Assembly (NCBI GenBank): GCA_964344415.1
Contig: CAYFMS010000001.1
Span: 100,214-164,213, forward strand
Source of the DNA: an uncultured Gammaproteobacteria bacterium
GTDB lineage: Bacteria > Patescibacteriota > Patescibacteriia > UBA9934
Length of the DNA stretch: 64,000 nt
Direction of reading: 5' to 3'
The notes beneath the pieces are model-generated. The model made no database searches. It was given only the letters and a program-made list of their open reading frames with translations, and had not been told where the DNA came from. The position numbers and the translations under genes were made by a program. This document shows positions 1 to 64,000 of the stretch, piece by piece (position 1 is the first letter of the stretch; every line of letters begins with the position of its first letter).

Positions 1-404
1 TTCAGCACGTGAATCAAAGACTTGTGTCTGCTCACTGCAGGTCGCAAACCGACACATATGTACGCGTATGCTTTGAACTCGGCGGGCTCGATATCCTTGA
101 AATGAAGGATGGGTACAAACCCCACAGTGTACACACCGGAACACCTATGCCGCCCGGAAAGCCCATGGAGCCTGGTGGCATTCTATTCATTCTCACGCTC
201 TTGGTCATCAATGGAGGCATTCGCGTTCCAATGTCCATCAAGTGTGGAGGTGCTACCATTGACCTGGGCGATCACCAGGAACGAATGCCGCATATCAGCG
301 TCACCCCAGACCCTAGTTCTGAGGGCGGTATCATTCTCCTGAACTTGCATGATGTGAGTTCGGAAACGGAATATGCGGGGATGGCATCAGCTGCACTTAT
401 CTAG
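1..404 (+). CDS. 3' part of a hypothetical protein truncated by the window start; Gly-rich repeats faintly reminiscent of a GXGXG/beta-helix-like fold
   Basis: ORF runs from the window edge to TAG at 402-404 and is followed by a hairpin plus T-run. Local GC ~52%, clearly above the neighbouring genes. Confidence 0.3.
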   Translation, partial: QHVNQRLVSAHCRSQTDTYVRVCFELGGLDILEMKDGYKPHSVHTGTPMPPGKPMEPGGILFILTLLVINGGIRVPMSIKCGGATIDLGDHQERMPHISVTPDPSSEGGIILLNLHDVSSETEYAGMASAALI

Positions 405-424
405 CACCCAGTCACTATTGGGCT

Positions 425-449
425 GCGGGGGCTTCGGCCCTCTTTTTTT
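425..449 (+). terminator. Rho-independent terminator
   Basis: Stem gggc/ttcg/gccc followed by a T7 run. Confidence 0.5.
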
Positions 450-480
450 ATACACGCAGAGCATGTAGACTGCAGGATGT

Positions 481-1926
481 ATGCAAATGGGCAAAAAAAT
501 TGCACAAAATACAGCCATTCAAATTATCGGAAAAATCCTGTCGGCCTTTTTCGGCATTGCTACCGTTGCTGTTCTTGCACGCATTCTTGGTGTTGAAGGA
601 TACGGAGAACTCACCCTTATTCTTAGTTTCCTCGCCATTTTTGCAACACTTGTTGATTTTGGCTTCACGCTCACCGTCGTGCAGATGATTTCAGAAGATA
701 GCAAGCGCGAAAATAGCATTATTGGCAATATTTTAACGCTTCGCATTCTTTCTGGATTTCTTTTCCTGGGCCTTGCGCCAATCATCGCCATCTTTTTCCC
801 ATATGCACCTGTCGTAAAACTAGGTATTGCCATTGGAGCCATTTCTTACCTTGGAGCAACAACATCACAAATGCTCATTGGGATTTTTCAAAAAAATCTT
901 GTCATGTCGCGGCCAGTGCTCGCCGAACTTTTTAATCGAACCATTGTTCTCATCGGTGCAATCCTTGCTGGTCATTTAGGAATCGGACTTCTTGGCGTCA
1001 TGTGGATTTTTGTTATCGGAAATGCTGCGCAGCTCATAACGGTACTCTATTTTGCTCTACGTTATGTAAAAATTAAACTCCAAATCTCGGCAGCAATGTG
1101 GCGCGAAATCATCACACGCAGTTGGCCAATCGGTGCATCTATATTCTTCACACTTATTTATCTTCGAGGCGATATTGTCTTCCTTTCCGTTCTTCGCGAC
1201 AATCCAGAGGCAGAGATCGGTATCTATGGGCTCGCATATAAGGTTATCGATGTCCTGACCGCCATCCCCGTTATGTATATGGGGCTTATCTTGCCTCTTC
1301 TCGTCGGTGCATGGGCAGCAAAAGACCGGGATGCATTTTCGCGTATTCTGCAGGGAGCATTCGATTTCTTTTCTGTTACTGCCCTCCCCGTCGTTGTCGG
1401 TTCGATGTTGGTAGGAACAGAAATTATCACACTCATTGCTGGACCTGAATTCGCCGAGGCTGGACGCATTCTTTATCTTCTTGGCCCTACACTATTATTT
1501 GTTTTCTATGGAGCACTTTATGGACATGCCGTGGTTGGTATTCAAAAACAATTGCCGATGACATGGAATTATCTTGCTGTCGCCCTCTTTACTATTGCCG
1601 GTTATATTATTTTCATCCCCCAGTTTGGTATGTACGGAGCCGCCGTCTTTACCCTTGCATCTGAGATGCTCATCACCCTCCTCGCATTCCTTATGGTGAA
1701 GCGATATACAAATCATGCTCCGAATCTAGCACTCTTTGGCAAATCATTACTCGCTGCGTTAGCAATGGCGGCTGTTCTTTACTTGTTGCCGTCCATGCAT
1801 GTCATCATAAGCATTCTCATTGGTGCTATCGCTTATACTGCGGTGCTCATTATGATGGGCGGTCCTCGCCCAAGGGACCTCATTGCCCTTTTTGCGCCGG
1901 AAAAGCCACCAATTACTCAAGGTTAA
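481..1926 (+). CDS. polysaccharide/lipid-linked oligosaccharide flippase (MOP superfamily, Wzx/MurJ-like)
   Basis: 481-aa protein with ~12-14 hydrophobic helices; N-terminal KIAQNTAIQIIGKILSAFFGIATVAVLARILG is typical of Wzx/MurJ flippases. Confidence 0.6.
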   Translation: MQMGKKIAQNTAIQIIGKILSAFFGIATVAVLARILGVEGYGELTLILSFLAIFATLVDFGFTLTVVQMISEDSKRENSIIGNILTLRILSGFLFLGLAPIIAIFFPYAPVVKLGIAIGAISYLGATTSQMLIGIFQKNLVMSRPVLAELFNRTIVLIGAILAGHLGIGLLGVMWIFVIGNAAQLITVLYFALRYVKIKLQISAAMWREIITRSWPIGASIFFTLIYLRGDIVFLSVLRDNPEAEIGIYGLAYKVIDVLTAIPVMYMGLILPLLVGAWAAKDRDAFSRILQGAFDFFSVTALPVVVGSMLVGTEIITLIAGPEFAEAGRILYLLGPTLLFVFYGALYGHAVVGIQKQLPMTWNYLAVALFTIAGYIIFIPQFGMYGAAVFTLASEMLITLLAFLMVKRYTNHAPNLALFGKSLLAALAMAAVLYLLPSMHVIISILIGAIAYTAVLIMMGGPRPRDLIALFAPEKPPITQG

Positions 1927-1927
1927 T

Positions 1928-3124
1928 ATGATAATCGCCTCTTCCATTATTGCTATTTTATTCGCCTATCTCAGCGTGAAGCATTATAAATGGTCGCTCA
2001 TCGTCCTTGCGGGGCTCCTTCCCCTCTACATGATCCGTTTCGATGTCGGCATCCCCTTTACCCTCCTTGAAATCCTTATTTTGATTACAATTGCTCGGTT
2101 TTTTACACTTCAACCGAAGTTGAAAAGCCTTCTTTGGAAAAACAAAGCTCTCCCTGGCATTATCATTCTTCTGATCGCGGCGACGATTGGAATTTTTGTA
2201 GCGCCTGACACATATTCAGCGCTTGGTATTTGGAATGCGTATTTCATCGAACCGATATTTCTCTTTTTGATCTACACATCGACGCTCAAAAAACAAGATT
2301 GGCCGCATGTATTTTCTGCCTTCATGATCAGCGCCCTTTTCGTAAGCCTATTTGGCATTTTTCAATGGGTATTTAATATTGGCATCCCCGTTCCATGGGA
2401 TATCGAGAGGAGAATCACCAGCATATTCCCCTACCCGAATGCTGTTGGATTGTATGTCGCCCCTATCATCGGCATTGCTGTCACATCTTTGATAACAAAA
2501 ATGCATAAACCAATTCTTCCAATTCTCACTGTCATTTTTGGTAGCATTGCCATCGTCCTTGCTGAAACCGAAGCTGCATTCGTCGCCATTCCGGCCGGAC
2601 TACTTATAGCATTTTTATTCAGCAAGGCTCGGGCCAAGATGAAATTGATCACAGCAGGGATTTCAGCACTCATCGGCTTACTTCTCTTTGCTTTCATTCC
2701 GATTGTCAAAACAAAATTGACATTACAGGACTATTCGGGACAGGTAAGATTGTCGCAATGGTCAGAAACGATGGAGATGCTGAAGACTCGACCTCTGTTT
2801 GGATCAGGTCTAAACGGATATCCCGAAGCACTTGCGCCATTTCATGATCCGTCACTGTATGAGATTTTTCAATATCCTCATAATCTTTTCCTGAATATTT
2901 GGACGGAATTAGGTTTACTTGGAATTCTTGGATTTTTTATCCTGACATTTGCTGCGCTGCGCTATTCATCAAGAGATCCACTTTCCATTGTGGTAATCGC
3001 TTCCCTTTCTATTATGCTTATTCATGGAATGGTTGATGTTCCTTATTTTAAAAATGATTTGGCAGTCATGACATGGGTTCTGCTTGCTGTCCTATTCATG
3101 CAAAGATCAAAAAAAATAATATGA
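1928..3124 (+). CDS. O-antigen ligase-like (Wzy_C/WaaL family) polytopic membrane protein
   Basis: Multi-TM protein immediately downstream of the flippase. Start placed at ATG 1928, which sits in frame inside the longer ORF 1883..3124. Confidence 0.45.
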   Translation: MIIASSIIAILFAYLSVKHYKWSLIVLAGLLPLYMIRFDVGIPFTLLEILILITIARFFTLQPKLKSLLWKNKALPGIIILLIAATIGIFVAPDTYSALGIWNAYFIEPIFLFLIYTSTLKKQDWPHVFSAFMISALFVSLFGIFQWVFNIGIPVPWDIERRITSIFPYPNAVGLYVAPIIGIAVTSLITKMHKPILPILTVIFGSIAIVLAETEAAFVAIPAGLLIAFLFSKARAKMKLITAGISALIGLLLFAFIPIVKTKLTLQDYSGQVRLSQWSETMEMLKTRPLFGSGLNGYPEALAPFHDPSLYEIFQYPHNLFLNIWTELGLLGILGFFILTFAALRYSSRDPLSIVVIASLSIMLIHGMVDVPYFKNDLAVMTWVLLAVLFMQRSKKII

Positions 3125-3648
3125 AAAAAGTCATTGTGGGTTCGAAAAATCCTGTAAAAATTGAAGCGGCGCGCACTGCATTTGAATTAATCTTTCCAGA
3201 AGATACATTTGAATGTATTGGCCATGGAGCTCCTTCTGGCGTAAGCGACCAGCCCATCGGCGATGAAGAGACGCTTCAAGGAGCTGAAAATCGAGCGGCC
3301 GCATGTAAAGAGGCTTTTCCTGAAGCAGACTTTTGGATTGGATTAGAGGGCGGAAATGAAGAAGTGAATGGTCATCATTTTGCCATGGCATGGATGGTGA
3401 CAATGCATGGTGATGGTATTGGACGCGGAAATGTTGGCGCATTTCCTCTTCCCCCAAAAGTGGTTGAGCTCGTTCAACAAGGCATGGAGCTTGGCCATGC
3501 CAATGATATTGTTTTCAAAAGTAAAGAATCAAAAAAAGGGATTGGGGCCAGCGGACTTTTGACCAATGAATTGATTACACGGTCAGATTACTATACCCGC
3601 GGTGTTATTTTTTCCCTCATTCCTTTTATTAATGGGGATTTATATTAG
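3121..3648 (+). CDS. non-canonical purine NTP phosphatase (inosine/xanthosine triphosphatase, YjjX family)
   Basis: MKKVIVGSKNPVKIEAARTAF...GLEGG matches the YjjX/Maf-Ham1-like family. Start taken at ATG 3121, overlapping the upstream gene stop by 4 nt. Confidence 0.6.
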   Translation: MKKVIVGSKNPVKIEAARTAFELIFPEDTFECIGHGAPSGVSDQPIGDEETLQGAENRAAACKEAFPEADFWIGLEGGNEEVNGHHFAMAWMVTMHGDGIGRGNVGAFPLPPKVVELVQQGMELGHANDIVFKSKESKKGIGASGLLTNELITRSDYYTRGVIFSLIPFINGDLY

Positions 3649-3830
3649 ATCGCGAAGTAAGTAGTTAGTAGAAAGTAGTCGACAAGTCGAGCGGTGAATT
3701 GGATAGTATGCGCGAAGGATATTGGATGAAATTTCCATGAAATACGAGCAGCGGAGCCGAGTGTACTGGAACGTACATGAGGCGAGCAGCGCAGTATTGA
3801 GTGAAAAGTTCGCCCCAATAGACAAGCGAC
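3649..3830. repeat. copy of the dispersed C-poor modular intergenic repeat family (modules gtaagtagttagtagaaa and gcgaaggatattggatgaa)
   Basis: The 18-mer gtaagtagttagtagaaa (3656-3673) is identical to 61565-61582. The 19-mer gcgaaggatattggatgaa (3725-3743) is identical to 16091-16109. The plus strand is strongly C-depleted. Confidence 0.6.
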
Positions 3831-3872
3831 AAAAAGAAAAGCGCCCAGCTCACCGTATGTGAGTCAGGGCGC
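3829..3872 (-). terminator. Rho-independent terminator of the 688-aa island gene
   Basis: gcgccc...gggcgc stem with an inner ctcac/gtgag pairing, followed on the minus strand by ttttctttttg. Confidence 0.55.
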
Positions 3873-3889
3873 CTAAGGCACACTTCGGG

Positions 3890-5956
3890 TTATTGGCCCA
3901 GAAGTCTTTTCGCACGCTCGATCGTTACCTCCGCGTGCTCTTCAACTTCTCCCTTATCTGCATGCTCTGCAGATTGACCGCTTTCCCCCTCAACGTATTG
4001 TTCTACGCTCGGCGAAAGGTTTGACCAGACCACAAGCATGGCCAGCAATGCTGCCACATAGCCAGCAACCTGCACATCCGTTCGCTTGAGCAGCTTTCCG
4101 GAATAGTGCAGCGCAATCGACGCCGCGATCAGCACAGGGATGTACCACCAATGAAGCCATGTTCCATCGAAGAAACGTTGCACCACTGGGAAGCCCATAA
4201 CAACATGGATGCCGAAGATGAAACCCCAGAAGATAGCATTCGCACCTGCGACCCCCAGGATATTCACTTGGACCTGTTCCATATTTTTGCGCTCAGCCTT
4301 GTCCTTGTACAGTGCTGTCCAGAACCAGCCGGTAAGTTCGGCAGGAATAAGGATTGCACTGACAAGTACGAAGAAGAGAGCCGTATTGCTGCTCCATGCA
4401 TTCAGCTGGAAGTACATCGTCGACACAATCCACAGCCCCACCCACACAACAGTGTTAATGATGCCGCGAATCTTGGAACCAGGTCGCCACCGATAAAGGG
4501 GCGACACAGGTCTATCGATCGGGAACTCGAATCCGCCCAGCTTGCTGAGCTTGCCGATCAGAGATCCCTGTGTCTCGTCCCTCTTTGCCTCGGGTGCTGG
4601 TCCGCCGAGTACATTGAACAGAGGAATGACGATGATTACGAATGGCAACATGGCAAGGTTTCCCATCAACCATAGCAGCAATCCGTATTCCCAACTTTCC
4701 GCGCTCCACTCGAGCAGTGTGCCGAGTGTGTACGGGGCGGCATAGGCAAGCGTCGATGTAATCAATGACGCTCCAAGCAGTCCCGTGACGATCTGCGACG
4801 CAGCTCGTACACCCGGACGCGTTGCACGCCAACGAATCAACATCCCAACACCGAAACCAATGAAGGAAACGATCGGGATGATGGTGCTCGCAGCAACGTA
4901 GAGGTTTGGATATGGCGTTGGGAGCACCGATGTCAGTGCTCCCGTCACCACGTTGACCAGCCCCTCCGCGGCCATACCACCAAGAATACCAACCGCAAAC
5001 GCGACGATACTCAAGGCAATCGCAGCTGCATCTTCGCCGCTGGCGTCGAACCAATCATGCCATCCTTCTCGATCTTCCGGATCGGACAGCGGATCGAGTC
5101 CATCGAAGACCCATGCATATATGCGAGAAGAAATGCCGTATTTCTTCGAACGCTGCCCTGTCGCTTCACATGCATCGACGAAATCGATGAGCCTTCTGTT
5201 GTACAGGCTCATTAAGCGCTGCTTAGAGTCGTCCATGACTCTCCGCTCTTGTGCAGACAGAATGTCCTCACCTTGGCGCTGACCTTCCTCTGCCGATCCC
5301 CGTCTTCTCTCTGCATGTCGATCGCGTAATCGTCGATTCACGCCCTCGATATTGTTGAGGTCACGATGCGCACGATTGACTTCGTCTGCTGTCAGCTCCG
5401 GAAGTCGAGCAATGACTTTCGAGTTCTCTTCCATGGCGGCGGCCACATGTTGCAATGCAGCACGGCATCCACGAATCGGCAGCAAGTCCTGGTCACGAGC
5501 CGACCGCAACATGCGGCGCAGCAAGGCGAGCTCTGTATCCCGATTTGGAAGATCAGGAAGCGGCGGGTCTGGCGGGCTCCTCTCAGCATCGTCAGCCGGA
5601 TCAGAGTCATGCGAGTCCCTCGCCCTTTTGAGGTCGCGTCGGAGCCTGGATGCCCATCGTTCGCGGTCACGCTCATTCGCTTTCACGCGCCAAGCGCGCG
5701 CCACATCTTCGCTGAGCACCTCGAATGCCGAGATGATCACCGGACGGGCCCAAACAGGCACGCGAGGATGACTCCCAATGGTCTCACCAATCAGCTTCAG
5801 GGCGAAGCGATTCATGAATGTGTCCATGACCAGTCCTAAGACTTGCGTGGTCATGTCCATCACCTGCCGCTCTGACAGATCTGCTTCACCAGACGGAAGT
5901 CCAGTGAAGACCTTGTCGGTCAACCAATTGATGACTGTTTCTTTCGTTGGGTTCAT
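3890..5956 (-). CDS. hypothetical polytopic membrane protein: ~300-aa charged/coiled N-terminal cytoplasmic domain plus ~10 C-terminal TM helices; no family recognised
   Basis: 688-aa ORF with SD GGAGG 6 nt upstream. GC ~58% with G/C-ending codons, unlike the host. The N-terminus is Arg/Asp/Glu-rich (RRDLKRARDSHDSDPADDAERSPPDPP). Confidence 0.7.
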   Translation of the reverse strand: MNPTKETVINWLTDKVFTGLPSGEADLSERQVMDMTTQVLGLVMDTFMNRFALKLIGETIGSHPRVPVWARPVIISAFEVLSEDVARAWRVKANERDRERWASRLRRDLKRARDSHDSDPADDAERSPPDPPLPDLPNRDTELALLRRMLRSARDQDLLPIRGCRAALQHVAAAMEENSKVIARLPELTADEVNRAHRDLNNIEGVNRRLRDRHAERRRGSAEEGQRQGEDILSAQERRVMDDSKQRLMSLYNRRLIDFVDACEATGQRSKKYGISSRIYAWVFDGLDPLSDPEDREGWHDWFDASGEDAAAIALSIVAFAVGILGGMAAEGLVNVVTGALTSVLPTPYPNLYVAASTIIPIVSFIGFGVGMLIRWRATRPGVRAASQIVTGLLGASLITSTLAYAAPYTLGTLLEWSAESWEYGLLLWLMGNLAMLPFVIIVIPLFNVLGGPAPEAKRDETQGSLIGKLSKLGGFEFPIDRPVSPLYRWRPGSKIRGIINTVVWVGLWIVSTMYFQLNAWSSNTALFFVLVSAILIPAELTGWFWTALYKDKAERKNMEQVQVNILGVAGANAIFWGFIFGIHVVMGFPVVQRFFDGTWLHWWYIPVLIAASIALHYSGKLLKRTDVQVAGYVAALLAMLVVWSNLSPSVEQYVEGESGQSAEHADKGEVEEHAEVTIERAKRLLGQ

Positions 5957-6078
5957 GAGAACCTCCTATGAAGTTTGAAGTTTTGAAATTGTGTAGGTTC
6001 GATACCGGATTTTAACGATTTTACGCCAAATCCAGGCCACTTTTTATACCATAAAATGGGCTTTTTGTCAATCCAACC

Positions 6079-6116
6079 AATATCGGATATAAACAGGCCT
6101 ATTTTTATCCGATATT
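6079..6116. promoter_or_regulatory. 11-bp perfect inverted repeat (aatatcggata ... tatccgatatt), operator-like, in the divergent island promoter region
   Basis: Arms at 6079-6089 and 6106-6116 are exact reverse complements, separated by 16 nt. Confidence 0.4.
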
Positions 6117-6182
6117 AATCATTGATTTTATATCGAATATTTGATTTCTGGCTGGTTTTAGCCAAAAAATCAACAAAAAATA

Positions 6183-6211
6183 TTGACAAAAAGCTTAAAA
6201 AATGCTATAAA
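6183..6211 (+). promoter_or_regulatory. sigma70-type promoter (TTGACA-17-TATAAA) for the 6292-7559 operon
   Basis: TTGACA at 6183-6188, a 17-nt spacer, then TATAAA at 6206-6211 preceded by TGC. GGAGGT SD sits 7 nt before ATG 6292. Confidence 0.55.
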
Positions 6212-6291
6212 TGTTAGCCTAAGTATGCCTCTGCATGCAAAGGATTTGTTCTTTATCACCTGATTAAACCCTTACAGATTGGAGGTGCCAT

Positions 6292-6870
6292 ATGGCACGC
6301 ATGATGTTTTTCTTGATGGTCATCCTGACGAGTGCCTGCGCCAAGCAGGCAACCGTCCAGCCGATGATCGTGGAGGTCGTCAATCCCTGCCCAACGGGGT
6401 ATGAGCTGATGACCAGTTCGCGTGAGACGCGAAGCACCAACTATCGTTTCGGTAGTTGGTCAAGTGTCGGCGGCAATGGCCGCGAAACCGTCACGCGTCG
6501 CTGCGTGAAAGTTGCTCCTGTGGTGCAAACAGCACCTCAGCCTCCCGTCTTCGTCACCGCCGTGCCGTCCCATGTGGCGGCATATGAGGTGAACGTAGAA
6601 GAGTTGCAGCAGACGCAGTGGGCAATCATGGAAGAAGAGGTCGCCGTACAAAAACGTGCGCTTGAGATTTCCAAGAGCCGACGTGATGAGATTGCGCTGG
6701 CACTCGCGACGGCGAAGGATGACCTGGCTGCGGCAAGACGCCTTGGAGCGGACATACTTCGTAAAGCACGACGCGTCGCGTACCTCGAGGCGCTTCTGTC
6801 AGAGATGGCGGATGTCACGAATTCCTTGATCGATCAGATCGAGGCTGATCAGAATGGAGGTGTGAATTGA
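6292..6870 (+). CDS. hypothetical secreted protein or lipoprotein with a C-terminal coiled-coil
   Basis: Signal peptide MARMMFFLMVILTSAC followed by Cys. C-terminal heptad-like region EELQQTQWAIMEEEVAVQKRALEISKSRRDEIALALATAKDDLAAARR. GC-rich. Confidence 0.6.
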   Translation: MARMMFFLMVILTSACAKQATVQPMIVEVVNPCPTGYELMTSSRETRSTNYRFGSWSSVGGNGRETVTRRCVKVAPVVQTAPQPPVFVTAVPSHVAAYEVNVEELQQTQWAIMEEEVAVQKRALEISKSRRDEIALALATAKDDLAAARRLGADILRKARRVAYLEALLSEMADVTNSLIDQIEADQNGGVN

Positions 6871-7559
6871 TCACACTTTTCATCCTGATCGCGGCAGCTC
6901 TCGCGCAAACCGCTGGCTGGGGGCCTGGACATGATCCGCTCAGTCCACTCTCCGGATCGCATCTGACAGATGCGACACAGGAGTGGCCGGTCAATTCCTG
7001 CGTCATCGCAGGGATGCCGGAGGGACGCGGAAAACTCGTGTCCATCACCAACAGTTCAGGATCGACAGCGATTCTGACGGCGGTGAAACGGTACGAGACT
7101 CGCGAAGAGGTGGCTGACAATGTCTACCCACTCGCGGTCATGCGTCCCGGGCAGGCCATGGTCAGCGCCGCAATTCAGTGGGAAGAAGATGGCAGTCGCC
7201 GTCGATATCCACTGAAAAGTGGTGAAACCTGTTACATGCGCCTTCCTGCAGGGCGGTGGGTCATCGAGATGTGGGAAATCCCAAATCTCGACAGCACCCC
7301 ACCACCTGAGCGCATCATTGCCCGAGGCCATGCGTACATTCCGAATGGCCAAGGGGGATTGAAGCGCGTAGCGCAGCACCTTTCCTTCGACCGTACCCGT
7401 TACGGTAAGGAAGTGCGCTGGCATCAGGAAACGATTCACATCTCATCCCCTGTGGACGAGGTATGGATCGAGGCGCAGGTCATCCGGCAAATGACCAATC
7501 CTCGAGAGAGGATTCGCACGCCAGGGTTCACAATCGACCCACATGACTGGCGCAGCTAG
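6867..7559 (+). CDS. hypothetical secreted protein
   Basis: ATGA overlap with the upstream gene indicates translational coupling. Signal peptide MITLFILIAAALAQTAGWG. GC-rich. A terminator follows. Confidence 0.6.
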   Translation: MITLFILIAAALAQTAGWGPGHDPLSPLSGSHLTDATQEWPVNSCVIAGMPEGRGKLVSITNSSGSTAILTAVKRYETREEVADNVYPLAVMRPGQAMVSAAIQWEEDGSRRRYPLKSGETCYMRLPAGRWVIEMWEIPNLDSTPPPERIIARGHAYIPNGQGGLKRVAQHLSFDRTRYGKEVRWHQETIHISSPVDEVWIEAQVIRQMTNPRERIRTPGFTIDPHDWRS

Positions 7560-7577
7560 TCAGGTGGTTCGATATAA

Positions 7578-7612
7578 CCGATGCTACTCATACGGAGCGG
7601 CATCGGTTTTTT
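7578..7612 (+). terminator. Rho-independent terminator
   Basis: ccgatgc ... gcatcgg 7-bp stem followed by T6. Confidence 0.65.
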
Positions 7613-7614
7613 GC

Positions 7615-7646
7615 AACCAAAAAACAGGCATATGGCCTGTTTTTTA
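7615..7646. terminator. bidirectional terminator hairpin
   Basis: caggc-atatg-gcctg stem flanked by A6 and T6 runs. It also serves the minus-strand pilin array. Confidence 0.55.
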
Positions 7647-7652
7647 TTTTAC

Positions 7653-8024
7653 CTATGATTGCAATCCTGCTTCTGACAATGCGTCGAAGACGAAGTTTGA
7701 AATCGCAAGCGCCGCAAGAATCAAGATAATACCGACAATACCATTGATGAGAAGCTTCTTTGCCTTTTCAACCTTTCCTTCATCTCCCCCAGCCGTCATC
7801 CACATAAATCCAGCATAAAGTGTCAAAATGAGGAAGATAATTCCAAGTACGGAAATAAGCACGGAAATAAGATTCCCAATCAGTGTTGTTAAATCCTGTT
7901 CAGGAAGTCCACTTGCTGCTGAAACGTCACCAAGACGATCCGTTGCAGATGTTTGAGCATGCACTTGAACCGCCACAGCGAGGCTTAGCGGCACAGAAGA
8001 AAGAAGAGCGAGAGCTTTTTTCAT
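7653..8024 (-). CDS. TrbC/VirB2-family pilin-like protein (paralog 1)
   Basis: Signal peptide, then TM1...MWMTAGGDEGKVEKAKKLLINGIVGIILILAALAISNF (TM2). Topology and the AGxMxxxxGG motif resemble RP4 TrbC/VirB2. Confidence 0.6.
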   Translation of the reverse strand: MKKALALLSSVPLSLAVAVQVHAQTSATDRLGDVSAASGLPEQDLTTLIGNLISVLISVLGIIFLILTLYAGFMWMTAGGDEGKVEKAKKLLINGIVGIILILAALAISNFVFDALSEAGLQS

Positions 8025-8038
8025 AAAAAGAGATTAAT

Positions 8039-8440
8039 TTATTGTGTTGCCGTTTCCTCTACAGGTGCAGAAGATGTGGCGCTTTCAATGCTTTGTGTCA
8101 CGAAATTCGCAATCACAAGCGAAGCTGATACAAGTATAATTCCGATGATCGAATTGCGCAACATTGCCTTCGCTTTTTTGACACGGTCTTCATTCCCGCC
8201 CGCTGAAAAATAGAACATTCCACCTACGATGAGATAGCCAAGAAGGACAAGGCCGAGAATGGATAGTAGGACTTGAAGAAGCCTGCCAAGCACTTCTGCA
8301 AAAACAGGTACTTGGTTTTCACTGCCATATACAGCGCTCCCTGCCCGATCCGTTACCGAAGTATAGCTGGGCTGAGCATAGGCAGCACCGGCCGGCAAGA
8401 AAAGAAATGAGATCCCGATGATTGCTAGCAATTTCTTCAT
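8039..8440 (-). CDS. TrbC/VirB2-family pilin-like protein (paralog 2)
   Basis: Same architecture: ...FYFSAGGNEDRVKKAKAMLRNSIIGIILVSASLVIANF. Confidence 0.6.
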   Translation of the reverse strand: MKKLLAIIGISFLFLPAGAAYAQPSYTSVTDRAGSAVYGSENQVPVFAEVLGRLLQVLLSILGLVLLGYLIVGGMFYFSAGGNEDRVKKAKAMLRNSIIGIILVSASLVIANFVTQSIESATSSAPVEETATQ

Positions 8441-8441
8441 A

Positions 8442-8837
8442 TTATGGTGTTGGTGGAGCGGTGGAACTCACCCCAGAAAGCGCTTCTAATAGTAAATTGG
8501 TTATCGCAAAGGCGGCAACAATGATAATCATTCCGACCGTTGCATGTATGAGCAGCTTCTTCGCCTTTGCAACAGAGTCGAGATTCCCCTGATCCGTCAT
8601 CCACATCACACCTGCATAGACCATTTGAACAAGATACACAATTCCGACAAGCCCAAGAAGTGGTCGAATAATGTACACCCCAAGAAAAGTACCTACATCG
8701 ATATTGCGCTGCCCACTCCCATAGGAAAGTTCTGCTGTTTCAAAAAGCCCTATTTCATTTACATCAAGTTGAGCAAAGACAATAACAGGAATAAAAAACA
8801 AACTAAGCATTATGATGGGTAAAATCCATTTCCGCAT
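8442..8837 (-). CDS. TrbC/VirB2-family pilin-like protein (paralog 3)
   Basis: Start taken at internal ATG 8837 (MRKWILPII signal peptide). Motif VMWMTDQGNLDSVAKAKKLLIHATVGMIIIVAAFAITNL. Confidence 0.55.
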   Translation of the reverse strand: MRKWILPIIMLSLFFIPVIVFAQLDVNEIGLFETAELSYGSGQRNIDVGTFLGVYIIRPLLGLVGIVYLVQMVYAGVMWMTDQGNLDSVAKAKKLLIHATVGMIIIVAAFAITNLLLEALSGVSSTAPPTP

Positions 8838-8875
8838 ATCGAAAGGGCCCTTGGCCCAATCGGCATACGACAATG

Positions 8876-9313
8876 TTATTGCGTTGCTGTGAGAATGGAC
8901 CGAATCACGAATTCTGTAATTGCCCAAGCGGTAAGAATAATGGCAAGGCCAACAAGTCCAGCAATGAGCATGCGCTTTGCCTCGGCAACCTTGTCGTCAT
9001 TTCCGCCAGCGGTCATCCACTTGAATCCACCCATGAGTGTTACCACGACAGCGATAATTCCAAGGAATCCAATCACGACACGAATGAGATTTCCTGCCGT
9101 CGATTCAAGATCAGCAGAACCAAGTCCTGTAGCACTTGTAAAGTCATCACTCAAAAGATCATCAGCTGTGAGCGGACCTGAGTCGCTTCCAGTTGTTGTT
9201 GGGACGGGATCACCAAGCTGCGCCGACGCAGGTGATACAAAGAAACTAAATGCACTGAGTGCAATGAGAAGGCTCATTGCGCCATAGAGAGAGTAACGTA
9301 GGAAACTCGTCAT
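8876..9313 (-). CDS. TrbC/VirB2-family pilin-like protein (paralog 4)
   Basis: FKWMTAGGNDDKVAEAKRMLIAGLVGLAIILTAWAITEF. Confidence 0.6.
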   Translation of the reverse strand: MTSFLRYSLYGAMSLLIALSAFSFFVSPASAQLGDPVPTTTGSDSGPLTADDLLSDDFTSATGLGSADLESTAGNLIRVVIGFLGIIAVVVTLMGGFKWMTAGGNDDKVAEAKRMLIAGLVGLAIILTAWAITEFVIRSILTATQ

Positions 9314-9331
9314 AGAAAAAGAATTAAGAAA

Positions 9332-10012
9332 CTAATTAGCGGGACCTGCTTCTCCGCCGACAAGAGGATTACCTGTTGTGACGGCAGTGAAGAGCGTATT
9401 GGTAGCAACGAATGCTGCTGCGATAATGATTATACCAAGCATTGCAAAAATGAGTACTTTCTTTGCTTTTGAAATCTGTGCATCATTTCCGCCAGCTGTT
9501 AGAAACATGAGTCCACCGAAAATGAACATGATAAGAGCAATGGCGCCCGTGAGGCCAAGAATACCCTGAATGATGCGCCCAAGGATTTCGCGGGGGTCGG
9601 ATGTTCCAAGAGGATTCACAAGTCCAACGGGAGCTGCAGAAATCGACCCTACTGTTCCTGATCCAGACGTGGGCGCGGACTGGACAACCGGAGCCGACGT
9701 CGTTGCTCCACATGAACTTGGATCATTTATACATGCTGCTTCGCAATCATCCGCCTCAACATCGACACATCCCTGCACGAGATTGGAACAAGCAAAGTAA
9801 TCTGTCTGAGGATCTAAGCCATCACAAATCTGCCCTGCGCCATAGACACTTGCATCTCCCGCATCCCCACAAACAGCTTCAGCTTGATTTTCACAATAGC
9901 CCGTGAAGTCTTGAGCGGAAACGATTAATGGAATGAGCATGGAAATAGCCATGAATAAAAGTGATAAAAATGACCATTTTATTGTAAAAAATCTTTGCAT
10001 CATATTATTCAT
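9332..10012 (-). CDS. TrbC/VirB2-family pilin-like protein (paralog 5) with a Cys-rich N-terminal insertion
   Basis: LMFLTAGGNDAQISKAKKVLIFAMLGIIIIAAAFVATN. The insertion carries about 11 Cys (CENQAEAVCGDAG...CEAACINDPSSCG). Confidence 0.55.
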   Translation of the reverse strand: MNNMMQRFFTIKWSFLSLLFMAISMLIPLIVSAQDFTGYCENQAEAVCGDAGDASVYGAGQICDGLDPQTDYFACSNLVQGCVDVEADDCEAACINDPSSCGATTSAPVVQSAPTSGSGTVGSISAAPVGLVNPLGTSDPREILGRIIQGILGLTGAIALIMFIFGGLMFLTAGGNDAQISKAKKVLIFAMLGIIIIAAAFVATNTLFTAVTTGNPLVGGEAGPAN

Positions 10013-10574
10013 TTTGTGTATTTATTAAACTTCCCGCCGTGTCACCTCCAGTTGCGCGATCAATCGTTTCCTCGATGGTAGAATCTCCGCTTGGCAAGCT
10101 TCCTGTCGGTGATGTCAAAACACTAATGACAATATTCACAATGGCATAGGCGGACAATACAATCACAAGTCCAATGAATGCATCGCGCAGCGTATGAAGT
10201 CCTTTTTGAATTTTCGTTTGATTCCCTCCACTTGTGATCCAAGTTAGTCCACCAATGATAAAAACAAGCAAGAGAATACCTCCTGTTATTCCAAAGAGGA
10301 ATGTTTGAATGTTCACAGCAATTTGAAAGAGATCCTGAATGCTACATTTTCCCTTTTCATCACATTCCGTTGAGAGATTATAACGAATGAGTCCGCTTCT
10401 AATGAGCTGTGTAAAACGTGGTACCGTTACTGACTGTTCAATTTGATTCCCTGCGAGACCCGTTGTTGGTGGTGCTGTGACATCGGTTTGCGCATGGGCA
10501 TTTAAAGCGAAAAACAACAGCGAGCATAGTATGCTGACTAAAAAAATACGATATGTATAACGTATAAAACTCAT
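10005..10574 (-). CDS. TrbC/VirB2-family pilin-like protein (paralog 6, divergent)
   Basis: LTWITSGGNQTKIQKGLHTLRDAFIGLVIVLSAYAIVNI; signal peptide MSFIRYTYRIFLVSILCSLLFFALNAHA. Confidence 0.5.
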   Translation of the reverse strand: MSFIRYTYRIFLVSILCSLLFFALNAHAQTDVTAPPTTGLAGNQIEQSVTVPRFTQLIRSGLIRYNLSTECDEKGKCSIQDLFQIAVNIQTFLFGITGGILLLVFIIGGLTWITSGGNQTKIQKGLHTLRDAFIGLVIVLSAYAIVNIVISVLTSPTGSLPSGDSTIEETIDRATGGDTAGSLINTQNE

Positions 10575-10579
10575 CTGGA

Positions 10580-10860
10580 AATCATTATAGCGTAGATGGG
10601 TTGTCGGGAGTAGGGCATTGTTACGGATTTACGGATGGTGCGGATTATCGGTTGCACAGTTGACGACAAGTCTATTCGTGACTCATAAATAGACTTGTCG
10701 TCATCCCGAGCGAATGCGAGGGATCTCTCACAGTATCTGTTTATGTTTCATAAACCAAGATACCGTGTCATCCCGGACAGAGCGAAGCGGAGATCCGGGA
10801 TCCATCAGCAACCGTCATGCCGGATCTAGTCCGGCATCCCCTGTTTTTTTCTTCTTACTT
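10580..10860. repeat. copy of the dispersed modular repeat family (modules gatttacggatggt, cagttgacgacaagtct plus nested hairpin, and the gtcatccc...38-mer) with a terminal hairpin and T-run
   Basis: The 14-mer at 10626-10639 is identical to 16024-16037. The 38-mer at 10781-10818 is identical to 61738-61775. A 14-bp perfect IR, gacgacaagtctat/atagacttgtcgtc, lies at 10663-10703. Hairpin gccggatctagtccggc at 10819-10835. Confidence 0.65.
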
Positions 10861-10879
10861 TTCTTTAAAGAAAAGTAAG
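10854..10879. repeat. 26-bp perfect palindrome cttacttttctttaaagaaaagtaag
   Basis: The 13+13 arms are exact reverse complements. Confidence 0.8.
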
Positions 10880-10936
10880 CAAAAGAACGCCGCCAGTGCT
10901 CGCTTTGTCACATGCATAGAGCGTCATCGCTCGGGC

Positions 10937-11008
10937 AAAACAGAGAGTAGGAATGTCCTTATTTTTCTTGATACAATCATGCGTTCATTCCTATCGGCTG
11001 TTTTGCAA
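10937..11008. repeat. interrupted ~20-bp inverted repeat (gcaaaacag-agag-taggaatg ... cattccta-tcgg-ctgttttgc)
   Basis: Both arm segments are exact reverse complements, separated by a ~30-nt loop. Confidence 0.6.
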
Positions 11009-11167
11009 TTCCTCGCTCTTGCCGTATGCAGTGTGACAGTCTCACAGGTGGCGGCAGATTCGGAATAAAGGATATTAGGTAAATATTGGTCGCGCAGTGA
11101 GCATGGAAAGGTTGAACCTTGTGACCTCCCAGCTACACCCCAAACCCTACTCCCTACACCCTAATAG

Positions 11168-12547
11168 CTAATATGTCTGACTGATTTTTCTTTCCGCCAA
11201 ATCCAGCGCATCCTCCGGATCCTCTACGTCAAGATAGGCATCAATGAGTTCAAGAATGGCCGCTTCGGCGCGATCCCAGTCCTCGCCCATATACCAACCA
11301 TCTGCCAACAGCACTTGCTCGGCAAATACACCAAGAACTTCATCGTCGAGCTGGGACCCGATAAGTTTTGGATGCGCCGTTGGCTTTTCAGCCTTTGCAA
11401 GGAAGCTCGCCACCTGCTCTTCGCTTGTAGCAAATAAGAGAAAATCCCATGCCCAATCACTGTAGCGACTATTCGACGCGACGACTTCAATCCAATAATT
11501 TGCGAAATGCACTTGTTTCGAACCGGCAATTTGCGGCAAATGCGTCACTTCGTAATTCAATCGAGGTGCCGATGTCCGAATAAGTGGATTGTGATATGCA
11601 TAGCCAAAGAAGAATGCTGTTTGACCGTTTGCGAAAGCTTCAAAAGAATTCGGGCTATCTTCCGTCCATGTATAAACCTCTTTCACTGGGTTAGCAAAAT
11701 CCGTATAGAATGAAAGTGCATCAAGTGCCGGAATATTCCGACCCGCCTCGGTATTAATGGTATTCGTAAGGTCAACACGACCACGATCATCCACCATCTG
11801 AACACCCGCCTGCATCATAATGACAGACAAAAGGTCCGCCGCTCGCTCTACATTGTATGCCGTACCAAGGGCAGCTCCTGACTGATCTACCTCGCCCGTC
11901 GAGTCAAAGCTCGTTAATTCGACAACTTGATTCTGAAAATCTGTCCATGTTTCCGGCGGCGTTGGGATGCCGGCCGCTCCAAGCAAATCTTTATTGTAAT
12001 AAAGCGCAAGCGTATCGAGAGAAAGCGGAAGTCCGGCAACAACATCTACCGTCCCCTCCTGTGTTTGCACTGGAATGACAACATCATCGATGACCTGATC
12101 AACATATCGATCACCGAGCTGACGCATATTAAGTGTCGGTTTGGTTTGATTCACAAATACAACCTCTCTGCGAAGGGTGCCACGTACTTGCTGCTCAGAA
12201 ACGGTGACCTGTGATGGCATTGGGTCAATGAGATTTGCAAATTCACCTATCTTTGTATTCTGAATTGTGAAGATGTCCGGGCCTCGATCCTCCGCAAGGG
12301 CGCGAATCAATTCTTCTTCATATTCTTCAAAAAGCAACTTTCTGTATTCGATCTGAACATTCGGGTGACGCGCTTCATAGGCCGCAATAATATCGCGAAA
12401 GTCATCTTCACCCTCGAAAACTCGCCAATAACGTAAGACAATTTGCTCATCTGCCGGACTTGCATTTCCACCACCAAAACACCCAGCCCCTATCAAAACA
12501 AGCGACAGAGCTATGATGGACAATTTAAAAAAGGATTTTATTTGCAT
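11168..12547 (-). CDS. extracellular solute-binding lipoprotein (ABC transporter SBP, family-1-like); orphan, with no adjacent permease
   Basis: Signal peptide with LIGAGC lipobox; 459 aa; overall SBP_bac_1-like composition. Confidence 0.5.
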   Translation of the reverse strand: MQIKSFFKLSIIALSLVLIGAGCFGGGNASPADEQIVLRYWRVFEGEDDFRDIIAAYEARHPNVQIEYRKLLFEEYEEELIRALAEDRGPDIFTIQNTKIGEFANLIDPMPSQVTVSEQQVRGTLRREVVFVNQTKPTLNMRQLGDRYVDQVIDDVVIPVQTQEGTVDVVAGLPLSLDTLALYYNKDLLGAAGIPTPPETWTDFQNQVVELTSFDSTGEVDQSGAALGTAYNVERAADLLSVIMMQAGVQMVDDRGRVDLTNTINTEAGRNIPALDALSFYTDFANPVKEVYTWTEDSPNSFEAFANGQTAFFFGYAYHNPLIRTSAPRLNYEVTHLPQIAGSKQVHFANYWIEVVASNSRYSDWAWDFLLFATSEEQVASFLAKAEKPTAHPKLIGSQLDDEVLGVFAEQVLLADGWYMGEDWDRAEAAILELIDAYLDVEDPEDALDLAERKISQTY

Positions 12548-13413
12548 ACTCCGTCTCGAATATATTTGCGCAGTCCATTCCTTACCTCTGGATGCTTAAG
12601 GCCAAGTTCAATTTGCGCAATAATGAATTGCAATTTATTTCCGCAGTCATAGCGTGTGCCATCTAGTGTGCGACCATATGCCACCTTCCCCGATTTTAGA
12701 TGCGTAATAAAAGCGTCAGCCAATCGTATTTCCCCGCCCTTCCCTGGTTTTTGCGTCTTTAAAATATTCAAAATATCTGGCGTGATGACATATCGACCAA
12801 TAACCGCCTGATTGGAAGGGGCCTGCTTTATGCTTGGTTTTTCAACAAATTGATCTATTTGCCAAACCTTTTGATTCACACGTACGCCGCCAATAACGCC
12901 GTAGCGTGTTACATCCTTTCTCGGAACCTCTTCAACGGCAATAACAGGATCGCCAAATTTTTCATATACATCGATGAGCTGTTTGATTCCTGATTTACGT
13001 GGGTTATAAATAATGTCGTCACCAAAAAGAACAGCAACCGGCTCATCTGGATCGATAAATGGCATGGCAGATAAGAGCGCATGTCCATCACCAAGTGGCT
13101 TTGGCTGGCGAACAAAAGCAAATTTCGCGAGCTTTCCAATTTTCTTTACACCCTCGAGCGCTTCTTTTTTCTTTTTCTGCTCAAGCCGATATTCGAGCTC
13201 AAAATTTCTATCAAAATGATCTTCAATGGCACGTTTACCAAGTGCGGTAATAAAAATAATTTCTTCAATACCAGCCGCAACAGCCTCTTCAACGACATAT
13301 TGAATCACTGGCTTGTCGACAACGGCTAGCATTTCTTTGGGCTGTGCTTTTGTTGCAGGGAGGAATCGCGTTCCCATGCCTCCAACGGGGATAATCGCTT
13401 TTCGAACTTTCAT
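12538..13413 (-). CDS. galU: UTP--glucose-1-phosphate uridylyltransferase
   Basis: KAIIPVGGMGTRFLPATKAQPKEMLAVVDKPVIQYVVEEA is the canonical GalU N-terminus. Confidence 0.85.
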   Translation of the reverse strand: MKVRKAIIPVGGMGTRFLPATKAQPKEMLAVVDKPVIQYVVEEAVAAGIEEIIFITALGKRAIEDHFDRNFELEYRLEQKKKKEALEGVKKIGKLAKFAFVRQPKPLGDGHALLSAMPFIDPDEPVAVLFGDDIIYNPRKSGIKQLIDVYEKFGDPVIAVEEVPRKDVTRYGVIGGVRVNQKVWQIDQFVEKPSIKQAPSNQAVIGRYVITPDILNILKTQKPGKGGEIRLADAFITHLKSGKVAYGRTLDGTRYDCGNKLQFIIAQIELGLKHPEVRNGLRKYIRDGVCK

Positions 13414-13462
13414 ACATGCGCATTATAGCGCAGTACATAAAATGTTACGAAGCGCACCTGAA

Positions 13463-14539
13463 TTACTTCCCGAGTTTTTCTTTGAATGCCTTCACGTACG
13501 GAATAAATTGCGGCTCAACATTGTTAAGCATTGCTAGATAATATGAAAGATAGCTCCCGAATTGTAGAAGCTCTGCCTGTTCTTCAAATTCCGTTTTCCC
13601 CCGAGCCATATAGTCAATAACCTGACCGCCCTGTTTTTCAAAAATTTCCGCTGTTAAATCAAAACGTTTCTGTACGCGCTTATTGTAAAGATCACTCCGT
13701 AGCATCAATACGGTGAATTTCCCAAAAAATCCCTTTGGATATGTCAGCCCTTCCAAAAAGTGGTGATTCAGTTCAGGCAATTCCATGAATGTACAGTATT
13801 GCTTTGCTGTTTCATTGATTTGATTCTGAATAATATGAGCATTCCCCGCCAAATGCTCGCTTCCTACCACTAAGACAGCTCTGCCCTTTAATTCATCTGC
13901 GACGATTTTTGCCGGATTGTCTTTTGCAGGAACATCGATGAGGCATGACTGAATAACATCGCCCATTGCAGACATCATCAATCGAATATCTTTTTTGCTT
14001 ATCTTTATGAGCTTCAAACTTTTCAGCATCGCTGCAATGCCAGCAAAAGAAAATCCAATTCCGAGCCGAGGCTGCGCGGCGATGTCTCCTGGATCGAAGA
14101 TATATTGCGGAATTTTATGACGCCTTGCGAATGCAGCAAGCTTTCCGCCGGAAGAGATCGTGATAATTTTCGCCTTTTTCTTAAGCGCCTCTTTCCCGGC
14201 AGCCAGTACCTCTTCCGTATTCCCAGAAAAACTAGACAAAATAACCAAGGTCTTCGCATTTACATACCCCGGAACATGGTAACCATGCACGATTTCAAAT
14301 GGGACCTTTCTCGTTTTAAATGATCCTTGCGCAATCATATACGGCGCCAAATGAGAACCACCCATTCCGACGAGAACAATGCGTTCTATGCGCTGATAGC
14401 TCACTGGGAATTTGACCTGCGAAGCCCCTTCCCATGCAATATCAAATTGGCGGGGCATATTTTCAAGCCCAAAATTAATATCTTCTTTATCGTATGTATT
14501 ATACGTTTTTTCGCTATCAAGTTTATGCTTCTTTGACAT
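13463..14539 (-). CDS. bifunctional phosphoglucose/phosphomannose isomerase (SIS-domain PGI/PMI family)
   Basis: Double SIS-domain pattern (VLVGMGGSHLAPYMI...; ...SFSGNTEEV). Start at ATG 14539 with GGGGAG 4 nt upstream. Confidence 0.65.
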   Translation of the reverse strand: MSKKHKLDSEKTYNTYDKEDINFGLENMPRQFDIAWEGASQVKFPVSYQRIERIVLVGMGGSHLAPYMIAQGSFKTRKVPFEIVHGYHVPGYVNAKTLVILSSFSGNTEEVLAAGKEALKKKAKIITISSGGKLAAFARRHKIPQYIFDPGDIAAQPRLGIGFSFAGIAAMLKSLKLIKISKKDIRLMMSAMGDVIQSCLIDVPAKDNPAKIVADELKGRAVLVVGSEHLAGNAHIIQNQINETAKQYCTFMELPELNHHFLEGLTYPKGFFGKFTVLMLRSDLYNKRVQKRFDLTAEIFEKQGGQVIDYMARGKTEFEEQAELLQFGSYLSYYLAMLNNVEPQFIPYVKAFKEKLGK

Positions 14540-15707
14540 AAAGCTCCCCATTTTTAATTGCTTTTGTTATATCCATGCGCTTTGATACATCACCAATAAG
14601 CACCGCCCCTACCGTTTTTCCATTCCGCTCAAACAATTCCAAACTCGATGTATCTGTCAGGCTCGATTGTACCAAGTTATCCGCCTGCTTGCGATCAACA
14701 TCACCGACAAAAGCAATGTTCATTCCTAGTACATCCGTCGCATATGATGAAACAAGGCTGAATGGCGTTTGGTTACCCGTCATTGTTTTAGCAACAACCC
14801 GTGCCTGCATTTGCGCATTCATCCAATTCCCATATTTTACTTTGCGACCGACATGCGTATCGAAAAATTCCGCTATATCTCCCGCGGCATATACATGTTC
14901 AACATTTGTTTCCAAAAATTCATCCGTTAATACGCCAGAAGAGCTTTCAATTCCCGCGTCTTCAAATAGTTTATGGTCGGCATGTATACCAATTCCCACT
15001 CCTAAGATTTTTGCATCGACTTTTTTCCCATCCGGCAATTCAATTGCTTCGAGTTCATCATCGCCGATGAGTGTAAAATCAGGGATTCCTGTTAATACGT
15101 CAAAGCCATGGGATTCTATATGACGAATCAATACATCGGATGATTCTTTGCTTAAAATGCGTGACCAAAACTGATCTGACCGCATAAATACACTCGCCGC
15201 CACGCCATGCTTTTGAAACATGTTGAGATATTCGAGCGTAATAAATCCCCCGCCATAAATTGCGGCATTACGATCGCTTTCAGGTAGTGTTTTTATTCGA
15301 GCAAGAAGCTCAACCATGTGGTCAGCATCGGCAAGCGTGTAAAAATAAGCAACTCCTGGCTTGTCTTCATGAATGAGATTTACATCCCCACCCGTTGTAA
15401 TGAGCAGTCTGTCGTAAGGGATTTCACGGCCTTCACTTGTTTCGACGAATTGATTTTCTGTATCGATCTTCGTTGCGCGCACGCCTCGCATATATTCAAT
15501 TCCCTGATCCGCATACCAATGTTCTTTTTTGAGGAATACCTTCTCTCGCGGTATTTTCCCTTCAACATAATGCGGCAAAAGCACCCTTGAATAGAGTGCC
15601 TGATCTTCAACCCCGATTAATGTTACCTCGGCTTCAGATTCGATTTTTTTAATCTCTTCTGCGGCTGTTGTCCCCGCTATTCCAGCGCCAATGATCACGT
15701 AGCGCAT
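14523..15707 (-). CDS. FAD-dependent pyridine nucleotide-disulfide oxidoreductase (ferredoxin/rubredoxin reductase-like)
   Basis: MRYVIIGAGIAGTTAAEEI Rossmann motif and a second GGGFITLEY dinucleotide motif. Start at internal ATG 15707, which abuts the ferredoxin gene. Confidence 0.75.
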   Translation of the reverse strand: MRYVIIGAGIAGTTAAEEIKKIESEAEVTLIGVEDQALYSRVLLPHYVEGKIPREKVFLKKEHWYADQGIEYMRGVRATKIDTENQFVETSEGREIPYDRLLITTGGDVNLIHEDKPGVAYFYTLADADHMVELLARIKTLPESDRNAAIYGGGFITLEYLNMFQKHGVAASVFMRSDQFWSRILSKESSDVLIRHIESHGFDVLTGIPDFTLIGDDELEAIELPDGKKVDAKILGVGIGIHADHKLFEDAGIESSSGVLTDEFLETNVEHVYAAGDIAEFFDTHVGRKVKYGNWMNAQMQARVVAKTMTGNQTPFSLVSSYATDVLGMNIAFVGDVDRKQADNLVQSSLTDTSSLELFERNGKTVGAVLIGDVSKRMDITKAIKNGELYVKEA

Positions 15708-15708
15708 A

Positions 15709-15975
15709 TTACATTTCCGGGTAGAGCTGATTCCCCTCCTCATCGATCACGAAAACGGCAAGCGTTGGGCATGACTGCGCCGCTAAAATGATTTCATCTT
15801 TTTCATCTTCCGTTACTTCCATTTCGCGCTCATAGCTTGGACCTCCCGGCGCCTCACCATGATCAAGAACTTCCGCCTTATTTTCTTCGTTTAATACGAA
15901 TGTGCTCGGCGAAATTGTTACGCAACTCGCTGCGCCAATGCATAAATCAGGATCGACAATAACTTTTATTTTCAT
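15709..15975 (-). CDS. ferredoxin (single-cluster 3Fe/4Fe-4S type)
   Basis: CIGAASC...SCP cysteine pattern; 88 aa; the overlap with the reductase start suggests an operon. Confidence 0.7.
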   Translation of the reverse strand: MKIKVIVDPDLCIGAASCVTISPSTFVLNEENKAEVLDHGEAPGGPSYEREMEVTEDEKDEIILAAQSCPTLAVFVIDEEGNQLYPEM

Positions 15976-15989
15976 ACATGTAAGAGTTT

Positions 15990-16236
15990 AGCAGAGATTG
16001 TGTAGAAGTTACAGATTTACGGATGGTACGGATATACGGATTTAGGTGTGAAGGAGATAAAGGAGACTTATGAGATTGAGGAGATTCGGATCGCGAAGGA
16101 TATTGGATGAACTCGGTCGCGCAGTGAGTTAGATGAGATTTGTTTGAAGTTCGAGGACCGGAGTAAGCCGTACTGAAAGGTACGGTGTTGAGGACCAGAG
16201 AACTGAGGACAAAGATCGTTAACTCACAAGCGACTT
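15990..16236. repeat. copy of the dispersed modular intergenic repeat family
   Basis: Contains gatttacggatggt (16024-16037), gcgaaggatattggatgaa (16091-16109), ggtcgcgcagtgag (16113-16126, identical to 11088-11101) and gaggaccag motifs. C-poor on the plus strand. Confidence 0.6.
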
Positions 16237-16908
16237 CTAGCCAAAATATTTTTCTTTGTAGAATCTGACTAACTCTTCTACCGCCGGCAGCACCCCCGGA
16301 TTCCCTACCCCAACTTTTGTTTTTTTCTGGACCAGCTCGAGGTTATGCGCACCCTCAAGAACAGCTTCCTCGATATCTTTGTCCGTCACTTTTGAAATTG
16401 GATCAATAATCCGACTTGCTTCAACCTCAACTTTCTCAACTTGGTCTGTTTTTCGGTAATAATCATTGATCGCACCTCGAAGCGCCTTATCGCAAAGAAC
16501 CGAACAGTGAAATTTTCGTGTCGGCAACCCACCAAGACGCTCCATAATATGCTGAGGTTTTATACTTCGGGCATCCTCAAGCGTCATTCCTCCATTCTCC
16601 GTTACCATCACCGAAGCCATGGATGTTGACGCAATCGCTGAACCACAACCAAATGTTTTCCATTTAAAATCAGTGATCTTTCCGTCCTCCACCTTTATCC
16701 AAACACGCAATTCATCACCACATGCCGGCGATCCAACCTTACCGATCGCATTAAACTCTCCCTCTTCCGGATCTCTATCTAAAAAATTCTTCGGATTAAA
16801 AAAATGTTCTTTTACCATGTCCGAATAAAACCATGATTGCTTTTTATCATGACTCACAACATCGCCTCCCATCCCTGTTTTTGCCTCTGCTTTATACCCC
16901 TTACTCAT
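16237..16908 (-). CDS. nifU: Fe-S cluster assembly scaffold protein (NifU/IscU-like with C-terminal extension)
   Basis: GSPACGDELRV...FGCGSAIASTS...FHCSVL matches the IscU three-Cys signature. Confidence 0.8.
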   Translation of the reverse strand: MSKGYKAEAKTGMGGDVVSHDKKQSWFYSDMVKEHFFNPKNFLDRDPEEGEFNAIGKVGSPACGDELRVWIKVEDGKITDFKWKTFGCGSAIASTSMASVMVTENGGMTLEDARSIKPQHIMERLGGLPTRKFHCSVLCDKALRGAINDYYRKTDQVEKVEVEASRIIDPISKVTDKDIEEAVLEGAHNLELVQKKTKVGVGNPGVLPAVEELVRFYKEKYFG

Positions 16909-18100
16909 AATATTTCGGATCTACTGATACGGGTGAGATTTTTCGCAGCTTCTCTACGATGCCCGGCAAATGATGCATAACATAATCAATATCTTCTCTT
17001 GTTGTTGATTTACCGAGTGTGAATCGAATGCTTCCATGTGCTACTTCATAAGGGAGTCCAAGCGCTAAAATAACATGGCTCGGGTCAAGTGAAGCGCTTG
17101 TGCATGCAGACCCTGTCGATGCATATATCCCCGCCGCGTCGAGATGCAACAGAAGCGCCTCTCCCTCAATATCCATGATTGATATATTCACATTATTTGC
17201 GAGTCGATGATCTTTCGATCCATTAAGCCGCGTTTTAGGAATTTCTTTTTGTATTCTTTCAATGAGCTCATCGCGCAGTGAACGAATTTGCTCCACATAT
17301 CCCTCTCGTTCTTCATTTGCAATGCGTGCAGCTTCACCAAACCCAACAATGCCGATAATATTTTCGGTTCCCGGACGGCGACCCATTTCTTGCGATCCGC
17401 CGAATTGAAGCGGTTGCATTTTCACCCCTCGTCTTACAAATAATGCACCAACGCCTTTCGGCCCATAAATTTTTGACGCATTAATCGTCAACAAATCAAC
17501 ATGAAGCGCATCAACTCTCATTTCCTGATCACCAAGCGCCTGACAGGCATCGGTATGGAAATATGGATATTGCTTATCACCCTTCCATTTTCGAATAGCA
17601 TTCCCAATTTCAGCAATCGGATTGACTGTTCCGATTTCATTATTAGCAAAAATGATAGAAACCAAAACCGTATCATCTCGTAATGCATTTAAAATATCTT
17701 TTGGATCCACACGACCATCTTTATCGACGTCGACATAGCTCACTTCAAAGCCTTCTTTTTTCTCAAGATGCTCAATAGATTCAAGTACAGCTGCATGCTC
17801 CGTTTTTGTCGTAACAATATGCTTGCCATAATCCGCATGTTTGCGTGCGATGCCAAGAATCGCCATATTATCCGACTCCGTTCCACCAGAAGTAAAAAAG
17901 ATTTCATCCGGCCGAGCATGGATTGCATTTGCAACCTTCAGGCGAGCTTCTTCGACGGCATCTTTCACCACCTTGCCTTTCATGTGAAAACTCGAAGGAT
18001 TTCCAAAATGCTCATCTAAAAATGGCTGCATTGCAGCCTGCACTCGTTTATCAATTGGCGTCGTTGCCGCATGATCTAAATATATTTCTCGCTTCTTCAT
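16901..18100 (-). CDS. nifS: cysteine desulfurase
   Basis: IYLDHAATTP...FTSGGTESDN...SKIYGPKG are class-V aminotransferase / NifS-IscS hallmarks. Confidence 0.85.
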   Translation of the reverse strand: MKKREIYLDHAATTPIDKRVQAAMQPFLDEHFGNPSSFHMKGKVVKDAVEEARLKVANAIHARPDEIFFTSGGTESDNMAILGIARKHADYGKHIVTTKTEHAAVLESIEHLEKKEGFEVSYVDVDKDGRVDPKDILNALRDDTVLVSIIFANNEIGTVNPIAEIGNAIRKWKGDKQYPYFHTDACQALGDQEMRVDALHVDLLTINASKIYGPKGVGALFVRRGVKMQPLQFGGSQEMGRRPGTENIIGIVGFGEAARIANEEREGYVEQIRSLRDELIERIQKEIPKTRLNGSKDHRLANNVNISIMDIEGEALLLHLDAAGIYASTGSACTSASLDPSHVILALGLPYEVAHGSIRFTLGKSTTREDIDYVMHHLPGIVEKLRKISPVSVDPKYYE

Positions 18101-18139
18101 ACGAGAAGCCTAGAAGAAACGGCGATCAAGGTCAACCGT

Positions 18140-19135
18140 CTACATCCCCTTACAATTTCCAAATGTGAATGCATAGGCGCGAAGTCCCGCATCCCTTACC
18201 TTCACTTTGAGCAGTCCACGATGATATGTATCTGCATCAACCAATCGGTACATGCGTGCACCGGTCACTGTCACGACGGCGCGCCCATCTTTTTGTATAC
18301 GAACATCTTCACCGGCCATATCTTCTGGAAGCGGCTGTCCATCAAGCTCTATTTCAATACTCGCCCGTTTTTTCTGCGCGGTTTCCATAACAAGATTCAC
18401 AGAAAAGGCGCTATAACGCAAACCAATATATTCACTCCCAGCTGTCTGCCTACTATGCTCCACATATTCTTTTGCTACCGTGAAATGCCCGTGAAAATGC
18501 GGGATGCCTTCTTCATACGCCGATGACGATGTATATGCAATCTCTTCATTCGGAACAATATGCTCATCATGCCCAAAGCGCCCACGCAAAAATCCCAGAT
18601 ACACCTCATGCGTTGTCGGATAGCAAATGCCTCCACCAATAGACTCATCTGGTTTTATCGCTGGCAAGTCCTTAGCCCCGATGGCCTGCAATGCTTTTTG
18701 TATGGCATGCTCCGTTTCTGCATAGTGCCCTTCCCCGATATGGTCATACACCAAAACACCCTGATGATCGACGAGGAATTTATGCGGCCAATATCGATTC
18801 GCATACAATTTCCAAATGGCGTATTTCGGATCAAGCACAACCGGATATGGAATACCAAGTCTTTTTACCGCAGCGCTCACGGTAGACTTATCTGATTCAA
18901 AAGCAAATTCCGGTGTATGCACACCGATAATGACCAGCCCCTTGTCTTTGTACGCCTCATGCCATCTAATGAGATGCGGAAGTGTGCGCAAGCAATTCAC
19001 GCAGGAATATGTCCAAAAATCAATGAGAACAACTTTCCCGCGCAGCTTTTTCATTGCCAATGACGAAGAATTTAGCCATGTCAATCGAGATGGAAATTCT
19101 GGCGCATGCGTTTTTCCGAGTCGCTTCAAAAACAT
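18140..19135 (-). CDS. thioredoxin-like (TlpA/redoxin family, W-x-x-C-x-x-C) protein with a ~170-aa C-terminal extension
   Basis: VVLIDFWTYSCVNCLRTLP motif. Confidence 0.6.
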   Translation of the reverse strand: MFLKRLGKTHAPEFPSRLTWLNSSSLAMKKLRGKVVLIDFWTYSCVNCLRTLPHLIRWHEAYKDKGLVIIGVHTPEFAFESDKSTVSAAVKRLGIPYPVVLDPKYAIWKLYANRYWPHKFLVDHQGVLVYDHIGEGHYAETEHAIQKALQAIGAKDLPAIKPDESIGGGICYPTTHEVYLGFLRGRFGHDEHIVPNEEIAYTSSSAYEEGIPHFHGHFTVAKEYVEHSRQTAGSEYIGLRYSAFSVNLVMETAQKKRASIEIELDGQPLPEDMAGEDVRIQKDGRAVVTVTGARMYRLVDADTYHRGLLKVKVRDAGLRAYAFTFGNCKGM

Positions 19136-19138
19136 ATA

Positions 19139-19813
19139 CTAAAATGGTGCCGTGCCAAGCCACTGACTCGCAAATCGACCGATCAAATATCCAAGAAGTG
19201 CTGCCGTTAGTGAAATTGTGACCATTTCAAGGCCGCTTTTCACAACATCTACCTTAACAAGCTTCGCCTTCCATGCACCAACAGCGAAAAGGACCATGCC
19301 CGTTAATAATACCGATGGCAAAATCGCTTGATGCACATCGAAGAAAAAATATGGGATGAGCGGGAAGAATCCTCCAAGTAAATAAAATGCCCCCATAACA
19401 ATTGCTGCCGTAAATGGTGAGTTTTTTTCTTTTTCACGCGATGCACCAACATTATTTCCTCGCAACAATTCAATAATCTCTTCTGATTTTTTCTTTCCGC
19501 ATTTATGTTCAAGGAATTCTTTAAGAGCCGTGCCGCTTGATAGCTTTTTTTGAAGTAATTTTGACAATTGCCGAGCTTTCTTTACCGTCTCGACTTGATT
19601 CGCCGCCTTTGATGACAGAAAACTGCCAGCCGTCATTGAAAGCGCCTCAACAAAAATAAGAACAAGTCCTGAAAGTATTACAATATTCGCATTACCCGTC
19701 CCGATGGCAATTCCCGTCGTTGCGCCCAGCGTAGAAACCAATGCATCTTCGAGGCCAAAAATGACTTCGCGCAATGAATGTTGTAATTTTTGACGCAGTC
19801 CTCCTGTCCTCAT
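19139..19813 (-). CDS. VIT1/CCC1-family Fe/Mn transporter
   Basis: FGLEDALVSTLGATTGIAIG motif plus C-terminal TM helices. Confidence 0.6.
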   Translation of the reverse strand: MRTGGLRQKLQHSLREVIFGLEDALVSTLGATTGIAIGTGNANIVILSGLVLIFVEALSMTAGSFLSSKAANQVETVKKARQLSKLLQKKLSSGTALKEFLEHKCGKKKSEEIIELLRGNNVGASREKEKNSPFTAAIVMGAFYLLGGFFPLIPYFFFDVHQAILPSVLLTGMVLFAVGAWKAKLVKVDVVKSGLEMVTISLTAALLGYLIGRFASQWLGTAPF

Positions 19814-19862
19814 GGCAAAATTATAGCATAGAGATGAGCGAGAAATGGTATAATATCGGCAT

Positions 19863-20258
19863 ATGGAAATATCAGCGCATTACAGCGCATACCCACAAAA
19901 AACGCTTATTGCCGTTACAAATAATCACTTGGCGCGACTGCTGTGCGCCAATGATCGCTTGATCGAAGAAATTGAGAGCATCGAGATTGGGTCTGATGAC
20001 GATGTGAATGAAAGGCAAAATGATGCCGAACAGCAACAAGATCGAGAGAATTTGTATGAACGGCTCAATAAACGACTTTTGAAGCTTGCGCCAGATTATG
20101 AACGTATTCTGATTTGCATGCCCGAGGCGCTTAAAGGTGACATTCTTGCATCGCTCGATGCCTCTCTTGAAGAAAAAATGAGCGAAGTCATTCCAAAAAA
20201 TCTTGCATCATTAGAACTGGACGCCATTGTGCGCATTCTGGACGAAAGTCATACATAG
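19863..20258 (+). CDS. hypothetical acidic protein
   Basis: 131-aa ORF. TGgTATAAT at 19846-19854 lies 8 nt before the ATG, suggesting a leaderless mRNA. A terminator follows. Confidence 0.5.
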   Translation: MEISAHYSAYPQKTLIAVTNNHLARLLCANDRLIEEIESIEIGSDDDVNERQNDAEQQQDRENLYERLNKRLLKLAPDYERILICMPEALKGDILASLDASLEEKMSEVIPKNLASLELDAIVRILDESHT

Positions 20259-20286
20259 AACCGAGGCCATAAAACCTCGGTTTTTA
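20259..20286 (+). terminator. Rho-independent terminator
   Basis: ccgagg-ccataaaa-cctcgg followed by T5. Confidence 0.65.
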
Positions 20287-20377
20287 ATTAATTTCGATTC
20301 CCTCGCAAGCCAGTCAACCGGCTTGCTCAAGTTCCTCGTCCATGAAAAAAGACCACCTTTCGGTGATCCATTTTTCA

Positions 20378-20452
20378 TGGAGGCCAGAGCGGGAATCGAA
20401 CCCGCGCGTCGAGGTTTTGCAGACCCCTGCGTTACCACTTCGCCACCTGGCC
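20378..20452 (-). tRNA. tRNA-Cys (GCA)
   Basis: Cloverleaf folded by hand: acceptor GGCCAGG/TCTGGCC, anticodon loop CTGCAAA, T-arm GCGGG-TTCGATT-CCCGC, CCA encoded. A long hairpin follows the 3' end. Confidence 0.8.
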
Positions 20453-20496
20453 AGGTGCAGCGATGGTAACAGATTCAGGACTAAGAATCAAGGCGA

Positions 20497-20964
20497 TTAC
20501 TCAATCGTAACAGCCTGCGCGGACAAGATAACTTCTTCAACAGACTGCCCTGCGCTCCCTTGCATGATGATTTTAAACTGATACTTCCCCGTTTCGGTTT
20601 CAAGATAGTAATTTTCATCACTTTCTTTGAAGAATCCATTTCCAAGGTCTTCAGCTTCGGAAGGAATAATGCGCCGATCGTCGAGTCTCAAAACGCGAAT
20701 ATGCGCGAAGTCATTTGGCGTATACTCACCGTCCACTTTTTGAATGGCATTCACCGTGCTTTGCAAAACAATGTCATCCATTTCACGATTCACATCAAGC
20801 GAAAATGAATCGGGGCTTTCACTTGTAAGGTCATAAGCGGATGCCATTGCCCAGTCAGTCGGCAAATCAAATGCAAGCCACCAGTCGCCCTCAACGCTTT
20901 TACCGCCAAGACATCCCGCACCAATAAGAAGTAATCCAAGAACAGAAAAAATGATGTTTTTCAT
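20497..20964 (-). CDS. hypothetical lipoprotein
   Basis: MKNIIFSVLGLLLIGAGC lipobox-like signal; 155 aa. Confidence 0.55.
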   Translation of the reverse strand: MKNIIFSVLGLLLIGAGCLGGKSVEGDWWLAFDLPTDWAMASAYDLTSESPDSFSLDVNREMDDIVLQSTVNAIQKVDGEYTPNDFAHIRVLRLDDRRIIPSEAEDLGNGFFKESDENYYLETETGKYQFKIIMQGSAGQSVEEVILSAQAVTIE

Positions 20965-21018
20965 AGTGAGATGAGTGTAGCAAAAGTGATTCTTTTCGTA
21001 AATAAAAAGGCCTTATTG

Positions 21019-21585
21019 CTAAAGCCCGAGTTCTTTTGGCGACGTATCAAGCATGGCCGCTATGCATGCGCGGTTGAACATGATCCAGCCATGGCACCAT
21101 CTCCTATACCACCTTACCTTCTTGCCCTGCATTCTGGCTCTGAGCGCAGGGCAGCCGGGGCCATAATTGTGAATCATCACCATTGTTCCCAGAAAGAGAA
21201 TGTCTTCAAATCCTCCATCATCCCGTGGGATCAACCAATCGTCTGGAATAAGGTCCGTATTCTGCAGGATGGCTTGAAGTGCATTGAAGCCAAGCACTCT
21301 CTCCGCATGCCCTTCCCTCACTTCCTTCACGAATCTTGAGAAACCAATCTCCCTGCCCGTTTCTTCATCCGGCGGCTGCGTATGCAAATGGACACGGCGT
21401 AGATCGAGTTCAAATGGCTGATGTTCGGCATGATGCAGCACTTCCCAGCCAACCACCCTTTCAGGCAGAAGCGGGGGGCCGGGGTCAACGCGAATGAACT
21501 GCCTTTCAAACCCTTCTTTCGCCCGCCCAGCAAGAACATCGTCGAGCGTTCGCCTTGAAGGGACAATCCAATTATCATTCTTCAT
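21019..21585 (-). CDS. hypothetical protein (GC-rich, ~52%)
   Basis: 188 aa from ATG 21585 with GGAGG 5 nt upstream. Composition is atypical for the host. Confidence 0.45.
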   Translation of the reverse strand: MKNDNWIVPSRRTLDDVLAGRAKEGFERQFIRVDPGPPLLPERVVGWEVLHHAEHQPFELDLRRVHLHTQPPDEETGREIGFSRFVKEVREGHAERVLGFNALQAILQNTDLIPDDWLIPRDDGGFEDILFLGTMVMIHNYGPGCPALRARMQGKKVRWYRRWCHGWIMFNRACIAAMLDTSPKELGL

Positions 21586-21649
21586 TTTTCCTCCAGCAAA
21601 GCATGGTTTGTGCAATGTAAAAGAATAAAAGAGCCCGGTCAAGGCTCTT

Positions 21650-22186
21650 TTATTTCAAAATGGCTACATTTTTCTGACGAACACCCCAGTTGCGGGCCGC
21701 CTGAATATCCATACCCATATACCAGTCAACTCGGTAATTATAACGTGCATTCATTCGGTCACGAACCGTACATGTTCCAAGTCCATCCACTTCAAGAACA
21801 GTCCCGAGCGGAACAAAGTTCGCCGCACATGTTTGCAATCCACGCTCAAGCTTTTCACAAATGTCCGTACCCTGCGCGCCAATACATGGCGTTGCATCTG
21901 TTTGCCAAGGCACAGAGTTATACGCGGAAACCGGTACAACGATGGACGGTAATTCTCGATTCTCAGACTCTGGCAATGATTCAACTGCTGCATGCGTATT
22001 TTGCATTGCTGCAATTTCAAGAGCAACTACGCGATCATCAACGGCAGCTTGCTCAATGGTCGCATTCACTTCTGGCACAAGCGTCACAAAACCAATAGAC
22101 ACGAGGCCGAGCGCCACAACAATCATTTGTTTTTTGTTCTGCAGCCACATATTTGGCAGCATCTGAATAATGTCGATAATAGGCAT
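21650..22186 (-). CDS. 3D-domain (RlpA/MltA-like double-psi beta-barrel) cell-wall protein
   Basis: C-terminal TDATPCIGAQGTDICEKL...VDGLGTCTVRDRMNARYNYRVD matches the 3D domain with its invariant Asp residues. Confidence 0.6.
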   Translation of the reverse strand: MPIIDIIQMLPNMWLQNKKQMIVVALGLVSIGFVTLVPEVNATIEQAAVDDRVVALEIAAMQNTHAAVESLPESENRELPSIVVPVSAYNSVPWQTDATPCIGAQGTDICEKLERGLQTCAANFVPLGTVLEVDGLGTCTVRDRMNARYNYRVDWYMGMDIQAARNWGVRQKNVAILK

Positions 22187-22349
22187 AAGTAATGGGGCAA
22201 AATAAAAAGCCCCCGTTTTGGGAACTGGCAGGACTATAGCAAATTTTGCCTATTAGGTCAATTATTTTTAGGTTTTATTGGCTAATATTAGCAATTTTTT
22301 TTCATTGCAAAACAGAGACTGAATGCTATAATGATCACAAAATATATCT

Positions 22350-25286
22350 ATGCATAAACCAGGATCATCTCGCCATAGTTGGGCGAATCAAAAAAAGAAG
22401 CGCGGAAAATTTTCTTTTAAAAAACTTATTTCTTCAATCACCATGGCCAAAACATGGGACAAGAAAAGCCTCATCAAGAATCTCGTATTGTCCGGGATCG
22501 CGCTTTTCCTTTTTGGAACGATTCTCTTCCTTGGACTTTTTGCATGGTATTCGCGAGATCTTCCGAATCCAGATCAATTGATTGCACGTGAGATTCCGGA
22601 GTCGACTAAAATTTATGATCGTACCGGAGAGCATCTTCTTTTTGAAATCTCTGGGGATGAGCGGCGAACCATTGTGCGCATAGATGAATTGCCCGATTAT
22701 ATTGCGCAGGCAACAATTACAGCGGAGGATCGGAAATTCTATGAGCATAAAGGCATAGACATCAAAGGAATTATCCGTGCGCTTCTCGTGAATATTTCTA
22801 CACTTGATCCAACTGCGCAGGGTGCTTCGACGATTACACAGCAGCTCGTGAAAAATGCGATTCTGACAAATGAAAAAACGATTGCCCGTAAGGTGAAAGA
22901 AATCATTCTTTCTCTTGCACTCGAACGTCGCTATGAGAAGGATGAAATCCTTCAGCTCTATCTCAATGAAATTCCGTATGGGTCAACAAATTACGGTATT
23001 GAGTCTGCGGCGCAAGCCTATTTCTCAAAACCCGCCGCTGAATTAACTATTGCAGAATCGGCAACACTTGCTTCCTTGCCGAAAGCTCCAACGACCTACC
23101 TCAATAATCCGGATCGCTTACTTGAACGTAGGGATTGGATTCTTTATGGCATGGAAGAGCTCGGATATATTTCATCCGATGAACTTACATTAGCGCTCGA
23201 GGAAGAAACACCCGTCAATCCAACCATATCGGGAATTCAAGCACCGCATTTTGTGATGTGGGTGAAGGAGCTTCTCGTTGAAGAATATGGTGAGCGTATG
23301 GTTGAACAAGGAGGGCTCGACGTCATAACGACGCTCGATTTTGATAAGCAGCAATTCGCAGAGGAAGCTGTTACAAATGGAATCGAGGCTCGCAGCGAGA
23401 CATATAATTTTAACAATACAGGCCTCGTTTCACTTGATCCAAAGAATGGTCAAGTCCTTGCCATGGTTGGATCGGCTGATTATTTCAGTGAGGAAATTGA
23501 TGGGGCGGTGAATATTACCCGTCGCGCCCTTCAACCTGGGTCGAGTTTCAAGCCAATTATCTATACGGCCGCTTTCGAGGCTGGGTACACTCCGAATACC
23601 ATTCTTTGGGATGTGAAAACAACATTCCCAACATCTACCGGCCCATATAGTCCTAATAACTTTGATTTCGATGAACGTGGGCCTATTACCGTTCGCAGTT
23701 CACTTCAGGGATCTCTCAATATTCCAGCTGTAAAAATGCTTTACCTTATCGGTGTTCAAAATGGTCTGAATTTTGCAGAGCGCTTGGGGTATAGCACATT
23801 CGAGGATCGATCTCGCTTTGGCCTCGCTATCGTTCTCGGTGGTGGAGAGGTGCTGCCGATTGAACATGCGGCCGCATATGGTGTCTTTGCAAATGAAGGA
23901 AATTACTATGCCCCCGAGGCAATTCTCCGTGTTGAAGATTCTGACGGAAATGTCCTTGAAGAGTGGGAGGAGAAAGAGGGCGAAAAGGTTCTTGAAACAA
24001 ATTTGGCTCGCATGATTAGCAATGTGCTTTCAGATGATGGAGCACGGGCCTACATTTTCGGAACGGGGAGTAACCTCACACTCCCTGGACGCGCAGCGGC
24101 AGCAAAAACAGGAACAACAAATGACAATAAAGATGCTTGGACAGTTGGCTATACTCCGCAAATCGTCACAGCTGTTTGGGCTGGAAACACAGACGGGACA
24201 TCCATGTCGAGTCGTGCTGGCGGATCAAGTGTCGCAGCACCTGTTTGGAATGAATATATGCGCCGCGCTCATGAAGGCCTTGGGGTTGAGTGGTTCAATT
24301 CGCCTACTATTCCCGTTACTGGAAAGGCTATTCTTGATGGACAAATTCCAAGCGAGCGCATCGTCATCGATAAGGCTTCCGGCAAGCTTGCAACAGATCT
24401 CACTCCGGACAGCATGAAAGAAGAAAAGGTTTGCGGCGAATATCACAATATCCTTACCTATGTTGATCGATCTAATCCGCTTGGGCCTGCGCCATCAAAC
24501 CCTGAGGCGGCTGACAGCAGTTGGGATGATTGGGAAAATGCCGTACAGGACTTCATCACACGTCATAATGCCGAGCTTGAAGATGGTGAGGCACCGCTTG
24601 AGAACTGTGAAATTCCGACAGAAGAGGATGATGTACATACGTCCCAGAATCAACCACGTGTGAATTTACGCGCACCGAAAAATAATGCCGATGTAGGGAG
24701 AAGCTTTGACGTCGATGTACGCGCGAATGCAAAACGAGGCATCGCCAGAATCGAAATTCTCATCGATGATCAAGTCATTCTGATTTCAGGAGACCAATCT
24801 ATTATCCGGGTCGATCTCCCCTCATGGGTACAGGCGGGAACACATACCCTGACCGTCGCGGCCTATGATGACGTAGACAATGTTGGAATGGACTCTGCAA
24901 CAATCACGGTCAATGAAGGAGACTTCCTGGAAGGGTTCACGATCACAAATCCAACAAATGGGCAGATTATTGAAGTCAGTGGAAATACCTATACCATTGT
25001 CGCGGAAAGCTCTAATGCAGCAGATATACGCACTGTGGGTGTGACAGCTACAAATCTTCTTTCCCCAAGCCCTATCATTGTTGCCGAACTTACAAATCCC
25101 GGACCAATTATCTCTATCCCCTGGCAATTACCAGGACCAGGATCCTATGTCCTGAATGTCTGGTCGCGCATGAGTAATGGAGACATTGCTCAGGGCGTCC
25201 CGGTACGCATTCTCATAAAAAATCCTGCAGCCATTCCGGAAGATCTTCTACTCGTCACGCCGGACGAGGAAGAGGAGGAAGAATAA
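22350..25286 (+). CDS. mrcA: penicillin-binding protein 1A (bifunctional glycosyltransferase/transpeptidase) with a C-terminal Ig-like extension and poly-Glu tail
   Basis: GT51 motifs (ITAEDRKFYEHKGID; STITQQLVKN) and the transpeptidase SxxK motif (PGSSFKP). C-terminal ~250-aa extension ends in EEEEE. Confidence 0.85.
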   Translation: MHKPGSSRHSWANQKKKRGKFSFKKLISSITMAKTWDKKSLIKNLVLSGIALFLFGTILFLGLFAWYSRDLPNPDQLIAREIPESTKIYDRTGEHLLFEISGDERRTIVRIDELPDYIAQATITAEDRKFYEHKGIDIKGIIRALLVNISTLDPTAQGASTITQQLVKNAILTNEKTIARKVKEIILSLALERRYEKDEILQLYLNEIPYGSTNYGIESAAQAYFSKPAAELTIAESATLASLPKAPTTYLNNPDRLLERRDWILYGMEELGYISSDELTLALEEETPVNPTISGIQAPHFVMWVKELLVEEYGERMVEQGGLDVITTLDFDKQQFAEEAVTNGIEARSETYNFNNTGLVSLDPKNGQVLAMVGSADYFSEEIDGAVNITRRALQPGSSFKPIIYTAAFEAGYTPNTILWDVKTTFPTSTGPYSPNNFDFDERGPITVRSSLQGSLNIPAVKMLYLIGVQNGLNFAERLGYSTFEDRSRFGLAIVLGGGEVLPIEHAAAYGVFANEGNYYAPEAILRVEDSDGNVLEEWEEKEGEKVLETNLARMISNVLSDDGARAYIFGTGSNLTLPGRAAAAKTGTTNDNKDAWTVGYTPQIVTAVWAGNTDGTSMSSRAGGSSVAAPVWNEYMRRAHEGLGVEWFNSPTIPVTGKAILDGQIPSERIVIDKASGKLATDLTPDSMKEEKVCGEYHNILTYVDRSNPLGPAPSNPEAADSSWDDWENAVQDFITRHNAELEDGEAPLENCEIPTEEDDVHTSQNQPRVNLRAPKNNADVGRSFDVDVRANAKRGIARIEILIDDQVILISGDQSIIRVDLPSWVQAGTHTLTVAAYDDVDNVGMDSATITVNEGDFLEGFTITNPTNGQIIEVSGNTYTIVAESSNAADIRTVGVTATNLLSPSPIIVAELTNPGPIISIPWQLPGPGSYVLNVWSRMSNGDIAQGVPVRILIKNPAAIPEDLLLVTPDEEEEEE

Positions 25287-25344
25287 AATCCCCATTCGGG
25301 GATTTTTCATTACCTGTAAATCGATACTGTTAGGCCTCGGGGTT

Positions 25345-26484
25345 TTATTGTCGTATCGGCATCACAATATACTTAAACACTTCGTCTGGCATGCCAAGAG
25401 GCGTAACAACACATGGATTCATGCCATCAATCATCTGTATTTTGATCTTTGAGCTGCTCATGGCATTAAGCCCATCGAGCAAATAACGATAATTCAAGGC
25501 TATTTCATTCTCCCCTCCCTCCATTTCCACATCGAGCGATACGACATTTTCCCCGCGAACTGAATCATTTGACCGTATCTCAATTTCATTTTCCCCTTTA
25601 GAACTCAGTCGAATATCATAAAGACCTAATTTAGAGAAAAGACTTGCTGTTTTTATGGCCTGTATGAGCTCGCTTCGATTTACATCGAAAGATGTCACAC
25701 TCTTTTCTGGAATAATTTGCCGGTAGTCAGGATATACACCCTCAATCGTCCTTGAAGTTAATTCAAAACTTCCATAGGTAAAGACAACTTGATTCTCCGA
25801 GAGACCTATCTCAATCGCCTCAGGCGCTTCTACATCGTCTTTAAAGAGCCCAAGTATGCGATGCAGTTCTGAAAGCGTTCTTTGCGGAATAATGACCTGT
25901 GCAGAATCCGTTGAACCACCGCTTATTGTCAAGACAACCTCTGAAAGCCGATAACTGTCTGTCGCTGCCATAATAACCTTGCCGCCACCTTCTCTTTCAT
26001 CATGAAAAGAAAAGAATACACCAGCGAGTTCTGGACGAGATTCATTTGTCGATGCAGCAAATAATACATTCGCAAGCCCTTTTTTGAATTCAGATACTGA
26101 CATGGAATATGTCTGCTGCCCCGAAACAGATGGAACAACCGGAAATTCCGTCGATGCAATTCCCTTGAGCTTTGTTTTGCTGTTTTTGCATGAAACCATC
26201 AATCCGTCGTCTACCAAATCAATATCAACTCGCTCACTTGGTAAGAGATTAGCAAAGTCATAGAAGAGTTTTGATGGAACGGTGTATTCCCCCTCTTGTT
26301 CAACTCTGCCTCTCATAGAACAAGAGACAGCCATTTCTAAATTGGTTGCAATAAGCTTTACATTTCCTCCCTCTGCTTTTATGAGTACATTCTCAAGAAC
26401 AGGTAAGTGGGCTTGTTTTGCTCCTAGGCGACTTGTAATGGCAAGTGCCTGCCAGAGATTGTCTTTTGTGCAAGATAGTTTCAC
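25345..26484 (-). CDS. dnaN: DNA polymerase III beta sliding clamp
   Basis: MKLSCTKDNLWQALAITSRL...; 379 aa; position immediately downstream of dnaA. Confidence 0.9.
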   Translation of the reverse strand: MKLSCTKDNLWQALAITSRLGAKQAHLPVLENVLIKAEGGNVKLIATNLEMAVSCSMRGRVEQEGEYTVPSKLFYDFANLLPSERVDIDLVDDGLMVSCKNSKTKLKGIASTEFPVVPSVSGQQTYSMSVSEFKKGLANVLFAASTNESRPELAGVFFSFHDEREGGGKVIMAATDSYRLSEVVLTISGGSTDSAQVIIPQRTLSELHRILGLFKDDVEAPEAIEIGLSENQVVFTYGSFELTSRTIEGVYPDYRQIIPEKSVTSFDVNRSELIQAIKTASLFSKLGLYDIRLSSKGENEIEIRSNDSVRGENVVSLDVEMEGGENEIALNYRYLLDGLNAMSSSKIKIQMIDGMNPCVVTPLGMPDEVFKYIVMPIRQ

Positions 26485-26554
26485 AGTATTTCGGTTATCT
26501 CTTATTAATAAAGAGAATATATAGGTTTATAAATCAGTAGTAACAGTAGGGCAT

Positions 26555-26762
26555 GTGGACAGCGTGGATAAGTGACGTTTATGCCCGTGATTCTTTACTG
26601 AAAGTGCTTGGGGATTTGTGCACAGTACATGGGAGTTCTTGTGAATGAATTGTGTACAGATTCGAGGCACTTTCACACTATGTGTTTATCCTCAGGTTTT
26701 TCACCAAGATGTTCATAGGTTTATCCACGCAGCTTATCCACTTATCCTCATATTATCCAGAA
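26555..26762. promoter_or_regulatory. DnaA-box cluster (oriC element) between dnaA and dnaN
   Basis: TTATCCACG (26721), TTATCCACT (26734), TTATCCTCA, TTATCCAGA, CGTGGATAA (26564) and TGTGGACAG (26555): at least six 7-8/9 matches to TTATCCACA. Confidence 0.75.
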
Positions 26763-28150
26763 TAGATTTTCTGCTTGATGAGTTCTAGGTCACGCTTTAG
26801 CTGTTCATCAGTGTCGAGCAGCTTCACGATTTTACTGTATGCGTGCATAGCGGTTGTATGGTCACGTCCGCCGAGTTCCTGTCCAATGGACGGATAAGAA
26901 CTATCCATTTCCTCTCTCAGAAGGTACATAACGATTTGGCGAGGGAATGCCAAGCGTTTTTCCCTACTTTTTCCAAGAATATCTTCTTGATTAATGTCGA
27001 AATATTCAGCGACGGTAAGAATAATTTGTTTCGGTGACACTGTTTTTTTCATGCTGCTTGCCTCGAAGCTCGCAATGAGCGGTTGGCAGGTGTCGATGGT
27101 GGGCTCGATATTCTTAAACTGGTGATAGGCAACAATTTTTGTAAGCGCTCCCTCGAGTTCTCGCACATTTGAAGAGATATTATCGGCAATATAGTGCAGA
27201 ATTTCCCGAGGAATGCTGACGCCGCGTTTTTGACATTTGATGTCGAGAATCGCAACGCGCGTTTCAAGGTCTGGAGCACCAATATCAACGAGCATGCCCC
27301 ATTCGAGCCTAGAAAGAAGGCGCTTCTCAAGGGCAGCAATGGCGCGAGGCTGCCTATCAGACGCAATAATGATCTGTTTATTTGCCTGATGAAGGGCATT
27401 AAAGGTATGGAAGAACTCTTCTTGTGTCCCTTCTTTACCAGTGATGAACTGAATGTCATCAATAAGGAGCAGGTCTACATTACGGTATCGATCTTTGAAT
27501 TCTTTTGCTTTTCCGCCGCGCACAGCCTGAATAAAATCATTTGTGAACTGCTCGCATGTCACATAAAGCACGCGGGCATTTGGCTTTGAACGAACGATTT
27601 CATTCCCAACTGCATGCAGAAGATGTGTTTTCCCAAGCCCAACGCCTCCGTAAATGAAAAGAGGGTTATATGTGCCACCGGGTTGCGCTGCAACAGCTTG
27701 CGCGGCTGCATGCGCGAGCTCATTCTGCTTCCCAACAATGAAGCTTTGGAAGATATAATTTGTATTAATAGCACTGCTACTTGTTGCAGGCCCCTGGTCA
27801 TTCGTAACGAATCCGTAATCTTCTGGAGTATTTTCAACAGGAGCCGCCTCTACTTTTTCTTCCTCTTTAGGGGAGAAGTCAACCGCAACAGGGTCGGCTG
27901 GTTTCGTTGCGACACGATATTCAAGTCCGCGAATAGTGTGTTCAGTAATATTTTGCAGGCTAAGAAGTATGTCGCGATGATACTTTTTTTCAAGCCATGC
28001 TTTTGTGAATTGATTTGGAACACCAACAATAATGGTGTCCGGAGAAAACTCCGCAATGAATGTATTGCGGAACCAAGTAGTGAAATGCGCTTTGCTGAGC
28101 TTCAATTCAAGCTCACCAAGCGCTGCTTGCCAGAGTTCATGTGTATTCAT
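26753..28150 (-). CDS. dnaA: chromosomal replication initiator protein
   Basis: AAA+ Walker A GGVGLGKTHLLHA and C-terminal DNA-binding motifs; start at ATG 28150 (MNTHELWQAALGELE). Confidence 0.95.
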   Translation of the reverse strand: MNTHELWQAALGELELKLSKAHFTTWFRNTFIAEFSPDTIIVGVPNQFTKAWLEKKYHRDILLSLQNITEHTIRGLEYRVATKPADPVAVDFSPKEEEKVEAAPVENTPEDYGFVTNDQGPATSSSAINTNYIFQSFIVGKQNELAHAAAQAVAAQPGGTYNPLFIYGGVGLGKTHLLHAVGNEIVRSKPNARVLYVTCEQFTNDFIQAVRGGKAKEFKDRYRNVDLLLIDDIQFITGKEGTQEEFFHTFNALHQANKQIIIASDRQPRAIAALEKRLLSRLEWGMLVDIGAPDLETRVAILDIKCQKRGVSIPREILHYIADNISSNVRELEGALTKIVAYHQFKNIEPTIDTCQPLIASFEASSMKKTVSPKQIILTVAEYFDINQEDILGKSREKRLAFPRQIVMYLLREEMDSSYPSIGQELGGRDHTTAMHAYSKIVKLLDTDEQLKRDLELIKQKIYSG

Positions 28151-28191
28151 AGATATTCCCCTCAAATTCGACTGATCATCATGTTACACTA

Positions 28192-28269
28192 GATATCCAC
28201 AGGCCTCAATGCACCGAAAAAGCGGGATCTTTGGACAGACTGTGGATAACCTGTGTGTATATGTGGATA
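28192..28269. promoter_or_regulatory. DnaA boxes upstream of dnaA (oriC / autoregulation)
   Basis: TGTGGATAA perfect at 28240-28248, TGTGGATAG at 28261-28269, ATATCCACA at 28192-28200. Confidence 0.75.
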
Positions 28270-28386
28270 GATCGCTAATTATTGACATATTTTTATGCAA
28301 ATGTTACTCTCTGGCTACTTCAGACATGCAAAGAGTATGTCGCATTATTTCTCGGAATTAATTCGAGTACAAAAATAAAGGAAAAT

Positions 28387-28539
28387 ATGCCAAAACGGAC
28401 GTATCAGCCGAAAAAACGTCGACGGGCAAGGAAGCATGGATTTCGATCGCGCATGAGAACACCAGGAGGTCGAAATGTACTAAAGCGACGTCGAGCAAAG
28501 GGACGAAAGAGGCTAGCGGTAACAGCGCGCCCACGATAA
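28387..28539 (+). CDS. rpmH: 50S ribosomal protein L34
   Basis: [23 protein letters not shown]; AAGGA SD. Confidence 0.95.
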
Positions 28540-28578
28540 ATGGAGCTTTTGCTCCATTTTTCTTATTATAGGATTACT

Positions 28579-28920
28579 ATGCTTTCAAAAGTGCATCGAC
28601 TTACAAGTGAAAAAGACATTCTAAGGGCTATTCGTAAAGGAAAAAGTGTTTTCGACAATGCTTGCGGTATTCGATTTATAAAAAATAATCTCCCCTATTC
28701 GCGTTTTGCGGTTGTCGTTGGGACAAAAGTAGATAAATCAGCAGTAAAAAGAAATCGGGTAAAGCGGCAATATAGGGAAATTATCCGATTGCATCTTGAT
28801 TCAATTCTGACGGGCTTTGATATTGTCCTTTTGACATCGAAGCCCGCTGCAGAGCTCGACTATAGTGAGAAAGAGCAGAAAATACTGGGCGTATTTAAAA
28901 AAGCGAAGCTATTTCAGTAA
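28579..28920 (+). CDS. rnpA: ribonuclease P protein component
   Basis: RLTSEKDILRAIRKGK...NRVKRQYREI RnpA signature; position after rpmH. Confidence 0.85.
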   Translation: MLSKVHRLTSEKDILRAIRKGKSVFDNACGIRFIKNNLPYSRFAVVVGTKVDKSAVKRNRVKRQYREIIRLHLDSILTGFDIVLLTSKPAAELDYSEKEQKILGVFKKAKLFQ

Positions 28921-28921
28921 T

Positions 28922-29173
28922 ATGAAGTGGCTGAGATTGCCGCGCTATATTGGCGCAGGCCTCATTTTTCTCTATCAAAAGATATTTTCTTTTGATCATG
29001 GACCCCTGCGCATTCTCTATCCGCATGGATTTTGCCGTTTTCACCCAACATGTAGTGAATACACACGCCGATCCATATTAAAACACGGTCTTATTCGCGG
29101 TGGACTACTGGGCGCAAAGCGCATTATAAAGTGCCATCCTTGGTCAAAGGGCGGCATTGACCCTATTCCGTGA
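28922..29173 (+). CDS. yidD: membrane protein insertion efficiency factor
   Basis: FCRFHPTCSEYTRRSILKHG conserved YidD motif. Confidence 0.85.
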   Translation: MKWLRLPRYIGAGLIFLYQKIFSFDHGPLRILYPHGFCRFHPTCSEYTRRSILKHGLIRGGLLGAKRIIKCHPWSKGGIDPIP

Positions 29174-29398
29174 CTCATCTGGTAATTCGACATGTTTTAT
29201 GCGCGCTCCCGCGCCTCTTTTTATACGTATAAGGGACTTTGCTATGCGAAATTCTTTGGCAAGAAGCTGAATCAGTGCTGTATTTGCCTTTCCATCTCTT
29301 GCCGGAGCTTTAACGGAAACTCTGAGTGTGCCGGTTTGCGTGTATCCCAAAAGAGCATCTCTACTAGCATTTGGTATGACTTGAACGGTGAGAATCAT
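29144..29398 (-). CDS. DUF167/YggU-family protein
   Basis: VIPNASRDA...KGKANTALIQLLAKEF...IRIKRGAGARIKHVEL typical of UPF0235. Confidence 0.7.
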   Translation of the reverse strand: MILTVQVIPNASRDALLGYTQTGTLRVSVKAPARDGKANTALIQLLAKEFRIAKSLIRIKRGAGARIKHVELPDESRNRVNAAL

Positions 29399-29419
29399 AA
29401 AAACGAGCTTAGCTCGTTT

Positions 29420-30706
29420 TTACTTTACCGCTTTTGCGATGAGATGATCAACAACTTTTTTATTTGTCATTTGCTGTTCAATGTAGTCGCGATACTGAGG
29501 CGAATAAATTTGCTTCTTTGCCTCTTCATTTTCTTTATATCGCTCCCCTGCTGCATCAATGGCTGCGTCTACCTCTGTCTTGTCTGCGTGAATGTCTTCT
29601 TGTTTGGCCACCGCTTTAATAATGATCGCTGCCTGAATGCGTTTTAGAGCCGTAGGCGTGAAATCAATCTTTAGCTCCGCTAATGTTTTTTTGATTGCTG
29701 CAAGATATTCATCCATTTTTTGACCGCGTGACGTAAGAGACTGTTCCAGTTCGGCAATCATACGATTTACTTCTTGGTTTACGAGAATGTCAGGGATGTC
29801 ATCAAAGGTTGATCCTTTAATAAGTGCATCAAGGACTTCTTTTTCCTGACGGATTATCTCTTCACGTTCATTCTCGGCCTTCAAATTTTCAGATAGTTTC
29901 TCTTCGAGGTCCTTCAAATCCTTCAAGCCAATCTTCTTTGCGAAGTCATCATCAATGGCAGGCGATTCTAAATGATAAATCTCTTTTATTTCAACTTCGA
30001 AGTCAATGTCGGCTCCTGCAAGATGCTTCTGGTAGTGATCTTTAGGGAATGGAAGCGTGAATGCTTTACTTTCGCCCTCTTTAGACCCCAGAATCTTATC
30101 GATGAACCCCTCAATATAATAAGGTTCATTTGTGTAAATGCCATGATCAGCGCCCTCACCGCCCTCGAGTACGACATTATCCTTTTTCATGGTGAGTGAC
30201 ACGATGACCTTGTCTCCTTTTTTAAGAGCATCGCTTTTCTCGGCGCGTATTTCCTTTGTCTGCATAAGCGCCAGGTCTTTTTTGGCACGCTCAAGCGAGT
30301 CTGCGTCTGGAGCTGTGTCCTGAGCCTTTACACTCACCTTTTGAAGATCGGCAAGCTTCTTGATCTGAGGCGCAAGAGAAATCTCCACCGTGAAAACAAG
30401 ATCATTTCCAGGTGCCATCTTCTCTGCATTGAAAAATGGCTGACCGACTGTATCCAAATCTTCTTCAAGCATGGCCTTCACGAAAGCATCTCGAATTAAT
30501 TCCTCTGCAGCATGTTCGAGAAGGGCCATTTCACCTACACGCTTTTTCACAACATCATATGGTGCTTTTCCGGGTCTAAAACCAGGAATATTTGTGTCCT
30601 GAGACATGTGTTCGGCCGCATGCTTCATGCCAGACTCGACTTCTTCTTTTTGAATGGTGATTGTAAAAATCGCCTTTCCTTTTTCTGTTTCAAGTGTATA
30701 ACTCAT
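29420..30706 (-). CDS. tig: trigger factor
   Basis: N-terminal ribosome-binding GFRPGKAP motif. Start at internal ATG 30706 (MSYTLETEK). Confidence 0.85.
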   Translation of the reverse strand: MSYTLETEKGKAIFTITIQKEEVESGMKHAAEHMSQDTNIPGFRPGKAPYDVVKKRVGEMALLEHAAEELIRDAFVKAMLEEDLDTVGQPFFNAEKMAPGNDLVFTVEISLAPQIKKLADLQKVSVKAQDTAPDADSLERAKKDLALMQTKEIRAEKSDALKKGDKVIVSLTMKKDNVVLEGGEGADHGIYTNEPYYIEGFIDKILGSKEGESKAFTLPFPKDHYQKHLAGADIDFEVEIKEIYHLESPAIDDDFAKKIGLKDLKDLEEKLSENLKAENEREEIIRQEKEVLDALIKGSTFDDIPDILVNQEVNRMIAELEQSLTSRGQKMDEYLAAIKKTLAELKIDFTPTALKRIQAAIIIKAVAKQEDIHADKTEVDAAIDAAGERYKENEEAKKQIYSPQYRDYIEQQMTNKKVVDHLIAKAVK

Positions 30707-30884
30707 ACTAAGCGGGAGAGTACCGCCGCCCCTGTTTTTTGTCAATAGTTGATTGGGAATCTCGAGAGAATAAAAGTAGCTTATATTAGCTAAAAAACGC
30801 TGACATATGATTGACATTGCTTTTGCCGCGCGCTAGGATGCTATTACATAATCGTAAGCTATAAAACAGTCGATTACACAATCA

Positions 30885-32204
30885 ATGAAGCGGTTTTTCA
30901 CTGCTGCTGGGCTCGGTCTTATCCGAATGCTCGTTAAAGCAAAGCCAAAAACACTTCGCATATTTCGCATGCTGACGCGCCCATTTGCATGGATCGGGCG
31001 TATTTTTATTACCGCACTCATTCCAGTGTATCGAGCTGGATATATTGCAAAGCGCGCCATTCTCGATATCTATCAACCTGCTCGCGGTCGCATCATGTTT
31101 TGGCTCACGAATCGCTATATCGTGCATATCGCTATTGGGTGTATTGTCGCGATTACTCTTTTTCTTAATCTCAATACGCAAACAGTTCGAGCAGAAACAT
31201 TTGGTCAAAAAAGCCTGATGTATCAATTGGTCGCCGACCAAAGCAGTCAGCTTTACGAGGAATATGTTGATTTTGAAGAGGGCACGACGCGGGCTGCGTA
31301 TCGATATGCGCCTCAAACGGCTGTATCTTCAAGGACGCTTGGGATTGTGCCAGAGGCACTTGGATCGGTAAGCGCATCCCTTCTTGGTGGGTCGAGTTTA
31401 TCCGCTGCGAATCTTGGTGCGAGCGATGCATCTATTGCACCGCGAAGTGAAATAATAACGTATACCGTTGAGAGTGGTGACACATTGTCAAGTATTGCTT
31501 CTGATTTTAATATCACGCTTAATACACTTCTTTGGGCGAATAATTTATCTGTTCGTAGTACGCTTCAACCTGGAAAAGAGCTTGAAATTCTTCCGATTTC
31601 AGGAGTGCGGCATAAAGTAGCAAGTGGTGACACATTGTCTCGTATTGCAAATAAATACGATGTCGAAGCTGATGAGATTCTGGCATTTAATGCACTTGCG
31701 GATGCATCAGACTTGAGTATTGGCGAATCCCTTATCATCCCAGGGGGAACAGTTGCGGCACCGGTCGCTACGCGAAGCACGAGCCGCATTTTTTCTCCGT
31801 CTACTTCGGGTAGCTCTTCATCTATTGCTCCAACAACATCTGGATCAGGAAATATGGTTTGGCCAACAGATTTGCGTGTGATTACGCAGTACTATGGATG
31901 GGCGCATACAGGGCTCGACATTGATTGCCACTTTACGCATGACAATTACGCCGCTGATGACGGTGTTGTGCAATTCGTTGGATGGAAGGGTGGTTATGGC
32001 TATACAGTTGAAATTAATCATGGAAATGGAATTGTGACTCGATATGGTCACCATGCCAGCATGTATGTGTCAGCTGGACAGCAAGTTGCCAAGGGAACGC
32101 CGATTGGTCGATGTGGAACAACAGGGCGATCGACGGGAACGCATCTTCACTTTGAAGTTATTGCGGGCGGAGGATTCCGCAACCCTCTTGAATATATAAG
32201 ATAG
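30885..32204 (+). CDS. LysM-domain M23-family metallopeptidase with an N-terminal membrane anchor
   Basis: Two LysM repeats (YTVESGDTLSSIASDFNITLNTLLWAN; HKVASGDTLSRIANKYDV) and M23 motifs HTGLDID...HLHFEV. Confidence 0.85.
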   Translation: MKRFFTAAGLGLIRMLVKAKPKTLRIFRMLTRPFAWIGRIFITALIPVYRAGYIAKRAILDIYQPARGRIMFWLTNRYIVHIAIGCIVAITLFLNLNTQTVRAETFGQKSLMYQLVADQSSQLYEEYVDFEEGTTRAAYRYAPQTAVSSRTLGIVPEALGSVSASLLGGSSLSAANLGASDASIAPRSEIITYTVESGDTLSSIASDFNITLNTLLWANNLSVRSTLQPGKELEILPISGVRHKVASGDTLSRIANKYDVEADEILAFNALADASDLSIGESLIIPGGTVAAPVATRSTSRIFSPSTSGSSSSIAPTTSGSGNMVWPTDLRVITQYYGWAHTGLDIDCHFTHDNYAADDGVVQFVGWKGGYGYTVEINHGNGIVTRYGHHASMYVSAGQQVAKGTPIGRCGTTGRSTGTHLHFEVIAGGGFRNPLEYIR

Positions 32205-32205
32205 T

Positions 32206-33702
32206 CTACTTTTTTCTCATTTGAATTGCCTCAGCGACATGAGATGCCTGTACGACGCCGCTTGCCTCTAAGTCGGCGATCGTGCGTGCTAACTTTTTGA
32301 TTCGGCCAAGGCTTCTTGCGGACAGATGAAGTTTTTCATATGCCGTCTGCGCAAGATTGTCTGCCTTGGCGGTCATGCAGAGCATGCTACGCATGTCTCG
32401 TTGAGAAATCTCGGCATTGATATTGTACAAGCGATCATAAAAGCGTTTCTGCTGCATTTCTCTTGCCGCGATAACACGCTTTCTCACGGATGAAGATTCT
32501 TCTGTGGATTTGGGCCGGAGCTCATCAATGCGCAGCCTCGGTACATCAATAAACATATCAATACGATCAGAAATAGGGCCAGATATTGTACTTGAATAGC
32601 GCTCAATTTGTCCTGCGCTACATGTGCAGGGCATATCTATATCTGTGCTGAAACCACATGGGCAGGGATTCATGGCCCCAATGAGCATAAAACGTGCCGG
32701 ATACGTGTATGAACCCGCTGCACGGGCTATATGCACTTCTCCATCTTCGAGTGGCCCGCGCAAATGTTCTATGGTTTTCTTTGAGAACTCTGGTAACTCG
32801 TCGAGAAAGAGAACCCCGCGATGAGCAAGAGAGATCTCTCCTGGTCGCGGATGCGTCCCCCCGCCGATTAATGCCACACTGGACGCAGAATGATGCGGAC
32901 TTCGAAATGGCGGTTGGCGTATTAATTGTGAAAATGGTTCATTTTGAACCGAAGAATGTATACATGTTACCTCTATTGCCTCTTCATCTGTAAGTGGTGG
33001 AAGGATGCTGGGCATGGATTTTGCAAGCAGTGTTTTTCCGCTTCCAGGCGGCCCTGACATGAGTACATTGTGACCACCCGCCGCGGCAATTTCGAGACTT
33101 CTTTTTGCATGCATTTGTCCGTAAATATCTGAAAAATCAACGGTAAATTCCTCTGTATTTCCCGCATCTGTTTGCTTCACTGTCTTTTCAAGGGCCTGAT
33201 CCCGAAATGCATGAATGAGATCTGCCAGGCTAGATGCCGTATAGACATTCTTCATCACAAGTAAGGCCTCTTGCGCATTTTCACGTGGCACAATGAGCGG
33301 TGTATTTGTTTTTTGAGCTGCAAGCGCGCAGAGCATCGCAGCGCGTACTGTTTTTATTGATCCGTCTAGGCCAAGCTCGCCAATATATCCATACTGACTC
33401 GCCTGATCTTTCTGCAATTGTCCTGAAGCGGCAAGTATGGCGATTGCAATCGGTAAATCAAATGAGGGGCCACTCTTTTTGAGATGTGCTGGTGCTAAAT
33501 TAACGATGACGCGTATGCGCGGGAATGAAAATCCACTATTTCGCATTGCTGATCGTACCCTGTCTTTTGATTCCGATATCGCAGCATCCGGAAGTCCAAC
33601 AATAGAAAAGCCGGGTAGACCGCTTGCAATGTCCACTTCAATGGTAATTGGCTCCGCCTGTATGCCGATAATGGCATAACTTTGTAAACAAAAACTCCCC
33701 AT
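32206..33702 (-). CDS. YifB/ComM-family Mg-chelatase-like AAA ATPase
   Basis: N-terminal Lon-like domain, Walker A GPPGSGKT, and a C-terminal ChlI-like region. Confidence 0.8.
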   Translation of the reverse strand: MGSFCLQSYAIIGIQAEPITIEVDIASGLPGFSIVGLPDAAISESKDRVRSAMRNSGFSFPRIRVIVNLAPAHLKKSGPSFDLPIAIAILAASGQLQKDQASQYGYIGELGLDGSIKTVRAAMLCALAAQKTNTPLIVPRENAQEALLVMKNVYTASSLADLIHAFRDQALEKTVKQTDAGNTEEFTVDFSDIYGQMHAKRSLEIAAAGGHNVLMSGPPGSGKTLLAKSMPSILPPLTDEEAIEVTCIHSSVQNEPFSQLIRQPPFRSPHHSASSVALIGGGTHPRPGEISLAHRGVLFLDELPEFSKKTIEHLRGPLEDGEVHIARAAGSYTYPARFMLIGAMNPCPCGFSTDIDMPCTCSAGQIERYSSTISGPISDRIDMFIDVPRLRIDELRPKSTEESSSVRKRVIAAREMQQKRFYDRLYNINAEISQRDMRSMLCMTAKADNLAQTAYEKLHLSARSLGRIKKLARTIADLEASGVVQASHVAEAIQMRKK

Positions 33703-33724
33703 ACATATGTGAATGGGGAGTTAA

Positions 33725-34141
33725 CTACTTCTTATTGTACAGGATTAATATGGCTATGCCAACAATAATGAGGATATCTGCCAGATTTATCACGGATTGC
33801 CCAACAATAAGGATATAATCCGTCGTAAATCCATGTATGATACGGTCAATATAATTTCCTAATGCGCCAGACAGGATACATAAAAAGGCGAATTTATGCA
33901 TCGGCATGGCCGTTTTGCGCATGCCGTAAATAAGAAGGGCGATAATTATGGTGGATATAGGCAGTAAAATGGCATGAGGGATAAAAATACTGCCCGCAAT
34001 ACCCGGATTCTTATATAAAGAGATGTCGAAAAAGAAGTTAAAAACGCGTTCATGTTCAGTGAGCGCGTTTAATGCGGCTAATTTTAGGGAAAAATCAACA
34101 ATCGCAACTAAAATTGGTACTAGGAAAAGATGTGGAGACAT
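33725..34141 (-). CDS. lspA: lipoprotein signal peptidase II
   Basis: 138 aa with 4 TM helices; NPGIAGS and GNYIDRIIHGFTTDY motifs. Confidence 0.8.
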   Translation of the reverse strand: MSPHLFLVPILVAIVDFSLKLAALNALTEHERVFNFFFDISLYKNPGIAGSIFIPHAILLPISTIIIALLIYGMRKTAMPMHKFAFLCILSGALGNYIDRIIHGFTTDYILIVGQSVINLADILIIVGIAILILYNKK

Positions 34142-34515
34142 TAAAGTTCTTGTGTAAGAGTCTTTTTACTCGCAACTGATGACGTTGATGTTGGTCTTGC
34201 GCGTAATCTCCCCTCTGAAATAGGTTCTCCTGTGTATTTGTCGATACCATATGTACCCTCTTCAATACGGTTCAGGGCATTATTTACGTCGCGCAAGCTT
34301 TTTTCAAGCTCAGATTCCAAAGAAAGGCTGCTCCCATATTCGGCAACTTCCATAGCATTCTCGTCCTCATCATCTCCATAATTTGGAAAGCTGGCATCGT
34401 ATTCTTCGCTAGATTTACCCGTTTTTTTTGCAATTCGCTTCAATGCATCCTCGAGGCGGTCTTTTTCATTGAGTAAAACCTCCTTCATTTCTGCTACAAA
34501 TTCGTCTTTATGCAT
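34141..34515 (-). CDS. DksA/TraR-family protein with a Cys-less (degenerate) zinc finger
   Basis: Coiled-coil N-terminus plus a C-terminal GTYGIDKYTGEPISEGRLRARP that lacks the four Cys. Confidence 0.55.
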   Translation of the reverse strand: MHKDEFVAEMKEVLLNEKDRLEDALKRIAKKTGKSSEEYDASFPNYGDDEDENAMEVAEYGSSLSLESELEKSLRDVNNALNRIEEGTYGIDKYTGEPISEGRLRARPTSTSSVASKKTLTQEL

Positions 34516-34551
34516 ACTTTACTATTATTCGATAAATCAATTCTAATTGAA

Positions 34552-34612
34552 AATAAGAAAAAAAAGAAGAGGGTTCGGCGGACATAGAAGTAAAAAAGTT
34601 CCTTGAACCCTC
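34552..34612 (-). terminator. Rho-independent terminator (minus strand)
   Basis: gagggttc ... gaaccctc 8-bp stem followed on the minus strand by uucuuuuuuuu. Confidence 0.5.
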
Positions 34613-34900
34613 ACGAAAGGCGTGGGACACCGTCCGTGAAGAGTGGGTTTTGGTGAAAAAAACATGTTTTCCTCAAAACTCACTCTTCATTCGGCGTCAA
34701 ACCTTGGCCTTTTAGATGACACCCCACTCTACCCTGCGTTGGTTTTGCTGCCCCCCGTTGCAGCTAACCGAGCCCACTAGAAAGGATAAAAGCATGGACC
34801 GCTAGTAAAGTGGTGAGATATGCCCCGAAACTGCGCAGTTGCAGTGTGGGTTTTCGGGACACCTCCCCCGTGTCATAAACACAGACGAGATTGTTGAAAG
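34613..34900 (-). ncRNA. candidate structured RNA or long structured 3' UTR of unknown class
   Basis: GC ~52% in an AT-rich context. A 15-bp helix (34638-34652 / 34674-34688) plus further helices. No ORF with an SD. Ends at the terminator. Weak similarity to RNase P conserved regions only. Confidence 0.3.
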
Positions 34901-35029
34901 AGCGACTTACATTAATAATTGTATTCAGTTGAACACATATTGTCAACATGTTATAAGTCCTTTAAATAAAGGGCAAAACGCCATATGTGTATAACTTTTT
35001 TATATAAATCCCGCAAAGGCCTCACAGCC

Positions 35030-35066
35030 TGTGGATAAACTGTGTGAGAATTGTTAGTTATCCACA
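35030..35066. promoter_or_regulatory. convergent pair of perfect DnaA boxes away from oriC
   Basis: TGTGGATAA at 35030-35038 and TTATCCACA at 35058-35066. Confidence 0.6.
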
Positions 35067-36136
35067 TTTATACAGAGAATGAGGTCATTTCCTTTAAATT
35101 CTGCCGATTTAATAGGTGTAAAGAATTCCGGCACAAGCGACAGTGATGAAGACAATATGTCGTCAAACACATGATTTTTTCTGACCATCATTGAATGCGG
35201 TCTTGATGTACATTCACCATTTGGCTTGTTTTCGCCAAGTTTTTCTATAATTGCTCTATTTGTGTATTTGTGAAGATCTCCTGTCTTTACGATATTGCCG
35301 GATATATTTCCCTGCTCAAATCCTAAAATGAGTCCATCTTCTATGTTTTCTATACTTGAATGGGTGCTATCTGCATTGGATCGAATTTCTTTAATAGTTG
35401 TCCCATCACTCAATGTCAAGGCTAGCGTAGACAAATTACTGCTTTGTACGGTTTTTTGGAGGAAATTTGCTAAATCTTCATCTGAAAATGCGCCTGTGAA
35501 AAGTATGGAGAAAAACTCATCGTCTTGACCTTGCCCCCATATGAACTGATGAATGGTCGCATTCGGTAGAAAAGACATTGATTTAATGTCAAAGTTAATA
35601 AATGTGTGGATTTCCGTATTTTCAGGGGTGAGATATTGATGAGAATTGGATTTTTGACCAATATTGCTTATTCGTATGCTTTTTTGGTTAAATCGAGCAG
35701 GATAAAAGCCATCTTCATTTGCATAATAGGCTCTTTTTGCTATCAGAAAGGGGTTTCGTTGCTTTTTATAAGGCATAACACTGAATCTCCCCTGACTTGT
35801 TGTTACGCCAATGAGGCTGTTTTCTGAGAAGAAAAGCGATATTTCTCCTCTTGCATTGCGCAAAAGGCTATTTACTGACACGGTTGTCCCATCTATAACG
35901 GTATTTCCGAGTAATTCGTGAATAATGGGTATGCTTCTAGTATGCAGCGGTATTCTGAGATAGCTTTCCGTTCCATCGGGGGCATATTTTGCTGTATTTT
36001 TCGTTCTTTGCAATGCGGTTATAATGATTATTGTGCTAAGAATGGCTAAAATAAGAAAGATAATATTAGAAACAACCCGCCTGGATGGACGGGTTGTTTT
36101 TGTTATATCAATTGATAGAGATTTATGACTTTGCAT
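35054..36136 (-). CDS. hypothetical single-pass membrane protein
   Basis: TM helix IIFLILAILSTIIIITAL followed by a ~300-aa extracytoplasmic domain. Start at ATG 36136. Confidence 0.55.
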   Translation of the reverse strand: MQSHKSLSIDITKTTRPSRRVVSNIIFLILAILSTIIIITALQRTKNTAKYAPDGTESYLRIPLHTRSIPIIHELLGNTVIDGTTVSVNSLLRNARGEISLFFSENSLIGVTTSQGRFSVMPYKKQRNPFLIAKRAYYANEDGFYPARFNQKSIRISNIGQKSNSHQYLTPENTEIHTFINFDIKSMSFLPNATIHQFIWGQGQDDEFFSILFTGAFSDEDLANFLQKTVQSSNLSTLALTLSDGTTIKEIRSNADSTHSSIENIEDGLILGFEQGNISGNIVKTGDLHKYTNRAIIEKLGENKPNGECTSRPHSMMVRKNHVFDDILSSSLSLVPEFFTPIKSAEFKGNDLILCINVDN

Positions 36137-38351
36137 GTGGTTTCTTTCTACCCTGATCTTTCTTTGGTGCAAATGGCTTTCTTGGCGGGGTTTTTTGCGC
36201 TTTGGCTTTCATTTCATCGGTATACACATTGCCTTCTGCCTGTTTCATTGAAAGGCTACATCGGTCTCCTTCTTTCGCGATCACTTTAACCTTCACGCTG
36301 TCGCCCATCTTTACTATATCATCGACTTTTGCAACACGCCACGGTGCAAGTTCTGAGATATGTACCATACCATCACGACCTTTCGCGAAGTCAACAATAG
36401 CTCCAAAGTCCATGATGCGCGACACAGTACCGTCAAATTGCTCTCCAACGGTAATTTCACGTGTTAATTCATTGATCCAATCATAGGCGGCTTGTCCCGA
36501 TGCCTGATCCTTCGATGTAATCATGACAAGTCCATCTGATTCGATGTCGATATTTTCAACACCTGTATCCCCAATAATTTTATTGATGATTTTTCCACCC
36601 GGACCAATAACGTCTCCAATCGATTCTGGATTGATATTCAATTTTAGAATACGCGGCGCATATGGTGATAGCTCTGCTCGTGGCTCAGCGATAATGCGTT
36701 CCATATCATCAAGAATGGTTAAACGTCCATTTCTTGCCTGCTTGAGAGCTTCTACAACTATTTCATGGTTAATTCCATGTGTTTTTGTATCCATCTGAAT
36801 TGCCGTGATTCCATTTCGTGTTCCTGTAACTTTAAAGTCCATTCCACCAGGACCATCTTCAAGGTCCTGAATGTCCGTAATCACTTTCCAAGTGTCCTTA
36901 CCACGTGAAGCAAGGCCGATAGCTACTCCTGCAACGGGAGATGCAATCGGAACGCCCGCATCCATAAGGGCAAGTGTCGATCCGCATGTAGATGCCATAG
37001 AACTTGATCCATTTGAATTCATTGTTTCAGACACGACACGAATGGTGTATGGGAAGTCTTCTTTATCCGGAATCATACTTTCTAGTGCCTTTTCAGCGAG
37101 AGCTCCGTGCCCAATTTCACGCCTTCCAGCTCCTCGAAGTGGCTTTGCTTCTCCGACAGAAAATGGAGGGAAATTATAATGATGCATGTATCGCTTTTCC
37201 CCAACCGTTTCCATATTATCGAGCGTTTGCTGATCTCCTGGCGCTCCAAGCGTACATACAGAAAGTACTTGCGTTTCACCGCGGCCGAAGAATCCAGCGC
37301 CATGAACACGCGGCAATAATCCAACTTCTACAGCGAGCGATCGTACTTCCGTCATTCCGCGACCGTCCAATCGGCGATTCTCTTCTAGAATAAGTCGTGA
37401 CGCCTCATTTTGAACGAAATCATAAATAAGCGACGTAGCGAACCCTATATCGCTCTCTTCCATTTCTTGAGATTCTAAATGATCAACAAGACGCTTCTTG
37501 AGTTCATCTTTTGCATCTGATCGCTCACTTTTTGTCGCGAGCGGTTTTGAGAAGAACAGCTCTTCCATTTGAGATGTCATGAAATTCTCTGCAAGTTCTT
37601 TCACCTCTTTTTGGCGGTCGAGCTTTGCCTGATCTTCCTCTGTTTTTGGTGAGAACAAATCCAGTTTTTCCTTTCCGCATTCTGTTCGAATCGTTTCGAT
37701 GATGTCGAGCACAGGTTTCATTTCGGCTCGTCCTCTCTTGAATGCCTCCGCTATAAGCTCTTCATCTGTTTCATTTGCGCGAGCTTCGATCATGACAACA
37801 TTTTCCATTGTTCCGGCTATATCAAGATCAAATGCTGTATCCTTTCGCTGGCTATATGTTGGATTCACAATCCAATTTCCTTCATTGTGACCGATGCGCA
37901 CAGCTCCGATAGGTCCATTCCAAGGAATATCGCTCATATGAAGCGCGCAAGATGCCCCAATAAGTCCGAGGATATCCGGGTCATGCTCTTCATCAAATGA
38001 GAGTGTTGTCACGATTACCTGAACATCTCGACGCATGCGATTATCAAAGAGCGGTCGTAATGCTCGGTCAATAAAGCGTCCAACAAGAACAGCCTCATCG
38101 CTCGGTCGTCCTTCACGTTTAATAAATCGAGATCCTTTAATGCGACCTGCCGCATAAAGCTTCTCTTCATAGTCCACCATCAGGGGGAACCAGCTCATTC
38201 CGGGGCGCTCGCCACCCATGACGGCAGTAACAAGCACGACGGTTTCACCCATTTGCACTGTCACGGCAGCATTTGCTGCTGGTGCGAATTGTCCGGTAGA
38301 AATGGTTAATTCCTTTCCACCAAATGTACATGTGTATTCTTTCTTTTGCAT
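36123..38351 (-). CDS. pnp: polynucleotide phosphorylase
   Basis: Two RNase PH domains plus KH and S1 domains; start at ATG 38351. Confidence 0.95.
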   Translation of the reverse strand: MQKKEYTCTFGGKELTISTGQFAPAANAAVTVQMGETVVLVTAVMGGERPGMSWFPLMVDYEEKLYAAGRIKGSRFIKREGRPSDEAVLVGRFIDRALRPLFDNRMRRDVQVIVTTLSFDEEHDPDILGLIGASCALHMSDIPWNGPIGAVRIGHNEGNWIVNPTYSQRKDTAFDLDIAGTMENVVMIEARANETDEELIAEAFKRGRAEMKPVLDIIETIRTECGKEKLDLFSPKTEEDQAKLDRQKEVKELAENFMTSQMEELFFSKPLATKSERSDAKDELKKRLVDHLESQEMEESDIGFATSLIYDFVQNEASRLILEENRRLDGRGMTEVRSLAVEVGLLPRVHGAGFFGRGETQVLSVCTLGAPGDQQTLDNMETVGEKRYMHHYNFPPFSVGEAKPLRGAGRREIGHGALAEKALESMIPDKEDFPYTIRVVSETMNSNGSSSMASTCGSTLALMDAGVPIASPVAGVAIGLASRGKDTWKVITDIQDLEDGPGGMDFKVTGTRNGITAIQMDTKTHGINHEIVVEALKQARNGRLTILDDMERIIAEPRAELSPYAPRILKLNINPESIGDVIGPGGKIINKIIGDTGVENIDIESDGLVMITSKDQASGQAAYDWINELTREITVGEQFDGTVSRIMDFGAIVDFAKGRDGMVHISELAPWRVAKVDDIVKMGDSVKVKVIAKEGDRCSLSMKQAEGNVYTDEMKAKAQKTPPRKPFAPKKDQGRKKPHAKS

Positions 38352-38399
38352 AAAATATTCAGCCCAAGGCCTAAGACCTCTCAATGTAGATCTCTTCGT

Positions 38400-38480
38400 C
38401 CTGGGCTAATAATGAATTAATAGGATTACTATCCTAAACTTGATCGAGGAATAATCCCAGATCAAGTTCAGAAAGGAATT
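38400..38480 (-). promoter_or_regulatory. two stem-loops in the pnp 5' leader (possible autoregulatory or RNase III processing site)
   Basis: gttcagaa-aggaa-ttctgaac 8-bp stem and cttgatc...gatcaag 7-bp stem between the NYN gene and pnp. Confidence 0.3.
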
Positions 38481-38485
38481 CTGAA

Positions 38486-39118
38486 CTAAAATGTTAACTT
38501 TCTACTTCGTCGCTCTTCAATATCTTCGACGGATTCATCGTCTTTATTTACTTCAATGGGACGAAGGATTTCTTTTGCTTTTTTCGTCTTCGTTGTTCTG
38601 CTATTCGACTTGGATCGGCTATTTGCGATCAAAAACTTCCTTTTGCTTTCTGATAAATTCGTATAGATGTCGGCCGCTTCAACAAGTCGTGTGGATGTAG
38701 ATTCACGAAGAGACATGACATGGACAATGCGTCCGCGCGATTGAACATACTCAACAAGTGGCACAAAATCGCCATCACCAGAAACAAGGACGACAACGTC
38801 GAGCATGTCGAGCATACGAATGACGTCGATTGTTAGACCGACATCCCAATCTCCTTTTTTATTTCCTCCATGATATTCAAGTAATTCTTTTGAGATGACT
38901 TCAATTCCCTCACTTCGCAAAGCATTGAAAAAAGCCTCCTCTGCTCCCTCCTCTGTTGAAATAGTATATGCAAGTGCGCGAATGAGATGTCCATTTTCGC
39001 TACCCGCTTTTACAATATTTGAAAAGTTAACCTTTCGGTTGAAAATATTTCTTGCGCTATAGTACATGTTCTGTACATCGATGAAAACACCGACGCGCCT
39101 ATTTTTTACATTTAACAT
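38486..39118 (-). CDS. NYN-domain (LabA/DUF88-like) protein
   Basis: VGVFIDVQNMYYS...VVLVSGDGDFVPLVEY NYN nuclease-fold motifs. Confidence 0.7.
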   Translation of the reverse strand: MLNVKNRRVGVFIDVQNMYYSARNIFNRKVNFSNIVKAGSENGHLIRALAYTISTEEGAEEAFFNALRSEGIEVISKELLEYHGGNKKGDWDVGLTIDVIRMLDMLDVVVLVSGDGDFVPLVEYVQSRGRIVHVMSLRESTSTRLVEAADIYTNLSESKRKFLIANSRSKSNSRTTKTKKAKEILRPIEVNKDDESVEDIEERRSRKLTF

Positions 39119-39160
39119 AATATAGAAAAAGGAAAACTCGCCTGAGCGAGCTTTCATTGA

Positions 39161-39439
39161 TTAATTCTCTTTTTTAACTCGAAGCTTCAAGTCAGCAACA
39201 ATCTTGTCGAATGCTTTCGCATCTTCGCGCTGCAAATACTTCATGAGTCGTCGTCGTTCAACAACTTTCTTCAGAAGTCCTCGGCGTGAGCTGAAATCTT
39301 TCTTATGACTTCGCAAATGATTTGTGAGGTCTTTGATTTCGGCTGTCAAAATCGCAATCTGTACTTGGGGAGACCCCGTGTCCGTTTCATGCGTTTTGAA
39401 TTTATTGATAATGTTCTGCTTCTGTCTTTTTGTGAGCAT
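39161..39439 (-). CDS. rpsO: 30S ribosomal protein S15
   Basis: GSPQVQIAILTAEIKDLTNHLRSHKKDFSSRRGLLK S15 signature. Confidence 0.95.
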   Translation of the reverse strand: MLTKRQKQNIINKFKTHETDTGSPQVQIAILTAEIKDLTNHLRSHKKDFSSRRGLLKKVVERRRLMKYLQREDAKAFDKIVADLKLRVKKEN

Positions 39440-39560
39440 AGTTTTTATTCTAGCGATTGTCTTAGCAATGCATGCTCATTCGCATAGCCATGGCAATCGT
39501 GTTAATTACAGGGTCAAAATAGCTCATTTGTCTGTTTTTGTCAATAAAATACCGCCTATA

Positions 39561-39593
39561 AAAAAAGAAGACCGTCAGCGAGTGCTGACGGTC
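39561..39593 (-). terminator. Rho-independent terminator (minus strand)
   Basis: gaccgtcagc-gagt-gctgacggtc perfect 10-bp stem followed on the minus strand by cuucuuuuuuu. Confidence 0.7.
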
Positions 39594-39861
39594 AACGTGT
39601 AGATCAGAATGCGAACAAAACGAATCGCATTCGGGGGTCCGCGTGCCCAATTCATCTCTTCCTCCTTGGTCACCGCGCGGCCTCATGCAGCGCGGTGTCT
39701 AGGGGTCGCCGTCGGTGCTGTTTCAGCGATAATCACTGGTGGACGCGTGCAGGTGAATCAAGGTTCACCTCCCATTTTTGAATGTTTTTCCCTATGTCGC
39801 GACCCCTCAACTATATGAGGCCTGACATTCTCGACTTCGGGCTTTCACTGTCGAGGCACGC
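39594..39861 (-). ncRNA. candidate ~290-nt structured ncRNA of unknown class
   Basis: Has its own promoter and terminator. A 7-bp closing helix GCGUGCC/GGCACGC, at least six internal perfect 6-10-bp helices, and a long-range GGGGUCGC/GCGACCCC pairing. GC ~57%. Confidence 0.4.
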
Positions 39862-39890
39862 AATGTAACACAAATTTCAGTATTTGTCAA
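39862..39890 (-). promoter_or_regulatory. sigma70-like promoter (TTGACA-17-TACATT) on the minus strand
   Basis: Minus-strand TTGACA corresponds to 39885-39890 and TACATT to 39862-39867. Confidence 0.45.
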
Positions 39891-40160
39891 GAGCATGCAC
39901 GGTATATTTGGCTAATATTAGGTAAAAAAAGAACGCCCGAAGGCGTAGAGTGGATGCATGATTCGTCGAGAGTAGGATCAGGAGATGTTTTCGACGGAAT
40001 GACCATCATCGGTCAACTTGCCGCCGTCACACAGGGATCCTCTTTCGCCGATTTGCTTCGAAATGACGTCGATATTCATGACGTACTCCTTTGTTGTCAT
40101 GTGCTGTGAGTATAGGTTGAAAGACCTCTTTCGTAAAGAAGTGTCGTATAATGTATATGT

Positions 40161-41075
40161 ATGGCGCAAAATCAGTTAGGGAAACTTATAAAACAATTTC
40201 TGGAATACCTCGAAATCGAACGTGGCCGCAGTATGCGTACGGTCAGAAATTATCACTTTTATTTAAATAGATTCGCTGAATTTGCCGGACATCCGCACCC
40301 GTCAAAGATTTCGCAGGACATCGTTCGGAAATTTCGTTTATTTTTGAATAGGGATTTAGAAGGTCGTGACGATGTAAATTTAAAAAAGTCTACGCAGAAT
40401 TATCATTTGATCGCACTTCGTTCATTTTTAAAATATTTGCAAAAAATTGATATCAAAACACTTGCGCCCGAAAAAATAGAGCTTGCAAAGCATGGGACGA
40501 GGCAGGTTGAGGTTCTTGATGAGGATGAACTCGATCGTTTACGGGAAGCTCCACTTGAATCGGGTGGGATCATCGGTAAAAGAGATAAGGCAATAATTGA
40601 AATGCTCTTTTCGACAGGTTTGCGTGTTTCTGAGCTTGCGAATTTAAAAATCGATGACGTCAACCTAAAAAAAGATGAATTTACCGTTCGGGGTAAAGGG
40701 TCGAAGCATAGAGTTGTTTTTCTTTCTGATCAGGCGAAAAAATCGGTCAAAGAGTACCTTGAAGCGCGAAAGGATATGTCACCACATTTATTTGTGAGCC
40801 ATGATCGAGCAAAAAAGCATCGCGAACCCCTTCCCCTTTCAGCGCGCAGCGTTCAGCGTGTTATTGAAAGAGCTGCGTCTATTGCAGGAATTACAAAGAA
40901 AGTGACGCCGCATGTGCTGCGACATACATTCGCAACGGATTTACTGCATAATGGAGCTGATATTCGAAGCGTGCAGTCTATGCTTGGCCATGAATCGATT
41001 ACGACGACACAGGTGTATACGCATGTAACCGATAAACAGCTGCATGAAATTCATAAAAAGTTTCATGATAGGTAG
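40161..41075 (+). CDS. xerC: tyrosine recombinase XerC/XerD family
   Basis: C-terminal HVLRHTFATDLLHNGADIRSVQSMLGHESITTTQVYTHV with the RHRY catalytic residues. Confidence 0.8.
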   Translation: MAQNQLGKLIKQFLEYLEIERGRSMRTVRNYHFYLNRFAEFAGHPHPSKISQDIVRKFRLFLNRDLEGRDDVNLKKSTQNYHLIALRSFLKYLQKIDIKTLAPEKIELAKHGTRQVEVLDEDELDRLREAPLESGGIIGKRDKAIIEMLFSTGLRVSELANLKIDDVNLKKDEFTVRGKGSKHRVVFLSDQAKKSVKEYLEARKDMSPHLFVSHDRAKKHREPLPLSARSVQRVIERAASIAGITKKVTPHVLRHTFATDLLHNGADIRSVQSMLGHESITTTQVYTHVTDKQLHEIHKKFHDR

Positions 41076-41174
41076 GCTGATCATCAGATCATCTTCGATA
41101 TTTCCGACTTCTGAAGCGATCAACTCATAAGTCGGTTATATAAAATACCCCAGTCTTCAGACTGAGGCATTTTA

Positions 41175-41250
41175 TGGGGCGGCTAACGGGAATCGAACCC
41201 GTAATAGAGGTACCACAAACCCCTGTGATAACCGTTTCACCATAGCCGCC
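41175..41250 (-). tRNA. tRNA-His (GTG) with encoded G-1 and CCA
   Basis: Hand-folded: G-1 pairs with discriminator C; acceptor GCGGCTA/TAGCCGC; anticodon loop TTGTGGT; T-arm CGGGTTCGATTCCCG. Confidence 0.85.
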
Positions 41251-41251
41251 A

Positions 41252-41328
41252 TGGTACGCCCGGTAGGACTCGAACCCACAACCTAATGGTTAGAACCCAT
41301 CCGCTCTGTCCAGTTGAGCTACGGGCGC
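41252..41328 (-). tRNA. tRNA-Arg (TCT)
   Basis: Hand-folded: acceptor GCGCCCG/CGGGCGT (G1-U72 wobble), anticodon loop GTTCTAA, T-arm GTGGG-TTCGAGT-CCTAC, CCA encoded. Only 1 nt separates it from tRNA-His. Confidence 0.75.
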
Positions 41329-41477
41329 GTACTATTGGGTCTAATTGTAGCGCGATAGTAGCGCATTTTTTGTTTATTTGCAAGGTGTGATCCCAGCTAT
41401 GCATAAACACTTGACGTTTTTGGTATTTTCTGGCACTATACGCCGCGTTGTCTTGAAATATATGGATTCGTTCATGT

Positions 41478-42509
41478 ATGGAAAGGCATATCGTACCCTT
41501 TGAAGGCATTGTGCCGGAAAAGGTTTCACACTCGAGGCCTAGCGGCCTCATGGAGACATACAATATGTTTACTTCTTCGCTCATCCCCTCGTTCACGATG
41601 GATGTCAATTCGGGTAACTTCAAGGTGATCAGTGACGCTCTGCCGCAGATCGTTCCGCAGCCCGGCGCTTTGCGTCGGATCGCGTTCGACATCGACAAGG
41701 GCCGGCTCTCCCTCACCGAGCTCGAGGCTCCGAAGGCGGATGGGATGCTCGACGTGATCAACGTCGTCGAACTCGGCATCACCGACGATCAGAAGCGGGT
41801 CTTCATCGTGACGACGCAGACCGGCAACCTGATTCAGGGCGACAAGTTCGTCGACAATGCCGCCAAGCTGTCGCTGCAGAAGCTCGCGACCGGTTGCGCG
41901 GCGATGATGGATGGTGCCGACCTGAACATCGGCATCAACGTGAACACCGAAGCGATGAAGCTGATCGGTCGTCAGAGCGGAACGCGCCTCGACGCCATCG
42001 GCAACAACTGGTCGAGCTTCATGCTGACCGTCGACCTCGGCACCGGACAGATCGTCGACTTCGAGAACATGGGACACATGTCGGTGATGAAGGACTTCGT
42101 GACCGACGACTTCACCATCCTCGACGGGCTGCGCTTCCAGAAGGTGACGAACGACGAGATCCTCGCCGCCATCGACAATGGCCGCGACCTCATCGACCTG
42201 TTCGATGAGAACCGGTTCGTGAAGATCAACGACGATGTGCCGCACATGCTCATGCGCGGCATCGACGGCAAGGTCCTGACCACCGACGGTCTCGGAACCA
42301 CGGTGTTCAAGTGGGACGATGCGTCCGGCGACTTCCAGACCGGGAATGTCGACGGAATCCTGCACTCGGCGCTCGACGTCGACGGCATGATCGACAACAA
42401 CAGGTTCGTGAAGATCGAGGGCAGCCCCTACGACAACACGCTGCAGTCGATCCCGCTCGGCTTCGACGAACTGCCGGTCGACGCGAAGAACCAGTTCTCG
42501 CAGGCCTAG
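41478..42509 (+). CDS. hypothetical protein, GC-rich orphan (~58% GC) with internal repeats
   Basis: 343-aa ORF with repeated DENRFVKINDDV / DNNRFVKIEGS / DGILHSALDVDGMID motifs. No signal peptide. Many overlapping spurious ORFs on both strands are typical of high GC. Confidence 0.55.
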   Translation: MERHIVPFEGIVPEKVSHSRPSGLMETYNMFTSSLIPSFTMDVNSGNFKVISDALPQIVPQPGALRRIAFDIDKGRLSLTELEAPKADGMLDVINVVELGITDDQKRVFIVTTQTGNLIQGDKFVDNAAKLSLQKLATGCAAMMDGADLNIGINVNTEAMKLIGRQSGTRLDAIGNNWSSFMLTVDLGTGQIVDFENMGHMSVMKDFVTDDFTILDGLRFQKVTNDEILAAIDNGRDLIDLFDENRFVKINDDVPHMLMRGIDGKVLTTDGLGTTVFKWDDASGDFQTGNVDGILHSALDVDGMIDNNRFVKIEGSPYDNTLQSIPLGFDELPVDAKNQFSQA

Positions 42510-42595
42510 GTCTGCGTCCCGGAACAATGAACATCTCGTACACCTAGCGACTTCCATCGCTATGGATGAGTCAATGGTGTTCAAATGTTCCCTCT

Positions 42596-42634
42596 CTGCT
42601 CCCCCATTGCTTCGGCAGTGGCGGGAGCTTTTTT
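42596..42634 (+). terminator. Rho-independent terminator
   Basis: gctcccccattgc ... gcagtggcgggagc imperfect stem followed by T6. Confidence 0.5.
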
Positions 42635-42995
42635 GTATTGACATGTTTGCATTTTTACGGTATGAATGATCTATCTAGTTGTGAGAGAGGGTGTGCGCCT
42701 CCTTAAAATTCACAATGCGATCCCCTCTTCCATCTCCCACGAGATGCATAATCGTATTGTGGCGGTAGATATACCGTATGCAGTGGCTTTGGTGCTGGTG
42801 CATTGGCTACCTCGAATCTGTCAGACGAGGCGTGGTGGAACCAGCCTGACATGGTAAGGTAGCGATATCGTTGGTCACGTGATAACCAGGCGCGCCCGGG
42901 ACGCTTTCCTGCGCTCGAGCGTCTCGGGCGCGCTTCACTCATCGCCAATCGGCGATTCTTTTTTTATTTTGCTAAAAAACGTAAGATGAAGGCGT

Positions 42996-45500
42996 ATGAA
43001 AAAAGATCTCTTTCTTGTTCTCGATGGAAATGCATTACTTCACCGTGCTTGGCATGCCATTCCACCCCTTACAACGGCCGATGGACGTGTTGTAAATGCT
43101 GTTTATGGCTTCACAAATGTCATTGAAAAAATGCTCGACAAATATCAGCCAAATTATATGGCGGTGGCTTGGGATTTACCGGGGAAAACATTCCGTCATG
43201 ATGCTTATGCTGATTACAAAGGGACAAGAAAGAAAAAAGAGCCTGAACTTTATGATCAAATCCCCATGATTCAGGAAGTGCTTGATGGTTATGGCATCCC
43301 CTCTCTTTCTGCGGAAGGTATGGAGGCAGACGATGTGATTGGAACGCTTGCAAGTATCTATGGGCCGATGAAGGAAACAAAAATGCTCATCGTGACAGGA
43401 GATTTAGATGCTTTGCAGCTCGTGAACAAAGATGTAGCGGTTCTTATTTTTGTGAAAGGTCTTTCTCAGACGAAGATTTATGACGAGAAAGCAGTGAAAG
43501 ATCGATATGAATTGCGTCCGGATCAGTTGATTGATTTGAAAGCGCTCATGGGCGATTCATCTGACAATATTCCTGGTATTGCGGGTGTTGGCCAGAAGAC
43601 GGCAACGGAGCTTCTTAAGGAGCATGGGTCTATTGATGAAATATTTAGGGCAATTGAGGACGGTATTGTTCCGGAAAAATTTGCAAAAAAATTCCGGGGG
43701 AAAGAAGATGAAGTGAAAGCAATGACGCATCTTGTGACCATTGTTAGGGATATTGATTTGGGTGGATTCAAAGCGGAAGATGCGACCATGTCAGAACCAG
43801 ATTCAAAAAAATTAACAGCATTATTTAAAGATTTAGAATTTAAAACGCTTCTTTTCAAATATCAGGATGAAAAGAAGGATGCACCGAGTGCCAAAACGGT
43901 TAAGCGTGGCATGATTGAGGGCAAAATTGGTGGGAATACGGCATATGTCCACCTTGCAGAAGAAGATATTACTCTATTTGATGGGTCCGTGTATCAAAAA
44001 GTGGATGAAGCAGAAGCGAAAACTATTTTGAAAGGGAAGAAAAAAATCATCGGTCATAATTTGAAACAAGCCATGCATCAATTGGATATGGTTTTTGATG
44101 CAGATCTCTTCGATGTCATGGTTGCAGGTTATCTCATTGATTCTTCTATGCGCGATTTAAGCTTGGAAGCTCTTGCAGATTCATATTTGAGCAAGTCTAT
44201 TGAAGCATTCGATAGCGAGCTCGCGGCTCTTTCTGAATTGCATAAAGTCTTTGAGGATAGAATGAAAGAAGATGGACTTGAAAAGGTGATGTATGAGATT
44301 GAAATGCCCGTATTGCCTGTTCTGTATCGCATGGAAAAAGCAGGAATAGCCACGGACAAGGCGCATCTTGATCATCTATCTAAAACATTCAATGAGCAGC
44401 TGCAATCGCTTACAAAGCGTATCCACAAACTTGCAGGGCGAGATTTCAATATTAACTCCCCTTCCCAACTTGCTGAGATTCTGTTCGAAGACTTGGGACT
44501 TTCAACAAAGCGAATTAAAAAAACAAAAACAGGTTTTTCAACGGCTGCTTCTGAATTAGAAAAGATGTGGGATACACATGAGATCGTTCCTCTTATTAGC
44601 GAATATCGTGAGCTTGCGAAGCTTAAATCAACCTATGCGGACGCATTGCCGAAATTGATTCAGGATGATGGGAGAATTCATACGAGTTTCAATCAAACGG
44701 TTGCAGCAACGGGACGTTTATCATCTTCTGACCCAAATTTGCAGAATATTCCAATACGAACAGACCTTGGTAATGAAATCCGACGTGCCTTTATTGCGCC
44801 GAAGGGCAAGGTGCTTCTTGCAGCCGACTATTCCCAGTTCGAACTTCGTTTAGCAGCCGATATTTCGCGTGATAAAGAGCTGCTCGATGCTTTTAAGGAC
44901 GGAGCTGACATTCATACGAGAACGGCGGCTAAAATTTTCGGGAAAGGTGATGATGAAGTCACGCGTAATGATCGTCGTATGGCAAAGGCTGTTAATTTTG
45001 GGATTTTATATGGCATGGGATCGCGCAGCCTTGGGAAATCTGTCGGTATAAAACAGACAGAAGCTAAGGAATTTATTGAACGTTACTTTGAATTGCATCC
45101 CGGATTGCGTAGTTACATGGACGAAATGAAGTTGAAGGCTCATGCAAATGAATATATTGAAACGGAATTTGGTCGACGAAGGTATTTACCAGATATTAAT
45201 TCAGGCGTGCAAATGCTTGTTGCGGCTGCAGAACGCATGGCAATTAATATGCCAATTCAAGGGACGCAGGCTGACCTTGTAAAAATGGCGATGATTCAAG
45301 TGCAGGAATGGATTGATAAAAATGAGATACCAGTCAAAATGCTTTTACAGGTTCATGATGAGCTTGTATTTGAAATCGATGCAGAACATGCTGATGCCGT
45401 AATGAAGCAGATTGTTAATATTATGGAATCTGTTTGGGATGGAGAGGTTCCGTTGATTGTGAATGCAAATCTTGGTGATAATTGGGGTGATTTGAAATAA
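42996..45500 (+). CDS. polA: DNA polymerase I
   Basis: 5'-3' exonuclease N-terminus, family-A polymerase motifs (DYSQFELR; RRMAKAVNFGILYG; QVHDELVFE). Confidence 0.95.
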   Translation: MKKDLFLVLDGNALLHRAWHAIPPLTTADGRVVNAVYGFTNVIEKMLDKYQPNYMAVAWDLPGKTFRHDAYADYKGTRKKKEPELYDQIPMIQEVLDGYGIPSLSAEGMEADDVIGTLASIYGPMKETKMLIVTGDLDALQLVNKDVAVLIFVKGLSQTKIYDEKAVKDRYELRPDQLIDLKALMGDSSDNIPGIAGVGQKTATELLKEHGSIDEIFRAIEDGIVPEKFAKKFRGKEDEVKAMTHLVTIVRDIDLGGFKAEDATMSEPDSKKLTALFKDLEFKTLLFKYQDEKKDAPSAKTVKRGMIEGKIGGNTAYVHLAEEDITLFDGSVYQKVDEAEAKTILKGKKKIIGHNLKQAMHQLDMVFDADLFDVMVAGYLIDSSMRDLSLEALADSYLSKSIEAFDSELAALSELHKVFEDRMKEDGLEKVMYEIEMPVLPVLYRMEKAGIATDKAHLDHLSKTFNEQLQSLTKRIHKLAGRDFNINSPSQLAEILFEDLGLSTKRIKKTKTGFSTAASELEKMWDTHEIVPLISEYRELAKLKSTYADALPKLIQDDGRIHTSFNQTVAATGRLSSSDPNLQNIPIRTDLGNEIRRAFIAPKGKVLLAADYSQFELRLAADISRDKELLDAFKDGADIHTRTAAKIFGKGDDEVTRNDRRMAKAVNFGILYGMGSRSLGKSVGIKQTEAKEFIERYFELHPGLRSYMDEMKLKAHANEYIETEFGRRRYLPDINSGVQMLVAAAERMAINMPIQGTQADLVKMAMIQVQEWIDKNEIPVKMLLQVHDELVFEIDAEHADAVMKQIVNIMESVWDGEVPLIVNANLGDNWGDLK

Positions 45501-45549
45501 AAAAAACCGCAGCAGATGCCGCGGTAAGTGAGACCTTGGTGCTGAACGA

Positions 45550-45798
45550 TCAGATCTTTTTCACCTTCGCATTGAAATCTTGACGAAGGGTGCTTATGGC
45601 TCTTTCATTTGGAACATGGGCCTGAATGGTAATATCACGGTTGATGCGAGTATCTCCGAATGACTGATTCATCGCTTCGCGAATCATCGAGTCATGACCC
45701 TCGACTGGCGTGAAGAGCTGCCCCCTTTTCGAATCAATCCTGAGGGCCTCCCCCTTTGTGATGCCCTTGTTCAAGTGAATTTCTACAAGGATGCGCAT
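45550..45798 (-). CDS. small hypothetical protein (82 aa)
   Basis: Start at ATG 45798 with GGAGG SD 7 nt upstream. Confidence 0.45.
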   Translation of the reverse strand: MRILVEIHLNKGITKGEALRIDSKRGQLFTPVEGHDSMIREAMNQSFGDTRINRDITIQAHVPNERAISTLRQDFNAKVKKI

Positions 45799-45880
45799 TT
45801 TTTCCTCCAATGCATGTAAAGCCAAGCAAAGATACATTAAATTTGCTTCTTTGTCAATATCGATATGGTAAAATCCGATC

Positions 45881-46840
45881 ATGATTATTTTTGTCTACGG
45901 TGACAGTCCACATTTGCTGAAGCGAAAGGTTGAGGAGCTTCAAAAAGGATTTGTACAGAAATTTGACCCATCAAAGTTTAATTTTGATGAATTTGTATAT
46001 TCAGAGAAGGCAGAAAAAGATATTGTTCAGGTATTGAATACGCCCCCATTTTTGGGTGAGAAGCGAATGCTTGTTATCAGAGGGCTTTTAACCGAATCAA
46101 ATGCAAAGCCATTTGCGGCACTTTGGATTGATCGTTTTCATAAGAAGACTGAAACGACATTATTAGTGCTCGTCGAGGAAATAGACACTGAAAAAGTAGA
46201 AAAGCATAAGATTTGGCAGGGATTGCGCGGTTTGGATAATGTACATATGTATCCTCTTGGTAATCTTTCTGGTGTGAAATTGGAGCAATGGGTAATGGTA
46301 CGTGCAAAGGATTTGGGTATTATGCTTCGTCCTCAGCAAAGTAGGGATTTGATACAGCGAGCATCCGGTGACATGGAAACAATTTTACTAGAATTGGCAA
46401 AACTTCAGGCATTTACTGGTCAGGATACAATTTCTGATACAAATTTCAATCTGCTTATTTCGAAAAATGTTGAAGATAATATTTTTCAACTTATTGATGC
46501 GGTGCAAGCAGGAAATATCAATAAGGCGCTTTCTTTACTCCAAAGTCAACGAGATTATGGTACATCCGATATGCAAATTCTTGCTATGCTTATTCGTCAG
46601 ATGCGATTATTGAAGAAAATGAAGGTATATTTAGAAGAAAATGGACAAAGTTCAGCGAAAGATTTAGGCATGCATCCATTTGTTGCGAAAAAGGTAGCTA
46701 AAGCGGTTCAAGGCACGAATCTTGATGAAATAAATGATGGAATAGATTTGCTCATTGATCTTGAAATGCGTGTTAAAACAGGTAAAATTCGCGATATTAT
46801 TGCCGTGGACCGTACTGTTTTAAAAATAATGCGGGCTTGA
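45881..46840 (+). CDS. holA: DNA polymerase III delta subunit
   Basis: 319 aa; MIIFVYGDSPHLLKRKVEEL...GEKRMLVIRG matches the HolA N-terminal pattern. Its placement among replication genes also fits. Confidence 0.7.
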   Translation: MIIFVYGDSPHLLKRKVEELQKGFVQKFDPSKFNFDEFVYSEKAEKDIVQVLNTPPFLGEKRMLVIRGLLTESNAKPFAALWIDRFHKKTETTLLVLVEEIDTEKVEKHKIWQGLRGLDNVHMYPLGNLSGVKLEQWVMVRAKDLGIMLRPQQSRDLIQRASGDMETILLELAKLQAFTGQDTISDTNFNLLISKNVEDNIFQLIDAVQAGNINKALSLLQSQRDYGTSDMQILAMLIRQMRLLKKMKVYLEENGQSSAKDLGMHPFVAKKVAKAVQGTNLDEINDGIDLLIDLEMRVKTGKIRDIIAVDRTVLKIMRA

Positions 46841-46905
46841 CACTTCCCTGTTTTCTCGGTAAACTCCTGTCGTCCCTTTTATAACATGCTCATAAATGGA
46901 TATTT

Positions 46906-47175
46906 ATGCCAAATTTGGCAAATGCAAAGAAAGCTCTTCGAGCAAGTGCGAAGCGTGCGGAGCGAAATCGATTGATTCGAGAAGAGATTAGCTCACTTCG
47001 TCGGCATTTTCGAAAGGCTGTCGAAAGTAATGATTTCGATGAAGCGAAGAAAATGATGCCAACGTTAGACAAAAAACTTGATAAGTCTGTAACGAAAAAT
47101 GTCTTTAAAAAGAATAAAGTTGCACGAATCAAGGCACGACTAGCAGCATCACTCAAAAGAGCTGAAGCAAAATAA
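46906..47175 (+). CDS. rpsT: 30S ribosomal protein S20
   Basis: MPNLANAKKALRASAKRAERNR S20 signature. Confidence 0.9.
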   Translation: MPNLANAKKALRASAKRAERNRLIREEISSLRRHFRKAVESNDFDEAKKMMPTLDKKLDKSVTKNVFKKNKVARIKARLAASLKRAEAK

Positions 47176-47200
47176 AATGACCCATTTGGGTCATTTTATT
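47171..47200. terminator. bidirectional Rho-independent terminator
   Basis: aaatgaccca-tt-tgggtcattt perfect stem flanked by A and T runs. Confidence 0.7.
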
Positions 47201-48293
47201 GTAGCTGTGGTTTTTCTAGCTTTTCTATTTCGATCAGGTCATCTCGATTTCCATCGGTGATTCTTATGACGTCTTTACTGATTTTTCCAAGTTCTGATCC
47301 TGTTTCATTGTATTGATTCACTACCGTGGATAGATTTTTTCCTAATCGTTCATGCGTGTCACGATATTTTGCGAAATGTTTACCAAGCTCCCCTACTCTT
47401 TTGATAATTTCTTGCGTAGACTTCTCAATTTCAAGCTTCTTTAGACCCATAAGTACTGTCTGCAGATATGCATAGAAAGATGTTGGAGAAACAAGCATAA
47501 CCTGTCTTTCAAAGGCATATTCAACCAAATTACTACTATTTACTCCAGATCCAACATCAGCATTCAATAAATTATAATAGACACCTTCTGCAGGAATGAA
47601 CATAAATGCAAAACTTGTAGTGCCATGTTCAGGTCGAATATATTTTGATGTTTCGTCAATGCGTTTTTTAACATCGGCTTTGAACATCTTTTCTAGCTTT
47701 TCTCGGTTATTCTTGTCGAATTCCTCCATCATGCGATTGTAATTTTCTAGTGTAAATTTCGCGTCAATTGGGATAATTTGCTCATTAACGAAAATAACAG
47801 CGTCTGCAATAAGTTTTGAACCAGCATCGTCTAGGCCAAGTTCATGCTGCATACTATACATCTGTTTTGATGGCATAACATTACTAAGCAGTGTTTCTAG
47901 CCAATATTCGCCAAGAACTCCCCTTTGCTTTGGATTCTTTAGAATATTTTGCAATTGTCGAAGCTCGGTAGAATAATCGAGTACTTGCTTGCTGGTTTGT
48001 TTTACCTCGGTCAATTCTTTGGTAACGGATGCGATTATTTCGCTAATCTTAGCGCCGTGCTTTTGAATTGATGTATGGGAATGCATCATTCCCTTCGTAA
48101 GTTGATCATGAACACGATCCAATCGTTCCTGCACTTCTTTTCTATGATCTCCGCTCGATCGAAGGAGTTCTTCGCGTAATAGTTGAAGTTGTTGTTCTAA
48201 AATCGGAGATGATTTCTCCTCTTTTTTTGATAATAAAATGAAAATAACTGCAAATACAGCTAAAATGAGAATAATAAGTAGAATTGTCTGCAT
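47196..48293 (-). CDS. rmuC: DNA recombination protein RmuC
   Basis: N-terminal TM plus a long coiled-coil and the C-terminal RmuC domain; start at ATG 48293. Confidence 0.7.
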   Translation of the reverse strand: MQTILLIILILAVFAVIFILLSKKEEKSSPILEQQLQLLREELLRSSGDHRKEVQERLDRVHDQLTKGMMHSHTSIQKHGAKISEIIASVTKELTEVKQTSKQVLDYSTELRQLQNILKNPKQRGVLGEYWLETLLSNVMPSKQMYSMQHELGLDDAGSKLIADAVIFVNEQIIPIDAKFTLENYNRMMEEFDKNNREKLEKMFKADVKKRIDETSKYIRPEHGTTSFAFMFIPAEGVYYNLLNADVGSGVNSSNLVEYAFERQVMLVSPTSFYAYLQTVLMGLKKLEIEKSTQEIIKRVGELGKHFAKYRDTHERLGKNLSTVVNQYNETGSELGKISKDVIRITDGNRDDLIEIEKLEKPQLQ

Positions 48294-48381
48294 AGTTACT
48301 TGATTATAGCACCTTTTTACGCTATTATTTAGCAAATAGGATATATTAACTATTTTACGACACTTGTTATTCGTGAAACAA

Positions 48382-48458
48382 GGCTCCGTAGCTCAACTGG
48401 ATAGAGCAGATCCGTCCTAAGGATAAGGTTGCAGGTTCGACTCCTGCCGGGGTCACCA
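48382..48458 (+). tRNA. tRNA-Arg (CCT)
   Basis: Hand-folded: acceptor GGCTCCG/CGGGGTC with two G-U pairs; D-arm GCTC/GAGC; anticodon loop GTCCTAA; T-arm GCAGG-TTCGACT-CCTGC; CCA encoded. Confidence 0.7.
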
Positions 48459-48604
48459 GTGTATTCTGTCCAAAATAGCTGATATTTGAACACAATTGTT
48501 ATTTTGTAGTAATTACAGCAAGTACAGGCCTGAATGTTCTGTGCCGGCACAGTGCAGGTTAAGAAAATTCAATGCAATGGCAAGATAGAAAAACACCGGT
48601 ATGA

Positions 48605-48635
48605 CCGGTTTTTTATTTTGCCTGTAGTAGGGGCG
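48605..48635. terminator. bidirectional terminator hairpin
   Basis: accggt-atg-accggt stem flanked by A5 and T6 runs. Confidence 0.45.
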
Positions 48636-48648
48636 GTGTCATGTTCAC

Positions 48649-48775
48649 TTATCCACTTCAAAGTCGGACATAACTGTGGATAACTTTACCAGTTTCACAT
48701 GAATCGACTAAAAATATAATCGCTAAGATTAGCGCAGAATCGTAATTTGATAAAAAATGTGTTCAATGTGGATAA
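48649..48775. promoter_or_regulatory. three DnaA boxes upstream of the surface-protein operon
   Basis: TTATCCACT at 48649-48657; TGTGGATAA perfect at 48675-48683 and at 48767-48775. Confidence 0.55.
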
Positions 48776-48845
48776 CCTGTGAACAAGTTATGAATTGTAT
48801 AAAAATCTTCAAGAAACTTTGCTAAAAATAGCGTATAATAAAGAC

Positions 48846-49781
48846 ATGGCATATAAAATTGTCACATGTTTTTTACTGATTGCTGTAGGTACATTTTTGC
48901 AAGCGGTCAGCATATCGGCAGATAGTTCATCTACGAATTATCGTATTAAATTCGACTCATTTACCTATTTCGGAGCTGAGAATACATCAGCAACGTCTTA
49001 TATTTTGAATACAGGTGGTAATCATGCCGTCGGCCAATCAACGAGTACAAGTTATGATACTCGTCAGGGATATGGCGGAGGAGTTTATGATCCATTTGCA
49101 AGTTTTTCGCTAGGTGTACAGGATTTTTCATCTCAAGTTGCAATAACGGCGCAGCCAAGTGCTAATACATATACATTCACGGATGCAAGCGGATTTTCGC
49201 AAGGAGATACCGTTATTCTCGTATCTGATGAATCTGATGCAATGCCGAGCTTTCGAATCAATACCATTGCATCTATTGCGGTAAACGATGTCACACTTTC
49301 CGCTGATTCTGATGAAGATTTTGACTCTCTAACCGTGGATGGAACCGACGATTATGTTTATGAAGTGCTTTATTCTTCTGGAAGTACGGGGCTTGGTCTA
49401 TTATCATCGTCGGCAGTCACAAAACGTTACCTCACTTGGCTCGTTGAATCTGAAGCAGATCAGGGATATACGGTATACATTTTTGAAAATCAGGATTTAA
49501 CAGGTGGTTCGACAGGTCAAACGATTGCAGATGTGGCTGATGGCACTGTTTCTGCTGGATCAAGTGAATATGGGGCGCAGTCAACGGACTCAACGCTAGC
49601 TAGTTCTACATTCGACACACAAGACACCGCAATAACATCATCACCTCAGCAAATAGCAACACGAAGCGGTGTTGCAAGACAGGAGAGGGACGTTCTTGTA
49701 TTAAAAACATCCATAGAAGAGTCGCAAGCGGAGGATACCTATACGCAGGAACTGACCGTTCTTTATGTCGGCGATTACTAA
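48846..49781 (+). CDS. secreted Ser/Thr/Asp-rich protein with a C-terminal LTWLV (WxL-like) motif
   Basis: Signal peptide MAYKIVTCFLLIAVGTFLQAVSISA; KRYLTWLVESE motif. TATAAT lies 6 nt before the ATG, suggesting a leaderless mRNA. Confidence 0.55.
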   Translation: MAYKIVTCFLLIAVGTFLQAVSISADSSSTNYRIKFDSFTYFGAENTSATSYILNTGGNHAVGQSTSTSYDTRQGYGGGVYDPFASFSLGVQDFSSQVAITAQPSANTYTFTDASGFSQGDTVILVSDESDAMPSFRINTIASIAVNDVTLSADSDEDFDSLTVDGTDDYVYEVLYSSGSTGLGLLSSSAVTKRYLTWLVESEADQGYTVYIFENQDLTGGSTGQTIADVADGTVSAGSSEYGAQSTDSTLASSTFDTQDTAITSSPQQIATRSGVARQERDVLVLKTSIEESQAEDTYTQELTVLYVGDY

Positions 49782-50634
49782 AATTCTGATTTCTTTATCA
49801 TTGCTATTATTGCCGATACCTGTTTTGGCATTTTCCCAGTCGCCCGCGTCAGCAGATATTCATGTCTACCCAGGGCAGGAGGGTGTTGTACCGATTTATA
49901 TAACCTCTGATCAGGGAGAGATTTTGTCATTTGATCTATTTCAGGCGCATATTTCTGAGACTGACGATATAAGCTTTTCTGAACTTAATGATGAACAAAA
50001 AGACATATATCGCATTGAATACGACTCAATATCTGTCGCTGCTGATGTTGAAGAAATGCTCCAGGTTTATATTTCTGCGCCGACAAGTGGGGAGGGGGAC
50101 GATATACTTGCACTCGTTGCTAGATCGGAAAAACAAGATGGCGACATTTCGATCAATGAAGCAATCGCAACGATGATTTTCGTTAGTTATGGGAATGAGC
50201 CGAAGCGAAATGCGGTATTTACGGGTCTGAGCACTCCTAAGAATGTATATGGCGACTTACCCGTTGATATATTCGCAACCGTATCAAATACTGGAGATAT
50301 TATTGCGAGACCAATTGTAGAAATACAGATTAAAAATTTGCTTGGGAGGAATGTTGCCGTATTAAGGCCCGAGGATGTGCGTACAAGTATATCTCCTGGC
50401 ACGGAGCGCCAATACCACTTTATTTGGGATGATGACCGCGATACATTGTTTTCACCATTTGGTTATTACACGATTGATGCACAATTCGCTTCTGTCATTG
50501 GAGCGTCATTTGAATCGTACAAGAAATCCATTGTTATTGTGCCGTGGAAGGGACTCTTGATACTTTTCGCTCTTGCTGCACTTATCCTTGCTATAATGAA
50601 GGTGGTCAAGAAACGCCTTCATGCTATTTCGTAA
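49765..50634 (+). CDS. cell-surface protein with an N-terminal signal peptide and a C-terminal TM anchor (DUF916-like architecture)
   Basis: Signal peptide MSAITKILISLSLLLLPIPVLA; C-terminal LLILFALAALILAIMKVVKKR. Confidence 0.55.
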   Translation: MSAITKILISLSLLLLPIPVLAFSQSPASADIHVYPGQEGVVPIYITSDQGEILSFDLFQAHISETDDISFSELNDEQKDIYRIEYDSISVAADVEEMLQVYISAPTSGEGDDILALVARSEKQDGDISINEAIATMIFVSYGNEPKRNAVFTGLSTPKNVYGDLPVDIFATVSNTGDIIARPIVEIQIKNLLGRNVAVLRPEDVRTSISPGTERQYHFIWDDDRDTLFSPFGYYTIDAQFASVIGASFESYKKSIVIVPWKGLLILFALAALILAIMKVVKKRLHAIS

Positions 50635-53600
50635 ATATATACCCTCGTTTTTTGTTCTGCTCGGCATGCTTATCATGCCATTTTTGGCTTTTTTCTCTGT
50701 TCAGGCTGCAACGACCGCAACAGATGCCTATGATATTCCGACTACAATAAAAACAAGTGAAGCGGCCAATCATGATATTTACATCACAACTTCAGTGGCT
50801 ATTCCTGAATCAGATACGCTCACGTTGACATTTGATGCAGATTTTACTCTTACCGGTCTTACGGAAGATGATATTGATGTTCTTGATGATGCAACTGATT
50901 TAACGACAGCTGCCAATTGCGCTGCTGCAGACGAGGCCAGTGTTGGTATTGCTGGACAAGTGATTACCATTACAATTTGTGCGGGTGATGGGGGTGCAAT
51001 TGCTGCCGGAAGTGTTATGCGAATTAAAATTGGGTCAAATGCTGTTGCGTCAGGTACGGGATCGAATCAAATTACAAACCCGGCGAATGCGGGAACGTAT
51101 TATATCGACGCAGCATCGGGGACGAATGATTTGATGGCATCTATCCCTATTCCGATCATCGCGGATGATGATAGTAATGTGTCTGCCACGACGCCTGCGC
51201 CTCCATCAACGGGAACAAGCGGTCCGGGGCCGGATCCATTTGATCCAGATGACACCATCACAATCGTAAGTCCAGACGGGGACGATGTTTTTAATGATGG
51301 AGATACGGTCAATATTTCATGGAATAGCACAGGGACTATCCCCTATGTTCATTTGAAATACTCGATAGATGGAGGTGGGAATTATTCAATTATAGAAGAG
51401 CAGGTAAATAATACGGGCTCATATAGCTGGACGGCGCCTGAAGTGACAACAGATGAAGCACTCATAAAAATCGAGGGAACGGACCTTGCCACGATACTGG
51501 CAACCGACACGTCAGATTCTTTTGAAATAATTGGACCTATTGATCCTTTTGTGACCGTGATATCTCCAAACGGTAGCGAGGAATATGAAGTTGGAGAAAC
51601 TATTTCCATTCTTTGGGATAGTTCTGGAACATATGACGCTGCGCGGATTGAGATTTCCGAAAATGGAGGTAATGATTTCGATGTGATTGCAAATACGACG
51701 AGTGACGATGGATCATATACGTATAAAATTGGCATCGATGCGACAAACCAAGCGCTCATTCGCGTAACGGGACTATTTAATAATAGGGGGGTCTATGAAG
51801 AACTTGAAAGTGATACATCGGACAATGGATTCACCGTCATAGAGCCGGACCCAAGTTCGGTAACGGTGCTTTACCCAAATGGCGGTGAAGAATGGATTGC
51901 AGGGAATACACATTCGGTTTTATGGGATTCATCGGATGATATAGAAACGGTAAATATTACAGCTATTCATGAAAGTGGGGCCTTTCGTAGGCTTGCAACT
52001 GATATCCCAAATACAGGCATTTTTACCTTTACATGGCCAGAGGGACGGACAGTAGATGCAATGCGCATGAGAATTAATGGTTTTAGGTCTGACGGAGAGT
52101 CATTCGCTGACATGTCAGATGCATCATTTTCTGTTGTTGAGGCCGAAGATGCTTTACAGGAAATAAGAGTCATTTCTCCAAATGGCGGGGAATTTTATCG
52201 TCAAAATGACAATATTACCATCAGCTGGGAGGGCAGTGGATTCTTAGATGCTGTCGATATTTACTATTCCGCAGACGGAGGTCAGAGCTCAAGCCCAGTT
52301 ATTATTGGAGCAACAGGTGCAAATTTTGACTGGACGGCTCCGGCCATTATTTCTGATACGGTTTTAGTCTATATCAATGGAGTTTTCAGGGGCGAGGTTC
52401 TTAGCAATGACATCTCTGACGGATTCTTCTCTATTGCTGAACCTTTAGAGGAAGAAATTGAGGAGGATGAAGAAGAGATTGGTGAAGATGAGGAGGAGGA
52501 TGTGGAAGAGGAAGAGTTGACGGAAGAGGATGAAGAAGGGGATCAGGGTGATGATGTGAGCGAGGGTGAGATCGCCCTAAGTGTTTTTGCAGGAAATGGA
52601 CAAATTCAGCTTACCGAAAGGGGGGGAGAAGTTCTTGTTCTTTCGAATTCAAGCGTTGCACTTCAAACAAATACAGCAAATGCGAATAGCGTACGATATG
52701 TGATTGATGGGCGATCTATTGATGCCGCATCGATAACGGATAATGCATTCTCAGCGAATATTGCTATTTCGAATTCCCCAATTGCTGTTACGATTATTGC
52801 AGATTTCGACGATGAAAGTTCTGTATCAGAAACGCTTCTGCTTAACCCAGTGTCTCGGGGTCTTATTTCTACTGAAGGGAGTCCGCTCTCGGATGCTGTC
52901 ATTTTTGTCTTTGCAAATGACTCTCAATGGCCAGCTGGTGTCTATGGTCAGTCAAATCCAGTGATAACTGGTGCGGGCGGCGGAATTGGCTGGTATGTTC
53001 CAAATGGCCTGTATCGTGTCACCGCGGCGCATGACCAATATATCGATGTGGAAATAACGGTGAGAGTTTCGAATAATATACTCATTCCATCACTTAATCT
53101 TCTCTCTATCGAGGAAGAAGGTATTCTAGATCAAATAACTGAAATCCTTCCAGGTCCAATTTCCGATATCGTTGTTTCTATTGGCGGAACAATAAATGAG
53201 TTTAGAGAATCGCCAGCCGCTCAAGTAAGTGCAGATATTTCAAAGCCGATTATTGTAGCATCTGTTGCCACAAGTGCTGCCGTTCTTGTTACATCGTTCA
53301 ATTTCTTGCCATTCTTGCAATATCTTTACACATTCCCAGTGATGTTCTTCGCTCGCCGCCGGCGTGAAAATTTCGGTGTTGTGTACCATTCCATAACAAA
53401 AGTTCCTATATCTTTGGCGGTTGTACGATTGATTTCTGAGCAGGGACGACTCATAAAATCGATTGTGACGGATGAGCTTGGACGTTATTTCCTGAAAGCG
53501 AGTCCGGGTCGATATCGGATAGAAGTTCGTAAAGATGACTTAAAGTTTCCAAGTGAATATCTGAGAGGAAAAAAATCTGATGGAGGATTCCTTGATATTT

Positions 53601-54142
53601 ATACGGATGGCTTTATTGAAGTAACGGAGGCAGATATCACTATTGCGGCGAATATTCCACTTGATCCTAGTGATTTATCGGCGATGCATGCGCCTCGCCG
53701 TATTCTGTTTAAACGGTTTTTGCGCATTTTTCAGCTTGTGGCAGCGCCGGCCGGACTCCTTTTGGCTTTTTATGTCCTTATCATCCAGCCAAGTGTTTTG
53801 ACGCTTGGAGGTGTTTTGATTCAGCTCAGCATGTTTGGGGCGACGCATGTCCTGATACAGCCTAAAAAGAGGCGTGGATGGGGAATTGTACGTGAATATG
53901 GAACAAATGTACCTATTACGAATGCAATCGTTCGGCTCTTTGAGCCAAAGTTCAATAAATTGATTGAAACGCAGATAACAGATGCAAAGGGGCGCTATGC
54001 ATTTCTTGCGGGTTCAAATGAATATTATATGACGGTTGATAAAGATGGATATCGCAAAAAAGAGATTCGACCAATCGATTACACTGAAAAAACAGAACCA
54101 TCACCAATCTCCATTGATGTTGATTTAGAGAAGGGAGTATAA
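50621..54142 (+). CDS. giant (1173-aa) secreted/surface protein with beta-rich repeats, an acidic patch and a C-terminal membrane-embedded region carrying carboxypeptidase-regulatory-like repeats
   Basis: Signal peptide, then repeated ~90-aa modules (VISPNG.EY..G..I.I.W...G). EEEIEEDEEEIGEDEEEDVEEEE stretch. At least four C-terminal TM helices flank VVRLISEQGRLIKSIVTDELGRYFL and IVRLFEPKFNKLIETQITDAKGRYAF motifs. Confidence 0.6.
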   Translation: MLFRKYIPSFFVLLGMLIMPFLAFFSVQAATTATDAYDIPTTIKTSEAANHDIYITTSVAIPESDTLTLTFDADFTLTGLTEDDIDVLDDATDLTTAANCAAADEASVGIAGQVITITICAGDGGAIAAGSVMRIKIGSNAVASGTGSNQITNPANAGTYYIDAASGTNDLMASIPIPIIADDDSNVSATTPAPPSTGTSGPGPDPFDPDDTITIVSPDGDDVFNDGDTVNISWNSTGTIPYVHLKYSIDGGGNYSIIEEQVNNTGSYSWTAPEVTTDEALIKIEGTDLATILATDTSDSFEIIGPIDPFVTVISPNGSEEYEVGETISILWDSSGTYDAARIEISENGGNDFDVIANTTSDDGSYTYKIGIDATNQALIRVTGLFNNRGVYEELESDTSDNGFTVIEPDPSSVTVLYPNGGEEWIAGNTHSVLWDSSDDIETVNITAIHESGAFRRLATDIPNTGIFTFTWPEGRTVDAMRMRINGFRSDGESFADMSDASFSVVEAEDALQEIRVISPNGGEFYRQNDNITISWEGSGFLDAVDIYYSADGGQSSSPVIIGATGANFDWTAPAIISDTVLVYINGVFRGEVLSNDISDGFFSIAEPLEEEIEEDEEEIGEDEEEDVEEEELTEEDEEGDQGDDVSEGEIALSVFAGNGQIQLTERGGEVLVLSNSSVALQTNTANANSVRYVIDGRSIDAASITDNAFSANIAISNSPIAVTIIADFDDESSVSETLLLNPVSRGLISTEGSPLSDAVIFVFANDSQWPAGVYGQSNPVITGAGGGIGWYVPNGLYRVTAAHDQYIDVEITVRVSNNILIPSLNLLSIEEEGILDQITEILPGPISDIVVSIGGTINEFRESPAAQVSADISKPIIVASVATSAAVLVTSFNFLPFLQYLYTFPVMFFARRRRENFGVVYHSITKVPISLAVVRLISEQGRLIKSIVTDELGRYFLKASPGRYRIEVRKDDLKFPSEYLRGKKSDGGFLDIYTDGFIEVTEADITIAANIPLDPSDLSAMHAPRRILFKRFLRIFQLVAAPAGLLLAFYVLIIQPSVLTLGGVLIQLSMFGATHVLIQPKKRRGWGIVREYGTNVPITNAIVRLFEPKFNKLIETQITDAKGRYAFLAGSNEYYMTVDKDGYRKKEIRPIDYTEKTEPSPISIDVDLEKGV

Positions 54143-54204
54143 TGAGATGGAAATTGTAACTTGTTCCGAGCTTCGCGCGTAAAGAGGGGGGTTTTGAACA
54201 ATTT

Positions 54205-57200
54205 ATGAGACCATTCCTAAGTAAACAGGATGTTTTTGTAAAGATCACAGCCCTTTTTGTGGTCCTTATTGTGTTTTTCGTCGCCGTGTCGGTCATGGAT
54301 CGAGTAGAGCGGGCCGATGCAGTTGCTCCACCGAATATTCTTGGTTATCAAGGGCGTGTTTTGAATGCAAATGGCGTACCGGTTTCTAGTGCATCGGTGG
54401 ACATGATTTTTGAAATCTATGACGCAAGTGCAGGCGGGACCTGTGTTTGGTCGAATACAAGTTCGTCTTGTGCGACAGCAACGGCGAGAACGGTGACACT
54501 TGTTGATGGGCTATTCTCGGAGCGACTTGGTGACACGGGAGATACATATTCCGCAATAACGGACGCAACATTCGGAGATAATGCGGAGCTCTATTTGCAA
54601 ATTACGATTGAAGGCGAAGCTCTTACCCCTCGAACCCGCATTACTTCAGCGCCATATGCCACGAATGCGGATATGCTCGATGGTATTGATTCATCTTCTT
54701 TTATTCAAACAACGGGTTGTACGGATTGTCTTGATTTCACGAGTCTTTCAAATTCAATGACGGTTGATGAAGATACAACGATTGATCTTTCATCGCTGGA
54801 TCTTTTCTATAATCTGACAAGTAGTGGGAATGTTACTTTTCAAGATAGCGGAACAAATTTCGCAATATTCAGTGGAAATCCAAATGGCGGGCAAATCGAT
54901 TTTACAGCCAATAATGATTTAGCTGGCGGCGCATTCTTCGATATTGATTCGGGTAATCAGCAAACAACAAGTGATTTGGTTGCACTTACGGCAAATACAA
55001 TGGAGGCGGGTAATATTTTGAATATTGTTCAGGATCCAAACTCACTTCAGACAGTTGCAGCATCTGGTAATGCACTTCGTGTTTATAGAGAATTAACGCA
55101 GGCTGCTTCGACATCTACAGGCTCACTTCTTTACATCAATTCAGATAATGACAATGGAATAGCAACGGACAATTCCTATTTACTTGAGCTCTATCAAGAA
55201 AATACGGCATCGACTGGTTACGCCTTCCGCATTTTGAATGAAGGTGCGGGTGGGATTATGTCACTTAACCATAGTATTGGTGCTGGAGCTTCAAGCCCTG
55301 GAATACAATTAGATATCGGTCAGACAGGCTATGATCAAAAAGGGATCGACTATACATATTCTGGGACAGAGCAAGCTTTTGACTTGATAACTGCGACAGA
55401 TGGTAGTGCAAATAATCCACTCTTCCAGATTTCAAATACGGACACAGCATACGATCAATTCTTGATCGATGTCACAAATACAGGAACAACATACTTGGCC
55501 AATTTGAGTACAACAGGTACTGGGGGAGGGATTTTCTTATCAGGTGATGCGTCGGCATCAACACTGCTCGCTATCGAGAACACGGAAACAGGTTATGCGC
55601 AGAACTCATTGAATGTTCGTCATGATGGGTCAACGTCAGGATTTTCGATTACTTCAGCAGCAGGTGCAACGGCGACAGATCCATTGGTATTTATTACAAA
55701 CTCAAATAGCGCTTACGATGTGGACTTGGCCACGATCAACTATGACGGAACGGCTAGTGCTCTTTCGATCACAAGTCAGGGCACAGGTATTTCTGATACG
55801 GTCGTTTCTATTTCGGGCGACAATGCGGATTATGTCATGGAGCTCTATAATGACGGCAATAATGATAATCGGCAGGGAATTTATTTGCAGACCTGTTTAG
55901 ACACGAATCCAACAACTGCATGTAATTTTGCAACATTTGCGGATGGAAATGGAACGGTGCTTGGTGCTATTGAAGGTGATGGAGCTGGAGGTGTGACAAA
56001 TGCATCTGCTGGTTCTGACTATGCCGAGCTTTTCGAACTTGGAACCGCTGTATCGCTTGGTGATGTTGTGGCTCTTAATGCCGATGGGCGCGTTGAGCCG
56101 GCGCAGCGAGGTGATCAAATCATTGGTGCCTATTCAAGCAATCCAAATGTACTTGGTAATTGGTTTGAGAATTGGGAGCAGTCTGGAACACATGCAGCTG
56201 TCGCGCTTCTTGGGCAAGTTCCAGTGAATGTTAATGATGAGGGTGGGGCGATTTCAGCTGGAGATTATCTTGAACTCTCTTCTGTAACGGGCGTGGTGAA
56301 AAAGGCAAGCGGTGTTGGATTTGTCATTGGGCGTGCACTCGAAGACCATGATTCTGGTTCGGGACAAATCATGACATTTATTGAACCGAAATGGGTTGCG
56401 CTTGATTTAATCGAGGGCGATGACTCGGCGATCTTTAAACGGAATTTGGAAATAGCATCTGACGGTGATGCGACTGCGGCGTCAAATAAAGACTCAAACC
56501 TTCTTAGTTTGAGTGGATCTGCATGGGATGGTGTATCGGCAGTTGACCGGTCCATGTCGATTTTTACTGATATTACGAGCGATGATATTTATTCACTTGT
56601 CATTCAAAATAATGATGGTGAAACATCTGCTTATTTCGAGCAGGATGGAGATTTGGTTCTTGGGGGGAAACTCTATTTAGCTGATCAAGGGAATTTACAA
56701 ACGGATACCTATCTATACTATGACGGATCTGGTGGTCCGGGTGGGGACTTTATTCGAACAAATGCCGCTGGTTGGGGAACAGGGTCATATGATTTCGCGG
56801 AAATGTTCCCATCGAAGGATGATTTAGATCCAGGAGAAATCGTCGTTTTTGCTCATGAGAAAGATCATGTTATGCGTTCAAGTGGCGAGACCTATGACAA
56901 TAGAATTGCTGGTATTGTTTCTACGCGCCCTGGATTCTTGGCTGGTGAAAATAAACCAGGACATGTGCCAATTGCTCTTTCAGGAAGGGTTCCAACAAAG
57001 GTTTCCACTGAAAATGGAGCTATTAGTATTGGTGATCCGCTTACGACATCTTCCCTATCCGGTACAGCCATGCTTGCTACGCAGCCGGGTCATATTGTCG
57101 GATATGCCCTTGAGGGAATTTCAGAGGGCGAGGGCATGATCAGTGTCTTTGTTCGTCCATCTTATTATGATGGAGGTTCTGTTTTTGCAAATAATGTGGC

Positions 57201-58062
57201 TAGCGGTGTGAGTAATGCGGATCAGCTGGACCCGGATGCAGTCATGAGCTTCTCAGGAAATGCTCTTACAAATATCATGAGCATTGCTGGCATTGGAGAC
57301 GCTTGGAGTATTGCCGAGAATGGCGACATTACAATTAGGGGCCGTGTTCAACAGATTGCTACTGGCTATGATGGAAGCGATATTGTGACATCCGCTATTC
57401 AGTCGGAACAGGCCATTATTGAACTTGTGGGTACGGCTCAGATGATCAATGGTCGTGCGACGATAAAATTCGACGATACGGACACGTCATTCTCAGATAT
57501 CATCAGTTTGGATCACCCATATCATGTGTTTATGACTCCAAGTGGTCCGGTGAATACGCTGTATACATCACATCGTGATAGGCAAGGATTTATTATTCGA
57601 GAAACTGATGGAGAATCAAATGCACAAATCGATTGGATGGTGATCGGGTATCATAAGGACTATGCTCCTGAATTAACGACGAATGATAATGTCGTCGATG
57701 AAAACACTGCAGAATCTCCAGCGGCTGATGACGCTGAGTCGAATGAATCAGAGTTAGAAAATACTGAAACGGACAATACGGAAATTACTGAGGAACAGGA
57801 CAGCGAAACTCAAATAAACACAGATGAAGAAAATAATAGTGTTACTGAAGAGGTGCAGGATGTTGAAGGGGCCGATACTGACGTCGAACAGATCATTGAG
57901 GAGACTCAGGTAGATGAATCTGACGAAGCTAATACGGCAACAGAAGTCATTGAAGTTATTCCAGAAGAGACTATTTCAGAAGAGCAGTCTGAAGAAGTTG
58001 AAGTGCAAGAGGAAACCGTGGATCAATCCGAATCAGAAACGGATGCTGTTGTGCTAGAATAG
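54205..58062 (+). CDS. giant (1285-aa) surface protein with an N-terminal signal anchor, an internally duplicated GS(D)Y(D)xAE(L/M)F motif and an acidic C-terminal tail
   Basis: TM anchor ITALFVVLIVFFVAV. AGSDYAELFELG...VVAL and GSYDFAEMFPSK...IVVF duplicated motifs. The last ~130 aa are E/D/T-rich. Confidence 0.6.
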   Translation: MRPFLSKQDVFVKITALFVVLIVFFVAVSVMDRVERADAVAPPNILGYQGRVLNANGVPVSSASVDMIFEIYDASAGGTCVWSNTSSSCATATARTVTLVDGLFSERLGDTGDTYSAITDATFGDNAELYLQITIEGEALTPRTRITSAPYATNADMLDGIDSSSFIQTTGCTDCLDFTSLSNSMTVDEDTTIDLSSLDLFYNLTSSGNVTFQDSGTNFAIFSGNPNGGQIDFTANNDLAGGAFFDIDSGNQQTTSDLVALTANTMEAGNILNIVQDPNSLQTVAASGNALRVYRELTQAASTSTGSLLYINSDNDNGIATDNSYLLELYQENTASTGYAFRILNEGAGGIMSLNHSIGAGASSPGIQLDIGQTGYDQKGIDYTYSGTEQAFDLITATDGSANNPLFQISNTDTAYDQFLIDVTNTGTTYLANLSTTGTGGGIFLSGDASASTLLAIENTETGYAQNSLNVRHDGSTSGFSITSAAGATATDPLVFITNSNSAYDVDLATINYDGTASALSITSQGTGISDTVVSISGDNADYVMELYNDGNNDNRQGIYLQTCLDTNPTTACNFATFADGNGTVLGAIEGDGAGGVTNASAGSDYAELFELGTAVSLGDVVALNADGRVEPAQRGDQIIGAYSSNPNVLGNWFENWEQSGTHAAVALLGQVPVNVNDEGGAISAGDYLELSSVTGVVKKASGVGFVIGRALEDHDSGSGQIMTFIEPKWVALDLIEGDDSAIFKRNLEIASDGDATAASNKDSNLLSLSGSAWDGVSAVDRSMSIFTDITSDDIYSLVIQNNDGETSAYFEQDGDLVLGGKLYLADQGNLQTDTYLYYDGSGGPGGDFIRTNAAGWGTGSYDFAEMFPSKDDLDPGEIVVFAHEKDHVMRSSGETYDNRIAGIVSTRPGFLAGENKPGHVPIALSGRVPTKVSTENGAISIGDPLTTSSLSGTAMLATQPGHIVGYALEGISEGEGMISVFVRPSYYDGGSVFANNVASGVSNADQLDPDAVMSFSGNALTNIMSIAGIGDAWSIAENGDITIRGRVQQIATGYDGSDIVTSAIQSEQAIIELVGTAQMINGRATIKFDDTDTSFSDIISLDHPYHVFMTPSGPVNTLYTSHRDRQGFIIRETDGESNAQIDWMVIGYHKDYAPELTTNDNVVDENTAESPAADDAESNESELENTETDNTEITEEQDSETQINTDEENNSVTEEVQDVEGADTDVEQIIEETQVDESDEANTATEVIEVIPEETISEEQSEEVEVQEETVDQSESETDAVVLE

Positions 58063-58066
58063 TTGC

Positions 58067-60430
58067 ATGACAAGTGAAAAATTGAATACATTACATCGTC
58101 TTGGCAATGTGATGATGTTTGCAGGGATCGGAGTTGTTTTTCTCATACTTCCACTTCTTTTTTTGCCTTGGACCATTGATGCGCTTGAAATTCATAAGCA
58201 GCTTATTTTGATCTTTGGATCTGGTGTTAGTGTTGCCGGGTTGATGCTTCGATGGATGCACAGTACAGAGATTCACATTCAGTGGCATCCTCTCCTTGCT
58301 GTCTACGCTGCTTTTGTTTTAATGCTTGCCATCTCGTCATTTTTCTCTTTGCATGGCTATACCAGCTGGATGGGACAAGGAAAACAAGAGTATTTATCCT
58401 TTGCAACACATTTTAGTTTATTGAATCTCTGGTTTGTCTTTTTGCAATTAAAGAAAAAGGTGCTTCATTTCCCTCTGCTGCTTCTTTTCGCAGGCGCAGC
58501 ATTGATGGCGCTCATCGGACTACTTCGTTTCATTTTTCCCAACCTTCTATCAACATGGTTCGTTGGGACAGGAATGCAATTTGTGGCATATATGCTAACT
58601 CTCGGAATCGCGGGAGGATTCTTTTTTGCCATTCTCGGACATATTCGAGGGTCATTCCCCGCATATGCCGCATATTCCATGCGAGTTCTAGGACTTTTTC
58701 TCTTCATTTCATCAATGATATTTGCATTATCAATTGACGGGGATGGCAGTCGATGGATATGGGCTGGCATTATCGCATCGATAGGAATTCCAATGATTTT
58801 CATTACAAATCGGCAAGATCTCATGAAGAATGTGAATGTTTATATTCCTTTGATCATTGGTTTTGTTCTTGCTTGTATCTTTTTCTTCTTGCAGAGCCCG
58901 GTGGCAAATATTTTTCCAGCAGATGTTGTTCCGTCACTTTCAAGCTCGTGGAATATTGGATGGAGTAGCTTGGACGGTGGTCGCTTATTGACGGGTAGTG
59001 GTGCAGGCACATATTCGATTGACTATGCCGCGAATCAATCTGCTCAAATTAATGCAACGCCATTTTGGAATATTATCTTTGATCGAGGATATAATATTTT
59101 CTTAACGCTTCTTCCTACAATTGGAATCATTGGCACATTCATTTTCCTGGCACTTGGCCTTGCATTTTTCATCATGCCACTACTTGAGCTGAAAAAAATA
59201 ATAAAAAAGGATCAGGTTCGGCACTTGAGTTTGCTCGCTGCCGCTCTCTTCTTTACATTTGCTTTATGGTTCGGATCTATGAGCATGACACTTGTCTTTT
59301 TGCTCATTGCGCTTTGCATGTTTTTGTCACGAAATATGGTACGGAAATTTGATCTTGATTTTTCAAATGCGCGATTGCGATTTTTCGGCGTTGTGAAGCA
59401 AATATCCGTTTCTTTGATCATCGTTGTACTCATGGTTCTTGCTGGTGCGAAGTATATTTCTGAAATTGCACTTGCTAAGACATTAACGCGCGTATCTCAA
59501 AGTGCTGCCGTAAGCGATGTCTTGCCTTCGCTTGACCGTGCGGCACGTTTTAATAAGCAAAGTGATATTGTGTATCGGAATCTGGCTGGTGCACTTCTCT
59601 TCCAAATAGATGAACTTGCTTCAAGTGCGGCGACGAGTGAAGAGGAATTGACGCAGGCGATTCTTATGGCGATTAATGCAGCACAGAGAGCAACAGAAAT
59701 TGCTCCAAACCGCGCGGAAAATTGGCGCATGCTTGGTGATGTCTATTTCGAATTATCTCCGGTGCATGAAGATACAAGTCTCTTTGCGATTCATGCCTAT
59801 CAACGTGCATCTGAGCTTTACCCGATAAATCCAGCGTATAAAACACAACTTGGACGTGCGCTTCTTGTAAGATTTGATGCACTTGGTGCGCAACTAGGTG
59901 AAGAAGATGTGGATGCAGAGATTCTGCAGCTTGAGCGAGATGCATTGATGGCTGACGCGCTTTCTGTGCTTGAAGAAGCAGTTTCATTAAAGCCAGATTA
60001 TGCATCGGCGCAATTTTATTTAGCGGCAGCTTATGAAAGAAATGGTGATTTGCAGGGTGCAATCGATACATTTACCGAAATTCGCGCGCAGCATCCAAAT
60101 GATATCGGCGTTCTTTTGCGGCTTGGACTCCTTTATCTAAGACAGGGCTCTACGGCGCAGGCCATACTTGAATTTACCGATGCACTTAAGATCGATTCAA
60201 CATACAGTAATGCCTATTGGTTCCTTTCCTTTGCTCGCGAGCAGCGGGGTGAAATAGATGAAGCAATTGCCGTCCTCGAATCAATATTGATATATGATAG
60301 CGAGAATGTTTTTGTCAGGCAGCGTATCGATCAGTTGCGACAAGGACAAATACAGGAAGAAATACCAGCACCGCTTGATGAGGAAGGTGTCGTGCAGGGC
60401 GCAGAGCCAGAAACTCCGCAGGCAGAGTAA
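58067..60430 (+). CDS. polytopic membrane protein (>=12 TM) with C-terminal TPR repeats; possible Wzy_C-type ligase or O-oligosaccharyltransferase-like
   Basis: ~500-aa hydrophobic N-terminal part and a ~280-aa C-terminus containing at least four TPR-like repeats (AYQRASELYP...; YLAAAYERNGDLQGAIDTF; AYWFLSFAREQRGEIDEAIAVLE). Confidence 0.5.
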   Translation: MTSEKLNTLHRLGNVMMFAGIGVVFLILPLLFLPWTIDALEIHKQLILIFGSGVSVAGLMLRWMHSTEIHIQWHPLLAVYAAFVLMLAISSFFSLHGYTSWMGQGKQEYLSFATHFSLLNLWFVFLQLKKKVLHFPLLLLFAGAALMALIGLLRFIFPNLLSTWFVGTGMQFVAYMLTLGIAGGFFFAILGHIRGSFPAYAAYSMRVLGLFLFISSMIFALSIDGDGSRWIWAGIIASIGIPMIFITNRQDLMKNVNVYIPLIIGFVLACIFFFLQSPVANIFPADVVPSLSSSWNIGWSSLDGGRLLTGSGAGTYSIDYAANQSAQINATPFWNIIFDRGYNIFLTLLPTIGIIGTFIFLALGLAFFIMPLLELKKIIKKDQVRHLSLLAAALFFTFALWFGSMSMTLVFLLIALCMFLSRNMVRKFDLDFSNARLRFFGVVKQISVSLIIVVLMVLAGAKYISEIALAKTLTRVSQSAAVSDVLPSLDRAARFNKQSDIVYRNLAGALLFQIDELASSAATSEEELTQAILMAINAAQRATEIAPNRAENWRMLGDVYFELSPVHEDTSLFAIHAYQRASELYPINPAYKTQLGRALLVRFDALGAQLGEEDVDAEILQLERDALMADALSVLEEAVSLKPDYASAQFYLAAAYERNGDLQGAIDTFTEIRAQHPNDIGVLLRLGLLYLRQGSTAQAILEFTDALKIDSTYSNAYWFLSFAREQRGEIDEAIAVLESILIYDSENVFVRQRIDQLRQGQIQEEIPAPLDEEGVVQGAEPETPQAE

Positions 60431-60486
60431 GTCGAGACCCATCACAGGGGTTGCTTTTTGCTCAAACTGAGATACACTCCTCGGGT

Positions 60487-61557
60487 ATGCTAAAAGTTGG
60501 AATCGTCGGACTTCCAAATGTGGGGAAGTCAACATTATTTACCGCATTAACAAAAAAGCAGGTTGACGCTGCTAATTTTCCATTTTGTACGATTGAGCCG
60601 AATGTCGGGATCGTTGAAGTTCCTGATGAGCGAATCATACAATTATCTGATATTTCCTCATCGGAAAAAACGATTCCTACGGCAATTGAGTTCGTTGATA
60701 TTGCAGGATTAGTGAAAGGTGCGCATAAAGGGGAGGGGCTTGGTAATCAATTTTTAGCGAATATTCGCGAAACAGACATGATTGCTCATGTTGTGCGTTC
60801 TTTTGAAGGTGATATTACGCATGTTGATGGAAGCGTTGATCCTGTTCGAGATGCTGAAATTATTGAACTCGAATTAATCATGGCAGACCTTGCTACGGTT
60901 GAAAAACGTTTGAATGCAATAGAGCGCCGAGCGGAATCGACGAAGGATAAAGATTTATTGATTCAAGTTTCTGGACTTCGAAAATGGCATGAGAAATTGG
61001 TTAATGGGAAATTTGTTCGTGAGGTTACCTTAACGGAAGAGGAACAAGATGCATTGAAAGATATTCATCTCATTACACAAAAACGCATGATGTACATTCT
61101 GAATGTGAGCGAGGAAGATGCGGCAGATTCAAATTGGAAGTCTCCATTTGATGACGGCCGAATTGCTATTCCAATTTCGGTAAAAATTGAGTCGGAGCTT
61201 GCAATGATGGACAAAGAAGAGGCTAAAGAGTTTATGAATGAGCTTGGCTTTCAAGAGTCAGGACTCGATTCAGTTATACGATCAGCATATAAAATGCTGG
61301 ATTTGATCACGTATTTTACTTCCGGTGAAAAAGAAACACGGGCATGGACGGTACAAGTGGGGACGAAGGCGCCTCAAGCCGCTGGTGTTATTCATACGGA
61401 TTTTGAGAAGGGATTTATCCGAGCCGAAGTTATTGCTTATGATGATTTTGTTGAGTACGGTGGTGAATCTGGCGCGCGCGAGCAGGGTAAATTACGAGTA
61501 GAAGGAAAAGATTACATGGTGCAAGATGGTGATGTAATGCATTTTCGATTCGCGTAG
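60487..61557 (+). CDS. ychF: redox-regulated ribosome-binding ATPase YchF
   Basis: [19 protein letters not shown]1 motif, a TGS domain and C-terminal YchF-type motifs. Confidence 0.9.
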
Positions 61558-61860
61558 AGGACCAGTAAGTAGTTAGTAGAAAATAGTAAGTAGGTTACCG
61601 TTACAGATGTACTGATAGTACAGATATACGGATTTATGTGCGAAGGAGATTTAGGAGATTGGAGAGATTCTAGTCGCGCAGTTGACGATAAGTCTGTTTG
61701 TGAGTCACAAACCAAGATTTATCGTCATCCCAGACGAAGCGAAGCGGAGATCCGGGATCCATCAGCAACCGTCATCCCGAGCCCTGCCTGCCGGCAGGCA
61801 GGGCATCCCTTGCAAAGGATCCTTCGACAGGTTCAGAACTTTGATCAAGTTCATAAGTGA
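61558..61860. repeat. most complete copy of the dispersed modular intergenic repeat family, ending in a 22-bp perfect palindrome
   Basis: The 18-mer at 61565-61582 equals 3656-3673. atacggattta...gcgaaggag module. Nested hairpins at 61686-61728. The 38-mer at 61738-61775 equals 10781-10818. Palindrome ccctgcctgcc/ggcaggcaggg at 61782-61803. Confidence 0.7.
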
Positions 61861-61861
61861 T

Positions 61862-61891
61862 AAAAAAAACCGCCTAGCTTTCGCTAGGCGG
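61862..61891 (-). terminator. Rho-independent terminator (minus strand)
   Basis: ccgcctagc-tttc-gctaggcgg 9-bp stem; the minus-strand T8 run corresponds to 61862-61869. Confidence 0.7.
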
Positions 61892-61978
61892 GAATTCAGC
61901 CAGAAGGCTGATGGCGATGATGACGAAGGCGGCATAGCCGACCCACATCATGATGAGATCAAGAATGAATTGCATCAT
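61874..61978 (-). CDS. small hydrophobic peptide (33-34 aa, single TM), GC-rich
   Basis: MMQFILDLIMMWVGYAAFVIIAISLLAEFPPSES. ATGA overlap with the upstream small ORF. Stop codon lies within the terminator stem. Confidence 0.45.
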   Translation of the reverse strand: MMQFILDLIMMWVGYAAFVIIAISLLAEFPPSES

Positions 61979-62145
61979 TCGATTCTCTCGCTGATTTGGA
62001 TCTCCTCCTCATACTCGAGCCATGACCCGAGAATGATGCTTGCCACTCCGATGGCACCGGCGGTCGGCCAGATGAGAATCTCCCACCAGGCCATGCTTGC
62101 GATGGTCTCGGGAAGAAGCTCACAAAAGGTATAGAAGTCGATCAT
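61975..62145 (-). CDS. small membrane protein (56 aa, single TM, acidic C-terminus), GC-rich
   Basis: MIDFYTFCELLPETIASMAWWEILIWPTAGAIGVASIILGSWLEYEEEIQISERIE. GGAGG SD 5 nt upstream; consensus promoter upstream. Confidence 0.5.
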   Translation of the reverse strand: MIDFYTFCELLPETIASMAWWEILIWPTAGAIGVASIILGSWLEYEEEIQISERIE

Positions 62146-62186
62146 GACCCCTCCTCTGTCCTGGCGGAATGCCGAAGGAACGCCTC

Positions 62187-62215
62187 TTTATAGCATAAAA
62201 CAAGGATTTTGTCAA
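62187..62215 (-). promoter_or_regulatory. consensus sigma70 promoter (TTGACA-17-TATAAA, minus strand) for the small-peptide operon
   Basis: Minus-strand TTGACA corresponds to 62210-62215 and TATAAA to 62187-62192, preceded by TGC. The same TTGACAAAA...ATGCTATAAA layout is seen at 6183-6211. Confidence 0.55.
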
Positions 62216-62284
62216 TGCAAATGCAAAAAGGCTCAATAAAAAGCCGACTTATGAATCGAACGCTTCAAAAGTTGGTAAAATGGC

Positions 62285-63451
62285 TTATATTCGCTTTAAA
62301 ATAGTAATGTCACGTCCGACAAATTGATGCTTTTGTCGATAATGCATTGGCTCATGGACATAAGTAAAACCAAGTTCATGCACCAAAGAATCCATTTGGA
62401 GTCGCATGGGCTCATTTTCAAAATAATGTACGGGAATAGCGGCAATGATTCGGCCATCATCCTTCATAAGTTCACGTAAAGATTTCAAACTTTCGCGGTA
62501 CAAATGCTCAAGCACTCCTTTCATTTTCTGTAAATCATCACGAGATTCATGTCCCTTCCGTGGGTTTCCAAGAAAAGGTTCAAATACAATGCAATCAATG
62601 CTTGATTTTGGGATATGTGCTGATATATTTTGCGCTCGAGATTCAAACAATTCAATATGTGGATGAATATCGTAATTTTTTGTGAGCCAATTTAGGTTTT
62701 TGCGTGTATCTTTTATTGCTTTTGGATCAATATCGCTTCCGATAATTTTTGAAAATCCAAGAAGGGCCGCCTCTGCAAGCACAGTCCCAACGCCGCAGAA
62801 TGGGTCAAGAATCGTTGATGTTTCAGGATTCGATCCGGCAAGGTTAATCATTGTCCTCGCAAGCTTTGGAGGAAGCATGCCACGCTTCGCGTCACGCGCC
62901 GGCCTGTCAAAATCTCGATGAGACCAATCTTCAAATCGCTGAACGCCATTTGTCTGGCCAATAGCTATTCCGTATTCCGTTGTGATAAGAACAAATTCAG
63001 CTCCTCGATCTAATATTTGATTCTTAACAATATCCGCAGCAGATAATTGTGCATTTTTAGAGATAACAAAGCGTGAAGAGATCCCTTGTTCTTTTAAAAG
63101 AGACTTTATGCTCATTCCAATGGCGTCATATTGTTCAAGCATTTTATCCGCGAGTGCTGTATTTTCGCCATCATATACACTGATACCAAAACGAACTTTT
63201 TCTCCATCTGACATAAGGAGGGATGCCAAGAATTCAGCTATATTGTCTTTTGAAAATTCACGAACATGGTCAATGATTGCCCCAGTTTTGATCACTCCTG
63301 CTAATTTTCCAACAATAAATTCAGGGTGAGATTCAATTCCAGAAAAGAGAGCCGCATGACCATGAAGTGAGTCGGATGTCTTCCCTAGAACCGTTTCGGC
63401 TTCAAGAAGAGCGATTTCTGGGTGATTTCCAAGAATAAGAAAGGTTTGCAT
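62285..63451 (-). CDS. THUMP-domain class-I SAM-dependent RNA methyltransferase (tRNA m2G Trm14/TrmN-like, UPF0020)
   Basis: N-terminal THUMP-like region; DPFCGVGTVLAEAALLG motif I; downstream DIDPKAI and FEPFLGNP motifs. Start at ATG 63451. Confidence 0.65.
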   Translation of the reverse strand: MQTFLILGNHPEIALLEAETVLGKTSDSLHGHAALFSGIESHPEFIVGKLAGVIKTGAIIDHVREFSKDNIAEFLASLLMSDGEKVRFGISVYDGENTALADKMLEQYDAIGMSIKSLLKEQGISSRFVISKNAQLSAADIVKNQILDRGAEFVLITTEYGIAIGQTNGVQRFEDWSHRDFDRPARDAKRGMLPPKLARTMINLAGSNPETSTILDPFCGVGTVLAEAALLGFSKIIGSDIDPKAIKDTRKNLNWLTKNYDIHPHIELFESRAQNISAHIPKSSIDCIVFEPFLGNPRKGHESRDDLQKMKGVLEHLYRESLKSLRELMKDDGRIIAAIPVHYFENEPMRLQMDSLVHELGFTYVHEPMHYRQKHQFVGRDITILKRI

Positions 63452-63617
63452 GCGTTGATTATATAGAAGCTCTGCCGATAATACCATTGACGAATCGCAG
63501 AAAATCAGCTAAAGTCGCGTCAACTCACGATCATTAATAATTTATGTCCATATTCGGTGAAAGCTGGATGTCCATATCCGTGAGTTATGGACCAAAAAAA
63601 TTATGGTGTACGAACTT

Positions 63618-64000
63618 ATGTATATCATCCCTTCAAAATACTCAGAGACTGAGATTGAAGTGGTGACAAAAACTGTTTCTGAACAGCTTGAAAAGCGCGG
63701 TGCAAAGACAGTAAAAACACAAAATCTAGGAAAGCAAAAATTTGCTTATCCTATTAAGAAAAATACACATGGAACTTATATCCTTTCTTATGTAGAAATG
63801 GAAGGTGAGCATGTGGCCCAGGTTGATGCAGATTTGCGTCTTGAAGAAGGTGTGCTTCGTCATATCCTTATCAAGCGTGAAGATGGAATTCCTGAGTATG
63901 AAGTGAAGCTTTCTGCTTACACAGCTCCAATTACTCCAGAAGGAAAGCGAGCAACGAAGAAGAAAGCCGTTGTAGCAGATCAACCAAAAGTTGAAGCTCC
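63618..64000 (+). CDS. rpsF: 30S ribosomal protein S6 (5' part; continues beyond the window)
   Basis: Hand translation gives MYIIPSKYSETEIEVVTKTVSEQLEKRGAKTVKTQNLGKQKFAYPIKKNTHGTYILSYVEMEGEH... with the S6 LG.R.LAYPI pattern. No stop within the window, so it is absent from the ORF track. Confidence 0.7.
   Translation, partial: MYIIPSKYSETEIEVVTKTVSEQLEKRGAKTVKTQNLGKQKFAYPIKKNTHGTYILSYVEMEGEHVAQVDADLRLEEGVLRHILIKREDGIPEYEVKLSAYTAPITPEGKRATKKKAVVADQPKVEA

Follow-up and report, generated by a model that had tools for sequence, protein, structure and literature searches.

Morons, a concept that arose from the genomics of lambdoid phages, are autonomous units of promoter, gene and terminator with an atypical composition. 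The exclusion and fitness factors that they encode are often membrane proteins, lipoproteins or secreted proteins. Among prophage exclusion proteins, SieA of P22 is a polytopic membrane protein, and Llp of T5 and Ltp of TP-J34 are lipoproteins. Here, we describe a block of three genes, A, B and C, that resembles morons and other acquired islets in several respects. The block lies at 3829-7646 of a 64,000-nucleotide window, the whole stretch of DNA that was analysed. Its composition is atypical (GC 0.538 vs 0.440 in the remaining window), it has its own promoters and intrinsic terminators, and its genes are orphans whose products are predicted to be a membrane protein, a lipoprotein-like protein and a secreted protein (Table 1). 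However, unlike morons and acquired islets, the block sits outside any recognisable prophage, lacks mobility genes and att repeats, and consists of two divergent units rather than one. We propose that it is a horizontally acquired cassette for envelope proteins, an overall explanation to which we assign a probability of roughly 55%. That the genes are foreign, real and located at the envelope we consider quite likely.

Table 1. Features of the three-gene block, with positions counted from the first nucleotide of the window.
Feature	Coordinates	Strand	Description
Gene A intrinsic terminator	3831..3873	-	hairpin 3841-3873, then U-tract UUUUCUUUUU (3831-3840)
Gene A	3890..5956	-	688 aa, 2,067-nt ORF, ATG start
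Promoter P_A	6043..6071	-	-35 TTGACA 6066-6071; 17-nt spacer; TGG-TATAAA extended -10, TATAAA 6043-6048; inferred leader ~80 nt
11-bp palindrome, three copies	6080..6140	.	ATATCGGATAT / TTATCCGATAT / ATATCGAATAT; starts 6080, 6105, 6130; 25-bp spacing
Promoter P_BC	6183..6211	+	-35 TTGACA 6183-6188; 17-nt spacer; TGC-TATAAA extended -10, TATAAA 6206-6211; inferred leader ~72 nt
Gene B	6292..6870	+	192 aa, ATG start
Gene C	6867..7559	+	230 aa, TTG start
B-C operon intrinsic terminator	7576..7614	+	hairpin 7576-7608, 10+3-bp stem, then U run
Bidirectional A6-stem-U6 terminator	7619..7651	.	hairpin 7619-7645

Composition sets the block apart from its surroundings. Measured over 3829-7646 or 3831-7614, it has the highest GC content of all 3.8-kb windows in the 64 kb (mean 0.446, sd 0.027), and GC steps abruptly at both edges. 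The first-pass annotation had placed the block at about 57-58% GC in a host of about 40%. The coding sequences measure 0.55-0.58, and the block as a whole reaches just 54% because its 335-bp divergent intergenic spacer is 33% GC; the host measures about 44%. GC3 of the three genes is 0.59-0.63 (0.591 for gene A) against 0.383 ± 0.037 in 25 host genes, a deviation of z = 5.6-6.7. The proteins are richer in Arg (8.1% vs 4.2% in the host) and poorer in Lys (2.8% vs 4.8%). GC, GC3, codon choice and the Arg/Lys ratio thus all bear out the earlier reading of the block as compositionally distinct and as a foreign module. Some codon choices are still host-like (CAT, AAT, GGA, GCA and ACA remain frequent), and these count against a foreign origin. 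The block is also GC-richer than its host, a further difference from known islets, and acquired DNA is more often AT-richer. Because no donor or homologue appeared in any collection searched, the label "foreign" draws entirely on composition and signals.

Could native genes have acquired this composition through selection for very high expression? In many bacteria, translational selection enriches C-ending codons of the kind seen here for Phe, Ile, Tyr, Asp and Asn (TTC 0.94 vs 0.40 in the host), and the strong promoters and SD sequences of the block would fit such an explanation. However, the increase extends to G-ending codons (CTG 0.35 vs 0.07, GAG 0.59 vs 0.34, AAG 0.58 vs 0.36), and GC1, GC2 and the Arg/Lys ratio shift together with GC3. 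Moreover, tig, pnp and dnaN, host genes that are usually expected to be well expressed, stay at GC3 0.30-0.43, and no homologue of A, B or C was found in other genomes, including those of CPR bacteria. We consider selection on native genes very improbable.

The abrupt GC changes, in a sequence that comes from a metagenome assembly, might instead mark a chimera or contaminating DNA of an organism with a higher GC content from the same metagenome. The assemblies speak against this. Four runs gave an identical assembly of the left junction and three gave one of the right junction (ERR2281800-803), by two pipelines and at 100% identity, and the block is therefore no chimera; it is present in all four runs and does not vary between samples. 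Furthermore, its edges coincide with terminators rather than arbitrary points, and its internal intergenic motif and promoter type recur elsewhere in the same genome. An artefact of this kind is therefore extremely unlikely. The window is chromosomal, since it encodes DnaA, DnaN, PBP1, Tig, PNPase and PolA, and the host is an ultra-small bacterium, probably of the CPR/Patescibacteria to judge by its 768-kb contig and the dnaA-dnaN pair in the window. Genes for Wzx, Wzy and an NTPase, and a cluster of pilin genes, flank the block. It is the largest compositional outlier, but not the sole one: no fewer than five further orphan cassettes, GC-rich and smaller, are found close by, and within the same 70 kb several are SD-led with the same promoter type.

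The sequence features support two self-contained transcription units that have their own promoters and terminators. An intrinsic terminator bounds the block on each side, as the first-pass annotation had stated. The one behind gene A (-23.9 kcal/mol, z -2.1) was missed by a consensus terminator scan because its stem is bulged. The right-hand terminator region folds more stably than expected (z -6.6) and contains two hairpins. A host pilin gene at 7653-8024(-) also ends at the second of these, the bidirectional terminator, which is therefore probably part of the host flank. The single consensus promoter proposed earlier proved to be two near-consensus promoters, P_A and P_BC, that are mirror copies of one another (an inverted repeat); the exact 12-mer TTGACAAAAAGC is common to both and absent elsewhere in the 64 kb.

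Between the -35 boxes of the two promoters sits an array of three palindromes, which we presume to be candidate binding sites for a trans-acting regulator. Three of the six matches to this motif in the window fall within the 61 bp of the array, when 1.64 would be expected in the whole 64 kb. Two of the same boxes, with the same 25-bp spacing, lie upstream of ruvB/HNH at L001 21256-21291. The recurrence of an intergenic motif elsewhere in the host genome is an observation that counts against a foreign reading.

Translation signals are a second foreign signature, because GGAGG precedes the start codon by 4-6 nt in all three genes of the block and precedes the first start codon in none of 40 host ORFs. 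The host genes around the block lack SD sequences and are largely leaderless, so these sites cannot be called host-type, as had been suggested. GGAGGT lies 5 nt upstream of the gene A ATG and GGAGGTG 5 nt upstream of that of gene B; upstream of gene C lies CAGAATGGAGGTG, which nearly repeats the 13-mer ahead of gene B. The translational coupling of B and C had been attributed to an ATGA overlap. The overlap exists, but it reads TTGA: within AATTGA, the TTG start of gene C at 6867 runs into the TGA stop of gene B at 6868-6870.

The three genes encode proteins with predicted envelope features. In gene A, 688 stop-free codons would arise by chance at the composition of the block with a probability of about 2e-13, and the called frames fit the GC1>GC3>GC2 pattern. 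Hydropathy and loop charges agree with the earlier description of protein A as a highly charged cytoplasmic N-terminal domain fused to a membrane region. The domain spans about 309 aa, is rich in Arg, Asp and Glu and is predicted to be all-helical and cytoplasmic. It is followed by eight clear transmembrane helices and one weaker one, fewer than the roughly ten claimed, and the loop charges follow the positive-inside rule. The earlier view that two exported proteins are encoded divergently from gene A also agrees with the sequence features, a lipobox in B and a signal-like N-terminus in C. By eye, the N-terminus of protein B, MARMMFFLMVILTSA followed by C, fits the lipoprotein pattern PROSITE PS00013 (K/R near the N-terminus, an uncharged h-region, [LIVMFWSTAG]2-[LIVMFYSTAGCQ]-[AGS]-C, Cys at about 15-35), with Cys16 at the end of M-A-R3-MMFFLMVI-L12-T13-S14-A15-C16. 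A Pro/Val/Thr-rich linker and a helix-prone C-terminal half rich in Ala, Glu, Arg and Leu follow; in a crude check of the coiled-coil once claimed for this protein, heptad periodicity was weak. Protein C begins with the hydrophobic signal-like segment MITLFILIAAALA followed by QT, and its remainder is predicted, with low confidence, to be beta-rich. The AF2 models of A (single sequence; all helix, pLDDT 42) and C (pLDDT 39) were unusable.

All three proteins are orphans, in keeping with the first description of them as lacking a recognisable family. None has a Pfam or NCBIfam match at E<=1, a match to the PADLOC-DB defence HMMs at E<=1, a hit in PHROGs at a meaningful E-value, or a match in the PDB or in phage and plasmid collections. 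When the domains of protein A were searched separately, no Pfam or NCBIfam family appeared at E<=10, and the transmembrane domain alone retrieved only noise. Among 5.8 billion protein clusters, each protein retrieved itself only. For B and C these cluster searches used a word-indexed method; for A, an exhaustive phmmer search of 1.84 billion representatives also returned nothing else. The window holds no paralogue of any of the three. Searches for synteny and for presence in related strains recovered no relatives, and no close relative of the host emerged either, the best identity for flanking genes being 52% in genome contigs and 57% in metagenome contigs.

What might such a trio do? Superinfection exclusion offers an architectural parallel: a membrane protein, a lipoprotein or both that act at the envelope, and whose genes lie on acquired DNA and carry their own signals for expression, would describe the block as predicted. 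The block differs in that it shows no PHROGs similarity at a meaningful E-value, has no prophage context and is known from its sequence alone. Neither PADLOC nor PHROGs links the proteins to phage exclusion, and an exclusion or surface-barrier role for the trio is doubtful. The suggestion that the genes form a defence system was not upheld, since no PADLOC or PHROGs match supports defence and nothing ties the three genes together as a system.

Spanins of the Rz/Rz1 type are a second point of comparison. Protein B shares with them an N-terminal membrane or lipid anchor and a helix-rich extracytoplasmic part, as predicted, and its sole family match is to phrog_456 (Rz-like spanin). However, this match is weak (E 0.037) and limited to the signal peptide, residues 3-37. 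No holin, endolysin or partner spanin was found with Pfam or PHROGs. CPR cells are not known to possess an outer membrane, and without one a spanin would be pointless.

The position of the block raises another explanation, that the trio is an accessory of the adjoining T4SS-type pilin cluster, in which A would serve as a VirB6-like channel or platform and B and C would assist assembly outside the cell. The block abuts six tandem pilin genes (7653-10574), five with a clear match to PF18895 (T4SS_pilin) and the sixth with a weak one, and its predicted products are a large polytopic membrane protein and two exported proteins. However, A has no TrbL or VirB6 match (Pfam/NCBIfam at E<=1 for the whole protein, E<=10 for its domains), and the pilin genes differ from the block in composition, SD usage and promoter type. 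Moreover, both the dedicated and the bidirectional terminator stand between the block and the pilin genes, and the window carries no further copy of A, B or C. We regard a pilin accessory as improbable.

What is left of a prophage, plasmid or integrative element, inert or in decay, such as a lysis or exclusion cassette that is intact but useless to its host, would also have orphan genes of atypical composition. The weak phrog_456 match of B, over its signal peptide, would fit such an origin, and the other small orphan cassettes nearby suggest repeated influx of mobile DNA. Set against this are the intact reading frames of all three genes, including the long one of gene A, with perfect SD sequences, near-consensus promoters and terminators. 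In addition, the genome measures just 768 kb or so, and we would expect useless DNA to be lost quickly from it. No integrase, transposase or phage family adjoins the block, which also counts against our own reading of it as acquired, as does the lack of flanking direct repeats. A useless remnant is thus unlikely.

We therefore favor a horizontally acquired cassette that now sits in an ultra-small bacterium's chromosome. Its first unit would produce A, a polytopic membrane protein with most of its bulk in the cytoplasm, and its second would produce the lipid-anchored B and the secreted, beta-rich C, with translation coupled via the TTGA overlap. Both units would start at mirror-image near-consensus sigma-70 promoters (ATTGACAAAAAGC...TGnTATAAA), from which the genes may be expressed. 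Since the promoters flank three palindromic boxes, a single DNA-binding protein encoded in trans probably controls all three genes together, and the two units may thus be co-regulated. Translation would depend on strong GGAGG sites on 70-80-nt leaders, unlike that of the SD-less, mostly leaderless host genes. The products may associate, physically or functionally, and act jointly at the envelope in an accessory function that came from a mobile element or phage. Our guess is that a surface or entry barrier resembling superinfection exclusion, or another surface modification, is likelier than a housekeeping role.

A bolder version of the acquired-cassette reading is tentative, and we think it rather unlikely. 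A, B and C may be the founders of three new protein families that together make up an envelope system not seen before. Its host, an ultra-small CPR bacterium, would have gained it from an unsampled gene pool, for example SD-using CPR phages or plasmids, and a common array of palindromic operators would tie it into a regulon of the host to which ruvB also belongs. If this is true, the other, smaller cassettes that are GC-rich and SD-led and share the promoter type would have come as additional cargo from that pool.

We consider it probable (approximately 0.75) that A, B, and C, the three genes of the GC-rich island, are foreign and real and that their products are located in the cell envelope. 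The first-pass annotation had described the island as a GC-rich block in a host of ~40% GC. The block is indeed distinct, although the host figure was too low: GC content is 53.8% over positions 3829-7646 and 44.0% in the remaining window. No other 3.8-kb window reaches a higher value (mean 44.6%, sd 2.7). The codon comparison that had been suggested bears out this contrast. The three genes have a GC content of 55-58% and GC3 values of 0.59-0.63, compared with 0.383 ± 0.037 (maximum 0.434) for 25 host genes in the window (z = 5.6-6.7). The compositional shift is general and extends beyond any single codon class. C-ending codons are commoner in the island (e.g., TTC 0.94 vs 0.40), as are G-ending codons (CTG 0.35 vs 0.07, GAG 0.59 vs 0.34), GC1 and GC2 are raised as well, and in the encoded proteins Arg is up twofold while Lys is nearly halved. 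The shifts in G-ending codons and in amino acids argue against the genes being native and highly expressed, as do tig and pnp, whose GC3 is ordinary, and we regard that explanation as very unlikely.

Terminators lie at both ends of the block, as originally described. The terminator of gene A has a folding energy of -23.9 kcal/mol (z -2.1), and the terminator region after gene C has a folding z of -6.6. These positions therefore delimit a foreign block of approximately 3831-7614. The called frames are consistent with a GC1>GC3>GC2 pattern, and the probability of 688 stop-free codons at island composition is ~2e-13. Thus, A, B, and C are real genes, or were so until very recently. That the island is now an inert remnant of a mobile element seems unlikely to us.

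Coordinates of the island, its flanks, other GC-rich orphan ORFs, and example host genes (window positions; L001 denotes coordinates of a longer stretch of the same genome that reaches left beyond window position 1)
Feature	Position	Strand	Details
Four ORFs of 64-74 aa	L001 18210-19310 (window about -3350 to -2250)		GC 0.52-0.55
Host gene example	L001 19895-20158	-	no SD, or close TGnTATAAT
Host gene example	L001 20166-21257	-	no SD, or close TGnTATAAT
250-aa ORF	<1-404		spans window start; GC 0.51
NTPase_I-T (YjjX-like) gene	3073-3648	+	island flank
Gene A terminator	3841-3873 (hairpin)	-	14-bp bulged GC-rich hairpin, then UUUUCUUUUU
Gene A	3890-5956	-	688 aa
Gene B	6292-6870	+	192 aa
Gene C	6867-7559	+	230 aa
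Hairpin and U run after gene C	7576-7608	+	
Bidirectional terminator	7619-7645		A6-stem-U6; also ends the oppositely oriented host pilin gene (7653-8024)
Six tandem small pilin genes	7653-10574	-	5/6 match PF18895 T4SS_pilin, sixth weakly (E 2e-4)
Host gene example	10005-10574	-	no SD, or close TGnTATAAT
Host gene example	12538-13413	-	no SD, or close TGnTATAAT
188-207-aa ORF	21019-21642	-	SD-led; GC 0.52, GC3 0.54-0.55
Host gene example	22350-25286	+	no SD, or close TGnTATAAT
Xer-like tyrosine recombinase	40161-41075		adjoins 343-aa ORF islet
tRNA-His/tRNA-Arg	41175-41328		adjoin 343-aa ORF islet
343-aa acidic ORF	41478-42509	+	GC 0.59, GC3 0.86; then terminator-like hairpin
82-aa ORF	45550-45798	-	SD-led; GC3 0.57; promoter TTGACAAAGAAGCAAATTTAATGTATCTT at 45857
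Host gene example	58067-60430	+	no SD, or close TGnTATAAT
56-aa ORF	61975-62145	-	SD-led; one TM segment; mini-cassette 61975-62222, local GC patch ~0.54

The island proteins and their flanks were recovered on separately assembled contigs from runs ERR2281800 to ERR2281803, which belong to one ENA project and were assembled with two pipelines. Contigs from every run cross the left junction, and those from three runs also cross the right one; all bases are identical to the window. These four independent assemblies make it extremely improbable that the island is an assembly chimera. The window lies on a contig of 768,188 bp, whose identity as chromosome follows from the presence of dnaA, dnaN, a class A PBP gene, tig, pnp, and polA in the window. 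Our literature search found no paper that mentions PRJEB17505 or the run accessions.

On its right side, the island adjoins the six pilin genes, which have a common motif, MxMTAGG...AKK. On its left side, the closest relatives of the flanking NTPase are mostly from Bacteroidota (~50% identity) and include one CPR MAG; the best relative is from a Candidatus Magasanikbacteria MAG (52% identity). The NTPase gene may itself have been acquired laterally. We consider the host to be probably a CPR/Patescibacteria bacterium because its genome is small, it carries the tandem PF18895 genes, and the best NTPase relative comes from the Magasanikbacteria MAG. The presence or absence of the island in related strains had been proposed as a check, and scans of genome_contigs and metagenome_contigs with the flanking genes turned up no close relative of the host; the unannotated ORF layout of the nearest relative, the Magasanikbacteria MAG, looked non-syntenic. 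Between the NTPase stop codon and the gene A terminator lies a 180-bp ORF-free spacer (3649-3830, GC 0.47) containing short repeats, CGAGCAGCGGAG and CGAGCAGCGCAG, 38 bp apart. Rfam gave no match for the spacer, and neither it nor the divergent intergenic region between A and B held a convincing small hidden gene.

Do the island proteins have relatives elsewhere? A, B, and C had no matches in Pfam or NCBIfam at E<=1. Pfam searches with four separate domains (E<=10), searches of PHROGs and PADLOC, and PDB sequence searches with each of the three proteins and with the N-terminal domain of A were negative or gave noise. Across these five collections nothing fell below E ~0.03, and the few weak matches were confined to signal peptides or low-complexity helices. 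In a word-indexed search of 5.8 billion clusters, representing ~15 billion proteins, each protein matched only itself, and the same held for protein A when 1.84 billion representatives were searched exhaustively with phmmer. IMG/VR scans with all three returned only self or nothing. Matches to GenBank phages and PLSDB plasmids were found neither by 'distant' blastn with the island nor by tblastn with the proteins, and the window holds no paralogues. The earlier statement that the proteins belong to no recognisable family therefore stands across family, cluster, and phage and plasmid collections, and by these searches A, B, and C appear to be singleton families. The orphan status of B and C is less secure than that of A because B and C were compared with the clusters by the word-indexed method alone.

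Protein architecture points to the envelope. As the first-pass annotation proposed, protein A joins a charged N-terminal domain to transmembrane helices, but we count eight clear helices and one weaker helix rather than ~10. The N-terminal domain (~309 aa) is rich in Arg, Asp, and Glu (50 K+R, 56 D+E) and is predicted, with low confidence, to be all-helical. Loop charges obey the positive-inside rule if the N-terminus is placed inside: loops on the outer face are short (27, 18, and 10 aa) and contain zero K/R, and those on the inner face contain 4, 8, and 4 K+R. Most of protein A would therefore face the cytoplasm or lie in the membrane. We found no internal duplication or repeat in A. The N-terminus of protein B, MARMMFFLMVILTSAC, which we take to fit the PROSITE lipoprotein pattern, is followed by a Pro/Val/Thr-rich linker and then by a C-terminal half prone to helix formation. 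The coiled coil previously assigned to B found no support in a crude heptad test. Protein C begins with a hydrophobic, signal-like segment that has no basic n-region, and the rest is predicted, with low confidence, to be beta-rich. The fold search suggested earlier produced only noise. The AF2 single-sequence models of A and C (pLDDT 42 and 39) were too poor for fold comparison, and Foldseek searches of the PDB with these poor models gave TM<=0.14 (query-normalised) for A and TM<=0.26 for C, with zero matches at E<=0.001.

The divergent intergenic region (5957-6291) is 335 bp long and only 33% GC. The promoter signals previously reported are present there, not as a single consensus promoter but as two mirror-image promoters, P_A (-) before gene A and P_BC (+) before B and C. 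Each carries the exact 12-mer TTGACAAAAAGC (6060-6071 on the - strand and 6183-6194 on the + strand, with no third copy in 64 kb), followed after 17 nt by TGn-TATAAA. The stretch between the -35 boxes contains an 11-bp palindrome, ATATCGGATAT, in three copies that start at 6080, 6105, and 6130 and are thus spaced by exactly 25 bp; with one mismatch permitted, 1.64 copies are expected per 64 kb, compared with three within these 61 bp. The palindromes are putative operator or activator sites through which a trans-acting protein would control A and B-C jointly. A pair of these boxes, again spaced by 25 bp, occurs 15 kb away, outside the window and ~5.3 kb left of window position 1, in the ruvB/HNH-endonuclease divergent intergenic region (ATATCCGATATAAAA-AGGGTG-TTTTATATCGGATAT, L001 21256-21291). 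Because the pair recurs there, the box is a motif of this genome, and it may mark a regulon or a repeated extragenic palindrome.

Translation signals also set the island apart. GGAGG(T) precedes the start by 4-6 nt in all three genes, the upstream regions of B and C have a 13-mer in common (CAGAnTGGAGGTG), and the leaders are 70-80 nt long with strong SD sites. Genes B and C meet at AATTGA, in which TTG (at 6867) is the start codon of C, rather than at the ATGA overlap first reported. The SD sequences had been called host-type, which our survey contradicts: among the 43 window ORFs of at least 150 aa, GGAGG occurs before the first candidate start only in the three island genes and in 0/40 host ORFs. 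In several host genes, a TGnTATAAT box lies only 6-11 nt ahead of the ATG, implying mRNAs that are leaderless or nearly so. Host genes thus seem to be essentially without SD, with mostly leaderless or short-leader mRNAs. Set against this host mode, the long leaders and strong SD sites are a second, independent foreign signature. The leaders fold no better than shuffled sequences, and Rfam searches in and around the island, at the gathering threshold and at E<=1, returned nothing credible. The trio could be an accessory of the adjacent pilin cluster, but the family searches and the expression signals speak against such a role, and we think it quite unlikely.

The island is not the only compositional outlier in the same 70 kb; the others that we counted there likewise have no Pfam matches. 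Region 40161-42650, with a recombinase and tRNA genes next to a GC-rich ORF, is a second GC-rich orphan islet with a classic genomic-island layout. The four short ORFs left of the window have GGAGG/GAGGG-type SD sequences in three cases and AAGGA only in the fourth, and their intergenic regions contain two hairpins resembling terminators, as well as promoter-like sites of the TTGACA/TTGGCA types; neither these ORFs nor the 250-aa ORF matched Pfam or PHROGs. In the mini-cassette 61975-62222(-), the promoter (ATTGACAAAATCCTTGTTTTATGCTATAAA) is followed by AGGAGGGG and then by the 56-aa ORF. This promoter, ATTGACAAAATCC...TTTTATGCTATAAA, is much like P_A and P_BC, with which it can be aligned over ATTGACAAAA and ATGnTATAAA, and a promoter of like type, TTGACAAAAG...TGCTATCTT, lies upstream of the L001 mini-genes. 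Such a -35 box is absent from ordinary host genes. The shared promoter, SD, and composition therefore suggest a recurrent cassette type in this genome, in which a strong -35/-10 promoter is followed by a leader, an SD, a GC-richer orphan CDS, and a terminator. The island is not an isolated case but the largest member of this class.

What might the island do? Our reading is that it is most likely a horizontally acquired, self-contained cassette encoding a polytopic membrane protein, a lipid-anchored protein, and a secreted protein, with A and B-C probably co-regulated through their common promoter/operator architecture. From architecture and origin, one can tentatively suggest an accessory role in the envelope that derives from a mobile element, for example an entry/exclusion barrier or a surface modification, although we hold this to be doubtful. 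It is similarly doubtful that the three proteins form a new envelope system that came from a mobile gene pool of CPR bacteria not yet sampled and that is tied into a regulon containing ruvB. The anatomy of the island resembles that of a 'moron'-type unit; however, one defining feature of such units is lacking because we found no prophage, integrase, or att repeats at the island. Orphan genes are common in CPR genomes, and compositionally atypical orphan islets are a known phenomenon of which the island is a new example. It is mildly unusual in that it has no relative among ~15 billion proteins, is GC-richer than its host, and contrasts with the host's initiation mode. At present, the island is well documented as an orphan islet but is no demonstrated system, and its practical value is limited until a homologue, a dependable structure, or data on expression become available. 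The SD and leader contrast could offer a simple means of recognising acquired genes in genomes of this kind. If the island is functional, a genome of ~768 kb devotes 0.5% of its length to three proteins known from no other sequenced organism, which would indicate a gene pool outside the searched collections, for example in mobile elements or viruses of CPR bacteria.

Follow-up and report, generated by a model that had tools for sequence, protein, structure and literature searches.

The locus analysed here raises the question of what an array of six small membrane proteins, read as VirB2/TrbC-type pilins from the sequence alone, might build on the surface of a bacterium in which no T4SS genes adjoin them. 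The window (the whole 64-kb stretch of DNA that was analysed) comes from a 768-kb metagenomic contig and represents a chromosome segment close to the origin (dnaA/dnaN); dnaA is located ~16 kb from the array. Family annotation of the window showed housekeeping content of the small-genome type. The closest GTDB loci to the array were found in Ca. Uhrbacteria/Magasanikbacteria MAGs, which are listed under the ABY1 class in Table S1 of PMC12102498. We assign the host to the Patescibacteria (CPR), with a chromosome of Uhrbacteria/Magasanikbacteria (ABY1) type.

Six co-directional minus-strand genes were found at 7653–10574, as the sequence-only reading had described. They are tightly packed, with intergenic gaps of 14, 1, 18 and −8 nt, and form one operon in which each gene has its own start codon and signal peptide (Table 1). 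The true start of the position-4 gene is almost certainly M31 at 8837 (131 aa, MRKWILP...) or M40 at 8810 (122 aa, the call of the ENA record), and with either start the apparent 52-nt overlap with the 8876–9313 gene disappears. The position-2 protein is 222 aa in length if translation starts at 10000, as in the ENA record. The described setting of the array was also recovered: a GC-rich stretch flanks one side (GC 0.50–0.55 in the 1-kb bins of 4001–8000), and a copy of a dispersed repeat flanks the other, where 10736–10822 is 85% identical to 61693–61779 and a further piece, 10620–10645, matches 16008–16033 and 61600–61625.

Table 1. Features of the pilin array and its surroundings (window coordinates)
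Feature	Coordinates	Strand	Evidence or remark
Palindromic hairpin with A-run and T-run flanks	7619..7645		Terminator-like consensus match only
Pilin gene, position 6 (last), 123 aa	7653..8024	-	PF18895 44.9 bits
Pilin gene, position 5, 133 aa	8039..8440	-	PF18895 39.2 bits
Pilin gene, position 4, ORF 8442-8927 (161 aa)	likely 8442..8837	-	PF18895 20.3 bits
Pilin gene, position 3, 145 aa	8876..9313	-	PF18895 37.0 bits
Pilin gene, position 2, 226 aa	9332..10012	-	PF18895 28.5 bits
Pilin gene, position 1 (first transcribed), 189 aa	10005..10574	-	PF18895 38.9 bits, PF04956 22.3 bits
Spacer, 593 nt, between SBP gene and first pilin gene	10575..11167		Holds dispersed repeat ~10620-10822
Probable SBP_bac_1 carbohydrate-type ABC substrate-binding lipoprotein gene	11168..12547	-	PF01547 97.4 bits
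galU (UTP-glucose-1-phosphate uridylyltransferase)	12538..13413	-	TIGR01099 335.4 bits (cut-off 326.8)

All six proteins matched PF18895 (T4SS_pilin), with E-values of 1e-11 to 6e-4, and this family was the top match in every case. Five passed its gathering score of 26.6 bits, and they are assigned to this family in the precomputed annotation of the source contig as well. The position-4 protein remained below the cut-off (E 5.9e-4), but an HMM made from close homologues gave it 93 bits and, despite its sub-threshold PF18895 score, it is clearly homologous. When run on the window, the HMM built from close homologues retrieved the six ORFs alone. The cut-off of PF04956 (TrbC/VirB2; 27.9 bits) was reached by none of the six, the best and sole match being the position-1 protein (E 1.6e-4); in some more distant homologues, PF18895 and PF04956 matches occur together. 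NCBIfam model NF045849 (Mbov_0395 family, pilin-like conjugal transfer protein) was matched above its cut-off of 40 bits by the position-6 protein (42.4 bits), the most canonical of the six pilins, whilst the other five scored 19.6–34.3 bits. The proposed VirB2/TrbC-type pilin-like identity of the six proteins is, thus far, supported by family searches through PF18895, and not through PF04956.

We considered whether these could be ordinary small two-TM membrane proteins of another family (holin-like, Erv26-like or DUF-type) that carry the pilin label as a low-complexity artefact. Weak matches to Erv26, DUF2207_C and MatE (E 0.005–0.9) would fit this explanation, as would fold searches with the hairpin, which returned generic helical hairpins only and did not discriminate. 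However, these family matches lay far below their cut-offs, and no unrelated two-TM family reached threshold or outscored PF18895 in any of the six. The PF18895 match, above the curated cut-off in five proteins, is carried by non-hydrophobic features, namely the A↓Q cleavage site, W-M-T-A-G-G and K-A-K-K. We consider an artefact of this kind extremely unlikely. A profile search of PDB sequences with the pilins gave no matches. An identity as type IV pilins (T4P, PilA-like), which have a class III signal peptide with G↓F-x-x-x-E and a single N-terminal hydrophobic helix, was rejected: the signal peptide here is of the classical Sec type, there are two TM helices, a G-F-T-L-x-E motif is missing and T4P Pfam models gave no matches.

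The signal peptide and two-TM topology described earlier were borne out by a hydropathy scan, in which all six proteins showed an N-terminal hydrophobic segment and two long hydrophobic segments, and by the AlphaFold hairpin of the position-6 protein (H45-77/H82-120, pLDDT 85–93). The six C-terminal cores align over TM1, the basic G-G-(N/D)...K-A-K-K loop and TM2. The core motif that had been proposed for the family was exact as written in the position-6 protein only, and the other five fit a looser form. Cleavage sites, read by eye with the AxA rule, were predicted to be Ala↓Gln in all six precursors: NAHA↓QT, IVSA↓QD, PASA↓QL, IVFA↓QL, AAYA↓QP and QVHA↓QT at positions 1 to 6, respectively.

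The exposed N-terminal segments of the six proteins are strongly divergent, whilst the TM core is conserved. The position-1 protein consists of an exposed segment of ~55 aa with the sequence C-x5-C-S-I-x-D, the hairpin core and a C-terminal tail of ~40 aa. We interpret C-x5-C-S-I-x-D as a disulfide-loop motif; the pattern C-x(4-7)-C-[ST]-[LIVF]-x-[DE] was found in 19 of the 44 pilins that come first in related arrays and in 0 of 244 others. The position-2 protein carries an insertion of ~100 aa with 8 Cys between the signal peptide and TM1. This is the insertion to which 11 Cys had been attributed, a number obtained only when three further Cys of the neighbouring position-1 protein are counted with it. 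Because position-2 orthologues are mostly 111–145 aa in length, and the closest (in locus L032, 66% identical) is 120 aa, the 8-Cys insertion is lineage-specific; it has no significant homologue in related loci.

Homology to VirB2 was supported by profile–profile comparison. An hhalign alignment of 26 CPR pilins, including all six from this array, with six annotated VirB2/TrbC proteins from MPF_T plasmids gave a probability of 92.4% (E 5.3e-7, 79 columns) and covered the signal-peptide cleavage site, TM1, the W-M motif and TM2. The A↓Q cleavage site and the W-M motif ending TM1 are common to the CPR pilins and the plasmid proteins. The single-sequence comparison was weak (probability 2.4%). 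Like VirB2 (the Agrobacterium T-pilin) and PF04956 proteins, the pilins described here have an Ala↓Gln site, a hairpin of similar length and W-M at the end of helix 1. They differ in an inter-helix loop that is seven residues longer and lysine-rich, in missing the PF04956 cut-off, in a monoderm-like host and in having no adjacent VirB1/VirB3/VirB4. Mbov_0395/MMCAP2_0565 of Mycoplasma ICEs, the proteins described by NF045849, are likewise small VirB2-like hairpins of a wall-less/monoderm lineage. According to the model name, the Mycoplasma protein is encoded by a single gene on a mobile element with a conjugative T4SS, whereas the array consists of six chromosomal genes with no mobile-element features.

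The relationship between the six paralogs was evident from related genomes. We identified 44 related loci with arrays of 5–12 such genes, exactly six in 20 of them. Amongst the 20 six-gene arrays, the pilins at positions 1, 3 and 4 had their best match at the same position in 17, 16 and 14, respectively, and the position-3 orthologue in L032 is 76% identical. The same-position best-match fractions for positions 1 to 6 were 0.89, 0.77, 0.69, 0.57, 0.21 and 0.73, against 0.17 by chance; the position-5 pilin, with weak positional orthology, tends to match position 6 best. Median scores were 66–115 bits for same-position orthologues versus 56 bits between paralogs within one array. Same-position best matches at five of six positions suggest that the six subunits differentiated long ago, and speak against a recent origin by antigenic diversification. 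We read the six as subunit types that are ancient and specific to their position, such as a major subunit accompanied by specialized or minor ones.

These findings bear on the earlier suggestion that the paralogs provide antigenic or functional variation. The array could be a variation system, as is also speculated in PMC12102498, in which one pilin gene, recently duplicated in tandem and under diversifying selection, would have given rise to alternative surface variants for immune/phage evasion or host-strain switching. The divergence of the exposed segments over a conserved TM core, lineage-specific decorations (the closest orthologue, for instance, lacks the 8-Cys insertion) and the precedent of the Bartonella and Anaplasma VirB2 paralog arrays cited in that paper are all consistent with this possibility. 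However, the paralogs predate the species, and within-array identity is only 24–41% over the full alignment (up to 52% locally). The genes have no DNA repeat of at least 18 nt in common, flanking inverted repeats were not above chance and no invertase or recombinase adjoins the array, the only integrase-family gene of the window being 30 kb away. The presence of a start codon and signal peptide in every gene of a tight operon also speaks against alternative expression, and the six pilins are probably made together. We therefore regard a variation system as very unlikely: the antigenic part of the suggestion is not supported, and the functional part fits the data in the form of differentiated subunits. 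The several diverged tandem VirB2 copies of Bartonella and Anaplasma, as cited in PMC12102498, lie inside a virB operon and are interpreted as variants in antigenicity or host range, whereas the copies here form ancient orthologue groups unlinked to a T4SS.

Searches for secretion machinery were negative, in agreement with the sequence-only reading. Pfam and NCBIfam scans detected no VirB4, VirB6, VirB3 or VirD4 family in the window. The search of the wider genome that had been suggested extended to 81 kb of the 768-kb contig (record 586,622–667,692), in which the Pfam annotation contains no T4SS family. In 80 related loci, screening the ±10 kb around the pilin genes for Walker-A motifs revealed no ATPase resembling VirB4, indicating that there is no physical linkage to a T4SS in this clade. 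According to PMC12102498, VirB4 is encoded by 2,417 of 3,035 Patescibacteria assemblies (~80%), including most ABY1 entries seen in its Table S1, and pilin genes are far from virB4 in 813 of the 1,948 assemblies that hold both.

The same source describes 441 VirB2 arrays of 2–11 genes in 383 Patescibacteria assemblies, most abundant in Microgenomatia and Saccharimonadia. Known examples include an array of six pilins within T4SS cluster SEML1_0006-0019 in Ca. Southlakia epibionticum ML1 and, in Ca. Nanosynbacter lyticus TM7x, the 'Sec secreted array' (PMC10633639, PMC12102498, PMC12857230). The pilin genes in the Ca. S. epibionticum cluster are reported to be essential (PMC10633639, PMC12857230). 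Like the published arrays, the locus studied here has a Patescibacteria host, PF18895 proteins, a tandem layout, Sec signal peptides and low within-array identity (mean 25% and maximum 54% in the literature). With six genes, as in Southlakia, and 24–41% identity, it falls within the definition of PMC12102498 (at least two tandem VirB2-like genes with low identity), and its origin-proximal site resembles that noted for T4SS genes in the Patescibacteria array literature. The locus is a typical further example of these arrays, and not a new kind of system. It differs from the Southlakia array and those in Fig. S9 ring 5 of PMC12102498, which are near virB4, in having no adjoining T4SS gene, and in belonging to ABY1 and not to the clades reported as richest. 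We found no report of positional orthology across genomes in the available portions of this literature, and the coupling to an SBP gene and galU described below is not mentioned in those of PMC10633639, PMC12102498 and PMC12857230.

The genes upstream of the array encode a probable carbohydrate-type substrate-binding lipoprotein (SBP), with distant matches to PDB sugar-binding proteins and no ABC permease or ATPase gene nearby, and GalU. The SBP gene is directly upstream of the first pilin gene in 26 of the 44 related array loci, and is also coupled to pilin genes in L094 and the more distant two-pilin locus L092; galU is at position −2 relative to the array in 21 related array loci. The SBP–pilin junction in relatives measures −59 to +45 nt in 22 of the 26 cases, exactly −4 in seven, and is 45 nt in the closest relative, L032. 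It follows that the 593-nt spacer represents an insertion, and on this comparison the dispersed repeat splits the SBP–pilin junction here. To our knowledge, SBP-gene coupling as tight as this has no counterpart in described T4SSs.

Such coupling raises the alternative of an envelope module that works independently of a T4SS. In that case the hairpins would be membrane anchors, or would form a surface/membrane structure with the co-transcribed solute-binding lipoprotein, for example for the capture of host-derived glycans, and VirB2 homology would reflect ancestry only. The conserved SBP junction and the lack of a VirB4-like ATPase in the regions screened are consistent with this alternative. 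So is the finding that the PF18895 hairpin forms the N-terminus of adhesin-like proteins of 600–3,460 aa in 35 loci, where its role seems closer to that of an anchor than to that of a filament subunit. On the other hand, the hhalign result supports homology to genuine VirB2, the Saccharimonadia six-pilin array lies inside a T4SS cluster and is essential, the distribution of VirB4 in PMC12102498 includes most ABY1 entries seen, with pilins often distant from virB4 in any case, and adjacency in very small genomes may mean mere co-expression. We consider an envelope module unlikely. A more elaborate proposal is that the ABY1 array is an ancient fixed-order six-subunit operon, uncoupled from T4SS genes, and that its translation is coupled instead to that of an orphan sugar-binding lipoprotein and galU. 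The product may be a heteropolymeric, possibly T4SS-independent, surface structure that presents or feeds the glycan-binding protein at the host interface, and giant adhesins and multi-hairpin polyproteins would reuse the hairpin as a module for anchoring or incorporation. This is speculative, and we think it quite unlikely.

The reading that we prefer, and hold to be probable, is that of a VirB2-superfamily (PF18895) pilin operon encoding a T4SS-extruded pilus or conduit with six differentiated subunits in a CPR host of ABY1 type. Each precursor would be exported by Sec and cleaved by signal peptidase I at the predicted Ala↓Gln site, leaving a helical hairpin in the membrane whose two termini face outwards and whose lysine-rich loop (GGNxxKVxKAKK) faces the cytoplasm. 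The hairpins would be extracted by a T4SS of VirB4 type, encoded at another site in the genome, and would polymerize where the cell touches its host, forming a short pilus or conduit. The variable N-terminal segments (8-Cys module, disulfide loop) and C-terminal tails would be displayed on the surface, and the six proteins would act as non-interchangeable subunit types. Extraction and polymerization are modelled on homology to VirB2/TrbC/TraA and on analogy with the essential six-pilin array of Southlakia. Family membership, topology, operon structure, VirB2 homology and the conservation and positional orthology of the array are results of this analysis; that the pilins depend on a T4SS, form a filament and act in host contact is inferred.

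Few Patescibacteria envelope features have been reported as essential to epibiotic growth, and VirB2-like arrays are among them, from work on Southlakia. Our comparison adds three constraints: the six genes are conserved subunit types and not variants, the first subunit carries a conserved putative disulfide loop, and in the ABY1 clade the operon travels with a sugar-binding lipoprotein and not with a secretion ATPase. These constraints could inform structural models of a heteromeric pilus and the choice of target genes, should an ABY1 organism be cultivated.

Finally, the palindromic hairpin beyond the last pilin gene looks like a bidirectional terminator, which would end both the array and the convergent gene at 6867–7559. 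Terminator-like sites in the region were not above the shuffled expectation in number, and a similar element is present at 48589–48623.

The ORF listing confirmed the six consecutive minus-strand genes proposed by the sequence-only reading, which encode proteins of 123, 133, 161, 145, 226 and 189 aa in coordinate order. In a hydropathy scan every one of the six shows a hydrophobic N-terminal segment and, after it, two long hydrophobic stretches. The proteins align across TM1, the polar loop and TM2, the other five being 24-41% identical to the first. The intergenic gaps are 14, 1, 18 and -8 nt; a 52-nt overlap of the third ORF in coordinate order is only apparent, and disappears with an internal start at M31 (8837) or M40 (8810), the latter being the start chosen by the source record's gene caller, giving 122 aa. 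Two details of the earlier description needed correction: the insertion of the second-position protein contains 8 rather than 11 cysteines, and the core motif written for all six proteins is matched exactly in the sixth-position protein, but not in the other five. An AlphaFold model of the sixth-position protein is a helical hairpin (helices 45-77 and 82-120, pLDDT 85-93).

Features of the window around and beyond the pilin array (window positions)
Feature	Position	Strand	Remarks
GC-rich stretch	3890-7559		Past the hairpin
Palindromic terminator-like hairpin	7619-7645		Downstream of array; flanked by A- and T-runs
Pilin array	7653-10574	minus	Six genes
Sixth-position pilin	7653-8024	minus	
Third ORF in coordinate order	8442-8927	minus	
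Second-position pilin	9332-10012	minus	Cys-rich insertion
First-position pilin	10005-10574	minus	First transcribed
Inverted repeat, 17 nt	10599-10615 / 11145-11161		
Dispersed repeat copies	10620-10822, 16008-16077, 61600-61779		Intergenic; internal palindromes
SBP_bac_1 gene	11168-12547		Solute-binding protein, probable lipoprotein
galU	12538-13413		
dnaA and dnaN	25345-28165		
Xer/phage-integrase-family gene	40161-41075		
Second GC-rich patch	41000-43000		
Second hairpin	48589-48623		
Gene cluster	48795-60430	plus	Two unannotatable proteins (328 and 289 aa) first; then 1,173-aa Ig-like/CarboxypepD_reg protein, 1,285-aa protein with Peptidase_G2 autocleavage domain, 787-aa TPR protein

In support of the proposed relationship to T4SS pilins, hmmscan returned PF18895 (T4SS_pilin) as the top Pfam match for all six proteins. 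Five genes scored 44.9, 39.2, 37.0, 28.5 and 38.9 bits, above the gathering score of 26.6, and the third ORF scored 20.3 bits. Assignment to PF04956 (TrbC/VirB2) itself was not borne out, as none of the six reached the gathering score of 27.9 bits (maximum 22.3). The NCBIfam model NF045849, for a pilin-like conjugal transfer protein of Mycoplasma ICEs, was passed by the sixth-position protein alone. A profile of reference VirB2/TrbC proteins, aligned from six annotated genes adjoining VirB1/VirB3 on MPF_T plasmids, was compared by hhalign with a pilin profile from Patescibacteria (CPR) of 26 sequences, all six window proteins included. The two matched over 79 columns (probability 92.4%, E 5.3e-7) at the Ala↓Gln signal-peptidase site, TM1, the W-M motif and TM2; the loop of the CPR pilins is 7 residues longer than that of the plasmid proteins. 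Fold searches were uninformative because the hairpin fold is so simple; a profile search of PDB sequences with the pilins and a tblastn search of a pilin against 72,556 plasmids each gave zero matches. The family comprises 67,867 clusters at 50% identity (E <= 1e-3). We conclude that the observation is real and that the family assignment is right.

An HMM built from close homologues was run over the ORFs of 80 loci from GTDB species representatives. Arrays of 5-12 small pilins were present at 44 loci, with exactly six genes in 20, and 35 loci instead carried a pair of large proteins with the pilin hairpin at the N-terminus. Complete ABY1 genomes in which the array is present include OZ246408.1, OY970357.1 and DAIOHD010000001.1. 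Across the 20 six-gene arrays, window paralogs 1-6 found their best match at their own array position in 17, 18, 16, 14, 7 and 15 cases, respectively. The corresponding all-against-all fractions were 0.89, 0.77, 0.69, 0.57, 0.21 and 0.73, compared with 0.17 expected by chance, and same-position orthologues had median bit scores of 66-115 versus 56 for paralogs within one array. A recent relationship is apparent only between positions 5 and 6. Immediately ahead of TM1, the first-position pilin of the window carries a disulfide-loop motif, which was found in 19/44 first-position genes and in 0/244 others. Positional orthology and the first-position motif together indicate that the array is an old operon of differentiated subunits.

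This history bears on the suggestion that the paralogs diversified for antigenic variation, with the array acting as a variation system. The divergence of the six proteins had prompted that reading, but the orthologues are position-specific, no DNA-level repeats link the pilin genes and no recombinase is adjacent to the array. Differentiated subunits in an old operon, lacking such repeats and an adjacent recombinase, argue against a cassette system, and we regard the variation-system reading as very improbable. Cysteine-rich extensions are frequent in the family (at least 10 Cys in 24/288 array pilins). The 8-Cys insertion is missing from the nearest orthologue. When it was compared to see whether it might come from known repeat families, its sole match was a weak one, to part of a giant pilin-fusion protein that is rich in Cys (E 3e-4, small local database).

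In agreement with the sequence-only reading, no T4SS core genes could be found in the window by Pfam or NCBIfam, and precomputed annotation showed no T4SS families in the 10 kb past each window end. A Walker-A screen for a VirB4-like ATPase within ±10 kb was negative at all 80 related loci. A search seeded with pCF10 PrgJ returned, among the matches listed, only Firmicutes relatives, and CPR VirB4s were not reached. We also considered the 688-aa multi-TM protein downstream of the array (3890-5956) as a divergent VirB6, and rejected it; it has no Pfam or NCBIfam match, is unlike the equally placed genes of the related locus L094, and gave zero homologues in a word-indexed search of a 5.8-billion-protein collection.

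Taken together, we think it likely that the locus is a Sec-exported, six-subunit pilin operon of the VirB2 superfamily, of the Patescibacteria type. It presumably works for a T4SS whose genes lie elsewhere, and has a part in host-cell contact. Dependence on a T4SS is the weakest link of this reading. The main rival is a T4SS-independent role in the envelope, together with the coupled solute-binding protein. We judge this rival unlikely but keep it on two grounds: linkage to T4SS genes is consistently lacking, and giant adhesin-like proteins have the hairpin again at their N-terminus.

The large-protein loci consist of adjacent genes of ~600-700 aa and 2,200-3,460 aa (e.g. L006:8168-19399, L023:9929-20315, L030:7830-19291 and 32 further loci), in which the PF18895 hairpin comes first, followed by Big_5/TIG/DUF4215 adhesin-like domains. 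HisRS, signal peptidase S26, YqeY and S21 are their neighbours, and one genome can have both such a pair and a small-pilin array (JABHCP01, L023 and L072). Three proteins from the large family search, P0190, P0301 and P0214, contain 6, 11 and 17 consecutive pilin hairpins in single polypeptides. No internal signal peptides were seen in the two sequences inspected (P0190 and P0301), and these proteins look like pilin 'polyproteins' rather than read-through artefacts of arrays.

Pilin arrays are an already described system in Patescibacteria. In PMC12102498, PF18895, PF04956 and CONJScan profiles were run on 3,035 Patescibacteria assemblies; VirB4 was found in 2,417, and 1,948 had both VirB2-like genes and VirB4, the former lying near virB4 in only 1,135. 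In 383 assemblies that study counted 441 arrays, each of 2-11 pilin genes, with members of one array sharing 25% identity on average. In PMC10633639, Tn-seq of Ca. Southlakia epibionticum showed its T4SS cluster to be essential, predicted pilin subunits included. PMC12857230 describes six VirB2-like pilins in the Southlakia array, conserved in structure but divergent in sequence, and speculates on a pilus-like conduit. Given these arrays and the very large family, the six-gene locus belongs to a kind already described. The available portions of these three papers do not report the fixed order with positional orthology, the first-position disulfide loop or the coupling to SBP_bac_1 and galU genes in the class ABY1, which are modest but testable additions.

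The SBP_bac_1 gene lies directly upstream of the first pilin in 26/44 array loci, and galU is at position -2 in 21. Measured from the stop codon of the SBP_bac_1 gene, the pilin gene begins at -59 to +45 nt in 22 of the 26 loci, and at exactly -4 in seven; the upstream genes often have overlapping stop and start codons. L094, whose 874-kb contig carries a six-gene array, has this order too, as does the more distant locus L092, with two pilins that match PF04956 as well. The solute-binding protein belongs, as a distant member, to the carbohydrate-binding class; it is an orphan, with no ABC permease or ATPase genes nearby. Its junction with the array is 593 nt in the window, versus 45 nt in the closest relative, because a dispersed-repeat copy sits there; this copy has inserted between the two, splitting an otherwise tight junction. 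Two copies of the repeat are 85% identical over 87 nt. The 17-nt inverted repeat bracketing the spacer was rejected as an invertible-promoter signature, since ~0.5 such pairs are expected by chance in the 3.9-kb region (a rough by-hand estimate) and one arm falls in a short tandem repeat. Promoter and terminator counts were not above shuffled expectation.

Downstream, the hairpin beside the array resembles the second hairpin (80% identical over 35 nt); both are at gene ends with flanking A-/T-runs, and are probably bidirectional intrinsic terminators. The GC-rich stretch beyond (GC 0.50-0.55 versus ~0.44 elsewhere) encodes three proteins: the 688-aa one, with 6-7 TM segments, a probable lipoprotein of 192 aa and a secreted protein of 230 aa. 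Pfam and NCBIfam gave no match for any of the three, and no homologue of them was found in related array loci; in the same place L094 has genes of similar size that are unrelated.

The window is chromosomal and origin-proximal. Besides dnaA and dnaN, it encodes polA, PNPase, a class A PBP, NifU/cysteine desulfurase, trigger factor and four tRNAs, the cumulative GC skew has its minimum near 38-40 kb, and the exact pilin sequence was located on a 768,188-bp ENA metagenome contig (ERZ930061, ERR2281801 k127_100043), in which the window corresponds to bases 594,179-658,178 in reverse orientation. The nearest species-representative loci are from Ca. Uhrbacteria, Ca. Magasanikbacteria and 'Patescibacteria group' MAGs (40-56% identity, one 80%), and Table S1 of PMC12102498 classes the Uhrbacteria and Magasanikbacteria lineages as ABY1. 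Many MAG records with these Patescibacteria-type arrays and their synteny (L005, L009, L010, L013 and many more) have the depositor title 'uncultured Gammaproteobacteria bacterium', and some homologues have plainly wrong source names (PTS IIC component, dihydrofolate reductase). In the second GC-rich patch (0.52-0.55), both strands have long ORFs that overlap, without any family match. The patch may be an integrated element, as it adjoins tRNA-His, tRNA-Arg and the integrase-family gene. Finally, the plus-strand gene cluster looks like another surface-protein locus.

Follow-up and report, generated by a model that had tools for sequence, protein, structure and literature searches.

Sequence comparison across species confirmed positions 34558-34910 of the minus strand as a predicted non-coding RNA gene of ~350 nt, conserved and highly structured. 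Positions refer to the window, by which we mean the whole 64-kb stretch of DNA that was analysed. The element is conserved across species, has a comparatively supported secondary structure and a defined sense strand, and shows no sign of coding; sequence motifs for a promoter, a terminator and a boxA-like element are all present. On balance, we favour a stand-alone gene for a Nus-assisted structured RNA, belonging to an uncatalogued family of the Uhrbacteria/Magasanikbacteria group.

The window comes from metagenome contig k127_100043, 768 kb long (ENA ERZ930061; PRJEB17505), and the closest relatives of its proteins are Patescibacteria (CPR), chiefly Candidatus Uhrbacteria and Magasanikbacteria. 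The structured RNA lies inside a 538-nt gap without a called gene, according to both the public contig annotation and the list of open reading frames, and all of its neighbour genes are on the minus strand, as is the RNA itself. The genes and the predicted transcript are as follows.

36123-38384 (minus strand): PNPase gene (pnp), preceding the gene for the hypothetical membrane-anchored protein
35054-36172 (minus strand): hypothetical membrane-anchored protein, upstream of the structured RNA
34558-34910 (minus strand): predicted primary transcript of the structured RNA, ~353 nt, with both ends predicted from the promoter and terminator that bound it
34141-34515 (minus strand): DksA/TraR-superfamily (YteA-like) gene, 124 aa, directly downstream of the structured RNA
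Beyond the DksA-like gene (minus strand): lspA, then a ComM/Mg-chelatase-like gene
28540-28920 (plus strand): rnpA

Compared with NCBIfam, the DksA-like protein matched yteA (8.2e-19) and dksA (9.6e-12) without reaching the curated cut-off of either family, and its relatives carry the source annotation DksA/TraR. We treat its gene simply as a neighbour of the RNA.

The first-pass annotation had placed a structured, G+C-rich element at 34552-34900; the element is real, but its predicted transcript starts near 34910 and its promoter reaches to 34946. G+C content is raised as described there, at 0.505-0.52 in 34600-34899 versus 0.33-0.41 on both sides. Across the family, copies have a G+C content of 0.37-0.52 while host loci or genomes range from 0.38 to 0.58, so an excess over the genome is not a family trait. 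The reported lack of a credible open reading frame also held, with only stop-to-stop fragments of 40-61 aa overlapping the stretch and no gene called in the gap. Because the variable inserts of the family are spread over all three length classes modulo 3, the element is not coding, and a protein-coding reading was rejected on these three grounds. With no tandem repeats, the element is no repeat array. Folding of the minus strand gives -132 kcal/mol (z = -5.5; 0 of 100 shuffles equally good), and the plus strand folds at z = -5.1. Supported pairs hold 137 G-U cells versus 24 A-C cells, which identifies the dksA strand as the sense strand. The earlier proposal of a structured non-coding RNA on the minus strand is thus borne out by the fold, by helices that covary across species and by the terminator at its end.

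Homologues were gathered in two ways. Through alignment of the DksA-like protein, we fetched 80 species-level genome loci (Uhrbacteria/Magasanikbacteria); nhmmer found the element in 29 of these, in each case immediately ahead of the DksA-like gene and in its orientation. Independently of dksA, a metagenome collection was searched with a degenerate DNA pattern (helix H2 plus the start of H3, see below), and the whole element was present in 39 of the 40 contigs matched by this RNA-only pattern. Where the pattern-found loci had enough flanking DNA, the DksA-like gene lay directly downstream in 33 of 34. We obtained 52 distinct full-length copies with 46-66% identity to the window, and family members are roughly 320-440 nt long.

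In these copies, conserved blocks alternate with hairpins of variable length and sequence, and covariation supports at least four helix systems: H2, H3, H4 and H5. The structural elements, from the 5' end of the transcript, are listed here.

34868-34885 (minus strand): H1, a variable hairpin after the boxA-like element, predicted from the minimum-free-energy fold
34815-34867 (minus strand): H2, pairing GGG-AG-GUGUCCCGAAA (34867-34852) with UUUCGGGGCAU-AU-CUC (34830-34815)
34724-34813 (minus strand): H3, a long-range helix enclosing the central domain, pairing CCACUUUACU (34813-34804) with GGUAGAGUGG (34733-34724)
34741-34769 (minus strand): H4 outer stem, pairing GGUU (34769-34766) with AACC (34744-34741)
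34764-34760 and 34751-34747 (minus strand): H4 inner stem, pairing GCUGC with GCAGC around the loop AACGGGGG
34696-34720 (minus strand): a hairpin GUCA...UGAC between H3 and H5, predicted by minimum-free-energy folding only
34638-34688 (minus strand): H5, an irregular hairpin of 18 positions, pairing 34688-34671 with 34655-34638

Comparative covariation, which the first-pass annotation had suggested as a check, was run on three alignments, and A2, the central domain and H5 all exceeded their controls.

A2, RNAalifold structure: 26 sequences, 43 pairs, 93% of cells paired, 32 pairs changed on both sides
A3, central domain with hand-drawn helices: 52 sequences, 87% of cells paired, 21 of 28 pairs changed on both sides
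A4, H5: 52 sequences, 93.2% of cells paired, 17 of 19 pairs changed on both sides

Across the tests, 87-93% of cells were paired, compared with 35-53% in controls with slid partners. For A2, shuffles gave 21.3 +/- 2.0 double changes (0 of 500 as high as observed) and slid partners gave 13-17, with a covariation score of 0.527 versus 0.11-0.155 when slid. The A3 score was 0.295 versus at most 0.10 when slid, and the A4 score for H5 was 0.683 versus at most 0.153, with slid pairing of 37-45%.

The helices differ in how constant they are. H1 is length-variable in the alignment and absent from many copies. H2, which is also detectable as an inverted repeat, has 14 pairs in A2, 8 of them changed on both sides, with 96.7% of cells paired; its distal insert carries a conserved CCCAC (34850-34846), and (C)CCCAC is found in the distal loop of most copies. 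H3 has 92.8% (A2) and 88% (A3) of cells paired, with 9 of 13 pairs changed on both sides, and H4 has 87.9% of cells paired in A3, with 7 of 10 pairs changed on both sides. The link between H3 and H4 is an A/C-rich single strand of ~30 nt in most copies (AAAACAAAAACAAAA), replaced by hairpins in the subgroup to which the window belongs, and homologues carry a hairpin of variable sequence at the position between H3 and H5. H5 had been described as a 15-bp helix (34638-34652 / 34674-34688): the helix is real, but it consists of 14 pairs and one A-C mismatch. Its inverted-repeat arms (34637-34659 / 34667-34689) are 87% complementary, and its conserved core, G-A-G-U / A-C-C-C, includes the mismatch, with A in 24 of 26 copies and C in 26 of 26.

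Several further pairings were considered and rejected. A kissing interaction of the conserved CCCCAC loop in H2 with G-rich loops or linkers performed no better than shuffled controls, nor did a pseudoknot between the distal stem of H2 and the end of the A-rich linker. A GACAC/GUGUC pairing of the H1/H2 junction with the segment after H5 showed no compensatory changes (A2, by eye). The 5' strand of H3 (34811-34803) is complementary over 9 nt to the ribosome-binding region of dksA (34524-34516), a match that is close to chance expectation in 500 nt and was not seen in the few other loci inspected by eye.

The family is absent from the RNA catalogue searched. At Rfam 15 gathering scores, neither the stretch nor the corresponding position in the 29 homologous loci gave a match; outside the element, the Rfam scans returned tRNAs only. 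With the threshold relaxed to E<=10, the 851-nt region, the whole window and 11 homologues gave no match to RNaseP, tmRNA, SRP, 6S, T-box or riboswitch models, and the only matches at the element were chance hits of miRNA and snoRNA models to the H5 hairpin. The classes suggested as candidates by the first-pass annotation (RNaseP_bact_a/b, tmRNA, SRP, 6S and riboswitches) accordingly yielded nothing at E<=10. SRP RNA, T-box and known riboswitches were rejected on this basis. tmRNA was rejected on the Rfam result, on an ARAGORN scan of the window that returned four tRNAs and no tmRNA, and on the 3' end, which is a terminator stem and U-run with no conserved CCA. 6S RNA was rejected for lack of an Rfam 6S match and on architecture, the element being ~350 nt, multi-branched and built on four covarying helix systems. 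A resemblance to domain I of 23S rRNA (UUUCCGAA..., GAAACAUCU...) is superficial, with no family-HMM match; searched against E. coli 23S rRNA and M1 RNA (sequences entered by hand), the family HMM matched neither at E<=100 with filters off. A literature search found no prior description of the structured RNA.

We consider it extremely improbable that the structured RNA is a strongly diverged CPR version of the genome's own RNase P RNA, a link that had been tentatively drawn from the presence of rnpA, which is indeed in the window. The size (~350-400 nt), a housekeeping-style promoter and terminator, and a G-rich stretch with superficial resemblance to CR-I (GGGGAGG...UCC) are shared with type A RNase P RNA, no RNase P RNA was found in the 64 kb that hold rnpA, and CPR RNase P RNAs can fall below Rfam thresholds (PMC8172020). 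However, the diverged CPR RNAs are of type A and are still caught by RF00010 at lowered thresholds (PMC8172020), whereas neither RF00010 nor RF00011 matched the 851-nt region or the 11 homologues at E<=10. The P4 and CR-I/CR-V core is likewise absent. The CR-I-like stretch GGGAGGUUUYCCGAA pairs locally with UUCGGGAAAC in a covarying hairpin (14 pairs, 8 changed on both sides) and forms no long-range P4, and the alignments contain no conserved CR-V-type block (ACAGAA..GGCUUA) that could pair with CR-I GGAAAGUCC, no P4 pseudoknot and no P1 closing ends. The stretch likened to CR-II, AGGGUAGAGUGGGG, is the 3' strand of the covarying helix H3, paired with CACCACUUUACU, and the HMM search above found no similarity to M1 RNA. 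As the window covers just 64 kb of the 768 kb of its contig, rnpB can lie elsewhere.

The predicted transcription signals bound the structured body on both sides and are set apart from those of the DksA-like gene.

34941-34946 (minus strand): -35 hexamer TTGACA of the RNA promoter, from a promoter scan
34918-34923 (minus strand): -10 hexamer TACAAT of the RNA promoter, from a promoter scan
34891-34903 (minus strand): boxA-like element GCUCUUUCAACAA at the 5' end of the transcript, with a putative function
34558-34612 (minus strand): predicted intrinsic terminator, an inverted repeat with a U-run
34540-34545 (minus strand): -10-like TAGAAT, likely part of a separate promoter of the DksA-like gene, without the TG in the window

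The RNA promoter, TTGACA-17-TACAAT (34946-34918), is near the sigma-70 consensus, with 11 of 12 matches. Of 52 copies, 48 have a -10-type TAnnnT ahead of the boxA core at a distance of 6-22 nt, and 34 of these 48 also have a TTG -35-like element. The boxA core usually lies 13-14 nt past the -10, which places the predicted transcription start near 34910. At the other end, the 8-bp terminator stem noted in the first-pass annotation is exact, pairing GAGGGUUC (34612-34605) with GAACCCUC (34576-34569), and is followed by the U-run UUCUUUUUUUU at 34568-34558; its loop is 28 nt, and it was therefore overlooked by a simple terminator scan. A G+C-rich stem and a U-rich run terminate nearly every copy, some ending in a plain short terminator hairpin such as GGGGCCUUCGGGCCCC. 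Between the U-run and the dksA start codon, an extended -10 (TGnTAnnnT) is present in 39 of 53 distinct copies. Chance would give ~0.1 site per sequence by a hand estimate, which argues that the DksA-like gene has its own promoter, in agreement with the separate promoter after the terminator that had been proposed earlier.

The position of the element also raises its main rival explanation, a cis-acting leader (attenuator or riboswitch-like) of the dksA-lspA operon, which we judge unlikely. Such a leader would sense a ligand, a protein or Nus-modified RNA polymerase and so gate passage through the terminator into the DksA-like gene. As expected of a leader, and counting against a stand-alone gene, the RNA immediately precedes the DksA-like gene, in the same orientation, in 33 of 34 dksA-independent loci and 29 of 29 genome loci, and the terminator is 40-90 nt from the start codon in most copies. 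The adjacency is nevertheless unspecific: the order pnp - hypothetical - RNA - dksA - lspA - comM is kept in every locus, and with the whole block syntenic, the adjacency of RNA and dksA is weak evidence either way. Some copies, among them L088, L089, L091, L095 and L104, allow an alternative pairing of the terminator's 5' arm with the sequence immediately before it, which again favours a leader over a stand-alone gene; in an antiterminator test, mean best complementarity was 3.9 nt versus 3.4 nt in shuffled sequences, with only 7 of 50 copies at p<=0.1, and over all copies the pairing did not rise significantly above the shuffled level. A polymerase modified at boxA could in principle alter termination as well. 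Against a leader, the conserved extended -10 in 39 of 53 copies would be needless for a pure attenuator. Insertions of 250-300 nt with inverted ends separate the RNA from dksA in three loci (L030, L100 and L113) and are evidently tolerated, and one locus (L086) retains the RNA with no dksA, the RNA being followed by a convergent gene. Size is a further argument, as known riboswitch aptamers are, to our knowledge, all far smaller than the 350-440 nt of the element. The stand-alone gene that we favour draws its support from the RNA's own promoter and terminator, the separate dksA promoter, the tolerated insertions and the locus without dksA.

The best-conserved block of the family is its 5' tail, AAGUCG[U/C]UCUUU(C)AACAA, with the core GYUCYUU (G[C/U]UC[U/C]UU) beginning at ~+6 of the predicted transcript and the core residues G, U, C, U and U invariant in 26 copies. 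The tail agrees with the boxA consensus GYTCTTTAANA, the NusB/NusE (S10) site of rRNA operons and suhB (PMC5725501), although the window copy GCUCUUUCAACAA has one extra C inside. Mutation of positions 4 and 6 inactivates the suhB boxA (PMC5725501), and both positions are invariant in the RNA family. boxA also precedes long untranslated CRISPR arrays, where it counters Rho (PMC7665894). We infer that the boxA of the structured RNA is functional. Neither rRNA genes nor rRNA primer sites were found in the window and 124 loci (940 kb), and nusB, nusG, rpsJ and rho were not found in the 940 kb of loci, to which the search was confined.

A boxA behind a strong promoter would also be expected of a derivative of an rrn leader, in which promoter, boxA and structured spacer persist with no rRNA gene and act as a decoy that binds or titrates Nus factors or RNA polymerase, much like 6S or Ms1 RNA, possibly together with the DksA-like protein. 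We regard this as improbable. The boxA core at ~+6 behind a near-consensus promoter speaks for it, as does a short hairpin that some copies carry after the start site and ahead of boxA; in rrn leaders, boxB precedes boxA. The neighbouring gene belongs to the DksA family, and E. coli DksA acts on rRNA promoters, but here the link to DksA is one of gene order alone. The family shows no similarity to rRNA (23S, E<=100, sequence entered by hand) and no locus has rRNA primer sites. Moreover, the elaborate covarying body exceeds what a boxA decoy would need, and its fold is unlike the single rod with a central bubble of 6S RNA.

For the stand-alone gene, we propose the following course of events. 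The near-consensus sigma-70 promoter would drive synthesis of the RNA, and the boxA-type element in its first ~20 nt would load RNA polymerase with NusB-S10 and NusA/NusG, as it does in CRISPR leaders and rRNA operons. The Nus-loaded polymerase would allow the long untranslated transcript to escape Rho and to fold co-transcriptionally, its body forming at least four helix systems (H2-H5) separated by variable hairpins. Transcription would halt at the intrinsic terminator, and the DksA-like gene would start from its own promoter. The structured RNA is presumed to be expressed, and in its mature form it probably acts in trans, for example bound to protein in a housekeeping or regulatory role. 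A realistic though more tentative prospect is that it is the founding member of a Patescibacteria-specific class of large RNAs, made by boxA-loaded polymerase as rRNA is and having a housekeeping task of its own; it could scaffold a ribonucleoprotein, act as a ribozyme or regulate RNA polymerase together with the adjacent DksA-like factor.

Elements of this kind are familiar, namely lineage-restricted large structured RNAs with a promoter and terminator, but the family is new. OLE, GOLLD, ROOL and raiA motif RNA likewise span several hundred nucleotides, have covarying helices with variable inserts, are restricted to lineages with a conserved neighbourhood and have functions that could not be deduced from sequence; the structured RNA differs in having no Rfam 15 match and in its phylum (Patescibacteria). 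We know of no description of a boxA-like 5' end for any of these four, and such an end on a stand-alone non-coding RNA gene is new. With the boxA/Nus leaders of rrn operons (rrnTAC), the structured RNA shares a strong sigma-70 promoter followed only a few bases later by a G-Y-U-C-U-U-U core and an A-rich tail, a long, untranslated and highly structured transcript and, in some copies, a hairpin before boxA. It differs from them in being ~350 nt long, followed by no rRNA gene and ended by an intrinsic terminator, and the window copy has an extra C in the consensus. As in boxA-led CRISPR leaders, for which an anti-Rho role is proposed (Stringer et al. 2020, PMC7665894), a boxA precedes an untranslated RNA that is not rRNA; unlike these, the structured RNA is not an array, has no tandem repeats, is composed of unique helices that each covary and is much shorter than the arrays in which antitermination mattered. 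The type A RNase P likeness ends at the features given above, with P4 pseudoknot, CR-I/CR-V, P1 closure and any covariance-model or M1 match all wanting. 6S and Ms1 are comparable as stand-alone RNAs, and the structured RNA, predicted to be abundant, lies beside a gene for an RNA polymerase-binding factor. Ms1 RNA is ~300 nt long. In contrast to 6S and Ms1, the structured RNA is multi-domain, lacks an Rfam match and is linked to RNA polymerase by neighbourhood only.

Patescibacteria have genomes of <1 Mb with very little non-coding DNA. That an untranslated gene of 350-440 nt with a near-consensus promoter is retained among species sharing only ~50-65% protein identity points to an important function. 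Large structured RNAs are seldom newly found in bacteria, and past ones proved to be ribozymes or the cores of ribonucleoproteins. If the proposed role of boxA is correct, rRNA-style antitermination would extend to a stand-alone non-coding RNA gene, and a boxA-led RNA of this type would be a new kind of Nus-regulon target beside rRNA, suhB and CRISPR arrays. The alignment can be converted to a covariance model, which would allow correct annotation of the gap in CPR genomes and would take a false candidate out of searches for diverged CPR RNase P RNA.

Genome loci negative by nhmmer still have features in common with the family. Many have ORF-free gaps of 400-1500 nt; 12 carry a different conserved element, of Magasanik type, whose central block is shared, and others give weak collinear matches to the family HMM. 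In 45 of 77 genome loci, a -10 followed by a boxA core is present 300-700 nt ahead of dksA; the boxA core alone is 5-fold enriched in this interval relative to the rest of the loci. The boxA motif outlives the RNA body, with -10 and core persisting where the body has diverged.

In loci L024, L049 and L068, homologous regions from related genomes or metagenome contigs that were compared with the window, the slot of the window-type RNA (the structured non-coding RNA directly upstream of the DksA-like gene, dksA) holds a second conserved element of ~300 nt, designated Magasanik-type:

L024:1-320, Magasanik-type element
L049 and L068, from about 390 to 90 nt before the dksA match (position 4001), Magasanik-type element

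This element has a promoter, a terminator and a boxA-like start like that of the window-type RNA (AGUCGYUCUUU.CACAA). Its body differs from that of the window-type RNA, with a shared central block of GAGUCCCGCUAUGCG...GGGACCCAACACCC...GGUGGAYGGGUAUAUGAG. The Magasanik-type element was found in 12 of the 50 loci without a detected window-type RNA, and is probably a diverged homologue of it.

Upstream, between pnp and the RNA, the window and the loci always encode a hypothetical protein that evolves fast and carries a transmembrane segment at its N terminus:

35054-36172, minus strand, hypothetical protein gene (matched in the loci by counterparts such as L086:2-1276)

This protein had no match in Pfam or NCBIfam, and tblastn returned only one detectable homologue, at 26% identity. 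Locus L086 has lost dksA, yet the hypothetical gene still adjoins the RNA. In the window, a mechanical ORF finder has the hypothetical ORF start at 36172 and the PNPase ORF stop at 36123, giving a 50-nt overlap at the 3' end of the latter; the genes called on the public contig share 14 nt.

Downstream, the DksA-like proteins of this clade have lost most of the four cysteines that make up the DksA/TraR-family zinc finger (consensus YGICKYTGEPI...RLRARPTSTS.V.SKK in our protein alignment, A1), and the protein of the window (34141-34515, minus strand) is entirely free of cysteine. Directly 5' of the dksA start codon, the minus strand carries a 9-nt stretch (UAGUAAAGU, 34516-34524) with perfect complementarity to the H3 5' strand (ACUUUACUA, 34803-34811), H3 being a long-range helix of the RNA. 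Such a match is at about chance level for 500 nt, and it was not seen in the few other loci inspected by eye.

In three unrelated genomes, the RNA terminator and the dksA start are separated by an insertion of 250-300 nt with inverted ends (gcgatctttcgt...acgaaatctc), at these approximate coordinates:

L030:3720-3990, insertion
L100:1160-1440, insertion
L113:4870-5010, insertion

The insertion looks like a small, non-autonomous, MITE-like mobile element.

No RNase P RNA was detected across the whole 64-kb window, even at E<=10; the gene for the RNase P protein is present, with its KRNRVKRQ motif:

28540-28920, plus strand, rnpA

Many RNA-carrying genomes (L005-L008, L010, L012-L015 and many others) were deposited as 'uncultured Gammaproteobacteria bacterium'. 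The genes and synteny of the genomes so labelled are those of Patescibacteria, and the labels look wrong.

Follow-up and report, generated by a model that had tools for sequence, protein, structure and literature searches.

A predicted DnaA-box cluster upstream of a structured RNA and a dksA-like operon, close to the replication origin of a member of the Patescibacteria

Boxes and genes at the locus

The stretch of DNA analysed here (the window, 64,000 nucleotides) is part of a 768-kb metagenomic contig, and the organism is represented by metagenomes only. Around 35 kb, a minus-strand series of genes that begins with rpsO ends at a non-coding stretch, which carries DnaA boxes, a promoter and a structured RNA and leads into a second minus-strand series that begins with a dksA-like gene. 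The features of this region, together with dnaA and dnaN, are as follows.

25345-26484, minus strand: dnaN
26753-28165, minus strand: dnaA
32206-34515, minus strand: downstream operon of dksA-like, lspA and comM, with conserved synteny
32206-33702, minus strand: comM/yifB-like gene, Mg-chelatase ATPase
33725-34141, minus strand: lspA
34141-34515, minus strand: dksA-like gene, 124 aa
34516-35053, minus strand: non-coding stretch of 538 bp
about 34612-34549, minus strand: hairpin and T-run terminator closing the RNA
34556-34911, minus strand: structured RNA of about 350 nt, folding z-score -4.8 against shuffles
34946-34918, minus strand: sigma-70-type promoter TTGACA-17-TACAAT, 11 of 12 matches; motif gTTGACAat..tGTTCA family-wide
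34986-34994, minus strand: DnaA box C, TTATACACA, one mismatch, oriented as box B and identical to the E. coli R2 sequence
35030-35038, minus strand: DnaA box B, perfect TTATCCACA; the plus strand reads TGTGGATAA
35039-35057, no strand: spacer of 19 bp between boxes A and B, its length kept and its sequence variable among genomes
35058-35066, plus strand: DnaA box A, perfect TTATCCACA (exact 9-mer), promoter-distal arm of the inverted pair
35068-35076, plus strand: weak DnaA box D, TTATACAGA, one mismatch to TTATNCACA, 1 bp from box A
35054-36136, minus strand: hypothetical protein, 360 aa, with one N-terminal hydrophobic segment
36123-38384, minus strand: pnp
38486-39157, minus strand: NYN-domain gene
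39161-39439, minus strand: rpsO

An earlier note on this DNA had described the pair of perfect boxes, 35030-35038 and 35058-35066, as facing each other 19 bp apart at the 3' end of a hypothetical membrane-protein gene and upstream of a GC-rich structured element and the dksA-like gene. Both sequence and location are as it described them. Beyond this pair we find a third box (TTATACACA, 34986-34994) and a weak fourth (TTATACAGA, 35068-35076). Box A covers the last three sense codons of the 360-aa gene, which ends in ...GTG GAT AAC TAA, and box D lies inside its coding end, while box B sits 15 bp beyond the stop codon (35054-35056). The gene is the last of the rpsO-NYN-pnp-hypothetical series, and its stop codon abuts the box pair. 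Its reading frame starts at ATG, and an identical product is already on record. A TTG start for the same frame was rejected: an exact look-up gave no match, and the annotated start is ATG.

The note had called perfect boxes infrequent at about 40% GC. In the window, whose GC content is about 44%, 0.44 perfect boxes are expected and five are found, and at least five occur in none of 100 shuffles. The five lie at 28241, at 35030 and 35058, and at 48675 and 48767; that is, they form three clusters at gene ends or in intergenic DNA. When one mismatch is allowed, the clusters in the window are 26563-26761, 28193-28270, 34986-35066 and 48649-48775. By our own estimate, the chance of finding two perfect boxes no more than 40 bp apart anywhere in 64 kb is about 1e-4. 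Chance is excluded as the origin of the perfect boxes in the window.

The 35-kb locus thus holds two exact copies of the high-affinity consensus TTATCCACA, in addition to TTATACACA. The organism's own DnaA matches PF08299 and retains the helix-turn-helix motif GGRDHTT, which we take, from what is known of E. coli DnaA, to be its DNA-binding motif. Boxes of the same kind flank the organism's own dnaA gene, at 26554-26761 on one side and 28193-28270 on the other.

Conservation of the boxes, the promoter and the RNA

No homologues of the 360-aa protein were found among 5.8 billion proteins searched, so PNPase and the dksA-like protein were used to anchor the comparison. The closest PNPase matches are mostly from Patescibacteria (Uhr-, Magasanik-, Falkow-, Buchanan- and Komeilibacteria), and the nearest GTDB representatives by PNPase reach only 50-55% identity. 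Relatives of the 124-aa dksA-like protein carry PF01258 and are named TraR/DksA. The close comparison covers ten genomes: the window, eight relatives (L083-L090), which are the contigs encoding the closest dksA-like proteins (63-73% identity), and one metagenome contig (L150) with the same layout, found by a pattern scan for TGTGGATAA-N19-TTATCCACA. These ten genomes amount to about four lineages.

All eight relatives share one gene order: xerC-rpsO-NYN-pnp, a hypothetical gene, 450-650 bp of non-coding DNA, and dksA-like-lspA-comM (lspA is not called in two of the eight loci). Where a locus reaches far enough, rnpA, alone or together with dnaA, follows after another 5-6 kb or so. The hypothetical gene that separates pnp from the boxes is evolving very fast, with 22-25% identity in the longer matches against 64-71% for PNPase, and in several of the eight relatives a counterpart of the 360-aa gene goes undetected though its position and size (294-411 aa) are kept. 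The NYN-domain gene (RNase-like) between rpsO and pnp occurs in the window, in L003-L013 and in L083-L090, and the rpsO-NYN-pnp block is absent from the non-CPR loci of the same search.

Against this background the box pair stands out. The arrangement TGTGGATAA-N19-TTATCCACA is present in nine of the ten genomes, the tenth (L083) having N20, and both 9-mers are invariant in all ten. The spacer and the flanks, on the other hand, cannot be aligned among relatives whose PNPases are 64-71% identical. The spacer of some relatives contains a weak tandem box 2 bp from the flanking box. The 99.1 kb from the eight relatives contain 21 perfect boxes, compared with about one expected by chance; the 115-bp element accounts for 18 of them, and the remaining three all sit immediately upstream of dnaA. 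This conservation strongly supports the prediction that the element is a functional DnaA-binding site outside oriC.

The promoter is equally persistent: gTTGACAat..tGTTCA...TAcAAT is kept in the window, the eight relatives and L150. In the direction of transcription the window reads TGTGGATAA-N19-TTATCCACA-N35-TTATACACA, with the weak box abutting the first, which places the boxes at about -79 (centre of box C), -123 and -151 relative to the predicted transcript start. We measured distances to the -35 hexamer as base pairs between it and the end of the box. The promoter-proximal box lies 38-41 bp from the -35 in seven of the ten genomes and 60-61 bp in the other three; a box at 60-61 bp is also present in L085. 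The right arm of the pair is 72-75 bp from the -35 in eight genomes, 61 bp in L083 and 83 bp in the window, where box B ends. The pair in the window is displaced by 9 bp, or roughly one helical turn, yet box C stays at 39 bp. The 39-bp interval between box C and the -35 has no conserved sequence, and the boxes occupy positions 39-111 bp upstream of the -35 without overlapping the core promoter.

Downstream of this promoter, the RNA is well defined. Nine family sequences, which align well, give a consensus structure of 40 pairs; 93% of the paired cells in the alignment can pair, against 35-54% when the partners are slid, and compensatory changes occur in 15 of the 40 pairs, against 5-9 in controls. 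Values as high as these did not occur in any shuffle. A covariance model built on the 5' domain matches 34803-34906 in the window and recovers the nine family sequences and the metagenomic contig L150 (E = 3e-14). On more distant relatives the same model finds no match, L215 giving only E = 0.2, at the expected place. No Rfam family matches the RNA in the window or in two relatives, either at the gathering score or at E values up to 10, and ARAGORN reports no tmRNA. Compared by eye with RNase P, SRP, 6S and tmRNA sequences, it shows no evident resemblance. The unclassified RNA may be more novel than the box element itself.

As for what follows the RNA, no sigma-70-like promoter was found between its terminator and the dksA-like start in six of nine genomes, and only weak ones in the others; in L083 the terminator abuts the dksA-like start codon. 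Since most genomes have no good promoter after the terminator, the RNA, at about 350 nt, probably serves dksA-like-lspA-comM as a long leader or attenuator, and, if it is a leader, the boxes lie upstream of the operon's main promoter.

We also considered eleven more distant loci in which the dksA-like gene and its upstream region are in view, placing promoters by eye. Every one of the nine loci with a placeable promoter has at least one box of no more than one mismatch in the 150 bp preceding the -35; four of these nine have boxes just downstream of the -10 as well. Another locus, L063, has no long non-coding stretch, no placeable promoter and no boxes upstream of the dksA-like gene. The inverted N19 arrangement recurs in L010 and L012. 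In L006 the boxes lie between divergent rpsO and dksA-like genes. In L215 the upstream gene is fusA, which has its own terminator before the boxes; two perfect boxes then precede the promoter, and the RNA starts with the shared TTCTTTCNACAA motif. The boxes thus appear to go with the promoter rather than with the upstream gene. Their number, orientation and position vary among the distant relatives, so that no one regulatory geometry is kept throughout the class. No dnaA gene was found within 5-8 kb of downstream sequence at these distant loci.

In five of the distant loci (L003, L006, L010, L214 and L215), palindrome-like copies of TTGTATACAC..GTCTATACAA flank the DnaA boxes upstream of the RNA promoter. 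They are not obvious in the window. Their placement suggests sites for a second DNA-binding protein, or else weak DnaA sites.

Because the pair is an inverted repeat that abuts or overlaps the upstream stop codon in all eight relatives, it might act on the rpsO-NYN-pnp-hypothetical transcript, either as a hairpin in the RNA that terminates or stabilises its 3' end or, with DnaA bound, as a roadblock to read-through. In keeping with such a role, the search of the minus strand between the upstream stop codon and the promoter gave no intrinsic terminator. Yet both arms match the DnaA consensus exactly in all ten genomes without a compensatory change, whereas the neighbouring RNA helices covary freely, and no U-run follows the repeat. 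Moreover, the upstream gene in L215 terminates before the boxes, and those of L006 lie between divergent genes. We consider either role improbable, and the identification of the pair as an RNA hairpin or terminator was rejected on its invariant arms and missing U-run.

Distance from the origin and likeness to known DnaA sites

GC skew and gene orientation over the 64 kb place a strand switch somewhere between 22 and 49 kb. As GC skew is too coarse to locate the origin, we relied on the trio module in the dnaA-dnaN spacer, where the relevant features are these.

26495-26534: AT-rich stretch, dnaA-dnaN spacer
26535-26549: five NAN trios, CAGTAGTAACAGTAG, followed by GGCA
26554-26571: two adjacent DnaA boxes, dnaA-dnaN spacer
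26686-26761: five more one-mismatch boxes, all in one orientation

In a basal unwinding system, one or more boxes are followed by no more than 16 bp of spacer, three or more NAN trios and then an AT-rich stretch (PMC8287927), and the dnaA-dnaN spacer at 26495-26571 fits this rule. The 35-kb pair is 8.5 kb from this module and 6.8 kb from the boxes upstream of dnaA, which bears out the distance of about 7 kb from oriC in the earlier note. Those upstream boxes are three in number (28193-28270); with boxes on both sides of dnaA, the origin looks bipartite and Bacillus-like.

Could the 35-kb element itself be part of the origin, as a second unwinding or assembly region? The arrangement TGTGGATAA-N19-TTATCCACA does occur in the dnaA-dnaN spacers of many bacteria, and 34880-35030 is fairly AT-rich. 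However, no run of NAN trios adjoins either 35-kb box, and the textbook module with CAGTAGTAACAGTAG sits in the dnaA-dnaN spacer instead. The element also lies inside the co-directional rpsO-comM block, where an origin would put four genes head-on to replication. An origin at 35 kb was rejected for the lack of trios and for this position, and we find the idea scarcely credible.

The recurrence of the layout is nonetheless instructive. A metagenome scan for TGTGGATAA-N19-TTATCCACA returned at least 120 stretches, 80 of them as loci, at all GC contents. Among the matches listed, at least 14 lie in dnaA-flanking spacers of unrelated bacteria, and in about one in six an additional box stands 2 bp away from an arm, so that 2 + 9 + 8 = 19. 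The presence of the N19 pair in many dnaA-flanking spacers points to a general DnaA assembly layout rather than a peculiarity of this locus; the inward-facing pair would then be a layout that recurs inside and outside origins.

The same likeness extends to the E. coli origin, where R1 and R4 are oriented relative to each other in the same way, TGTGGATAA ... TTATCCACA when read along one strand. As that origin is usually drawn, the boxes of such a pair would point toward each other. Another trait shared with origin arrays is the weaker tandem box 2 bp from an anchor box, seen in some relatives and in many of the oriC matches. The differences are that R1 and R4 are 171 bp apart rather than 19 bp, and that the 35-kb element has neither trios nor an unwinding element and is not at the origin.

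The earlier note had offered three functions for the pair: titration of the kind known from datA, DnaA reactivation, and DnaA-regulated transcription. Reactivation would follow the model of the DARS sites, in which opposed boxes force DnaA into a head-to-head dimer that releases ADP, so that ATP-DnaA is regenerated. With its three boxes, one opposite to the other two, lying in intergenic DNA beside a promoter, the element does resemble a DARS core. Read directly from E. coli MG1655, DARS1, which lies upstream of uvrB, is TTATCCACT-N5-TGTGGATAA-N3-TGTGTATTA, with ACA ends facing, in agreement with the head-to-head DnaA model published for DARS and the 5-bp gap given there (PMC6868365). The 35-kb pair is the mirror image: its TAA/TTA ends face inward across 19 bp, whereas DARS has its ACA ends facing across 5 bp (PMC6868365), and its third box is 35 bp away instead of 3 bp. 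Neither the facing ACA ends nor the combination of a 5-bp gap with a box III in tandem with box II is found here. Extending the model of PMC6868365, we would expect mirrored boxes to turn the domain IIIa faces of DnaA outward. Reactivation of this kind is, in our judgement, highly improbable.

A datA-like site would instead lower active DnaA by promoting the hydrolysis of DnaA-bound ATP with the aid of a DNA-bending protein. Like E. coli datA, the element is a cluster of high-affinity boxes outside oriC but close to it, and it could lower free or active DnaA after initiation. In contrast to datA, it is much smaller and has far fewer boxes, only three to four in about 90 bp. By the E. coli consensus WATCAANNNNTTR, there is no IHF site among its boxes or anywhere between 32303 and 40439, the nearest lying 2.7 kb off, although this lineage may lack IHF. 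We regard a datA-like mechanism as very improbable, and we rejected both the DARS and the datA identities because of the geometry and the lack of an IHF site.

The closest counterparts are the DnaA-box clusters of B. subtilis, which have four to eight boxes in 45-95 bp near oriC (Table 2, PMC2533591). They regulate their neighbours, sda upward and ywlC and yydA downward (PMC2533591; PMC3245932), and their deletion leads to early initiation, most strongly for those near oriC (PMC3245932). Examples are yqeG-sda, ywlC-ywlB and yydA-yycS (Ishikawa 2007, Okumura 2012). The element at 35 kb is likewise short, intergenic, close to oriC and beside a promoter, with several boxes of the TTATNCACA type, some of them perfect. 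It has four boxes with at most one mismatch to TTATNCACA within 91 bp (34986-35076), three of them perfect TTATNCACA and two of these TTATCCACA, and its 6.8 or 8.5 kb from the origin agrees with the near-oriC location of the Bacillus clusters. It differs in belonging to Patescibacteria, in having a structured RNA and a dksA-like operon as its target, and in being smaller (three to four boxes). A further difference is the inverted pair, whose 19-bp gap is strict and whose distance to the -35 is fixed; the assignment is made from sequence.

Proposed regulation of transcription and titration

We favour, with moderate confidence, the reading that the element is an origin-proximal DnaA-box cluster of the Bacillus type, which would regulate the adjacent promoter and also titrate DnaA. 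DnaA binding, an effect of that binding on transcription, and titration are all three matters that we infer. Of the options in the earlier note, DnaA-regulated transcription most likely fits best, with DnaA buffering as a by-product; what speaks for it is the fixed distance between boxes and promoter and the fact that the boxes stay when the upstream gene changes. Generic origin-proximal titration, by analogy with the Bacillus clusters, is compatible with this, while DARS reactivation and datA find no support in the anatomy.

If the element does regulate transcription, the perfect pair would be the high-affinity core of a DnaA cluster of three to four boxes. The two perfect boxes would be occupied by DnaA more or less constantly, and more DnaA would then bind to box C and to weak sites. 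Such an assembly would lie at a fixed distance from RNA polymerase and on a roughly fixed face of the helix, so that output could track active DnaA. The promoter at 34946-34918 would transcribe the RNA of about 350 nt, and dksA-like, lspA and comM would probably be reached by read-through of the terminator. By analogy with the boxes upstream of B. subtilis sda we would favour activation, the sign of the effect being a weak guess. Lying 7-8.5 kb from oriC, the site would be duplicated right after initiation and so should also buffer free DnaA.

Several points count against control of the promoter. A near-consensus promoter needs no activator, the boxes stay clear of the core promoter, and shared ancestry could partly explain the fixed spacing among the closest relatives.

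The extended -35 is TGTTGACAA (34939-34947, minus strand) in the window, L083, L084 and L086, two mismatches from TGTGGATAA. With so close a match, these four of the ten genomes may each have a weak DnaA site overlapping the -35.

The main rival is a pure DnaA sink near the origin, which would be compatible with regulation. On that account the boxes lie beside a promoter because a compact genome offers no other non-coding stretch of any size. The distance of 6.8-8.5 kb from oriC suits a sink, as does the position of dnaA in close relatives, about 6 kb downstream of the dksA-like gene, and four boxes within 91 bp equal the box density of B. subtilis clusters, whose deletion causes early initiation most strongly near oriC (PMC3245932). 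The boxes also leave the core promoter free. A sink, however, could lie at any distance from a promoter, whereas here 38-41 or 60-61 bp persists across otherwise diverged sequence; the boxes stay with the promoter when the upstream gene differs, and the distant relatives have no dnaA in the available 5-8 kb downstream. We therefore think a sink without regulation unlikely, though it deserves to be taken seriously.

A bolder version of regulated transcription is that DnaA directly controls both the RNA of about 350 nt, as a leader or riboregulator, and the DksA-like RNA-polymerase regulator, and that the inverted pair doubles as the cell's main DnaA buffer. We put this forward only tentatively and think it rather doubtful. 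If it were true, the status of replication initiation would be wired into global transcription control in this class of Patescibacteria, and organisms with such an inverted-pair buffer may lack the known DnaA regulators.

To our knowledge, nothing has been reported on replication timing, or on its coupling to growth, in ultra-small uncultured Patescibacteria, and no paper naming both DnaA boxes and Patescibacteria came up in our literature search. The element offers a concrete first candidate for a member of a DnaA regulon in the phylum, with a DksA-like factor and an unclassified RNA as its putative targets.

A further cluster in the window, at 48649-48775 and outside oriC, contains TTATCCACT-N17-TGTGGATAA, whose boxes face each other as in DARS but with a 17-bp gap. 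Another perfect TGTGGATAA lies 20 bp before the open reading frame at 48795. This cluster lies at the changeover to a long block of plus-strand genes, and it heads an operon for two unknown proteins and for large Ig-like/CarboxypepD_reg, peptidase-G2-like and TPR proteins.
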